Positions 1-64,000 of a stretch of DNA of 64,000 nt are shown piece after piece. Under the pieces are notes generated by a model that was not told the origin of the DNA, searched no databases, and saw only the letters and a list, made by a program, of their open reading frames with translations. Numbering within the stretch: position 1 is the stretch's first letter; every line of letters starts with the position of its first letter. The position numbers and the translations under genes are program-made. Origin of the DNA: Hemiscyllium ocellatum (taxonomy: Eukaryota); assembly GCF_020745735.1 (NCBI RefSeq), contig NC_083418.1:49617776-49681775 (forward strand), read 5' to 3'.

Positions 1-431
1 GTTAATTATAACTGAAAGGAAAATAAAACCAAGTTTTTAATTTTTTTTAAAAGATTCTGTCAAAAAATAGCTGAAAGAAATATGCAACCCTTTTCCGAGC
101 AATATCCTTCACAGACACCGACTCAGGGAAGTATCACTCCTACAATCCCTTTAAAACTTAAAAACTAACCTGACAAAGATGCAAATAAAGCCTTTAGGTG
201 TCTCTGTGCTTATTCACTGAATGTCATTCTCTCCATTCTTCTCCAAGACACAGGGACAGGTTAACTGACCGACTTTGCTGTGACCTCACTACTTGTCGCT
301 GCAAAATTGCTCAAGATTTAATTCCCGCTCAGATGGCCTGAATGTATTCATTGACAAAAAAAACTGTTCTTCTGGAATGGATCTTTTCTTATGGTCGCAA
401 TCTGCTCAATCTTCAGTCTCCACTGAATGCT

Positions 432-726
432 TTAGATTACTTACAGTGTGGAAACAAGCCCTTCGGCCCAACAAGTCCACACCGACCCACTGAAGAGCAA
501 CCCACCCAGACCCATTTCCCTACATTTACCCATTCACCTAACACTACGGGCAATTTAGCATGGCCAATTCACCTAACCTACACATCTTTGAATTGTGGGA
601 GGAAACCCACACAGACACACAGAGAATGTGCAAATTCCACACAGACGGTTGCCCGAAGTGGGAATTGAACCCAGGTCTCTGACACTGTGAGGCAGCAGTG
701 CTAACCACTGTGCCACTGTGCCACCC
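432..726 (-). mobile_element. HE1-type tRNA-derived shark SINE
   Basis: Reverse complement reads GGGTGGCACAGTGGCACAGTGGTTAGCACTGCTGCCTCACAG...GGTTCAATTCC (tRNA-like A/B boxes), a TTGGCCATGCTAAATTGCCC core and a CR1-like tail ending ACTGTAAGTAATCTAA. Confidence 0.9.
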
Positions 727-739
727 ACTTTCCCTTACT

Positions 740-2480
740 GTATCCTCCCTTCCCATTTGAAGTAATTTTGCTTCTAATCAGTAGGCTCCTCCACAGCCTC
801 TGTCATTTTTCTGTCTGTTCTGTAAGCTTATAACCCAGAATATTTTGTTCCCATCCTGACCATCACACAGGAGGAGAAAGTGAGGTCTGCAGATGCTGGA
901 GATCAGAGCTGAAAATGTGTTGCTGGAAAAGCGCAGCAGGTCAGGCAGCATCCAAGGAACAAGAAATTCGATGTTTCGGGCATAAGCCCTTCTTCAGGAA
1001 TGAGAAAAGTGTGTCCACCAGGCTAAGATAAAAGGTAGGGAGGAGGGACTTGGTGGAGGGCGATGGAGATGTGATAGGTGGAAGGAGGTCAAGGTGAGGG
1101 TGATAGGCCGGAGTGGGGTGGGGGGGTGAAGAGGTCAGGAAGAAGATTGCAGGTTAGGAAGGCGGTGCTGAGTTCGAGGGATTCAACTGAGACAAGGTGG
1201 GGGAGGGGAAATGTGGAAACTGGAGAAATCTGAGTTCATCCCTTGTGGTTGGAGGGTTCCCAGGTGGAAGGTGAGGCCTCATCTTCCGCTTGGGAACCCT
1301 CCAACCACAAGGGATGAACTTAGATTTCTCCAGTTTCCTCATTTCCCCTCCCCCACCTTGTCTCAGTTGAATCCCTCGAACTCAGCACCGCCTTCCTAAC
1401 CTGCAATCTTCTTCCTGACCTCTTCGCCCCACCACCCCACTCCGGCCTATCACCCTCACCTTGACCTCCTTCCACCTATCACATCTCCATCGCCCTCCAC
1501 CAAGTCCCTCCTCCCTACCTTTTATCTTAGCCTGCTGGACACACTTTCCTCATTCCTGAAGAAGGGCTTATGCCCGAAACATCGAATTTCTTGTTCCTTG
1601 GATGCTGCCTGACCATCACACAGCCATGTCTCAGTCATGACCATTACATCATAACTACAGTTTGTATCTGTGCCTGCAGCTTGTTTAACTTATTCCTTAT
1701 TCTCAGTGTATTCAGATAATAAACTCTGATTTGGACCAAACCCTATAGCCTGTCCCTCAGCACTGATGCTTAAGTCACCTATTTATTATTTCAGTCTAAT
1801 GCAATTTAATGAGGAAACATCTTATAATATTGCCATTCGCTCTCATGCCTGAATTAGGATTCCTGACAGTTTCTTGGCTCTCTGTCATGTTCCTTGAATT
1901 AGAAACAGTAATAACTTCTTCCAAGCACACTGAATATTTTGAAATACCCATGACTACCCTATTTAGCCTTTCAGATAAGGCATTGATCCCAGGTTGGTTC
2001 AGGTACAGTCCATTCCAGTATTACAGGTCTTTTCTGTCCCAATACTGGGGTTAGTGCCCCATGAAATGAAATCCTTCTTTCCTCTGTCACTCCTTTAACC
2101 ATGTGTTTACTTCCATAATTTTCTTATGTCTACGTCAATTCGGACGTGGCATGGTTAATAATCCAGAAATTGTAACGCTTGAGGTTCAGTTTTTTTAATT
2201 TGCTCTGAATACCTGATATTCCCCAAACAGGAACCAGTGCCTGTGTTGGTCTCAACATGGACTACAACAACTGGATCCTCCTTGTCTCGTTCCAATATCC
2301 TTTCAAGCTGCTTTAAGATGTCTCTCACCTTGGCACCAGGCAGGCAACACACCAAGCGCAACTTTGCATCTTGCTGACAATGGATGCTATGCCCTTACTA
2401 TACAGCACACTACTATTATCACTTCTTGCTCCCCCTACTTGAGTAGCCTCTTGTACCATGGTGCAGTGGTCAGTTTGTCC
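740..2480 (-). mobile_element. Degraded CR1 LINE (ORF1 esterase and endonuclease N-terminal remnants), interrupted by a Penelope insert
   Basis: ORF 2155..2361(-) RLVCCLPGAKVRDI...DPVVVVHVETN is the CR1 ORF1 SGNH-esterase-like motif. Endonuclease-type sequence continues across the 871-1607 insertion. Confidence 0.75.
871..1607. mobile_element. Penelope-like element (PLE) fold-back insertion, ~680-bp palindrome centred at 1276/1277
   Basis: Arms ~937-1276 and 1277-~1613 are reverse complements (mirror ORFs 1154..1342- and 1211..1399+). Flanked by the direct repeat CCTGACCATCACACAG at 855-870 and 1608-1623. PLE terminus GGAGAAAGTGAGGTCTGCAGATGCTGG at 873. Confidence 0.9.
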
Positions 2481-3068
2481 ATCAGTTGGACCCTCTAGCA
2501 GCAGGTGATGGAGAGCACTGACCAACGGAACTGAGCACTTTGTTGTGAAATGCTCCACCAGCAGGTCATGACAGTGAGGGACGTGAGGTGGAGCAGTTAA
2601 ATGGAGTCTCACTGGGGAAAAAAAGACAAGGGGTCTTTGGTAAAAGTAGGAGAAGAGAGGCAAAAGCTCTCCTCAGCTCAAAATTATTCCACAGACATCC
2701 TTCCATGTAAATGCCATATATAGTTTCTTGCATATCCTTAATTATTTTCATGTTTGTAATTAACTGATACCTGTGGAATAAAGAACTCTGCTTCACCACC
2801 TTTCGGTCATCAGTAAATTCAAATTTCATATTACTTATGGTCATCTGCCTTACTAATGTCATGTATTAATTGGTGTCAAATGATGATTACCATTTCCCCT
2901 TGTAAAGTACCTTGGCTCATTTTACGGCTTTAAAGTGGTGTATTAATGGAAGTTGTTGCATTTTCTTCACAAGTGGTATTTCATTAGCTAACAGCACGAT
3001 TACTGGTCCTCCTTCTCCAGTCTGAGGTTTACACTGTTGACACTGTTATTTACTTTGCATGAATATAG

Positions 3069-3197
3069 AAACAGAGGAAATCCGCACAGACAAAGACAGC
3101 CATGAGGACAGGACAATGCAGGTCACTGATCGCAGAACCCAAGATCAGTTGCAAGATGAACATAACCAGGAAGCTGAAGGTGGAATTAATCAAGAAG
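3069..3197 (+). CDS. Internal coding exon R1 (129 nt, phase 1-1) of an unidentified acidic-repeat protein
   Basis: tag|AA ACA GAG...CAA GAA G|gtaata. Open frame (E)TEEIRTDKDSHEDRTMQVTDRRTQDQLQDEHNQEAEGGINQE. Six copies keep length, frame and splice sites. Confidence 0.72.
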
Positions 3198-3522
3198 GTA
3201 ATAACCTCAGGATGGTTTTTAAAAAAATTGTCATATAATTTTGAGATACAGGAAAGGAGTACAGTAACATGACTCTATTTAAAACTGTAAGGGGAAGGTA
3301 GAAAATAGCCTGGGAGAGATACTTGAACTGAAAATTATTTTAAATTTATATAGCAAATGTCTCTCAGATCTACTTATGTGCAGTATTTAAGATGTTCGAG
3401 ATTTTCAACTTTCCAAGAATATCTTTGATGAATGCAACTTGAAATTCAATGGCGTTTTATTGTTTGCATTTCCAACAGTTCATTCCAAGTCTCCCCCAAA
3501 TTACTTGCCTAGCACACTGACA

Positions 3523-6050
3523 CTCATAGAGTTACGGAGCTGTATAGCATGGAAACAGTTTGTTTGGTCCAATTCACCCATGCTCACCAGATTTCCTGAA
3601 TTATTCTCATCCCATTTGCCAGCACTTGGCCCATGTCCCTCCTAACCCTTCCTATTCATATACCCGTCCAGATGCCTTTTAAATGGTTGTAATTGTACCA
3701 GCCTCCACCACCTCCTCTACCAGCTCATTCCATACACTTACCACTCTCTGCGTGAACAAGTTGACTCTTAGGTCCTTTTTAAATCATTTCACCTTAATCT
3801 GATGCCCTCAAGTTTAGGATCCCTCCAACCCAGGAAAAAAGATCTTGGCTTTGCACTCTATCCATGCCACTCATGAGTTTATAAACCTTTAGAAGGTTAC
3901 CTCTCACCCTCCGACACTCCAGGGAAAATAGCCCCAGCCTCTACACCCTTTCCCTTTTGCTAAAAAGCCTCCAACCCCAACAACATCCTTATAAATCTTT
4001 TCTTAACCCTTACAAGTTTCACAAAATACTTCCCATACAAGAGGTAGATCAGACTTGAATGCAATATTCCAAAGGTGATCTCAAAAATACAGCTAAAGCA
4101 TGACCTCCCAACTCCTGTACTATGTACTGACCATAAAGGCAAGCATACCAAATGCCTTCTTCACTATCCTGTCTTGTATGATTCCACTTTCAGGGAACTA
4201 TGAATCTGTGATTCCAAGGTCTGTTTGTTCAGCAATGCTCCTCAGGACCTTGCCATTAAGTGTAGAGGTCCTGCCCTGATTTGCCTTATCAAAATGTAGC
4301 ATTGCGCATTTGTCTGAATTACATTCCATCTGCCACTCCTTGGCCCATTGGCCTATCTGATCAATGTTCTATTGTACTATGAGGTAACCTTCTTCGCTGT
4401 CCACTACACCTTCAATTTTGGTGTCATCTGCAAACTTACTAACCATACTTCCTGTGTTCAGATGCAAATAATTTTAAAAATAACGAAAAGTAGTGGACCC
4501 AGCATTAACTCTTGTGGTACACCGCTGATCACAGGCCTACAGTCTGAAACGCAACCCTCCACCACCACTTTCTATCTTCAGTTGTCAAGCCAGTTCTGTA
4601 TCCAAATGGCTAGTTCTCCCTGTATTCCATGTCATCTAATCCTGCTAATCATTCTACCATGAGGAACCTTGTCAAGCGCCTAATTGAAATCCATATAGAT
4701 CACGTGCACCACCGTCATCAATCCTCTTTGTTACTTCTTCAGAAAATTGCATCAAATTAGGGAGATATGATTTTCCATGCACAAAGCCATGTTGACTATC
4801 CCTAATCAATCTTTGCCTTTCCGAATACATGTAAGTCCTGTCCCTCAGGTTTCCCTCCAACACCTTGCCTACCACCAATGTCAGGCTCAATGCCAATAGC
4901 TCCATGGCTTCTCCTGACCACCTTTCTTAAATAGTGGCACCAGGTTTGTCAACCTCCTGTCTTCTGTCACCTCACTTGTGACTATCGATGATACAAATAT
5001 CTCAGCAAGGGACCCTGCAATCACTTCCATAGCTTCCCACAGAATTCTCGGGTACACCTGACCAGGTTTGGGGATTTATTCACCTTTGTGCGTTTTAAGA
5101 TGTCTAGCACCACCTCCTCTGTATTATGGACATTTTTCAAGAATTTTCAATATTTATAGCCCCATTTTCTCTTTCATATCCTTCTCCACAGTAAAAGACT
5201 CATTTAGTATCTCCCTCATCTCTTGCAGTTCCAGACATAGCTGGCCTTGCTGATTTTTCAGGGGCCATGTTGTCTCCCTAGTTACTCTTTCATATTTTAT
5301 GGAATCCCTTTGGATTCTCCTTAACCCGATTTGCCAAAGCTGTCTCATGTCCCCGCTTTCCCCTCCGCGTTTCCTCTCATAAGTTTTCTCTCCTGCCTTT
5401 ATAATCTTTAAGAGATTTGGTAGATCTCTGCTGTCAATGCTTGACACATGCTTCCTTCTTATTCTTGACCAAGACCTCAATTTCTCTCATCATCCAATAT
5501 TCCCTACACCTACTGGTCTTGCCTTTCACCCGAACAGGAACGTGACTCTCCTACACTACCTATCTTCCTCTCCTACCTTGCTTGGAGGAAACCCATCCAC
5601 CTGACTGTATCTTCGGTTTTTCTCTCATCCTCCAGTGGTCATCATTTCATCCTCCAGCTCCGATAAATTCCTTACTGCCTCAAACTGCTGCACCAACCAA
5701 TCCATGCAATGCAATAGGACTTGCGACCATGCACACTAACTGTAGACATACTCATCAGTAACATGGAACCTCTCCCTAATCTCCCACATCCAACAGGAAG
5801 GGCACATCACTCCACTGAAGGCCATTTGTGCACCTCAACAATCTTCAGACGCAGAAAAATAGCTGAATCATACTGCTCTAAAAAAACACTGCTCCAGGAT
5901 AACCTCTTACCTATTTTCATTATTTTAAAACTTTAATAACATAAAATCAAAACAGAACTCACTCTACTCAGTAATGTAGATTTACATAAACAAACAGTAA
6001 GGTTACACTTTCAAGAGCCACTTAGCTGCTTCCCTGCTGTGAGCTCCCCC
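3523..6050 (-). mobile_element. Degraded, internally deleted CR1 LINE (3' tail, RT, ORF1 and 5' remnants)
   Basis: Minus-strand ORFs ...VVGKVLEGNLRDR...IRDSQHGFVHGKS... and WPLKNQQGQLCLE are CR1 ORF2 motifs. CR1 3' tail starts CTCATAGAG at 3523. Confidence 0.9.
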
Positions 6051-6299
6051 ACATAGGTCTATACCAAATGGGGTTTAGCTTTCCAATCTAATTCCCCACC
6101 CACTCCCAGCACTGACACTTTAGATCCTTTTAAGCAGATTAGCTACAACTGCTTGATTCCAAATGGCCTGAGCTCCATAAGCACTTTGTGAATGATATTA
6201 TTGACATCATGGTTTTGATGGAATCCCGACTGAGGATGACAGCTTCCCGTTAATGAAGCCTCTCAAACTGTCGATGTTCTCCACTGCCATCTGGTGGCA

Positions 6300-8050
6300 G
6301 TGTAGTCCTTGTCGTATCTAACTCTGGCAGGTTCACCACTTGTAAATATCATTTTCCACCCCACTCAATTCTTATTTAAAATCCCCTTTCTATGGTTTCC
6401 AATTTTCGAACATACCATATTTCTCAAGGACATCATGATTATTTTCTTCCCTCAATTTCTCCCTTGAGCAACTTCTCCTCTTTGGTGATTTGAACTATTA
6501 TTTCAAATTATTATGGTCTCTCCCTTTTCTGAGTTCACCGCCGATCTACACTCACACTTTCGCCTTCATATAAACTACTCTAACACACATCCACCCTTAC
6601 CGTCGCTACTCCCATCTTCTCAGCTGTAAATAATGCCATCACTGATCATTTCCTTGTATCATTCTCAACTCACAATCCCTCTTTCAACCTTACTGTGTCT
6701 ATCTCAAGTCACTTGCAGTGATGTTATCAAATTCCCACTGCTTAGCTTTTGACCATCTATTCATCATGACATTTCTGAACGTGCAGATCTTCTCAGCCAT
6801 ACCCACAGCTCGAGGTGAGATGTCTTTGGCTGGATTGAAACCAACTATGCCCCATTTGTAACATGCCTCTTACCTCAGTTTCTTTAATTCGTAGGCCTGA
6901 TGGACACTTGGTTTAACAATTCACTACCTGGTGTGGTTGGACCATACAGAGCACTAGGTGATCCTGCTTTCTCTTGCACTGTGTAGACTGCATTTTAGGT
7001 ACATCCTAAAATTCAAAGATAACCTGTGGGTTCCTGTCACTGCAAAATGTCTGTTTAAACCATCACCCCCTTCTTCATTTTCACCTCCAGAAACATGTGC
7101 AAGACTTTCATAGTTATCTTTGGCATGGAGGTTGAGTCACAAGGATTTCCAGTGTGATTGTGACAAGGGTAAACAATCTCTCTTCCCTGATTTGCCGGCT
7201 GCCTTTGTCAGGATTGGACACACTATCTCCCTGTGCTCGCTCACACAACTGTGTGGGACTGAGGTCACTTGGTTTCATTTATGTCTGTCCATTTGTAGCC
7301 AGGGAGTCACCTACTTCTTCATGCTCCTATACTGTTATCTCTGGAGTTTCCCAAGGATCTATCATTATCCTCCTCCAGTTGTTTTTGTCTACAGCAACTT
7401 CATGCAAGAACTACTTTTACCGCTTTGTCACATTGATTGGTCAATACTAGAGGAGCAGAAATTTGCCCCAACTAAATATTGAGAAGTTTTGATTCCCTAG
7501 ACATCACCTCCAATCCTCTCTCTGATAACTGTCTCAAGCCGACATCAAGATAAGCTTTCCAAACATGCACTTCATCACCAAGGCTACCAACCTCTATATC
7601 TGAAACATTGTCCAAATCTTTCTCTATGTCAATTTGTTTGCTGCTAAAACACTCATCCATGCTTTTGTCACTCGTAGGGGTTGACTATTCTCTTGTACTT
7701 TCATCCAGCTTCCCATCTTCCACCCTCTTGAAATGTAAGCTCATATAAAATCTGAACCAGTCCATAACTCATACCAATGTCTGTTTGCCCATTACCCCAT
7801 TGCTTACTTTTGGCTGCAGGCCTGGTAATTTTCAAACCTGTTTCCACTTCCTCCCATTGTGACAATGCACCCTGTATTGTAAGCTCTCTCTGTCCGTTTT
7901 AGAGCTCCACCTTCTATCCATCTTGGAATCTTGCAAAACCTAGGAAATTGTTCTACCACTGATGGTTGTACCTTCAGTTGCCTAGATTCTAAGGTCGAAT
8001 ATTTTTGACATATTTCTCTCTGCCTCTACCTAACTCTTAAAATCCTTCTT
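6300..8050 (+). mobile_element. Old L2-clade LINE fragment (RT region)
   Basis: DCDKGKQSLFPDLPAAF..GHTI and TVISGVSQGSII correspond to the L2 motifs DCDKG..LLDLSAAFDTVDH and VTSGVPQGSILG. Confidence 0.7.
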
Positions 8051-8410
8051 AACTGCTTCATTCACCAAACTTGTGAGTGATGGACCCTCCAGCTTCAGGT
8101 CATGATGGTGTTGGAGAGCACTGAGCAAGAGAGCTCAGCAGGTTGTTGGGACATGCTCCATCAGCAGGTCATGACAGTGTGGGACATCAGCTGGAGCAGT
8201 GAAACAGAGTCTCTTTTGGGGGAAAAACAAGGTGTAAAAAGGGGAACAGATAGACAAAGGAATACTTCACCCCAATATATCCCCAAGGTTTCCTTCTATG
8301 TAAATGCTGCAAATCCTATCTTGTATATCCTTAACTGAGTTTCATGTGTGTAATTTCCTGACACCAGTGTTTACACAGTTGACACTGTTACCTACGTTGC
8401 ATGAATGTAG

Positions 8411-8539
8411 AAATACAGGAAATCCGCACAGGCAAAGACAGCCATGAGGACAGGACAATGCAGGTCACTGATCACCTCACCCAAGATCAGTTGCAAGATG
8501 AACATAACCAGGAAGCTGAAGGTGGAATTAATCAAGAAG
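8411..8539 (+). CDS. Internal coding exon R2 (129 nt, phase 1-1)
   Basis: tag|AA ATA CAG...GAA G|gtaata. (E)IQEIRTGKDSHEDRTMQVTDHLTQDQLQDEHNQEAEGGINQE. 7/129 differences from R1. Confidence 0.72.
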
Positions 8540-8841
8540 GTAATAATCTCAGGACGATTAAAAAAATTGCACAGTACAATTTGGAGATACAGTAACATCA
8601 CTCTGTTTAAAACTTTAATGCAAAAATAGTAGACAGTCTGGTAGAGATGCTTTGTGTCCGAATTATTTTAAATTCATAAAGTAAAACGCTCTCAAATTGA
8701 CAATATTTAAGATTTTCCAGATTTTCATCATTCCAAGAATATACGTGATGAATGCAACTTGAAATTCAATGGCATTTTCCTTTTGCATTTCCCACTGCTC
8801 AATCCAAGACTCTTCCAAATTTCTTGCCCAGCACACCTAGA

Positions 8842-9038
8842 CTCATAGAGTTATGGAGCTGTACAGCATGGATACAGACCATTTGGTCCAACTCATCCAT
8901 GCCGACCAGATATCCTGAATTATTCTCGTCCCATTTGTCATCATTTGGCCCATGTCCCTCTCAACCCTTCCTGGTCATATGTCCAATCTTTTAAGAGTTG
9001 TAATTGTACCAGCCTCCACAACTTCCTCTGACAGCTCA
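8842..9038 (-). mobile_element. CR1 3'-tail fragment containing the duplication junction
   Basis: Same CTCATAGAG start as the other R-unit CR1 copies. Truncated at 9038, where pre-exon sequence of R3 resumes. Confidence 0.85.
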
Positions 9039-9129
9039 CTTGTATATCCTTAATTGATTTTCATGTATGTAATTTCCTGACACCAGTGTTTACACTGTTG
9101 ACCCTGTTATTTACTTTGCATGAATGTAG

Positions 9130-9258
9130 AAACACAGGAAATCCACACAGGCAAAGACAGCCATGAGGACAGGACAATGCAGCTCACTGATCACCTCACC
9201 CAAGATCAGTTGCAAGATGAACATAACCAGGAAGCAGAAGGTGGAATTAAGCAAGAAG
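9130..9258 (+). CDS. Internal coding exon R3 (129 nt, phase 1-1)
   Basis: tag|AA ACA CAG...GAA G|gtaata. (E)TQEIHTGKDSHEDRTMQLTDHLTQDQLQDEHNQEAEGGIKQE. Confidence 0.72.
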
Positions 9259-10079
9259 GTAATAACTTCAGGACTATTAAAAAAATTGTACCATATAATT
9301 TGGAGACACAGCAAAGGAGTACAGTAACATGACTCTATTTACAACTTTAAAAGAAAGATATTCTGAGGGAGATACTTTAAGTTCGAATTAATTTAAATTT
9401 ACTTGTGTTTGGTATGTAAGATCTTCAAGATTTCATCATTCGAAGAATATCTGTGATGATTGCAGTGTTCCCGAAAGATCATCACCAATACCATGACAGT
9501 CTTCTCAACTCGCACCTTCAGAACTGTCAGGTGTAGTCCAACCGTCCTTCAGTTCACTTCTAGGTTCTGGTCATTCACCTTCCTGTTTTTATTTCATTTT
9601 GTTCCCCAAAACTAATACCTTAGCCATTTCCTAATTTTCTACTCCCAGTTTCTTTATTGATTTATTTTATGACACTTTACAGTCATTTAACACTTTACAG
9701 TCAACTAATAAACTTTGAGAGATGCCGGCAGGCAATGTTTGAATTCTTGCATAATCTATTGCATAATAATAATATTAATAATAATCATAATAACAGGCAG
9801 TCAAGCTAATGGGGTCTGTTAAAGGAGTTATTTTTTGCTTCTCTTCAGCCTGAGGATATTATTCACAATGGTGGGAAAAGAATGGTTTTCTTGAAGGAAT
9901 CAAAATTCCTGAACAGATTAATTTAGTCCCTGACAATCATTTTCTATAACATTTACTGGACTAATTCCAGTAAATATTGTGATAGTCCTTAAACTTTATC
10001 ATAGAAACTACAGTAGTTGTCTCTGCTGTTATTAATGTTGCTTTAAAGATTATTGCTTTCAGTGTGATCCTGCAATTTT

Positions 10080-10735
10080 GGAGAAAGTGAGGACTGCAGA
10101 TGCTGGAGATCAAAGATAAAAGATATGGCGCTTAAAAAGTACAGCCAGTCAGACAACATTCGAAGAACAGGAGAGTTGACGTTTTGAGCATAAGTCCTTC
10201 ATCGGAATGTGGAAATCTCAAGGGAGGGGAAGTGAAGCTGGGGAAGGTAACTAGGAAGGCATTAGGTGGATGAAGGTGGGTTGTGATTGTGATAGGTTGG
10301 AGTGCAGGATGGAGCAGATAGGTGGAAGGAAGATGGACAGTAGGACAATTCAAGAGTGTGGTGCTGAGTGGGAGGGCTGAATCTGTGATAAGATGGAGGG
10401 GGGGTGGGGATGAGATGTTCATCCTCCAGTCATCATGTTGCTAGGATTTGGTGGTGGAGGAGGACCAGGACTTGCATGTCCGCCCTCTTGAACTGTCTAA
10501 CCTGTCCAACTTCCTTCCCACCCATCCGCTGCCCTCTCCACTCTGACCTATCACATCACCCCCCACCTTTCTCCACCTATTGCATTCTAAGCTATCGTAC
10601 CACAGACCCTCCCTCCTCTGATTTATCACTCAGCCCCCTCGGAGCCCACCACATTCTCTGTGCTCAAAACGTTGCCTCTCCTGCTCTGCGGATGCTGCCT
10701 GACTGGCTGGGCTTTTCCAGTGCCACACTTTTTGA
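10080..10735. mobile_element. Older Penelope-like insertion with partial inverted arms
   Basis: PLE terminus GGAGAAAGTGAGGACTGCAGATGCTGG at 10080. A purine-rich arm is followed by its diverged pyrimidine-rich complement. Imperfect flanking repeat TGATCCTG(C)AATTTT. Confidence 0.7.
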
Positions 10736-11035
10736 TCCTGAATTTTGTACAATTAAAACAAATTAAGCATCATTGAACAGTGGCAAACAAATTAGCAATA
10801 GCAATTAGATAAAATATTTCACTTTAATATTTACAATACTTCAACGTTTGGTTCTGTGATATTATGCTTCATCAGTGAAAGACTTGAAATAAATGTTTTG
10901 TTGGAATGTTATCAGAATTTCATTGTAGATGGAAATTCAACGATAATGTAGAATGGTTTGCTTGTAAAAGTATCACATTAAGAATCCAAATCTTTGTCAG
11001 CTCACTAATATCAATATTCTCCATTGTTATTAAAG

Positions 11036-11107
11036 GATCACCATCACCTGAAGAAAGTGAAAATTATCGAAAATCAGTTCGTCACAGGGCTGCTGCCTTT
11101 GAACAAA
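11036..11107 (+). CDS. Internal coding exon S1 (72 nt, phase 1-1)
   Basis: taaag|GA TCA CCA...GAA CAA A|gtaagt (consensus donor). GSPSPEESENYRKSVRHRAAAFEQ. Phase-compatible with the R exons. Confidence 0.65.
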
Positions 11108-11732
11108 GTAAGTATTAATGCCAAAAACACAACTTCCATTCTTACTCAAGTATTCAGTCATATATTCTCCTACAATTAGCTTCCAAATAATCACAGCGTG
11201 CTCTTCAATTGTAAAGGAATTTACTAACTTTACCCAGCCTCAAAGCTTTGTGCAGTATCACAGAATAGACTACAGGACCATGTCAGAATTGCAAATGTAC
11301 TTGGGAAGTATTTGTGTTATTGTCAATAATGAAGAAAATTATTTCAAATACAAAAGAAAAATGATTACACATGCTGGAAACCTAAAATCAAAACAGGTCC
11401 AGTAATACACAGCAGGTAAGGTTAAATCTGTGGCAAGGAACAAAATTAATTTTAACAAATTAAGCATAATTGAACATTGGCAATCTAATTACTAATAACA
11501 ATTATATTAAAAGTTTCACTTTAATATGTACAATACTTCAATGTTTGGTTCTGCAACATTATAATGAGCAGTGAAAGACGTCAGATAAATGTTTTGTTGA
11601 AATGTTATCATAACTTCATTATAGAAGGAACTTCAACAATAGTTTTGAATCGTTTGCTTATAATAACATCACATTCAGAAAAATCCGAATCTTCGTCAGC
11701 TCGCAAATGTACATTTTTTGCAGTGAGTAAAG

Positions 11733-11795
11733 GACAACCAATACCGAAGAAAAATGAAAACAATATCGGTCAAGCAGTTACTTCCTCCAGAAGAA
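11733..11795 (+). CDS. Internal coding exon S2 (63 nt, phase 1-1; alternative acceptor at 11724 gives 72 nt, same frame)
   Basis: taaag|GA CAA CCA...AGA AGA A|gtaagt. GQPIPKKNENNIGQAVTSSRR. Paralogous position to S1. Confidence 0.62.
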
Positions 11796-12565
11796 GTAAG
11801 TATTCATGTCAAAAACATAACTTCCATTCTGACTTGTGTACTCAGTCATATATTCTATTACAACAAGCTTCCAAATAATCTCAGGGTGCATTTCAATTGG
11901 AAAGGAACTTGCAAACTATTCCTAGTCTCAAGGCTTTGTGCAGTATCACAGAATAGAATCCAATACCATATACTTGAGGAAGTATTTGTGTGATGGAAAG
12001 CATTGTCAACAATGGATAAAATTATTACAAACACAAAAGAAAATGAATACAGATGCTGGAAACCTAAAATAACCACAGGACAATCCAGAAACATTCAGCA
12101 GGTAAGGTTAAATCTGTGGTGAGGAACAAAATTAATTTTTAAGGTGAGGACATTTCACCTGTTCTAATGAAGGATCATTGGATCAAAGCACTCATTCTCG
12201 TTGTTTCCGTAGACATTAGACCAAAGCACTCGTCCTGTTTGTCTCCATAGAGATTGCTCAGTATTTCAAGCTGTTTTCATTATAGAAGTGTTTGTGGTGG
12301 CTTTGTTTGAGGAGAATACTTTTCACTGTAAGCAGAGACCATTCTCCTCATCCTCATGTTGATCTCAGGGAACTATTACACGCACCTGAGCAGTCAGATG
12401 GGTCCCTTGTTCAGTGCAAGTATTAAAAATCAGCATCTTCAACTCTAAGATATCCAAGAGTAAGATCTGCTGCAGCAAGATCACGAGGAGTCCCCATGTG
12501 AGTTATTGCAGTGCATTTTCTACAGGGTGCACACTGCTGCCACTGTATATTGGTGATGGAGGGAG

Positions 12566-12724
12566 TTGAAAATGTGTTGCTGGAAAAGCGTAGTTTTTCC
12601 TGAAGAAGGGCTCATGCCTGAAACGTCAACTCTCCTGCTCCTTGGATGCTGCCTGACCTCCTGCGCTTTTCCAGCAACACATTTTCAGCTCTGATCTTCA
12701 GCATCTGCAGTCCTCACTTTCTCC
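12566..12724 (+). mobile_element. Short Penelope terminal insertion with small inverted 5' arm
   Basis: TSD TGATGGAGGGAG at 12554-12565 and 12725-12736. Ends GCATCTGCAGTCCTCACTTTCTCC. Confidence 0.85.
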
Positions 12725-12901
12725 TGATGGAGGGAGCTTAAGATTAAGCTGAGGGCTAAGCTGCCATTCAGGTGGGCTGCTTTGTGCTGAATGTTGTCCT
12801 GGTGCTTGAGTGTAGTTAGAATCACACTATCCAGGAAATAGGAGATTATTGTGTCCTTCTCCTGACTTTTGCCTTGTTAATGGTGAATCAGGTCAGGGTA
12901 G

Positions 12902-13127
12902 GGGAGAAAGTGAGGTCTGCAGATGCTGGAGATCAGAGCTGAAAATGTGTTGCTGGAAAAGCGCAGCAGGTCAGGCAGCATCCAAGGAACAGGAGATCCG
13001 ACGTTTCGGGCATAAGCCCTTCTTCAGGGCTGATTCCTGAAGAAGGGTTTATGCCCGAAACGTCGAATCTCCTGTTCCTTGGATGCTGCCTGACCTACTG
13101 CGCTTTTCCAGCAACACATTTTCAGCT
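12902..13127. mobile_element. Penelope fold-back insertion (~92-bp arms, 7-nt loop at 13029-13035)
   Basis: TSD CAGGTCAGGGTAG at 12889-12901 and 13128-13140. Arms 12937-13028 and 13036-13128 are reverse complements. Confidence 0.9.
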
Positions 13128-14519
13128 CAGGTCAGGGTAGTCAGGAGAGGAGTTACTCATCACAGAATTGAAAGCCTATGACTAATTCTTGGTTTAGATC
13201 AATTTCTGGTCAAAAGTTACTCCCAGAATCTTGACAGTGATGGATTCAGCTAATGTCCTTAGATGACAAGAGAGAAAAAGATTAGATCCTCCCTTGCTGG
13301 AGACATTAATATTTGACGTTTGTGTAGTGCCAATGTTACATGCCTATAAAGCTGTTGGACTATAACCTGGTGTTGTGTGAATTTTAATTTTGTCCACCCC
13401 AGTCCAACACTGGCACCTCCACATCTTGCCTATTATCAGTCTTGTTGCTTACAAACACAGTCTGTTTCAGTATCGCAGAGTCTTGATTGGGACTGAACAT
13501 TGTGCAATCATCGACAATCATTCTCACTTCTGACCTTATGATGGAGCCAGGTCATTAGTGAAGCAGCTGAAGGTGGTTGGGTGTGGGACACTGCCTTGAC
13601 ATCAGCCTGCAGGGATATCCTAAAGCTGAAACGATTAGCCTCCAAGAAGCAGCCATCCTCCTTTCAGACTCCAACCAGTGGAGATTTGTTCTCCATTTCA
13701 CAATGTAACCACATTTGGCAGACTCTTTGATACCATCCTTGGTGAAATATTGCCATGTTGTCAAGGACAATCACTCTCACATTATCTCTTGAGTTCAGTT
13801 CTTTTCCTCCATGCTTGATGAAAATTTTATTGAGGTCAGGAACTATATGGCCTTTGCAGAAACTGAACATCAATGAGTTGGTTGTTGCCTGAATGACTCA
13901 GATTCCAGTGTGAAAACTAACTTGACAGAACATATGATTTATTTTTCTGTTTTGGGTACTGTGTTGGCCAGGTAGTAAACATAATAACATGAGACTGCTA
14001 ATATGCTTTTGTTTTGTAGACATTTTTATTGAAAAGGAAAAGGTTTCTGGGTTTTTTTAAATAAAATTACAAAACTAATACAAGATAGTTTACAATATAA
14101 TAACAACAACAATATAAATTAAGAAAACTAACTGCTAATCTGCTCCACAGATGACCAAAACACAAAGTAAGATATAAGAAAGAAGACATTATATATATAT
14201 ATAAAAAAAACTACAGTATAGTACTTAACTAACAACAACAACAAAGGTACATGAATAAATAAGCATTCAACATAAAATTATATCAAGTCATGACAAGACA
14301 CCTATTTATACGGGATTCTTCCTCCTAGGGCCCCCCAAACTGACAAACATCATCCTCGGGGCTAATCAAAGGCCCTGGGCAGTATGGCCGATTTATTAAC
14401 GTCGGTGTAGTTCAAGAAGGGCCACCATGTTCTATAAAACAATTCCATTTTTTGGTGCATCATATTCGTAAGCAATTCCAGGGGAATATGTTCCATAAAT
14501 ATCCTATGTCAGTTCGAAA

Positions 14520-17500
14520 GCCTTCAGGGACTTTCCGATATCCAGCTTGCTAAAATGTTTTTCCTCACACAAAAGTAGAGAATAGTAAACAGTTTCTTCC
14601 CATAAACATCTAGAGAAGGAAGATTTGGAAAGCTCAAAAGGAAAGACACCAAGTCCAATCTAATCTTCACTCCTAAAACCTTTGCCAAGGCATTCACTAT
14701 ACTGTCCCAATACCTACAAATCTTATGGCATGTCCACAAACAATGAGTGAGAGTATCAACTTCTAGTTTACATTTAGGGCACACTGGGGACGCTTCAACC
14801 TTAAACCTTGCAAGCCGCTCTGGTGCTATATGAGCCCTATGAATTATCTTCAATTGAATAGTTTGAGTCCTATTACTGTTAGAGATCTTCCTGCAATTTC
14901 CCAGATATCCAACATCTCCAAGGACATTTCCGTCCCCAATTCTTGATTCCAGGTTTTATATAACCATTCCGTGTCCTTTGATACTTTATTACCTAGCGAG
15001 TGATAGAGAGGACTGACAGAGGGTGCGCCCTTCGGCCGAAGCTCTCTCCTTTCCATATCCTTTCCATATCCAATCTCGTACTTGAAAATATCGAAAGAGA
15101 TCCTTGCTAGGCAACCCGACTTCTGTTCGAAGGACATCATGACCTCCTCATTGAACAGATCTCCCAAGCAGGAGATTCCTCTGGGCTCCCAAATCTTAAA
15201 TCCAGCATCTGTCAAACCTGGCTGAAATCCCAATGTTCCCACGATAGGAGTAAAAGGGAAGGTTTTTTGTAAATCACCCTCATCCTGTCGTATCATACTC
15301 CAAGCTTTGATTGTGTTTAGTACAATCGGGTTTTTACAATGATCCATGACAATTCTCATTGTATCCATAAATAATGGATTGATAAGGGGGAATTTTGCTT
15401 GGGAAGCCTCAATATCCAGGCAAATTGATTTTGGATCACAACAAACCCAATCAGCCACATATGATAGCAGGGAACTCAGCAGGTACTTCCTAAAATCTGG
15501 AAAAACTAGACCTCACCTTACTTGTGGAAGCTGCAACTTAACTAATTTAATAAGGGGCCATCTATGACTCCAAATAAAGGAGCTGAGCCAACCATAGAGC
15601 TTAGGTAGCACCTGTCTCAGCAGCAACAAGGGGAGCATTCTCGTTGGGTATAAAAGACGAGGTAGAATTTTCATCTTGATCAAAGCTATTCTTCCTAGCC
15701 AAGATATCAGGAGATCTTTCCAACATTGGAGGTCCTGCCTTATTTTCTCTAATAAATGCGTATAATTAGCTTTATAGAGTTGACCAAATGCCGGGGTAAT
15801 AAAAATGCCTAAGTAGAGAAAACCCCCCAGTGACCACTGAAATGGGAAGCGGGATCCATCCTCAAAGTTGGATATGCTGGTAAGACCTCGTAGCAGCATG
15901 GCCTCTGATTTCATAAAATTAATTTTGTACCCTGAAAACATAACAAATAAATTAACCACTTGAATTAAGCAGGGCACAGATGTCAATAGATTATTTAAGG
16001 GAAAATGGACGTCATCCGCATAAAGAGTAATTTTGTACTTGCCTGATCCTACCTCCGGGGCCGTTTTATTGGGGTCAGTTTGGATTGCTTCCACCAGCGG
16101 TTCCATCACTAGTGTAAATAGTAGTGGTGAGAGAGGGCACCCTTGACGACAACCCCTGCCAACACTGAAACTATCCGATCTTATGCCGTTGGTAATCACC
16201 GCTGCCTTTGGGTCGTTATATAACACTGCGACCTATTTGGTAAAAACCTCTCCAGTGCCAAACCGCTCCAAAGTGTAAAAAAGGTATGGCCATTCCAAGG
16301 TCAAATGTCTTCTCTGCATCGAGGGAGATGACTAATCTCGGTGTAGCTCTTTGCTGGCAGACTTGTACCATATTTAACACTCTTCTGGTATTATTAATAG
16401 ATCTGCGACCCTTAATAAACCCCGTCTGATCCTGTTTTATTATAAATTGTAAAACCCTCTCCAGTCACTATGACAACATTTTTGAGAGGATTTTAAAGTC
16501 CACATTCAGTAAGGATATAAGCCCGTACAAAGTACAGACATCTGGGGTTTTTCCTTTCTTGAGAATGGGAGAGATATTTGCTTCTCTCAGAGAGGGCGGG
16601 AGACTACACTGACTATATGAGTAGTCAAGTGGTCCAGCCAACTCATCTGTAAACTCTTTATAGAACACAACCTGAAAATCCATCTGGCCCAGGCACTTTA
16701 CCGCTCTGGAGCTGCCTCACTGCCTCCTGCACTTCCTGAGTTGTAAGGGGGGGCATTCAAAAGAGACACCTCCTCTGAGGTTATGCCCAGAAGGACCAGA
16801 CTCTTAAAAAAAGATTCAATCTTCCTCACTCTATCCTCATAGCCCTCCAACTGATACAGCTCAAAATAGAACTTGCTAAAAGCTGCATTGGTCTTTTTAG
16901 AATCACAAATAAGGGTACCAGCACCCTCTCTCTAATAGATGTAATGGATTGGAGCCGTTTTCTTTCTGGCAAGGTATGCTGGATACCTGCCCGGCTTATC
17001 GCCATGCTCAAACAATCTCTGCTTCACAAATAGTATCTCCCTCTTTGTTGTTTGAGTAAGTGCGGCATCCAAAGTAGCCCTGAGGGCTGTAATCCACTGT
17101 AATTTAGTAACAGACGGCCTATCAACATACAACAGGCAAGCCACAAGCTTGTTGGTCTCCCCTCTGTCGTTTCCAGGACACAGAATATGAGATAATCAAG
17201 CCACGTGCTTATGCCTTATGAGTTCACCATATCACCGATGGGTCACTGGCTGTACCTGAGTTAATGTCCCAGAAAACGTTAAATTCCTGCGAGAAGTATT
17301 TTATAAATTTACTATCCTTCAATAGCAAAGGGTCCATATGCCAATGTCGGGAGCCCATCTTGTTACCACTAGTTTTGACCTCCATATACACTGCTACATG
17401 GTCGGAAATAGCTATCTTCCCTATTTTACAGGACAATATCCAATTCAGAAAGGCCGCAGGGACAAAAAGCATATTGATTCTGATATGGGCACTTGAGCGG

Positions 17501-18079
17501 GTTAGAATAAAAAGTAAAATCTCCACCCTCAGGGTGAAGACATCTCCACACATCTACCAGCCCCAACTCCCTATTCAGATCAGTCAACTGCCTAGTACTC
17601 AGAGCTCCGAGGTATCCTGTCCACCTTGGAATCGATAATATAATTAAAATCTCCCCCTCTAATTATGTGACGCACCCCAAGAGCTATAAACCTGGAGAGC
17701 ACATCAGTTATGAATTTCAAAGGATGTGCCAGGAGGCAATATACATTCAAAACCCCATACTCCTCACCATATACTAGAGTTTTAAGTATTATAAACCATC
17801 CGGACTCATGTTTTAGCTGGCTTAACATTTGGAACGCAAGATTCTCCCGGATAAGAATGGCCACTCCCCTACTTTTCAAATTGAAAGACGGAATAAACAC
17901 CTGACCAAATCCTCCTTGCTGCAGCTTCGAATGCTCCTTATCAATTAAATGTGTCTCCTGTAAAAGGGCTGCATCAACCCTCTCTCTTTTTTAACTCTTG
18001 ATAGTATATTTTTCCTTTGAATTGGTGAGTGGCTCCCTTTAACATTCCAGGTGCACCATTTAAACGAACAACTAGCCAT
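14520..18079 (-). pseudogene. L1 ORF2 (endonuclease / reverse transcriptase) remnant
   Basis: ORF pieces 17592..17900 (SRGVAILIR..GGDFN), 15513..16226 (QGCPLSP, YADD) and 14524..14853 (CPKC..TLTHCLWTC Cys-rich domain). Confidence 0.9.
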
Positions 18080-18699
18080 GATCATTCAAGAAAGTCTGAG
18101 ACCCCCCCAAGAGGAAGAAGCCTGCTCAAAAAGCATTAAGTAGAGACTGTAAACAATTCACATAAATTTAAAAATACAACCTTTGAAACAACTAAATCAA
18201 AACTACTAAGAACTATTCCTAAGAAATAACAGGATATAACTAAAAGGAGACTTTCCCCCTTGTCCACAGGGAGCACTCCTACCATCCAATAATCCCACCA
18301 CGACGCTTTCCAGCTAGATCCGTGCCCCAGGTCCAGACATCACAAAGTAAGCTAAACAAATACCAATGTCTTATGACACAGAAATTAAAACGTGCAACCA
18401 ACCCGCCCCCTCCATATTATTACCCTGGGCATTCTTGACAAAGCAGAAACATGAAATAAGATATATAAAATTATATAAAATTACAATCCCAGCAAATATT
18501 AAAGGAAAACTCAAAAACATTCCGCAATAACTAGATAAACCAAGCAAGTTCTAAATAAGAGTTAAAGGAAACCACCCCCCACCCCGCCCCCAGGAAAGAT
18601 GTAAAAGAGAAAGGGGGAAGGAGGAGGAAAAATGGGGTAAAATTAAATAATTGTCCATATAGTTCAAGTCCTCCATACTATTTGAGAGCATCCAAAAAT

Positions 18700-19410
18700 T
18701 CTTTTGCTTATTCCTGCAATCCGAAGTTATACACAGACCCTCTGTGACTGAAGCACAGCGTTGCTGGGTATCGTATGGAATATTGAATTTTTATATCCCC
18801 CAGATGCTTCTTTACCTCGTCAAATGCCTTCCTCTTGTATACCACAACTGGAGACAAGTCTTGGAATAGCATTATTTTCGATCCTTTATCTATCATCCCC
18901 AAAGCTCTGGAGGCCTCCAGCAACATTTGCTTTTCCCTGTAGTGCTGGAGTTGCACTCGGACCGGGCAGAGACACACCCAGCCGCACCCAGCCCAACCCA
19001 GACTCCAGCATCAGCAGTTGTGGGAGCTATTGCTCCAAAAAATCCACAAGCTGGGCATCTTCCTCCTGTTCGGGAAGGCCGAGCAACTGAATATCCTCCT
19101 GATGACTTCAATTTTCGAGGTCATCAATCTGCTCTTCTAAGCCCTGGATTTGAGGTTCCAGAGCCTGGACCTGACCCACAGAAGATTCAGCAGTGGTCTT
19201 GGAGGCCGCAGCTTGTTGCTCCGCCCCTCCAACACACTGCCCGAGTTTCTCAATCTCTCGATCATGCTTCAATCTTCTCTTGGAACTTGACAAACTCCAA
19301 GATCAGGCCTGTCTCTGCAGGTAAGTCCCCCAGAGCAGCACGGATACATCTGTTGCTGGGGAGGGGGTCCCTGCCTGTTGCAAACTCTGTGATCCTTTTC
19401 CTTTAGTCAT
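18700..19410 (-). pseudogene. L1 ORF1 (RNA-binding) remnant
   Basis: ORF pieces 19108..19293 (coiled coil ...IQGLEEQIDDLEN) and 18708..18977 (LQHYREKQMLLEASR...KIMLFQDLSP). Confidence 0.85.
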
Positions 19411-20037
19411 TTTAGAATGTAACAAACTGCTAAAGTTTGGTGCAAAATGGCTATAGCAGCTGGGTAAAAGCTATTTTTAGTAGTTTAAAAATGGAGGAAG
19501 TTGGTACCCCACTTTGTCTGGGGCCTGGGCAGAGCTCAGCAGACTCAGACCTAATGGGTCGCTGTCATTTTGAATCCACTAATGCACTTTTAACAAAAGA
19601 GCAGAAGTTAATTATAACTGAAAGGAAAATAAAACCAAGTTTTTAATTTTTTTTAAAAGATTCTGTCAAAAAATAGCTGAAAGAAATATGCAACCCTTTT
19701 CCGAGCAATATCCTTCACAGACACCGACTCAGGGAAGTATCACTCCTACAATCCCTTTAAAACTTAAAAACTAACCTGACAAAGATGCAAATAAAGCCTT
19801 TAGGTGTCTCTGTGCTTATTCACTGAATGTCATTCTCTCCATTCTTCTCCAAGACACAGGGACAGGTTAACTGACCGACTTTGCTGTGACCTCACTACTT
19901 GTCGCTGCAAAATTGCTCAAGATTTAATTCCCGCTCAGATGGCCTGAATGTATTCATTGACAAAAAAAACTGTTCTTCTGGAATGGATCTTTTCTTATGG
20001 TCGCAATCTGCTCAATCTTCAGTCTCCACTGAATGCT

Positions 20038-20332
20038 TTAGATTACTTACAGTGTGGAAACAAGCCCTTCGGCCCAACAAGTCCACACCGACCCACTGAA
20101 GAGCAACCCACCCAGACCCATTTCCCTACATTTACCCATTCACCTAACACTATGGGCAATTTAGCATGGCCAATTCACCTAACCTACACATCTTTGAATT
20201 GTGGGAGGAAACCCACACAGACACACAGAGAATGTGCAAATTCCACACAGACGGTTGCCCGAAGTGGGAATTGAACCCAGGTCTCTGACACTGTGAGGCA
20301 GCAGTGCTAACCACTGTGCCACTGTGCCACCC
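20038..20332 (-). mobile_element. HE1-type SINE (duplicate of 432-726)
   Basis: Within duplication copy B; one substitution seen relative to copy A. Confidence 0.9.
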
Positions 20333-20476
20333 ACTTTCCCTTACTGTATCCTCCCTTCCCATTTGAAGTAATTTTGCTTCTAATCAGTAGGCTCCTCCAC
20401 AGCCTCTGTCATTTTTCTGTCTGTTCTGTAAGCTTATAACCCAGAATATTTTGTTCCCATCCTGACCATCACACAG

Positions 20477-21213
20477 GAGGAGAAAGTGAGGTCTGCAGAT
20501 GCTGGAGATCAGAGCTGAAAATGTGTTGCTGGAAAAGCGCAGCAGGTCAGGCAGCATCCAAGGAACAAGAAATTCGATGTTTCGGGCATAAGCCCTTCTT
20601 CAGGAATGAGAAAAGTGTGTCCACCAGGCTAAGATAAAAGGTAGGGAGGAGGGACTTGGTGGAGGGCGATGGAGATGTGATAGGTGGAAGGAGGTCAAGG
20701 TGAGGGTGATAGGCCGGAGTGGGGTGGGGGGGTGAAGAGGTCAGGAAGAAGATTGCAGGTTAGGAAGGCGGTGCTGAGTTCGAGGGATTCAACTGAGACA
20801 AGGTGGGGGAGGGGAAATGAGGAAACTGGAGAAATCTGAGTTCATCCCTTGTGGTTGGAGGGTTCCCAGGTGGAAGGTGAGGCCTCATCTTCCGCTTGGG
20901 AACCCTCCAACCACAAGGGATGAACTTAGATTTCTCCAGTTTCCTCATTTCCCCTCCCCCACCTTGTCTCAGTTGAATCCCTCGAACTCAGCACCGCCTT
21001 CCTAACCTGCAATCTTCTTCCTGACCTCTTCGCCCCACCACCCCACTCCGGCCTATCACCCTCACCTTGACCTCCTTCCACCTATCACATCTCCATCGCC
21101 CTCCACCAAGTCCCTCCTCCCTACCTTTTATCTTAGCCTGCTGGACACACTTTCCTCATTCCTGAAGAAGGGCTTATGCCCGAAACATCGAATTTCTTGT
21201 TCCTTGGATGCTG
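20477..21213. mobile_element. Penelope fold-back palindrome (duplicate of 871-1607), centre 20882/20883
   Basis: Mirror ORFs 20760..20948- and 20817..21005+; same TSD. Confidence 0.9.
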
Positions 21214-22682
21214 CCTGACCATCACACAGCCATGTCTCAGTCATGACCATTACATCATAACTACAGTTTGTATCTGTGCCTGCAGCTTGTTTAACTTATT
21301 CCTTATTCTCAGTGTATTCAGATAATAAACTCTGATTTGGACCAAACCCTATAGCCTGTCCCTCAGCACTGATGCTTAAGTCACCTATTTATTATTTCAG
21401 TCTAATGCAATTTAATGAGGAAACATCTTATAATATTGCCATTCGCTCTCATGCCTGAATTAGGATTCCTGACAGTTTCTTGGCTCTCTGTCATGTTCCT
21501 TGAATTAGAAACAGTAATAACTTCTTCCAAGCACACTGAATATTTTGAAATACCCATGACTACCCTATTTAGCCTTTCAGATAAGGCATTGATCCCAGGT
21601 TGGTTCAGGTACAGTCCATTCCAGTATTACAGGTCTTTTCTGTCCCAATACTGGGGTTAGTGCCCCATGAAATGAAATCCTTCTTTCCTCTGTCACTCCT
21701 TTAACCATGTGTTTACTTCCATCATTTTCTTATGTCTACGTCAATTCGGACATGGCATGGTTAATAATCCAGAAATTGTAACACTTGAGGTTCAGTTTTT
21801 TTAATTTGCTCTGAATACCTGATATTCCCCAAACAGGAACCAGTGCCTGTGTTGGTCTCAACATGGACTACAACAACTGGATCCTCCTTGTCTCGTTCCA
21901 ATATCCTTTCAAGCTGCTTTAAGATGTCTCTCACCTTGGCACCAGGCAGGCAACACACCAAGCGCAACTTTGCATCTTGCTGACAATGGATGCTATGTGT
22001 ATCCCTTACTATACAGCACACTACTATTATCACTTCTTCTTGCTCCCCCTACTTGAGTAGCTTCTTGTACCATGGTGCAGTGGTCAGTTTGTCCATCAGT
22101 TGGACCCTCTAGCAGCAGGTGATGGAGAGCACTGACCAACGGAACTGAGCACTTTGTTGTGAAATGCTCCACCAGCAGGTCATGACAGTGAGGGACGTGA
22201 GGTGGAGCAGTTAAATGGAGTCTCACTGGGGAAAAAAAGACAAGGGGTCTTTGGTAAAAGTAGGAGAAGAGAGGCAAAAGCTCTCCTCAGCTCAAAATTA
22301 TTCCACAGACATCCTTCCATGTAAATGCCATATATAGTTTCTTGCATATCCTTAATTATTTTCATGTTTGTAATTAACTGACACCTGTGGAATAAAGAAC
22401 TCTGCTTCACCACCTTTCGGTCATCAGTAAATTCAAATTTCATATTACTTATGGTCATCTGCCTTACTAATGTCATGTATTAATTGGTGTCAAATGATGA
22501 TTACCATTTCCCCTTGTAAAGTACCTTGGCTCATTTTACTGCTTTAAAGTGGTGTATTAATGGAAGTTGTTGCATTTTCTTCACAAGTGGTATTTCATTA
22601 GCTAACAGCACGATTACTGGTCCTCCTTCTCCAGTCTGAGGTTTACACTGTTGACACTGTTATTTACTTTGCATGAATATAG

Positions 22683-22811
22683 AAACAGAGGAAATCCACA
22701 CAGACAAAGACAGCCATGAGGACAGGACAATGCAGGTCACTGATCGCAGAACCCAAGATCAGTTGCAAGATGAACATAACCAGGAAGCTGAAGATGGAAT
22801 TAATCAAGAAG
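22683..22811 (+). CDS. Internal coding exon R4 (129 nt, phase 1-1; recent copy of R1)
   Basis: tag|AA ACA GAG...GAA G|gtaata. (E)TEEIHTDKDSHEDRTMQVTDRRTQDQLQDEHNQEAEDGINQE. Confidence 0.72.
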
Positions 22812-23136
22812 GTAATAACCTCAGGATAGTTTTTTTAAAAATTGTCATATAATTTTGAGATACAGGAAAGGAGTACAGTAACATGACTCTATTTAAAACT
22901 GTAAGGGGAAGGTAGAAAATAGTCTGGGAGAGATACTTGAACTGAAAATTATTTTAAATTTATATAGCGAATGTCTCTCAGATCTACTTGTGTGCAGTAT
23001 TTAAGATGTTCGAGATTTTCAACTTTCCAAGAATATCTTTGATGAATGCAACTTGAAATTCAATGGCGTTTTATTGTTTGCATTTCCAACAGTTCATTCC
23101 AAGTCTCCCCCAAATTACTTGCCTAGCACACCGACA

Positions 23137-25665
23137 CTCATAGAGTTACGGAGCTGTGTAGCATGGAAACAGTTTGTTTGGTCCAATTCACCCATCCTCA
23201 CCAGATTTCCTGAATTATTCTCATCCCATTTGCCAGCACTTGGCCCATGTCCCTCCTAACCCTTCCTATTCGTATACCCGTCCAGATGCCTTTTAAATGG
23301 TTGTAATTGTACCAGCTTCCACCACCTCCTCTACCAGCTCATTCCATACACTTACCACTCTCTGCGTGAACAAGTTGACTCTTAGGTCCTTTTTAAATCA
23401 TTTCACCTTAATCTGATGCCCTCAAGTTTAGGATCCCTCCAACCCAGGAAAAAAGATCTTGGCTTTGCACTCTATCCATGCCACTCATGAGTTTATAAAC
23501 CTTTAGAAGGTTACCTCTCACCCTCCGACACTCCAGGGAAAATAGCCCCAGCCTCTACACCCTTTCCCTTTTGCTAAAAAGCCTCCAACCCCAACAACAT
23601 CCTTATAAATCTTTTCTTAACCCTTACAAGTTTCACAAAATACTTCCCATACAAGAGGTAGATCAGATTTGAATGCAATATCCCAAAGGTGATCTCAAAA
23701 ATACAGCTAAAGCATGACCTCCCAACTCCTGTACTATGTACTGACCATAAAGGCAAGCATACCAAATGCCTTCTTCACTATCCTGTCTTGTATGATTCCA
23801 CTTTCAGGGAACTATGAATCTGTGATTCCAAGGTCTGTTTGTTCAGCAATGCTCCTCAGGACCTTGCCATTAAGTGTAGAGGTCCTGCCCTGATTTGCCT
23901 TATCAAAATGTAGCATTGCGCATTTGTCTGAATTACATTCCATCTGCCACTCCTTGGCCCATTGGCCTATCTGATCAATGTTCTATTGTACTATGACGTA
24001 ACCTTCTTCGCTGTCCACTACACCTTCAATTTTGGTGTCATCTGCAAACTTACTAACCATACTCCCTGTGTTCAGATGCAAATAATTTTAAAAATAACGA
24101 AAAGTAGCGGACCCAGCATTAACTCTTGTGGTACACCGCTGATCACATGCCTACAGTCTGAAACGCAACCCTCCACCACCACTTTCTATCTTCAGTTGTC
24201 AAGCCAGTTCTGTATCCAAATGGCTAGTTCTCCCTGTATTCCATGTCATCTAATTCTGCTAATCATTCTACCATGATGAACCTTGTCCATCACCTAATTG
24301 AAATCCATATAGATCACGTGCACCACTGTCATCAATCCTCTTTGTTACTTCTTCAGAAAATTGCATCAAATTAGGGAGATATGATTTTCCATGCACAAAG
24401 CCATGTTGACTATCCCTAATCAATCTTTGCCTTTCCAAATACATGTAAATCCTGTCCCTCAGGTTTCCCTCCAACACCTTGCCCACCACCAATGTCAGGC
24501 TCAATGCCAATAGCTCCATGGCTTCTCCTGACCACCTTTCTTAAATAGTGGCACCAGGTTTGCCAACCTCCTGTCTTCCGTCACCTCACTTGTGACTATC
24601 GATGATACAAATATCTCAGCAAGGGACCCTGCAATCACTTACATAGCTTCCCACAGAATTCTCGGGTACACCTGACCAGGTTTGGGGATTTATTCACCTT
24701 TGTGCGTTTTAAGATGTCTAGCACCACCTCCTCTGTATTATGGACATTTTTCAAGAATTTTCAATATTTATAGCCCCATTTTCTCTTTCATATCCTTCTC
24801 CACAGTAAAAGACTCATTTAGTATCTCCCTCATCTCTTGCAGTTCCAGACATAGCTGGCCTTGCTGATTTTTCAGGGGCCATGTTGTCTCCCTAGTTACT
24901 CTTTCATATTTTATGGAATCCCTTTGGATTCTCCTTAACCCGATTTGCCAAAGCTGTCTCATGTCCCCGCTTTCCCCTCCGCATTTCCTCTCATAAGTTT
25001 TCTCTCCTGCCTTTATAATCTTTAAGAGGTTTAGTAGATCTCTGCTGACTATGCTTGACACATGCTTCCTTCTTATTCTTGACCAAGACCTCAATTTCTC
25101 TCATCATCCAATATTCCCTACCCCTACTGGTCTTGCCTTTCACCCGAACAGGAACAGGACTCTCCTACACTACCTATCTTCCTCTCCTACCTTGCTTGGA
25201 GGAAACCCATCCACCTGACTGTATCTTCGGTTTTTCTCTCATCCTCCAGTGGTCATCATTTCAACCTCCAGCTCCGATAAATTCCTTACTGCCTCAAACT
25301 GCCGCACCAACCAATCCATGCAATGAAATAGGACTTGCGACCATGCACACTAACTGCAGACATACTCATCAGTAACATGGAACCTCTCCCTAATCTCCCA
25401 CATCCAACAGGAAGGGCACATCACTCCACTGAAGGCCATTTGTGCACCTCAACAATCCTCAGACCCAGAAAAATAGCTGAGTCATACTGCTCTAAAAAAA
25501 CACTGCTCCAGGATAACCTCTTACCTATTTTCATTATTTTAAAACTTTAATAACATAAAATCAAAACAGAACTCACTCTACTCAGTAATGTAGATTTACA
25601 TAAACAAACAGTAAGGTTACACTTTCAAGAGCCACTTAGCTGCTTCCCTGCTGTGAGCTCCCCCA
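23137..25665 (-). mobile_element. CR1 LINE (duplicate of 3523-6050)
   Basis: Within copy B; same motifs. Confidence 0.9.
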
Positions 25666-25899
25666 CATAGGTCTATACCAAATGGGGTTTAGCTTTCCAA
25701 TCTAATTCCCCACCCACTCCCAGCACTGACACTTTAGATCCTTTTAAGCAGATTAGCTACAACTGCTTGATTCCAAATGGCCTGAGCTCCATAAGCACTT
25801 TGTGAATGATATTATTGACATCATGGTTTTGATGGAATCCCGACTGAGGATGACAGCTTCCCGTTAATGAAGCCTCTCAAACTGTCGATGTTCTCCACT

Positions 25900-37633: not shown

Positions 37634-39859
37634 CATTTCAGCCACATCAAGATATTCTTCTGCTGTAAAAGCATGTTGAGCTCATGGATGTGAAGAGACC
37701 TCAAACTGCACCAGATGAGTCATGCTATCCTTCTGCTGCTATTGAAGAAGCTTCAGATGGATCTTCATTGGCAGAAGTTACTGGCCATAATGAAAAATTT
37801 ACTTTGATTAATTTATATTACCCATTTTGTGTTAACAATCCTCTCTCTGGTCGATTGTATGATGTAAGTCACCACAGCTACTCCGAGGAGCATAAATTGA
37901 TTGTCAGGAGCAACGATAAAGGAAACAGTGCCAATCAATTACTTTTCTCTAATGGCAGGGTGATCAGGTCAGTCCCATCTCTGGGCAGTGACATTACAGT
38001 TACAGAGCAGAATTTCACAGGAATGAGAAAAGGGACATATCATTCGCCCAACAACCCTCACCCCTCCACCAACAGAATAAATTTGATCCTAATCAGCCAT
38101 CACCTTTAGGTCAGTAGTACCCCACTCCTCCATCACCAGCACAAACCTCACTGCACCTAGCCCTGTGAGGTAAGATTTGTACCTCTGTCCTTCAGTGGGA
38201 GGAGATCCTGTCTATGCGAGCTACTGGCCAATCTACAGAGGTTGTTGGAACAATTCTGAGTTTCAAAGTGGATTATTTAAAGTTTAAAGTGTTCTGAATA
38301 TTCTTTGTATTGGACAGAACTATAGACTGTATGCAGCTCAGAATTAGGCCATTTCACCTATCATCTCTTCAGATACTGATTGCATTCACCTTGACAATCT
38401 TGGTTGACCCTGCTTCCACCCCAAGTCTCAGGCTATGTAATCCAGGTCCTAACACTTACTGCAGGAAAATCTTTTCCAGTGTCACCATTCTTTTGCCAAG
38501 GCTTGTTGTCAGATTCATGATGCAGAGCAGAAATTTCCCTCACATGAATGTAGGTTTTGGGAAAAGCAATGCCATTGGTCAGAATCATAGCCAGAGCAAT
38601 GTGGGTTCCAGTGAGACGTGTGGCAGAATCGGACAAGAAATCCAGTGAGACCCAGCTTAATGGTGGGAACACTCCTTGTTGCCTTTTACACTTGTCACAA
38701 GAGATGTGGTAAGTTTCTCACTGAGTGGTGCTGACATGTCAATTAAGAGGACAATTGATTGTTAAATACCTTGTTGATGACCCAACTTTTCTCATTAATA
38801 TTCAGACTATTTTCTCATTAATATTCAGATTCCTGTCTTACCAAACTCAACAAACAAGCTAGACATCAAGAAAACTTGACATGGACACTAGAGTAGATGC
38901 CAGGCAGCTCGCTACTTACTCCAAATAACCTCCATGTTACTTCCACCCGAACGGCGGCTCAGTTCTTTACACACCTGTCACCAAAGGCCTCAGCCATGGA
39001 CATTGGCATTTAGCATGTGTCAAATCCACATGACCATCTTTCAATACATTTGTAAGCTGCTTAGGAAGCTTACGACTGACTCTCATTGCAGGGGCACACT
39101 GGCATCAAGCATTGAAAAGCTGCAAAGCTGGCTACCCACGGCCAGGCACCCAAATTATAGATTGAAGCTGGCTGCATCTCTGGGCTGTTCACTTGCTGTA
39201 TTAGCACTCATTCAGTCTCACCCACATACTCATGCCGTCCATTCCTAGCATTGCCTTGTCAATGCCTGTTAGTACATTGACATTTCAACATGAGCCAAAG
39301 GCTATCAGTATTGCTGTATCAAAGTCCCTTTAATGCAAGCACACAGACAGATTGCGTGTCATGACCAGATGGAGCCCAGCTTGTTTTCTATTCTCTAGAT
39401 GTGAAATGCTATTAGAAAATGGCTAGGTGGGCAGAGTAATTTTCAGTTTGACAGATGAAAGTGCTCACATTCAGATTTGCCCAATTGTTTGCCTGGATGT
39501 GATGCTTCTCTACTGGACAGTGACAGGTTGTGGGTTTCCAGTGGGCATTGAGAATAGGGTACTTAGAATGCAACAATGGAGAGTGGTGTGGTGATTAAAC
39601 AGTGACTAGGGTGAAAGAATGGGGTGGCATTTGCAAGGGAGTATCAGCCTTGCTGCTATCTGCCATGGGCATTGTGCCTTTGTGGCTACTGTGCCATGAT
39701 AATACCAGTGAAGAACAACACTGGATTGCCAATAATTGTTCAGGTGAATGATGGTGCAGGTGAAAGGGATGGGTAAGGGTGTAAATTCATCGGTTGTCTT
39801 TGAGCAGATATCTACCGTGGCAATTTGTTCTGGGAAAGGCATGTGGTAAGATAGCAATA

Positions 39860-40140
39860 CCAGATGCTGCCAGACCTGTTGAGATATTAAGGTAGGTTTG
39901 GTAAGATGCGGTGGGAAATCTTCCTAAGTTTTGCAGCAAAATCTTTCTGTGATCATGACGCAGCCTAAAACATGTAAGACTCGTCCCATTGTCGATCTTC
40001 CCTGCCATAAAATCCATTCCCTAGCCACTGATCACATCTCTTCCCCTGTCAACTGTCTGAGACTGACTCAGGTCTTTTACAACCTTAGTCTCATATTTAA
40101 TTTTGAGATGAGCATCCTACCTCATATCACATCTTCATGA
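39860..40140 (+). mobile_element. L2-clade LINE RT C-terminal fragment
   Basis: KT..IV.LP.HKIHSLATD.I..P.NCLRL.Q...NL.LIF..EMS..PHI matches the L2 pattern GKTEAIVF..HKL.SLATD..PLP..CLRLNQTV.NLGV.FD.EMSF.PHI. Confidence 0.65.
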
Positions 40141-40364
40141 AGACTTTCTATTTCTATCTCAATAACGTCTTCTGACTAACCCGTAACTCAGTTGATCTGC
40201 CACTGAAACTCTGATCAATGCCTTTATTATCTGCAGATATGTCTATTATTTGAAAGTCCTTGTCAACATCCAAGACATCTAACTCTGTTACCTGCACCAT
40301 AACATGTTCCGAATCCTTTTCACCCACCTCCACCATACTCCCTAAAATTGTTCAGTCAGAGTCA

Positions 40365-40700
40365 TAGCAATGTACAGCACGGAAACAGACCCTTCGGTCC
40401 AACTCATCTATGCTGACCAGATATCCCAACCCAATCTAGTCCCAGCTGCCAGCACCCGGCCCATATCCCTCTAAATCCTTCCTATTTATATATCCATCCA
40501 GATGCCTTTAAATGTTGCAATTGTACTAGCTTCCACCACTTCCTCTGGTAGCCCATTCCACACACGCACCATCCTCTGTGTGAAAAGGTTGCCCCTTACA
40601 TCTCTTTTATATCTTTCCCTTCGCACCTTAAACCTATGCCCTCTAGTTCCAGCCTTCCCCACCCCAGGGAAAAGACCTAGCCTATTTACTCGATCCATGT
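40365..40700 (-). mobile_element. CR1 3' fragment
   Basis: ORF 40486..40698(-) RGHRFKVRRERYKRDVRGNLFTQRMVRVWNGLPEEVVEA. Confidence 0.9.
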
Positions 40701-40844
40701 TCTCAAATTCTTATTCTTCCTTTTTAAATCCTTGCATGGTCTTAAAACATCTTACTGTTTGAATCTCCTCCAACCACACAACTTCCTATTAAATCTTAAC
40801 ACCATTAATTCTTTGCTGTTGAGCAAATCTTTCTACATAAAACT

Positions 40845-41544
40845 GAAGTAGGAGATGGTATGGAGCAGGGTGACACCAGGCACATGGACACACAAGATGG
40901 CCACTGAGCCGTAAGTTGGCCACTTGACACAACAGATGGCCACTGGACCACAATATGGAGAGAGATAGCAGAGCAAACACAGACATGCCTGGGGCCGCAA
41001 GAATGCCAGCACAATGCACTCACAACCCAGTTGATTAGTTTAAGGCAGGTAGGGGAGAGAGAATACACATCAGTAGCATACACTGCCCTATGAAGTGTCT
41101 GTCTAGCCAATACCTCTAAAAGAAATGTTAACAGTTTGATATGGATTCTATATAGAGCGATAATACACAGGGCTGCCATAATAGTCCTTCTCAGGAAGAA
41201 CGATTAGCGCCCATTATTATAGCAATAGACTTCCGCGCAGACATTGAAACTGACAACGACTGCATTGAAATTAACAAAGGCTGTGCTGGAACTGACAATG
41301 ACTGCACCAGAACTATTAACGGTTCTGCAATGTTTACAATAAACCATGTTATAGAGACAATAACCTCATCACTGACCTATTATATCATAAAATGTATAAA
41401 AGTATCTTGATATGTGCTTCAGGGGGAAGAGAAGGATCACAGCCGACTATTGTGCTGTTAGTGTCTTTCTCTCCCTAGTACAATAAACTCTGTCGTTGAG
41501 TTCAGCCACCAGCCTCATTAAGTTCCTCCCAGTATTTCCAGTCA
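40845..41544 (+). mobile_element. Probable solo LTR
   Basis: Repeated AGATGGCCACT and ACTGACAA(C/T)GACTGC motifs (U3-like), TGTATAAAAG at ~41394, AATAAA at ~41482, ending ...CCAGTCA. No TSD found; left edge uncertain. Confidence 0.45.
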
Positions 41545-42105
41545 GTGAAAAGAATAAAAATAATAATTAAATTTCTCAAAAAATTGAGAGGCAGTTTGAA
41601 CCACTGATAAATAGGAACAACACCAAATATTAGTGTAAGCGTATGACATAAGGCAAGCCTATCAATTTCAAACAATCTATTGCATTTTAGTACATACATG
41701 CTTCAATATTTCTAAGAATTTGTACAAAATAAACTTTGAAAGTGTATTTCAGAATAATATTGATCTCCTGAAATATGTTTTATATCTTTTAAGTTCCTTA
41801 CAAGGGCTTTAACTTGAAGGTCTTAACTTTACAAGAGACTACAACCAGATTTAATATTTATGCCTGAACTTGTGACCTTATCAGCAACATTTGGATTTTA
41901 CAGTTTGAGTCTGCTGTGGACCTAATGCTTAATATGTAAAATATCCTTCTTGACCGGAAAGCTAATATGATCACAAAAATGGATCAATATCCAGAATTAG
42001 TTGCTGACATTTCAGACATTTAAGTACAAAATGTAAAAGAAAGACAAACATATCAAAAGATAGCTAAGGATGTAATTTCATGGCTATCTAAATTTCCAGT
42101 GTGGA

Positions 42106-42231
42106 TTACACGCTGCTCTCTGAGAACAAATAGAAGTAGAAGCTGAAGGATATGACATGCTGTCTCCGCTCTACAATTTTATGGATGAATGGCTGTGTCA
42201 ATTCAGCACGGAAATGTTTAGCATTCCAAGG
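42106..42231 (+). pseudogene. ZBTB8OS: Archease fragment
   Basis: Reads LHAAL*EQIEVEAEGYDMLSPLYNFMDEWLCQFSTEMFSIPR versus human archease (recalled) LHAW...LQTVEVETQGDDLQSLLFHFLDEWLYKFSADEFFIPR. In-frame TGA at 42121 and an internal deletion. Confidence 0.78.
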
Positions 42232-42689
42232 GTCAGTGAACTGTTTTAAGACTGAAGTAAGACAGAAGTGAACTGACATTAAAATTTAACTCATTAAGTA
42301 CTTGGAAATGCTTCAAACATTTTGAACTACAGATGGTTCTGTGAAATGCTTGTTTTAAACATTGCCTGAGAAACAGTCCAATAGAAGCTAATGGGACTAT
42401 CACATCTTGTGTCAAGCTTATATTTTTCATTTCATAATGTCAGCACCTCACATCCTGCTAATGACCTGTTTACCCTAACTATTTGGGCTTGTGTTCTAAA
42501 GATCAGGTCTTTGCAGTTACTAATGTAGTACCACCGGCACCAGAGTGTTGCAGCTTCTCATATCTGCCAGAGTTTTATTGAAAGCATAAAAGGTATTGTA
42601 ACAATCAGCAGCTTACACACCATCAGTTCACTGAACTTTCACCACACATCTCTGAGCTTTTCAGCCTTATGTTCTTGTTTAAGACAAGG

Positions 42690-43385
42690 AGTGTTGCTGA
42701 ACAAAGAAACCTTGGAGTGCAGGTTCATTGTTCTTTAAAGTGGAGTCGCAAGTAGATTGGATAGTGATGAAGGCGTTTGGTATGCCTGCCTTTATTGGTC
42801 AGTGCATTGTGTATAGGAGTTGGGAGGTCATGTTGTGGTTGTATATGACATTTGTCAGGCTACTGTAAGAATACTGTGTGCAACTCAAGTCTCCCTGCTA
42901 TCGGAAAGATGTTGTGAAACTTGAAAGGGCTCAGAAAGGTTTCCTGAGGATGTTGCCACTGTTCAAATGTTTGAGCTATACAGAGAGACTAAATAGGTGG
43001 GGCTATTTTCTCTGGAGCATTCGTGGCTGAGGGGTGACCTTGTGGAAGTTTATAAAATCATAAGGGGCATGGATAGAGTAAATAGACAAAGTCTTTTCCC
43101 CTCCAAAACTAGAGAGCACAGGTTTAGGTGAAAGGGGAAAGATTTAAAACAGACCTAACAGTCAACTTTTTTACGCAGAGGATGGTATGTGTATGGAAAA
43201 TGAGCTGCCAGAGGAAGTAGTGGATGCTAGTATGATTGCAACATTTAAAAGACATCAGGATGGATGTATGAATAGGAAGGATTTAGAGGGATATGGGCCA
43301 AGTGCTGGCAAATGGTACTGTATATGGTCAGCATGGATGAGTTGGACCTAAGGGTCTGCTTCTGTGCTGTACAGCTCTGTGATTC
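42690..43385 (+). mobile_element. CR1 3' fragment
   Basis: GTTGTGAAACTTGAAAGGGCTCAGAAA...GGGGTGACCTT..GAAGTTTATAAAATC...GAGCTGCCAGAGGAAGTAGTGG, followed by a 3' UTR. Confidence 0.88.
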
Positions 43386-46300
43386 TGAGAAGAAACCATG
43401 GGATGTTTCACCTAAAGGTGGTCAAAAGAACTTCGGCAGACAATATTTCAAGGGAGAGATGGTATTCAAAACACTGAACTGTGATCTCCTGTAGTTTGTG
43501 GCCCAGACTGTGGACATTATCTAAGTCAAAAGAAAGACAGTCCTGAATGAAAAGCATGCTTGTGTTTTGCCCTTCCAGCAATCCACATGAAGGGGTTAGA
43601 AACCAATTTGAAACCAATGGTTTGATGTGTGATACTGGGCTGGCTTGGGCTGCTTTAAATTACACTGTACTGATGTGTGCTGTGATATTATATTCTCATT
43701 TAGCACCAATTAAGAAGATTTTCAGTGTACAGCTCAGATTGCAGATGGTAAAGTTTGCCAGGGCATCTTTCTTTGGTTCATTATGAATGCATGATAGCCT
43801 TGTATTCAATGTTATGTCTTTGTAACTATCAATGATCCTGTCTCACAGCCAACCAAATATCCAGTGATTTTACAATATTGAATATTCATTTGACAAAATA
43901 ACCAACTTAGGAATTGGATTGCGCAAGGTGTTGAGTACTGGCAGTGGTGTTACCTTTATTGTTAAATCATATCTTGGTCTCATATTGTTTTTCAAGCAAA
44001 AAAACTGTTAGCTGTCTTTAGATGTTACATGGAGACAAGCTCCAGAATTCTGTTTTGAGAAGAACAGGCAGCATCCGAGGAGCATGAGAAATGACATTTC
44101 GGGCATCCTGTTGTCTATTGAAGTGTAATCACCTTTTAATCTTGTACTCATTGATCTATGTTAGCTACAAAATTGGGAAAGTATTGATTTTAAAATTATT
44201 TTCCCTCATTTCAAGTCCTTCTGTAGTTTTATATGTCCTTGTTTCTGTAATTTATAACCTTTCTGGAACCCTCTCTGCAAATTGACATCCCTTTAAAACT
44301 AATCTGTCTTCCAATTTCCTGTGTACCATGAATTCTCATTTCACTGCTGGTTACAGCAGTTTTTCACATTTCTCGTAAATAAAGATAAAGAGAAAGTACA
44401 AGTAAGGCCACAGGAATCACTGAGTTCATGTTGTGCCATTGAACGAATGTCAAAGAATTACCTGGTGCCATATACTCCTTACTATCAACACAATGTCTGG
44501 AGACCAATGTTTTGGTCTCAGAAAGAATGACAATCAGCTTTCAGATGAAGGTGGATCGGGGGACAACTGTCATCCTGATATCATGAGTAGCTGCCCAGTG
44601 ATCATTGCTCCAATACAGCATAAATAAGCAGCCCCTACATAAAGGGCATATCAGCAAGTGGTCAGGGCCAGGTGACAGTTCTCAGCAGGGAGTTGTCTTC
44701 CTCAGAAAGAACATGGACCAGAAATTACTGAGGCAAGAAACTAAAAAGAATAACACTTAAGATAAAGAACATAAGCTGCCTTCATAACCTGACTGAGATT
44801 GACACCTCTGCACCAACAGCCTGTTATTTCATTGGCTCACTGAAGCTCCCCAATCCTCTTTGTCTAATTTATTAACATTTCACATTTAAATATCTCTTCT
44901 TAACAAGTTTAATAAATGATCTGAAATTTCCTTTATAAATGCTCACATGTCCACATTAGAAACAGTGATCACAGACCTTCGACATCGAGCAGACCTGCTC
45001 CAGTTTCAAATCTCCTGCGATCCTTCTACTTCCTTGTTTTCTTGTAAATAGTTTTACTGCAAAAAAAGATTTTGAATCTTTTACAAAATTGTAAAATTAC
45101 TACAAAATAATATAACAATTTTATAATATAACAACAATAACTGTAAACAAACTACTACACTACTCCACAAACCAATTTTTAAAAAAGGGATAAAGAAACA
45201 AAAACTTACCCATACTACAATTCAATAAATATATTAAACAAAAATAACTAAATTAAATCGGATTGAACCAAGGTGAATTAAATTTAGTTACAACATTCAG
45301 CGCAACCGCACCCAAGCTGCCCATCACCAGGAGCATCAGTTGGCATACCCATATTTGTTTGGGATTCGTCCGCCCAGGGGTCCCCGGCCTGTCAGACACA
45401 GTCCTTATGGCTCACAAAGGCCCTGACCAATATAGCGGACAAGTCTGCGTCTATATAGTTCAAAAAGGGCCACCATGTCTTACAGAAGAGTTCCGTTTTC
45501 TGGTGCACCATACTTGTAAGGAAGTCCAGGGGGATGTGCTCCATAACTAAGTTACGGCACCCAGAGAGTCCTGGGGGGTTTTCTGACACCCAACTCATCA
45601 GGGTGTTCTTCCTCGCACAGTATGAAAGAAGATTAAACAGTTTCTTCCCATGCGCATCCAAAGAGCGGAGACTTGGCAGACCCAAGAGGAAGGAGACTGG
45701 ATCTATTTTGACCTCGGTTCCCAAGATCCTTTCCAAAACACTCGCTATAGTGCCCCAATAGCTACGAAGCTTGAGGCATGACCACAAGCAATGAATAAGA
45801 GTACCATTTATCTGTTTTACATTTAGGGCACATCAGAGATGCTCCTGTCTTAAATTTCGCAAGCCACTCTGGTGCCAGATAAGCCCCGTTCAGTTGCATA
45901 GCCTGTGTCCTATTACAAATTGAAATCTTCCTTCCATTCTCCTAAATATCCTCCCATGCCTCTGGCAAGATCTCTTCCCCCAATTCCTGAGTCCAGATCC
46001 TGCACAGCTGCTCAATGTCCTTCGATATACTACCTCCCAATAAATGATAGAGGGTGCTGACCGAGAGACTACCCGCAAATTGAAGTACTCTTCTCTCCAC
46101 ATCAGACTTACAGGGACTAACCATTAATGTAGTCTTTTTCTGTATAAAGTCCCTAATCTGAAAATAACAAAAAAGGACCCTCCTAGACAGTTCATACTTC
46201 TGGCTCAGCTGCTGGAAAGACATCAGGACCTCCCCATCAAATAAATCTCCCAAACAGGAGACTCTTTTAGGCTCCCAAACCCTAAAGCCAGAATCCATCA

Positions 46301-46574
46301 ATCCTAACCAGAATCCTAACATTCCTATTATGGCAGTAAAAGGGGAAGTTTTTGTAAATTGCCCTCGCTTTGTTGCATCATTTTCCAAGCTTAAACTGTG
46401 TTAAGGACAATCGGATTTCTGCAATGCTCCATTCCAGCCCTCATCTTGTCCATATACAACAAATTAATGAGGGGCCATTTTGCTTAGGAGGCCTCGATGT
46501 CCAGCCAAATTGATCACAGTTCCTGGCAAGCCCAATCAGCCACATAGGATAATAGGGAACTTAATTAATATTTC

Positions 46575-47160
46575 TTAAAAGTAGTGAGTTTTGAGAAGAT
46601 TTGTAGCTAAGGTTGAGGTTCTGGATGTAGATTTGCTCGCTAAGCTAGAAGGTTCATTTTCAGATGTTTCATCACCATACTAGGTAACATCTTCAGTGAG
46701 TCTCCAGATGAAGCACTGCTGATGATTCCTGCTTTCTATTTATATGTTTAGGTTTCTTTGGGTTCATGATGTCATTTCCTGTGATGATGTCATTTCCTGT
46801 TCTTTTTCTTAGGGGGTGGTAAATGGAGTCCAACTCAATGTTGTTGATAGAGTTCCGTTTGGGATGCTATGCTTCTAAGAATTCTTGTGCGTGTCTCTGT
46901 TTGGCTTGAACTAGGGTGGATGTGTTGTCCCAGTTAATGTGGTGTCCTTCCTTATCGGTATAAAGGATATTAGTGAGAGAGGGTCATGTCGTTTTGTAGC
47001 TAGTTTTCTGTCTGTTTATCCAAACACTACATTGGAATGCAGTGTAAACAGGAATCATCAGCAGTGCTTCATCTGGAGGTTCACTGAAGATGTTACCTGG
47101 ATGAAACATCTGAAAATGAACCTTCCAGTTCAGCGAGCAATCCTACATCCATTTCTTACA
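46575..47160 (-). mobile_element. Penelope-like element 3' end (GIY-YIG C-terminus) with inverted arm
   Basis: Minus strand TDKEGHHINWDNTSTLVQAKQRHAQEFLEA*H..NSIN.IELDSIYHP. 46651-46733 and ~47050-47130 are inverted copies. Confidence 0.78.
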
Positions 47161-47362
47161 ATCTGGAAAGTCCACAACCCCCATCCCCTGGAGGAGGTGC
47201 AATTTGGCAAGCCTGCCTGGCACACTCTCCTCATTCCTGATGAAGGGCTTATGCCCGAAATGTCGAATTTCCTGTTCCTTGGATGCTGCCTAACCTGCTG
47301 TGCTTTAACCAGCAACACATTTTCAACTGTGATCTCCAGCATCTGCAGACCTCACTTTTTAC
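47160..47362 (+). mobile_element. Penelope terminal repeat fragment
   Basis: CCTGATGAAGGGCTTATGCCCGAAATG...GCATCTGCAGACCTCACTTT. Confidence 0.8.
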
Positions 47363-48143
47363 CCAAAAAGGTTAATAAGAGGCCACCTATGACGCCAGAT
47401 AAAAGAACTGAGCCAACTGCTAAGCCTAACTGCTTCCCTTGGCAACTTCAAAGGGAGCATTTGCATGGGATATAATAAACGAAAAAGAACATTCATTTTG
47501 GACCAGAGCTATTCTATCCAACCAGGATATCGGAAGATCCTCCTAGGGCTGAAAGTCCTGAATGATCTTCTCTAGCATATTCACAAAATTAGCTTTGTAT
47601 ATTTGATCAAAGGCCAGAGCTATAAAAATGCCAGATACAGGAAACCTCCCTGTGGCCACCTGAAAAGGAATTGGATTCCACTCCAAAGATCAGGTACTCT
47701 GACAAGATCCTCCACAGGCATGGCCTCCAACTTTATAAAATTGATTTTATACCCTGAGAAAGAGCCAAATAGCTTAATCACTTATATTAAACAGGGCACA
47801 GATATCATCAGCTTAGCTAGAAAAAGAAGAATGTCATCTGCATAAAGGGTGATCTTATGTCTTCCTGATCCTACCTCTGGGGCAATTATGTTGGGGTCCC
47901 TCCAGATAGCTTCTGCCAATGGCTCAATCAGCAATGTAAACAGCAGTGGTGAAAGGGGGCACCCTTGTAGGCTGCCTCCACCAATGCTAAAATTGTCAGA
48001 CTTTATTCCATTAGTGAGAGGGTCTTAGGGTCACTATATAACACTAACACCCACCTGGCAAAGACCCCTCCAAGACCAAACCGTTCCAAGACATAAAAGA
48101 GGTACAGTCACTCCAGTCAAAGGCTTTCTCTGCATCTAGGGAG

Positions 48144-48376
48144 CTGAAAATATGTTGCTGGAAAAGCGTAGCAGGTCAGGCAGCATCCAAGGAGCAGGAG
48201 AATCAATGTTTCAGGCATGAGCCCTTCTTCAGAAACCATACTTCCATGATTCCTGAAGAAGGGCTCATGCCAGAAACGTTGATTCTCCTGCTCCTGGGAT
48301 GCTGCCTGACCTGCTGCACTTTTCCAGCAACACATTTTTAGCTCTGATCTCCAGCATCTGCAGTCCTCACTTTCTC
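48144..48376. mobile_element. Penelope fold-back insertion in L1 ORF2
   Basis: TSD CTCTGCATCTAGGGAG at 48128-48143 and 48377-48392. Inverted ~90-bp arms around a ~20-nt loop. Confidence 0.9.
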
Positions 48377-50429
48377 CTCTGCATCTAGGGAGACTACCAC
48401 GCCCAGAATTGACCCTTGTTGGCATACCTGAACCATATTTAATACTCTTCTAATATTATTAGAGGACCTGTGACCCCTAATAAAACCTGCCTGGTCCTCC
48501 TTTACGATGGACGGAAAGACCTTCTCCAACCTCAACACCAGCATTTTCAACAAAATTTTAAAATCCATGTTTTATAGCAATTAAGTACAATCCTCTGGGG
48601 CTTTTCCTTTCTTGAGAATAAGGGAGATATTTGCTTCTCCCAGAGAGGATGAAAGGCAGTGTTGGCTGCATGAATAATTGTATATATCCAACATTGGCCC
48701 AGCCAGCATGTCTATGAACTCCTTATTAAGCTCGCTCTGAAATCCATCTGGGCTGGGCCCTTTACCACTCTAGAGCTGCATCACTGCCTCCTGTATCTCT
48801 TGGATTGTCAGAGGGGCATTCAAAAGAGACACCTGCTCTGAAGTTACACCTGGGAGGTCCAAGGTCTTAAAAAAGGACTCCATCTTCGTCAATCTATCCT
48901 CACAGCCCTCCGACCGGTACAACTCAGAGTAGAACTTCCTGAATGCAGCGTTAATCTTTTTGTAATCGTAAGTGAGAGTACCAGCACACTCTCTGATGGA
49001 TGTGATAGAATGGGGGGCACTCTTCTTTCTGGTCAGGCGCACCAGATATCTCCCTGGTTTATCACCAAAGTCAAATAATCATTGTTTCACAAAGGAAATC
49101 TCCCCCTTTGCTGTCTGGGTGAGCTCAGCATTCAGGGCAGCCCTGAGGGCTGTAATCCACTGTAACATGGTTACAGATGGTCTGTTAAAGTATGCTGTCT
49201 CAGCTGTCTTCAGCCGGGCCTCAAGCATACACTGCTACTCTCCCCTCTGCTGTTTCCAGGTCACCGAGTAAGATATAATCGAACCCCTTGCATAGGCAAG
49301 TCTCCCAGAGCACCAACAGGTTACTGGCCGGACCCGAATTAATATCCCAAAAAATTTTAAACTCCCGCAGAAAATACTCAGTAAACTTACTGTCCTTCAG
49401 GAGGATAGGATCCATGCACCAATGTCACAAGCCTGTCCCATCACCATCGGCCTTAACCTCCATGTGCACTGCCGCATGATCAGAAATGGCTATGTTCCCA
49501 ATTGTGTAGGACAGCACCAAATCCAAAAAGGCCGATGGAGTAAAAAACATGTCAATCCTAGTGTAGAACCTGTGTGGATTAGAGAAAAAGGTGAAGTCCC
49601 TACCCTCGAGACATCTCCACACATCTACCAACCCCAGGTCCCCACTCTGGTCCACCAGTTGCCTAGATTGCGGGTATATGCCCATGAGATCCTGAGGCAT
49701 CTTGTCCACCTTGGGGTCCATTGGTCGGTTAAAGTCTCCCCCTATAATCGTATGACACACTCCAAGGGCCATCAACCTGGAAAGTGCATTTGTTAAGCAC
49801 TTGAGAGGGTGTGCCAGGGAGCAACATATGTTCAAAATCCTCTACTCCTCTCCATGTATTAAAGCCTTAAGCATCACAAACCACCCATATTGGTCCTTAA
49901 TTTGGTCTAACAGCTGAAATGGGAGATTCATTTAAACAAACTATTAGTCAAAGCCGTGTGAGACAATCCGTGACTCCCTTGGAGGAAGAACCCCACTCAT
50001 AGCGCGCTGAGTGAAAACAATAAACAATTTGCGTACACTTGAAAATACAACTACAAAAACTGCCAAATCAAAACTTCTAACAACAACTACTACAATGAAC
50101 CAACATATAAAACAAATAAGAGCAGACAGGGGGCGCTCATACTACCCACTAACCCTTCTAGCTGAAGCCACATCCAAAACCCAGGCAAAACAAGTAAAAA
50201 AAACAACATGCATCTTATAGCAAGAAAATTAGACGTGGGCATTCAGCCGTTCCCAACCATAATTTGAGCCAAGTCAATCCTGGTGAAACAGCCCCCCCCC
50301 CCGCCCACCACCTCCCCAACCCATCCCCCTCCATCCCATACTAAGAAAGAGAAACGAAAAGGGAATGATAGAAAAACAAAGGATATTGGGAGGGGAGAAA
50401 TAATGGAGAGGAGAAAGGAAAAAAAAACC

Positions 50430-50645
50430 TGCCCTTTACAAAACCATGTTGACTATCTGAAATTAAATTGTTGCTTGCTAGATGATTATAAATCTTATCT
50501 CTTATAATCCTTTCCAAAACCTTTCCTACAACAGAAGTGAGGCTCACTGGTCTATAATTACCTGGGTCATCTCTACTGCCCTTCTTGAATAAGGGCACAA
50601 CGTTTGCAATCCTCCAGTCCTCAGGTACTAAATCTGTAGACAATG
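50430..50645 (-). mobile_element. Little-degraded internal CR1 RT fragment
   Basis: VPEDWRIANVVPLFKKGSRDDPGNYRPVSLTSVVGKVLERIIRDKI...ISDSQHGFVKGR, uninterrupted. Confidence 0.9.
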
Positions 50646-51699
50646 ATATCGCTTGTAATAAACTGTGTCAATTTTACCCGATCTGTGCTTGTGTGGTCTC
50701 TGTTCAATTGGGCTCAATTCTCTGACAAGTCTTGATAGGCTGTCCATGGAATTCCAGATGGAAAGGGACATGGTGCTCTGGGAGAGAAGGGAAACCTGAT
50801 GATCATAGGGAATCCTGTGCCACGTATGACCTGCATTGCCATCCATGATCTCTGGATTCCCAGATGTGACCTACAGTGGGAAATGGTTGTGGCTGCACCT
50901 ACAGTGGACAGTCATTGTTTGTTATCTGTCCAAAAGCGCAGACTCTGTTTCTGAGCAATGGGAGGCCCTTCAATGGGTAATTGCATCAACCATGTACCTA
51001 TGAAGTGCTGGTTGTAGTCATTTACAATCATAGCGTCATGCATGTGAAATGCACGCAGCGTACCGCTGTGTGCGGCGCAAATACTGGTCCCAAAGAATCT
51101 TGACCATGTTACTGGTCCTTGTAGACTGAAGGTAAACATCTCTGTGAAACCAAAATAATTCCAGGTGACCTCAAAAGAGACTGTTGTGGGCCAAAGAACA
51201 CAAAACCATAGCAAGACCTCAGAGGTTGCACAGGGAAAGGAACTGAATCCATCTCAATTTGAATTGTAAGTAGAATGCAACTGGCTGTTATATGCTATGA
51301 TGTTTTTAATCCGTGATGTAGGACTGGGAGGAGAAAGGTTCTGTCCTCATGTCACCCTTTTAATCTGTAATTTTATGATATAGTCAGAGATGAATTAATC
51401 AGAATGAGACCTTAATGTGAGTAATTCCTTGTCAGAATGTTCCACATCGCACTGTAAGGAGGAGTATATCATTTGTGAGTGATGTGAATGTTGACAGTTT
51501 ACATAACTAAGGATCTGTTCTACTTCTCCAGCTCCCCACACAGATTCACTGGCAGCATAACTGATGGACTGAGCCACAGCAGAGGTTTCATCACTGTTGC
51601 TGCAGTGCAAAGAAGGTACAGAGAAATGGAGGAGGAACAGATGTATCATGAAACCCAGGACCAACAGCATCCTCCAGCCTTCACAAGAACAGGTCACAG

Positions 51700-52145
51700 C
51701 TGAAGGGTCCCTCAGAATACAGAGGAGTTACCGGAGGCCCAGAGCTAATTATTCTCAAGGCCATTTCCTCCAGATAAGCAAGTTAAAGTGTTGGCACAGA
51801 CTAACCATTTCCCAGGTCACTGCCAAAGATTTATGGCTACTACAGAACTGGGACCTTTAACCTGACAGAATGGGTGACAATCAAGGTGTAAGCTGTGTTG
51901 CACTTTTATGTGACTGTCTCCTTCCAAGGAACCACTGAGGTCCTGTTGGATCTCTCAACCATCCAATCAGGAATTTATTAAGGCTGTTACCAAAGCTATT
52001 TGTGCCAGATTGCGCTGTTTCATCACATATCCTTATGATGAGGTCAGTGCTGCAGCCTGGGCAGTAGGATTTAGCAACATGGCTGGCTTTGCTCAGATGC
52101 AAAGTGCATTTGGCTGTACATACATCATACTGACAGAGCCATGCC
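51700..52145 (+). mobile_element. PIF/Harbinger transposase (HARBI1-like) remnant
   Basis: IKV*AVLHFYVTVSFQGT.. then, after a frameshift, ISQPSNQEFIKAVTKAICAR..FITYP.DE......GFSNMAGFAQMQSAFGCTYI, matching Harbinger VKVTAALNFYATGSFQ..GISQ...FP..AGFP.VQGAIDCTHV. Confidence 0.72.
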
Positions 52146-52859
52146 ATAACATGGTTAAGGTCATTCAGAATTGAAAAGCATGAAGCTTACAGCCTTCAGA
52201 ATCGGAAATCTTGGGGAACAAAATTCCTGGTCAGGAAATCATTCTTGGGTTGCTGTCATCACGGGAGGGGCTTTCCGTGGAAAAGCTGCTTGTAACTATA
52301 GTAAAGAAGGGCCAAAATGATGATCAGCAGTAACCTTGTGAAATGAGACTGGAGTAAAGGCAACAACTGCAGAGGAATCAATTTACCCAGAAAAGTATTT
52401 ATGACATGCAGAAAGAACCGATACCTTGAGAAGATACTGCATGAAGAACCCACCACCCATTTTTTAAAAATATCTCAGTGGCCCATATGGAGCAACCTTC
52501 TTGAGCATGCTCCACCAGCTATCTTCTGAATGGAGGAATGGGAGACACAGGTGGTCACTGCAAGTTCCTTTCACAGATGTCATCTGTCAAATGGCAGATT
52601 TTCAATTAAGGTGGGGGTGGTAGCTAAATTGTTTCAATACAAGTCAGATCCTCCGTTCAATCAAGCTGCAGTGCTGGAGCTCCAGTTCAAATCCCTTCTG
52701 CATTTGTGGAGAGGGACAAACAAGATGGCACCTTACTGAGTGTTCTCTCTGCAGACAATATCAGGGACTAAACACTTTAAACTCAACAACTAAAGAAGAT
52801 ATTCTTGGCTCCAGGGATTCACTAAATTCATAAATAATCACTCTAATGCAATGCACAGG

Positions 52860-53200
52860 GAGGCAATGTGTATTATTGCTAGACCATTAATTCTAGGTTT
52901 GAATTCTGCCATGATAGATATTGGAATTTAAATTTAAAAATCTGGAATTAGGAATCTAACAATGACCAATAAACCACTGTTTGCTGTCAGAAAAACCCAA
53001 CTACTTCATTAATACTGTCTAGGGAAGGAAATCTGTGTCCCTACTTAGTATGGCTGACATATGACTCCAGACTCTCTGCAATGTGGTTGACTCTTAACCA
53101 CTCTCTGAGATGGCCTAGCAAGCTATTACTACAAAATTTCAAACAGGAAATGAAACTGGGCAGAGCACCTGGTATCAATCCAGGTACTGGATTGGTGAGG
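52860..53200 (+). mobile_element. Old shark SINE (family name not assigned)
   Basis: GGAAGGAAATCTG..ATGACTCCAGAC..GCAATGTGGTTGACTCTTAAC core; a second diverged copy lies at 55395-55740. Confidence 0.6.
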
Positions 53201-53439
53201 GTAATGTTCCATTTGTCCTTACTAAACTCTTTCAACACAAGTCAGATCCCCTGTGCAACCAAGCTGCATTGTTGGAGCTCCAGTACAAATCGCTTCTGCA
53301 TTTGTGGAGAATATTCAAATGTTCCAGATTGTTGACCTCCACTGCTGGCTATGAGGTCTCCAGTTTAGCTCCTCCAGGAAAGAAGGGGTGCATCTTCCAT
53401 TTCTTGATCCTTCAGAATCCTGCTACTGATCACCATAAA

Positions 53440-54595
53440 GGAACCATAGACCAAGTATCCTAAATGCTTCCTTAACCACTTTATTTACCTGTCTGTTACC
53501 TTAAGGGACCGATGTACATGCAGATCAAGGTCCCTCTGATTTTCTGTGTTTGCCAGGATCCTGCTGTTTGTCATGTATTGCCTTGCTTTCTTTGCACTGT
53601 CCAAGTGAGTGACTTCACATTTATCTGGACTGAATTCCATTTGAAACTGGAAAATCTCAGCAGGTCTGGCAGCATCTGTAAGGAGAGAAAAGAGCTGACG
53701 TTTCAAATCTAACTGACGCTTTGTCAAAGCTTTGACAAAGGGTCAGTAAGACTCGAAATGTCAGCTCTTTTCTCTCCTTACAGATGCTACCAGACCTGCT
53801 GAGATTTTCCAGCATTTTCTCTTTTGGTTTCAGATTCCTGCATCCGCAGTAATTTGCTTTTCTCCATTTGAAATTGACCAGTCCACCTATATCCTCCTTT
53901 ACTGAGGCAATCCTCCTCACTATTTATCATCTCAACTATGTTTGCTTCATCTGTGAATGGACTGATCAACTCTCCTATCTTCAAGTCTAAATTGTTATAG
54001 ATACTACATACAGCAAGGACCCCAACACTAATCTCTGCAGAATCTCGCTGGACACATAGGCTTCCAATCACAAAAACACCCCTTCACCATCACCATCCGC
54101 CTCCTGCCACTCAGCCAATTCTGGATCCAATGTGCCAAATTTCTTTGGCACCAATGACCCCTTACCTTAATTATCAATCTTCAATGTGGACCCTTATCAA
54201 AAGCTTTGTTGAAGTCCAATTAGACTATGTTGAATGAATTGCCCTCAACCTCACACTTTATCACCTCTTCGAAAATTGAATGAAGTTGGTCAGCTATAAC
54301 CAGTCCTTAACAGAATCATGACTGTCCTTGATTAATCTCTGACTCTCCAAGTGCAGATTAATTCTGCTCTTTGGAATTGCTTCCAAAAGTTTCCTTGCCA
54401 CAGAGGTGAGACTGACTATCTTGCAGATTTCTGGATGAGATCCTGTTATCTTCCTGAGTAATGGTATCACCCTGGCTGTCCTCCTGACCTCTGGCACCTT
54501 TCCGTAGCTAGAAAGAAAGGGAAAATTATTGCCAGCACCCCTACTATTTCCTCATTTGCCGCACTCAACAGTCCAGGATACATTTCATCCAACAA
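53440..54595 (-). mobile_element. Old CR1 RT fragment interrupted by a Penelope insert
   Basis: ORF 54294..54497(-) ..IVSLTSVARKLLEAI..QRLIKDS and 53485..53727(-) QMEFSPDKCEVTH. Confidence 0.75.
53647..53862. mobile_element. Penelope fold-back insertion of a second family, spacer-less centre at 53729/53730
   Basis: CTTTGTCAAAG|CTTTGACAAAG centre, ~83-bp arms, TSD TCCATTTGAAA at 53636-53646 and 53863-53873. Confidence 0.82.
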
Positions 54596-54599
54596 TACA

Positions 54600-55200
54600 A
54601 AAGCACCGTTGTGCTACTGAGACTTTATAAAGCTCTGGTTAGGCCCCATTTGGAGTAATGTGTCCAGTTTTGGTCCCCACACCTCAGGAAGGACATACTG
54701 GCACTGGAACGTGTCCAGCGGAGATTCACACGGATGATCCCTGGAATGGTTGGTCTAACATACGGGGAACGGCTGAGGATCCTGGGATTGTATTCATTGG
54801 AGTTTAGAAGGTTGAGGGGAGACTTAATAGAAACTTACAAGATAATACATGGCTTGGAAAGGGTGGACGCTAGGAATTTTTTTCCGCTAGGCGAGGAGAC
54901 TAGGACCCTTGGACACAGCCTTAAAATTAGAGGGGGTCAATTCAGAACAGAAATGCGGAGACATTTCTTCAGCCAGAGAGTGGTGGGCCTGTGGAATTCA
55001 TTGCCGCAGAGTGCAGTGGAGGCCGGGACGCTAAATGTCTTCAAGGCAGAGGTTGATAGATTCTTGATGTCACGAGGAATTAAGGGGTACGGGGAGAATG
55101 CGGGTAAGTGGAGTTGAAATGCCCATCAGCCATGATTGAATGGCGGAGTGGACTCGATGGGCCGAATGGCCTTACTTCCACTCCTATGTCTTATGGTCTA
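54600..55200 (+). mobile_element. Young 5'-truncated CR1 with intact ORF2 C-terminus and 3' UTR
   Basis: 127-aa open stretch ..LRILGLYSLEFRRLRGDLIETYKI..FSQRVVGLWNSLP..; tail GGCCGAATGGCCTTACTTCCACTCCTATGTCTTATGGTCT. Confidence 0.92.
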
Positions 55201-55394
55201 ACCCTGGAGACCTATCTATTTTTAACACTGCCGGACACTTAGAACCACCTTTCTGGCTATGCTAATTTCTTCAAGTATATCACAGTCCTTCTCCCTGATT
55301 TCTATAGTCGCATTGTTCCTTTACTGAACACCGCTACAAATTTCCTCTGTCCTCTGTCTTTATGTCCTCTGTCTTTATATACAAGTTTGACGAT

Positions 55395-55740
55395 GGCCTA
55401 GTGATAATATTAGTGGATTGGTAATCCAGAGATCCAGATAATGTTCTGAAGACTTGCTTTGAACCATGTCACAGCAGATAATGGAATTTCAATTCAATGC
55501 GAAAAATCTGAAATTACAAGTCTAATGATGATGATGAATCCAATGTCGGAAAACCAACCTTGTTCACTAATGTCCTTGAGGGAAAGAAACTGCTATCATT
55601 ATCTGGTCTTGCTTATGTGCGACTAGAGACCCACAGCAATGTGGTTGACTCTTTACTGCCCTCTGGGCAATTAGGGGTGGGTAATAAATGTTCCCTATCC
55701 AGTAATGCCCTCATCCAGTGAATGAATAAAGAAAACCACT
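55395..55740 (+). mobile_element. Old shark SINE (same family as 52860-53200)
   Basis: Shared GACCCACAGCAATGTGGTTGACTCTT core, plus an AATTAGGG..GGGTAATAAATG tail. Confidence 0.6.
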
Positions 55741-56159
55741 GTGGTCTTTAAAAGGCTGTAATCTTTTCCTAGGTACATTTTTATCCTTTATGCACAATAA
55801 ATAATTTAGGATTTTCCTTTATTTTACCATTATTCTTTCATGTCCCCTTTTTTTGCTCTCCTAATTTCCTTTTAAAATTTCTCCTTGCACATTCTGTTCT
55901 CTTGGAAGATTTCTGTTCTTTTGAGCTCTCAGTATCAGCCATTAACCTTCCTTTTTCTCTTTATCTAATCCTGTATATAAGGATATGTGCACAATCTATC
56001 CAGACAGTATTACAAACTCATCTTGAACATGAGGACTTTCAAGGATATAGGCATCATGGTAGCTCCCAGATTACTGAATGTAAACTTCTAACAAGTTGAA
56101 TTGATGATCACAGAACACACTCACATTGAAAGAATGGGACCCCTTTCCATGAAGAAACT

Positions 56160-56930
56160 TAGGAGAAAGTGATGACTGCAGATGCTGGAGAGTCGGAGTC
56201 AAAAAGTATGGTGCTGGAAAAGCACAGCAGGTCAGGCAGCATCTAAGGAGTAGGAGAGTTGATGTTTCAGGTATAAGCTCTTCATCAGGAAAGTGGAGGG
56301 GGAAGGGGGCTGAGAGTTAAATAGGAGTGGCGGGGGTTGGCTGGGTGGGGTAGGTTGGTGAGAGGTAATGGTGATAGGTCTGTGGGGAGGTGGAGTGGAT
56401 AGGTGGGAAGGAAGTTGGGCAGGTAGGACAGGTCAAAAGAGCGGTGCAAAGTTGGAGGTTGGATCTGAGATGAGGTAGTGGGGGGAGATTTGGAAACTGG
56501 TGAAGTCGATGTTGATGCTGTGTGGTTGGAGTGTCCCGAGGTGGAAGATGAGGTGGTCTTCCTCCAGTCATCAACAGCTTGGATATGGCAGTTGTGGCCC
56601 AGGACTTGAAGTAGTAGTTGAAGTGGTTGACCTCAGGGCGGTGGGGGTGTTTAGTACATGTGTCCCAACTATAGTCCCTGAACCACTCTGTGAATTGGCA
56701 TCACCTCTCCGATGTAGAGGTGACCACATCAAGAGCAACAAATGCAGTAGATGAGGTGGAGAGATGCGTAGGAAAATCTCTACTGGCTTTGAAATGATCC
56801 TTTCAGGCCTTGGAATTGAGATGAAGGATGGGGGGTGCGGGCGTAGGTCTGACATCTCAAGGGAAGATGGAGGACGTGGACCTAACAAGATGTAAGATGG
56901 CAACGTCAGTCCCTGAAACATCTCTATCGA
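56160..56930 (-). mobile_element. Penelope-like element 3' part (GIY-YIG remnant and terminal repeat)
   Basis: Minus strand near 56700-56760 reads ..IYCICCS*CGHLYIGE (GIY-YIG motif). Terminus GGAGAAAGTGATGACTGCAGATGCTGG at 56162. Confidence 0.75.
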
Positions 56931-57075
56931 TTAAATAAACTTAAAACAATACACATATTCTCCAAGAATGTGTTGGCGATTGACTGATTACAAACCAATA
57001 ACTAAACGTCCTTGCTTTAGCCACCGATACTGAACAGAATTGAAATGGTCAGTCGTGTTTATTAGAGAAAAGTAT

Positions 57076-57101
57076 CACGTGATGGAAAATCGAAAGTGAA
57101 A
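57076..57101 (+). promoter_or_regulatory. E-box (CACGTG) next to a tandem IRF-E/ISRE-like site (GAAAATCGAAAGTGAAA); CCAAT at 56995
   Basis: Motifs lie 22-47 bp upstream of the NCR3LG1-like ATG, in a locally CpG-richer stretch. Motif match only. Confidence 0.4.
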
Positions 57102-57122
57102 TTATCTTTCATCTTTTGCGAA

Positions 57123-57231
57123 ATGGTTGTGCAAATGTCTGCCGAAAAGTCTTTCCAATTGAGGGTTAAGGCTTCTGCTCAGGGTCTCCTGCTGTATGCT
57201 CTGCTCTCCTTGTGGTCTCACTGTGCAGCAG
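57123..57231 (+). CDS. NCR3LG1: NCR3LG1/B7-H6-like gene, coding exon 1 (signal peptide); alternative in-frame ATG at 57135
   Basis: MVVQMSAEKSFQLRVKASAQGLLLYALLSLWSHCAA G|gtaaga. Hydrophobic core and a phase-1 donor compatible with the IgV exon. Confidence 0.8.
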
Positions 57232-57754
57232 GTAAGAAGCTGGTCCGCATGTACTGAACTCTCCCTCCCCGCCGCTGGCACTGACAGGGAAAAATATCTT
57301 GGAAAAACTCGACTCAAAATGCAGTCCCGAGTCTCCCGAACTATTACAAGTTTCTAACAAACCCATAACTATTATGTTTTAAACAATTTTAGAATCTTTG
57401 TGTCTTTTGTGGGGGGTTGGATTTAGTTCCTGTAAATTATTACCGTGAGTGTCTTTTAGTTTCTAAGCATGTATTTTAGAAAATACAGCCACACCCATTA
57501 CCCAGGCCGAACGCATTTCTGATTAAAACAAATTGCGTTTAATTTTAGTTTGTTTAATTCTCTAATCCCGGAGTTCTTTAGCCTTTTAATACGTGTGTAC
57601 ATTTAACATGGACAAATAGAAAGATTAATTTCGATCAATTATAGAGTCCGATAGCATGGAAACAAACCCTTTAAATTCTGTATTTTGAGTTTCTTCAATT
57701 CCTTTTATTTCTAGTTCTGACAATTGAATGTCATTAATTACTCTCTTTATCTAG

Positions 57755-58087
57755 GAGCCTTGGATGTGACCATATTTCCAAACCAAACACGGGTCATCAT
57801 GAAAAAAGATTTTATCCTGAAATGCAAATTTACTGGTTATCATAACCTCAGCCGGACAAATGTTGGGGTCCAGTGGCTTGGACCCTTACAAAAGGAGATC
57901 TACACCTTTGATGCAGGCAAGCATGTTCCAAAGAGACAAGGAGTAAAGCTGTCTGAAGCTGACTTATTGAAAGGAGATGCTTCCCTTTTCCTTCCAAATG
58001 TACAGATTGATGATGAAGGGAAATACACTTGTATTGTATTTGTCACACCTGAGAAGGGTGAAAAGAGTTCACACCTGCTAGTTTTAG
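57755..58087 (+). CDS. NCR3LG1: NCR3LG1/B7-H6-like gene, IgV exon (333 nt, phase 1-1)
   Basis: ctctttatctag|GA GCC...TTA G|gtaaga. Canonical IgV C(LKC)-W(VQW)-C(YTC). KGDASLFLPNVQIDDEGKYTCIVFVTPEK matches human B7-H6 (recalled) [29 protein letters not shown]. Sequons NQT and NLS. No IgC exon found in the window. Confidence 0.88.
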
Positions 58088-58169
58088 GTAAGATACTTAA
58101 ATTGCTACCTGTTGTTGTGTTGGGAAATGCCAAGTTAGAAGTGTAAAGCAAAATGTTAATGATGGTGGT

Positions 58170-58349
58170 TCTTTGAAGTGGAGATTTAGCAGGATGATGC
58201 CAAGGCTGATGAGTTTTAGTTATGAAGATAGATTGAATAAACTGAGGTTGTTTTTCTTGGAGCAGAAGAGACTGGGTGGGGGAACATGATTGAGATGTAC
58301 AAAATTATGAGGACCAACTCAGGGTAGATGAGAAGAAACTTTCCCCCTT
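58170..58349 (+). mobile_element. CR1 3' fragment, left half (split by ERV; continues at 63688-63960)
   Basis: ...GAGAAGAAACTTTCCCCCTT joins GGTGAAGGAGTCAATGACC... after the ERV, restoring the CR1 sequence. Confidence 0.8.
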
Positions 58350-59060
58350 TGTTGTGAGTACAACACCACAAATTACCTTTAATTCAGCTACTTAGTAAGA
58401 AATCTCTGAGACAATCAGGTACTGAAACAATGTTTTAAACTTTATTGCAAAAGATCCCTCAGCTAAGCAAGTTAAACCTCACTATTCAACTTGGCTATTG
58501 TCCGATTAACGGTGGAACTTGGTCATGATTGCACAGTGTCTGTCTCTGGAAGTGTCCAGGGTTCAATCCTTATGCTGTGTTCTTCTTCAAAGTTCTGCTG
58601 AAGGGGGTGGTCTGGTGTTCGATTCTTAGACAGAGTTTCATCCCATGCATGATAATATTAATATTTTTAAGTCATCTTATCCAACTTACTGCAAGTCTGC
58701 AGCTTGCTTCCTGAACAGAAATAGCTTCATTGCTCCTTGTTACATTTAGCCTTAACTGTTTATTTGAAGTCACAACTCTCCCACAGTTAACTCTTAAAAT
58801 TCTTCTGCGGGGCAATCAGTTGTCCTTGTGGCATAATGCAGTCAGTTATCCAGCAGATTTCAAAGCCGTTTTGTTCATGTGGTTTCACTCCCTCTTTTCC
58901 CAGGAATAGCTAATTGTTTTCAATTCCTATATACTTCTGCCATTTTCTTTCATAGTTTATTCCAGAGTTATTGCTGCTGCTTTCTGTGTCTAACAGTTTG
59001 TTTTATTGATTGCTTCATTCCAGGAATAGTTATTAAAGTTCTGACCTTTATGATATCACA
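58350..59060 (-). repeat. 3' LTR of the ERV
   Basis: Homologous to 62962-63687 (about 70-75% by eye). Minus-strand start TGTGATATC. Confidence 0.9.
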
Positions 59061-59075
59061 GTCCCTCCTCTATTT
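59061..59075 (-). other. Polypurine tract
   Basis: Minus strand AAATAGAGGAGGGAC directly abuts the 3' LTR. Confidence 0.85.
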
Positions 59076-59199
59076 ATTATTTTTAATATGATGAACAAAC
59101 AGAAGTTGGCCATTTCCCAACATATTGGTTCATATCCAAGCTGATTTGCTATATCATGCACAATTTAAAAATGTACCATTTCATTATGCAGTGTAGATA

Positions 59200-60900
59200 C
59201 ATGTAAACCAATAATCAATTAATGAATTACAAAATAATGATCAGTAAATGAATTGCAAGAGGAGTAAGCATGCACAAAGAAATAAAATTACACAAAACAA
59301 AAATAAAACTGCTTTATGCATCACCCATTGCAGCTTACCATTGTCATGTCTTCACAGGACTACAACAAAATGTGAAATAATATGAACCCACACCGCTATT
59401 CCAAATGTTATCCCACCAAGAGTGTTTCTTAAGGTTTTTAATATCTGTCCTGATTCTCTGACTATTTGGCTGCACCTTATCCGGTAATTTGTGTGCCTTT
59501 CTGAAAATCCCTTTTATTTCTTTCATATTTCCCTTAGAGAAAGGTGACATTATATCTCATATTTTTGTCAGTAGGGCCGAACCATTTCTCTAGCTGAATC
59601 AGTCACATCAAACATCACACTTTCTCTTTCTGATGTTCACCAATACCATTGTTCCTATCCACTTGAGCATTTGCGGGTAAATGTAAAGTGTTGAATCTGT
59701 GATGGGACAAGTTGTGATAATGATATTCCTTTAAAGATGTTGTGATATAATACTCTCGGTTGCATTTCCAGCTCTGATTATGTTGTCTCAAGCGATGCTT
59801 GAAATTTTGCAAGTACAGTTAATTTTTCATTTTCACTGGACTCAAAACCACATGTGGCTTGTCCAGTTCTATAGATTGGATAAGGACGAACAATAGCTTT
59901 ATCAGTCTGTTGGCATTCATTATGTGCTGTGCCTACGAGTCTTTTTCTACCACATAAGGTGTAGATTCTCCATAACTGTCATCCAGATGGTGATTTGGAT
60001 CCCTCCAATATTTTGTACTGTTGTAGCATTTAATGGTTTGTCATTCTTAGATATAACAGGTATCCCTAACTCAAGACTTATTCTGTTCCCTCCCATACAC
60101 GAATCATTATTCCATACTATTGTTAATCTCCTTAGCTCACAGATAGAGATTTTACTTAATGTTCCTATCCCATCAGCTAATTTCCTTAATTTAGTGTTGT
60201 CAGCCTATGTAAGAACTTCTGTCAGTTTAATTTGATTTACATTTTCTCTCTATTGATTGAACATCCAATTGCTGTATATACTACACAAAATTACATTTAT
60301 TTGATGTTGACCGCTCTTTCCTGCTTCCTTATTAGTTTGTTAATTGCGCTGGTGAGTGATTCTAAAATGTCACCAATATGAAATGTATCACTGTTCATGG
60401 TGTCCCCCGCCTGACTGCTAACTTTAGTGTTATCATTCACCACACCCAGTATACCTTTTTAACTTGAGAAATTAATTGATTTAATTGATCACTTATAACT
60501 CTCATGTCCAGACCATTAAATGTCTGCAAGCATCTTCTATCAAACTTTTGCACTTGCTGTTTTTTTCCTTGGATTGTGTAACCTTCTTGATTAAACAACC
60601 TCTTGACCAATCCACTATAAATGTCAGGTAAAGGTATTGGACATCAAGATGGTACCTGAATACCTAAGAGATTTAGAATAACTGGTACTAATTCATAATG
60701 GCATTTTCATAGCACACTTTGCACATACTTTACATAACCATCTGGCCTCTGGGTCCTGCTTTTCTTACAGGACATAATCCAAGGTTTTTGGCCATTTCCG
60801 ATGTTAGGGCAAGTGTGATCTGAAGTTCTTTGTAAATCGTCAGCACAAATGAATTTGACTTTCATATCGCATATAAAATTAACGGAACTGTGGGCAGAGG
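59200..60900 (-). pseudogene. env-like glycoprotein remnant
   Basis: Frame-broken pieces: HYELVPVILNLLGIQVPS*CP; NGLDMRVISDQLNQLISQVKK (heptad-like); NWMFNQ.RENVNQIK; SLELGIPVISK..VQNIGG; CGF; HSWWDNIWN; hydrophobic VLFLFCVILFLCACLLLLQFIY just before the PPT. Confidence 0.65.
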
Positions 60901-61180
60901 CATCTTCCCATGCTGTCGTCTGCACATTATTGGTGTTTGGTTACGTGTACACACCATGTCCACTTGTACTCAGCACTGGATCCTGACTGCTGACTCCATA
61001 TTTCACTTGCAAAGGCCCAGCAATTCCAAAATCAGCTTCGTAATTTATCTAAAGCTCAAAAACAAAACAGCAAGGTAGTTTCTGCTCTTATTTACAATTT
61101 CTCAGTTCACACAGATCCTGAAGTTGAATTTTGTTCTTCAAATATTTGTACTCGTCACTATTGTTTCTTGTGAAATAGAA

Positions 61181-61530
61181 GGTATGGTGGCTCATTGATT
61201 AGTACTGCTGCTCACAGCACCAGGTATCTGGGTTTGATTCCAGCCTCGGGTGGCTGTCTGTGTGGAGTTTGCACATTATCCGCATCTCTGTGTGTGTTCC
61301 CTCTGAATGCTCTGGTTTCTTTCCATAATCCAAAAATGTGCAGGTTTGGTGAATTGTCCATGCTAAATTGCCCATAGTGCTCAGGGATGTGTAGGATAGG
61401 TGCATTTGTCAGGGGATATATAAAGTACTAGGGAAGGGGCATGGGTCTGGGTGGGTTACATTTCAAGGATTGGTGTGGACCTTTTGGGCTAAATGGCCTT
61501 TTTCTACACTGTAGGGATTGTATAAAATTC
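61181..61530 (+). mobile_element. HE1-type SINE nested in the ERV
   Basis: GGTGGCTCATTGATTAGTACTGCTGCTCACAG...GGTTTGATTCC...CATGCTAAATTGCCC. Confidence 0.88.
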
Positions 61531-61599
61531 TATTTAAAAAGTCTATGCAGACACTTTGACCAATTATTATGCTCTCACTCTCCTCTCTAGAGTTCATCA

Positions 61600-62727
61600 C
61601 AGGGATATGGGAAGCAATTGGGTTTGGGATCCACTTTCACTAAATTCCTGTTCCAGTTCCTCTAAGTCGAAAGTGTATCAGAAAAGCTTGTCACACCTCT
61701 CTCCACATCACTCCAGGAAATAGATATTCACTCTTTCGTGGCTGACTCTAGAGTTTTCCTCCACCCTTAACTAACCTAACTTAAAATTTTACTGTTCCTT
61801 TGTCTCACTTTTCAAAACAGCTGGTTTGTGCCAAGTTACTGGTCAACTGCCTATTTTCTCGTTTATGCTGTTGGATCTTTACTTTGGGTTTGTACCAGAC
61901 TGGTATAGGTGGATGCAGTAAACGTTTACCAAGTATGATGGAGGGGCGCCTGGGTCAGGATTATAATTGTATTCCTTACCCTGAACTAAATAACATGCAG
62001 CTTCACCCTTAACCAATCCCAAATCAGAATAGTCCCTTTCATTCCCAAGTCCTTATATGGGTTCCAAAGCACAAAGAAGACCTCTCTGGCTGGATAACTA
62101 TGGCTTCAAGGCATCAATCTCCAGTTGGCATTTTAAATGATCACATTCTGTACTTGTTGTTCAAGCTGTGCTTGGTGAAGGACTTCAAGTGCTGCCTGGA
62201 GATCTTTACATTTACTTTCCAGTTCCTGATTCTTAATTTCTCACTCCTGAATTTATCTCTGTCTTCTCAGTATTTCTGTTCATGTCTCCAATTGACTTTG
62301 ATTATTTGAGATGTAAACTATCTTCTTCTTACTGGCAGTCTCTATGGATTTTAACCTTTGCCTTTAATTCTATGTTTTCCAACTTGAAGATAACCCTTTT
62401 ATGACTGAAACTGCTCGGGCATCAAGATTCTGTTTTAGTTCTGCATTTTCTGACTATAATTCTTCAATTTCTGACTTCAACTCCCTTATCTCAACATTTC
62501 TCTGCTTTAACACATATTTCATATACCAACTTTCTTCAAAAAGACAACAATTTCCTGTCAGCCCATCCTGTTTGGGTGTGTTTCCCCACAGACTTCCTGA
62601 TTTACAAATAATCCAGTGCCCTTGGATTTGTAATATCCCAAGATTCCAAACACTCTTATCACTTTGGAAATTTCTTATTCAAATATTCTTTAATCAAGCT
62701 CTCCCATTCAGATTGACTGTTTGCCAT
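61600..62727 (-). pseudogene. gag-like remnant with long coiled coil
   Basis: ATG 62727 MANSQSEWESLIKEYLNKKFPK; ..KQRNVEIRELKSEIEEL*SENAELKQNL..; ..NQELESKCKDLQAALEVLHQAQLEQQ. Many stops. Confidence 0.6.
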
Positions 62728-62940
62728 GATTTCAAAGCTAAGTTCAAAAGCTCAACTCAGTAATGTAAAAGCTTAAGTGTTCCAATTAAATCTGAAAATT
62801 TGTTGCGTCTGTCCTCATCCACCCAATTGGATTCTGGCCATCACGTGAGGCCTCTGCCCTCTCAATCCAGGTCAGGCAGGACTTCTGACAATACAGGATG
62901 GTAGGTTCAACTTTGGAGCAACTTAGTCACTTCTTATCAA

Positions 62941-62959
62941 AGCCTTCCCAGGGACACCA
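62941..62959 (-). other. Primer-binding site, tRNA-Asn-like
   Basis: TGGTGTCCCTGGGAAGGCT versus the complement of the vertebrate tRNA-Asn 3' end (recalled) TGGCGTCCCTGGGTGGGCT, 16/19; 2 nt after the LTR CA. Confidence 0.78.
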
Positions 62960-62961
62960 AC

Positions 62962-63687
62962 TGCTGTGGGTAAATCACCATAAGTTACCTTTAATTTGGT
63001 AACTTATTAAGAAATCTCCCAGATAACCAAGTACTGAAGCAATGATTTAAACTTTATTGCATGTAGCAGACAAAATAAGATCCCTCAAGTAAGCAAGTTA
63101 AGCCTCACAACCCAACTTGGCTGTTACCAAATTTATGGTGGAACCGGACCATGATTCCACATGTATTTCTCTGGAAGTGTCTAAGCTTTGATCCTTGTGC
63201 CATGCCCTTCTCCAAAGTTCTGGTAAAGTGGGAGTTCTGGTGTTCAATTCTTAGACAGAGTTTCATCCTTCAAGTCTATGTGTGATGTTATTAATAATTT
63301 TTAAAAGTCCTTTCTAAATTGTTGCAAGCCTGCAGCTCGCCTTCTTATCAGAAGGAGCTTATTTGTTCCTTGAGTGTCTGTTTGAAGACACAGCTTTCCT
63401 GCAGTTAAACCCCTAAATTCTTTTGCAGGGCAATCACTTATCCTTGTGGCATTAAGTAGCCAGTTCTCAAGCAGATGTCAAAGCAATTTTATTCATGTAG
63501 TTTCAACTCCCTCTTTTCCCAGACCTGGCTAATTGTTTTCAATTCCTGCATAAAGTTTGTGCTGGTCTTTGATAGTTTATTCCAGACTATTAAAGAGTTA
63601 TTGCTGCTTTCCATGTTGAACAGTTTGTTTTGTTGATTTGTTCAATCAATGAGCAGTTATCAAAGTTGTAGAATTCATAATATCACA
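62962..63687 (-). repeat. 5' LTR of the ERV
   Basis: Minus-strand TGTGATATT...CCCACAGCA, homologous to 58350-59060. Confidence 0.9.
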
Positions 63688-63960
63688 TCTTGGTGAAGGA
63701 GTCAATGACCGGGGGTATAGACTTAAAAAGTATGTCAGGTCTTTTTGTAACCAGAGGTGGAAATCAGGAACTATTTGCCTGTGAGAGTGGTAGATGCAGA
63801 AGTATAAGGAATATTTAGATGTGCACTTGTAATGCCAAGGTGTGCAAGGATAAGGTCGAATTGTTGGACAATGAGATTAGAATAGTAAGGTGGTTGTTTT
63901 TGACTGTCATAGACTTGATGTGCTATGGTTTCATTTCTGTGCTGTTCACCTCCGTAACTG
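63688..63960 (+). mobile_element. CR1 3' fragment, right half
   Basis: GGAGTCAATGACCGGGGGTATAGACTTAA...CCTGTGAGAGTGGTAGATGCAG, followed by a CR1 3' UTR. Confidence 0.78.
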
Positions 63961-64000
63961 TTTCTCCTGACTGATAAGTCTAAAACCAGGGGAAATAATC

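Follow-up and report, generated by a model that had tools for sequence, protein, structure and literature searches.

What kind of retrovirus left the degraded element found in this part of the Hemiscyllium ocellatum genome, and is it a lokiretrovirus in a shark, as had been proposed from a sequence-only reading of the window (the whole stretch of 64,000 nucleotides analysed here)?

Provirus anatomy and insertion site

The element lies on the minus strand of the window and is a real retrovirus copy in a shark intron, long dead and without pol. The following features were identified:

62962..63687, minus strand: 5' LTR, 726 nt, TG...CA
62942..62959, minus strand: PBS, likely tRNA-Asn, 2 nt past the 5' LTR
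61520..62727, minus strand: gag remnant, 22-29 stops per frame
59230..61170, minus strand: env remnant in pieces, in three frames, 36-41 stops per frame
59061..59071, minus strand: PPT (10 purines, 59071-59062) and spacer, read from the sequence
58350..59060, minus strand: 3' LTR, 711 nt, TG...CA
58346..58349, plus strand: left copy of the TSD, CCTT, in the flank sequence
63688..63691, plus strand: right copy of the TSD, TCTT, matching the left at 3 of 4 bases
58177..58349, plus strand: left half of a CR1 3' remnant, the insertion target, by CR1 protein match
63688..63871, plus strand: right half of the CR1 3' remnant, a weak match (E 0.19)

The two LTRs, the PBS, the PPT and the insertion into a CR1, flanked by a CCTT/TCTT duplication, had been described previously, and all were confirmed in the sequence. 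The earlier estimate of LTRs about 25% divergent, and hence of an old insertion, is a fair one, as the pair differs at 140 of 691 aligned columns (20.3%, K2P 0.24) and has an identity of 73.9% when gaps are counted. Together with their spacers, the LTRs give DNA ends of ACTG...CAGT. The PBS, already described as Asn-like, shares 15 of 18 bases with the Asn-type PBS of the foamy genomes L003/L153, the top match among the 42 genomes scanned. Judging by its length, L003 is presumably a prosimian foamy virus. A prosimian foamy virus is reported to use an Asn PBS. A CR1 protein encoded at another place in the window aligns through residue 76 with the left flank (E 4e-8, 0.002) and, weakly, from residue 77 on with the right one; the CR1 was thus split by the provirus.

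Contigs from another individual agree with most of the element at every base and also span the junction at 63687 without a difference; the element is therefore not an assembly artefact. The same insertion is present in a second species. Uncovered gag bins in X13, and pieces missing there among those listed for organism B, are not taken as deletion.

The description of the provirus as pol-deleted also stands, with no trace of pol being detected when 39 reference Pols were compared with the element by tblastn. A pol-bearing relative was sought in metagenome and viral contigs and none was found; the pattern of LTR ends and PBS occurred at no fewer than 119 metagenome loci (at least 119), none of which resembled the element among the matches listed. 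As the element holds no RT, its backbone is unplaced.

The gag remnant

The gag remnant comprises a short N-terminal domain without Gly2, a charged helical segment at 62525-62219, likely coiled-coil, and a PPSY late-domain-like motif at 61944, with no CCHC motif and no clear capsid left. A likeness to the MuLV/Ty3 CA, a trait of lokiretrovirus capsids, was sought, and this heavily decayed gag gave no match to Pfam or profiles. Its best 28-residue window had a coiled-coil score of 21.5, where 60 shuffles reached 21.0 at most, and heptad periodicity gave p values of 0.11 and 0.87. The helical segment of the previously proposed coiled-coil gag is a likely coiled coil, for which the support is modest.

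The helical segment scored best with L192, aligning with the coiled coil of its Gag; from length and layout, we take L192 to be the snakehead retrovirus (SnRV). This score (Z 4.1) was one of 27 tests and lies inside a coiled coil, and an unrelated-looking match in the env set reached 4.4. A Gag segment scored Z 3.1 with the L163 Gag, and foamy Gags did not exceed 1.2 with the helical segment. A gamma Gag profile (9 sequences) gave nothing above 3 bits, and neither a foamy Gag profile nor three single foamy Gags gave any signal. According to PMC2717909, the Gags of Ovex1 and SnRV are not myristoylated and carry a coiled coil at the N-terminus; the corresponding state here is a Gag without Gly2, with Z 4.1 to L192 and a marginal coiled-coil score.

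The env remnant and its relatives

The env remnant, of approximately 650 codons, has a Cys-rich N-part of ~230 codons, a basic KLKR at 60465, a helical region and a Cys-rich core, followed by a membrane-proximal helix, WWD at 59418 and hydrophobic TM-like segments (19-mers at 59414, 59333 and 59313), in agreement with the ending in WWD and a TM helix noted before. There are ~230 residues before the cleavage site and ~80 from there to G-x-P. No CX6CC or LQNR-type motif was found in the three minus frames, and a gamma Env profile (11 sequences) scored nothing above 3 bits in the window frames or relatives while the control Envs L146 and L163 matched at E ~5e-14; the reported lack of a gamma-type immunosuppressive domain (ISD) and CX6CC was borne out. 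Pfam and PDB sequence searches with the env and gag frames and the relatives returned nothing meaningful, and of 372 candidates from a word-seeded search of proteins, made with the env frame of the window, none matched. A single Rfam match was due to chance.

Relatives of this Env were found among 1.84 billion representatives, namely P0007 (E 1.4e-9) and the horn-shark protein P0009 (XP_067888393; E 1e-3). When searched back against the window by tblastn they gave 63 and 43 bits, respectively, against a shuffle maximum of 22. P0007 (E 5e-17), P0009 (2e-10) and the env part of P0010 (8e-7) each match the window env collinearly, the relatives spanning the C-half only. Paralogous copies were also shown. 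A word-seeded search with P0009 returned horn-shark gene models only (1 of 853, longer; 2 of 1065, near), and a search of metagenome and viral contigs with P0009 found no related loci. A further hit, P0008 (E 8e-9), is a repetitive DUF7507 protein which failed to align back and was rejected as a chance match.

Fold and affinity of Env

The Atlas model of P0009 (pLDDT 0.54) had as its top structure rows two 874-aa chordate clusters (TM 0.50, 0.47) and then Baculo_F clusters (0.42, 0.41), TM scores at or below 0.5 in rows "under the bar"; among its feature rows are Baculo_F (0.88) and foamy Env (0.84). The ORF3 of zebra finch Ovex1 has a reported length of 874 aa (PMC2717909), by which the chordate clusters may correspond to Ovex1. 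P0009 and one foamy Env align collinearly for ~265 residues (two runs, Z 10.3 and 9.7); P0009 reached Z>=3 with 6 of 17 foamy Envs, while 0 of 11 gamma Envs exceeded 1.2. A foamy Env profile matched at 4.1 bits, against a maximum of 3.5 in 300 shuffles. The window env frames themselves gave no match to four foamy Envs or the L192 Env (Z <=2.4), nor was there a significant score between the L192 Env and P0009 (Z -0.8) or P0007 (Z 2.1), and hhalign of env with foamy, L192 and gamma Envs remained at noise level.

AlphaFold models of P0009, alone or with a 7-row, partly misaligned alignment, had pLDDT of 38 and 44; Foldseek searches of viral and PDB structures gave nothing at E 0.001, and a VIA search with these low-confidence models retrieved long helices only; the models speak neither for nor against an F-like fold. 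P0007 had no usable match in the Atlas. Pfam gave no match for env, including none to Mononegavirales F, and PF00523 was not among the Atlas rows shown. From the Atlas rows and the weak foamy alignment it is likely that this Env is F-like, all of the fold evidence being weak.

Four motifs derived from Ovex1 follow one another in order, either in the window or in relatives of its env, and have shuffle rates of 0.0005, 0.0135, 0.001 and 0.11; they were chosen after both sequences had been seen, and Y-x-GKG-x-x-C is present in P0009 and absent from the window copy. By eye, the basic site is followed in both Ovex1 ORF3 and this Env family by MN...LE-x-x-TS, L-[SC]-[CS]-I...W, G-x-P, Y-x-GKG-x-x-C and H-x-WW-[DE] in the same order, and then by a TM, and the bird Envs of Ovex1 ORF3, GGLTR11 and TERV similarly have no CWLC, ISD or CX6CC in the available text of PMC2717909. 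Ovex1 differs in being an intact, conserved bird locus described there without a PBS, and in ORF3 (873-874 aa) the cleavage site is preceded by 430 residues and lies 116 from G-x-P, as against ~230 and ~80 here.

The L192 Env resembles this one in having no ISD and, by eye, N-x-x-LCS before G-x-LP and a LG-x-ML-x-LP strand as in P0007. It differs in its ORF of 1134 codons and its Ig-like front, the latter by eye. The snakehead retrovirus and its ERV clade, as far as covered in PMC6001957, have another PBS. SnRV-like ERVs are reported from a chimaera, and one of these, on inspection, differs in its PBS and has an env that looks gamma-type by eye.

The Env is likely closer to bird Ovex1 and foamy Envs than to lokiretrovirus Envs. 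In the literature searched, no treatment of the snakehead retrovirus Env as an F-like fusion protein and no structure prediction for it was found, nor was there a related paper on a shark ERV envelope with paramyxovirus likeness. A 2023 paper in J Virol, by its title, reportedly concerns an endogenous foamy virus of cartilaginous fish.

Origin of the provirus

We consider it about evenly balanced whether the element is a dead, pol-less provirus of a canonical retrovirus of the deep snakehead/Ovex1 grade, its Env likely F-like and of the Ovex1/foamy rather than the lokiretrovirus type. The 4-bp TSD counts against this reading, being typical of ERV1 and foamy-like ERVs and not of ERV3/ERV4.

An unlikely alternative is a class I (epsilon/gamma-like) backbone which gained an Ovex1-type, F-like env by recombination. 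A 4-bp TSD is typical of ERV1, and GGLTR11, a repeat classed as ERV1, is described with an Ovex1-type env. The PPxY motif and the similarity of a Gag segment to the L163 Gag are also consistent with class I. However, Gly2 and CCHC are both lacking, the gamma Gag profile was blank and the top Gag score was that of L192.

It is improbable that the element is a foamy-like ERV (a shark FLERV) from which pol and the accessory genes were lost. The fold of foamy Env is that of paramyxo/pneumo F (PMC11468914), and foamy viruses and the foamy-like ERVs of fish and amphibians are described with an F-like Env into which a receptor domain is inserted ahead of the cleavage site, some of these ERVs also having the Asn PBS and a 4-nt TSD (PMC11468914, PMC5210030, PMC5512871, in their available text). 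A foamy-like pol has been reported from a chimaera. Here, the top sequence score of an Env relative, P0009, was the weak collinear match to a foamy Env, and the spacing from cleavage site to motif of ~80 compares with 80-82 in foamy Env, although the value here may reflect deletion. Against this, the PPT/LTR border is GGGAC-TG and not the GGGTG reported as common to foamy viruses and the fish foamy-like ERVs of one study, fewer than 200 nt separate the end of env from the PPT, leaving no space for accessory genes, which may have gone by deletion, foamy Gags gave no signal and the env is shorter than the 984-1034 codons of foamy viruses.

That this is a lokiretrovirus in a cartilaginous fish, as the sequence-only reading had suggested, is more doubtful still. 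The F-like scaffold and the order of cysteines in its Env look, by eye, like those of lokiretrovirus Env, some lokiretrovirus Gags begin with an SMC-like coiled coil (PMC7947760, available text), and the element, which holds no RT, could belong to a divergent branch of the group. The traits that define lokiretroviruses in pol are an RT sister to that of other retroviruses, a dual RNase H (tether and RH) and a CGIN1-like integrase, and pol is absent from this copy. However, 0 of 7 lokiretrovirus Env motifs were found in the three window frames, P0009, the env part of P0010 or P0007; these motifs (RXKR with an FLG fusion peptide, G-x-IP-x-YLV, NVG-x-W, KD-x-HW and others) were chosen by ourselves from published Envs, the relatives cover the C-half only and decay could erase single motifs. 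Lokiretrovirus Envs are reported as conserved from lamprey to teleost (PMC7947760), and those described there differ from this one in their conserved motifs, subunit lengths and membrane-proximal region. The N-part here is twice as long, at ~230 residues before the cleavage site compared to ~118 in Loki-Bsp, which has 125 residues from this site to G-x-P as against ~80. There is no lokiretrovirus-type hydrophobic fusion peptide past the basic site, the WW segment before the TM is missing from the four lokiretrovirus Envs compared, and the one lokiretrovirus PBS compared is different. Six chondrichthyan genomes are listed in the available part of a 2020 RT screen, which had positives in 0 of 3 Orectolobiformes, and no shark appears in titles or abstracts among the lokiretrovirus papers listed. 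Of the earlier reading of env, a protein that is not of gamma/epsilon type and is likely F-like stands, and the lokiretrovirus type is not supported; an F-like Env and a coiled-coil Gag are also found in foamy, Ovex1 and snakehead-type retroviruses and are insufficient to identify a lokiretrovirus.

An env-bearing Ty3/gypsy (errantivirus-like) element with an F-type env is very improbable: in the Atlas, the highest feature rows come from clusters of arthropods, with Baculo_F in some of them (0.88-0.90), but chordate clusters rank above Baculo_F by structure, the PPxY motif and WW-TM look retroviral, and one survey, in its available part, found no intact vertebrate homologues of invertebrate errantiviruses.

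For a canonical retrovirus of snakehead/Ovex1 grade, the parent would have used tRNA-Asn as its primer for reverse transcription, removed 2 nt from each DNA end and then integrated. Its Gag would have assembled via the N-terminal coiled coil and budded with the PPxY motif, and a single basic cleavage site would have divided its Env into an N-part and an F1-like fusion subunit, the N-part bearing a Cys-rich insert that, by analogy with foamy Env, is likely to bind the receptor. Either pol was lost first and the copy moved by a helper, or it was lost in place. The copy has decayed and is unlikely to code for anything today.

It is possible, if rather doubtful, that sharks harbour an ancient family of retroviruses, as yet undescribed, and that its F-like Env is the aquatic relative of the bird Ovex1 ORF3 and a bridge from it to foamy Env. 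If so, Ovex1 ORF3, for which there was no explanation in 2009, would be a fusogen of the F-like kind. The ancestral state shared by the lokiretrovirus, foamy, snakehead and Ovex1 lineages would then be an F-like Env, with gamma-type Env a later replacement. Four scenarios for the origin of Env in lokiretroviruses versus other retroviruses are listed in the available text of PMC7947760, and independent gains are preferred by PMC9040795. A shark family of F-like, non-lokiretrovirus Envs related to Ovex1 and foamy Env would add a sample favouring an old, widespread F-like Env; the present copy is too decayed to settle the origin of Env and serves as a probe for better copies.

Secondary insert and host gene

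Two further features were observed at the locus, a SINE between gag and env and an adjoining host exon of the B7 family, both absent from the earlier description:

61180..61513, plus strand: SINE-like insert at the gag/env boundary, 334 nt, with three further copies in the window
57754..58088, plus strand: host V-set Ig exon, B7-family-like (Pfam V-set, E 7e-8)

The SINE-like insert resembles what we take to be the elasmobranch HE1/V-SINE, and its summed contig depth exceeds 1e6 compared to 45 for unique flank. The V-set exon has as its top PDB matches CD276 (E 6e-10) and NCR3LG1 (E 3e-8), and one X13 contig terminates at both of its edges. The provirus sits antisense in the intron behind this exon.

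Structure and insertion site of the provirus

The proviral anatomy described in the sequence-only reading, namely two LTRs, an Asn-like primer binding site (PBS), a polypurine tract and flanks splitting a CR1 element, was recovered in full, although the right half of the CR1 is weak, while a 334-nt SINE-like insert had gone unlisted there. The principal features are:

58350-63687, minus strand: LTR-bounded provirus
18 nt, starting 2 nt past the 5' LTR: PBS
ten purines, before the 3' LTR: polypurine tract

The LTRs (726 and 711 nt, both TG...CA) have 140 mismatches over 691 aligned positions (K2P 0.24). The 3.9-kb interior comprises a gag remnant of ~1.2 kb, the SINE-like insert (plus strand), which from its appearance is presumably elasmobranch, and an env remnant of ~2 kb, with every reading frame stop-rich. 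No trace of pol was found in the provirus when 39 reference Pol proteins were searched (best E 0.11). Both flanks, CCTT and TCTT, fall within a CR1 3' remnant; a CR1 protein encoded elsewhere in the window matches one half over residues 22-76 and the other, weakly, from residue 77 on. The PBS is identical at 15 of 18 bases to that of foamy genome L003/L153 from IMG/VR, the top match among 42 genomes scanned, which we take to be the prosimian foamy virus with an Asn PBS. Two papers describe such a PBS in a prosimian foamy virus.

The U5 end of the LTRs (62900-63140 and 58350-58420) attracts far more sequencing contigs than the remaining LTR. For several longer contigs the match is confined to these ~170 bases, which suggests a larger LTR family sharing this U5 end.

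Envelope relatives and predicted fold

A phmmer search of one window env frame (stops as X) against 1.84 billion representatives gave three matches: P0007, P0009 (XP_067888393, an uncharacterised Heterodontus francisci protein resembling the C-terminal half of an Env) and a repeat protein that was dismissed as chance. As P0007, P0009 and the env tail of horn-shark FBXO15 models align in order along window 60264-59355, they serve to represent the family; sequence searches of Pfam and PDB were blank. Several isoforms of the FBXO15 models (P0010-P0014, XP_067888429-437) end in the TM-bearing C-terminal part of this env family, 81% identical to P0009, which may be an exonised ERV env tail or a read-through in the gene model.

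The Atlas model of P0009 (pLDDT 0.54) offered leads only, the nearest structures being two 874-aa chordate clusters (TM 0.50 and 0.47) followed by Baculo_F clusters; by Atlas features, likewise a lead only, the neighbours of P0009 include Baculo_F clusters (0.88) and foamy Env clusters (0.84). Natural retroviral Envs from IMG/VR were then compared (17 foamy, 11 gamma and that of L192, which we take to be a snakehead-type retrovirus genome). P0009 aligned collinearly with one foamy Env at Z ~10, the aligned stretch running from post-heptad helix to membrane-proximal region, and reached Z 3 with 6 of the 17; none of the gamma Envs exceeded Z 1.2 and the L192 Env gave Z -0.8. A foamy profile matched P0009 residues 62-178 to the Cys-rich core, in register, with 4.1 bits (shuffle maximum 3.5, n=300); profile-profile comparison of env detected nothing. 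PMC11468914 describes foamy Env as a protein of paramyxo/pneumo F fold whose receptor domain is inserted ahead of the cleavage site. Taken together, the Atlas leads, the foamy scores and this known fold make an F-like Env likely.

Affinity of the provirus

We regard the provirus, with moderate confidence, as a canonical retrovirus of snakehead retrovirus (SnRV)/Ovex1 grade. Bird Ovex1 ORF3, an env-like protein of 873 and 874 aa (PMC2717909, supplements 4 and 5), has by eye the same env motifs in the same order in the sequences given there, including Y-x-GKG-x-x-C and a pre-TM H-x-WW-[DE]. Shuffle rates for these motifs are low; since they were picked after inspection, they are useful for ranking the rivals and are no proof. 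The L192 Env shares the helix and strand motifs by eye, gave no score against the foamy profile, and (at 6131-9532) appears to have an Ig-like front and an F-like C-terminal half without an ISD. For the helical segment of the window gag, the top-scoring partner was L192 Gag (Z 4.1, in one of 27 tests), and a coiled-coil Gag is common to Ovex1 and SnRV according to PMC2717909, which in 2009 left the envelope identity of ORF3 uncertain. By eye, the motifs and cysteines of ORF3 follow the order seen in F-like fusion proteins.

The structural parts are present in the window copy, which is decayed and without pol. In the parent virus, reverse transcription would be primed on tRNA-Asn, a coiled-coil Gag with a PPxY late motif would drive assembly, entry would be mediated by an F-like Env carrying a Cys-rich insert, and integration would leave the 4-bp target duplication.

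The 4-bp duplication would also suit a class I backbone whose env had been exchanged, for which GGLTR11, a bird ERV filed as ERV1 with an Ovex1-type env, is a precedent, yet this is unlikely. Somewhat less likely still is a foamy-like ERV: PBS, target duplication and Env score agree with it, but the LTR border, the Gag and the missing accessory region do not.

The lokiretrovirus affinity proposed from sequence alone is improbable, as the tests run point away from it. Four published loki Envs (PMC7947760) resemble one another across hosts ranging from lamprey to teleost; seven motifs drawn from them were absent from three window frames and three relatives. In the Loki-Bsp sequence given, 118 residues precede the cleavage site, against ~230 in the window env, and 125 separate that site from G-x-P, against ~80, a distance that a copy-specific deletion could have shortened. 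None of the four loki Envs has the pre-TM WW segment of the window env, and one loki PBS is unlike that of the provirus. The env layout and coiled-coil gag that had been read as loki signs recur, the former by eye, in Ovex1 and SnRV-type viruses and so do not single out loki. The loki screen covered six chondrichthyan genomes, with none of three Orectolobiformes positive. A Gypsy element is very improbable.

F-like Env has already been described from loki and foamy viruses; cartilaginous fish are known to carry both SnRV-like and foamy-like ERVs. In the literature searched we found no report on this provirus family or on Ovex1-type Env in sharks. Tentatively, the provirus env could link Ovex1 ORF3 to foamy Env and point to an ancestral F-like retroviral Env.

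Age and related copies

In a second individual of the host species (run X5), eight listed contig pieces matched with no difference, one of them spanning the 63687 junction. A second species (X9, X10, X13) carries the orthologous insertion at 3-6% differences, with pieces across that junction and a 3.2-kb contig that leads from the host exon across the 3' LTR and the env, reaching into the SINE; both provirus and SINE are therefore older than the species split. Judging from LTR divergence, and given even rates, the insertion may be ~5 to 6 times older than the split. Its absolute date varies with the rate assumed: 2.2e-9 gives 55 Myr and 1e-9 gives 120 Myr, whereas 2.2e-10, which PMC4422223 assumed for a chimaera, would give 545 Myr, which is implausible. 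Env pieces diverged by 17%, and a summed contig depth several-fold over unique flank, which is not a copy number, show that paralogues exist.

Host locus

The host is likely a shark, the nearest named protein being one from the horn shark and the SINE having an elasmobranch look. The provirus lies antisense in the intron behind a V-set exon (57754-58088) that is B7-family-like, its closest solved relatives being CD276 and NCR3LG1. Human NCR3LG1 has a Gag-derived tail; the juxtaposition here is likely coincidence, because the provirus is antisense and intronic. In X13, guessed to be RNA, the 3.2-kb contig from host exon end through 3' LTR and env has depth ~20, where the upstream intron has ~3 and the exon contig 61 (regions 58060-61270 and 63039-64000), a weak hint, from one run, of read-through or intron retention. 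Elsewhere, near-identical ORFs and SINE copies at ~440-7500 and 20050-27100, ~19.6 kb apart, suggest that a segmental duplication took place recently or that the assembly repeats this segment.
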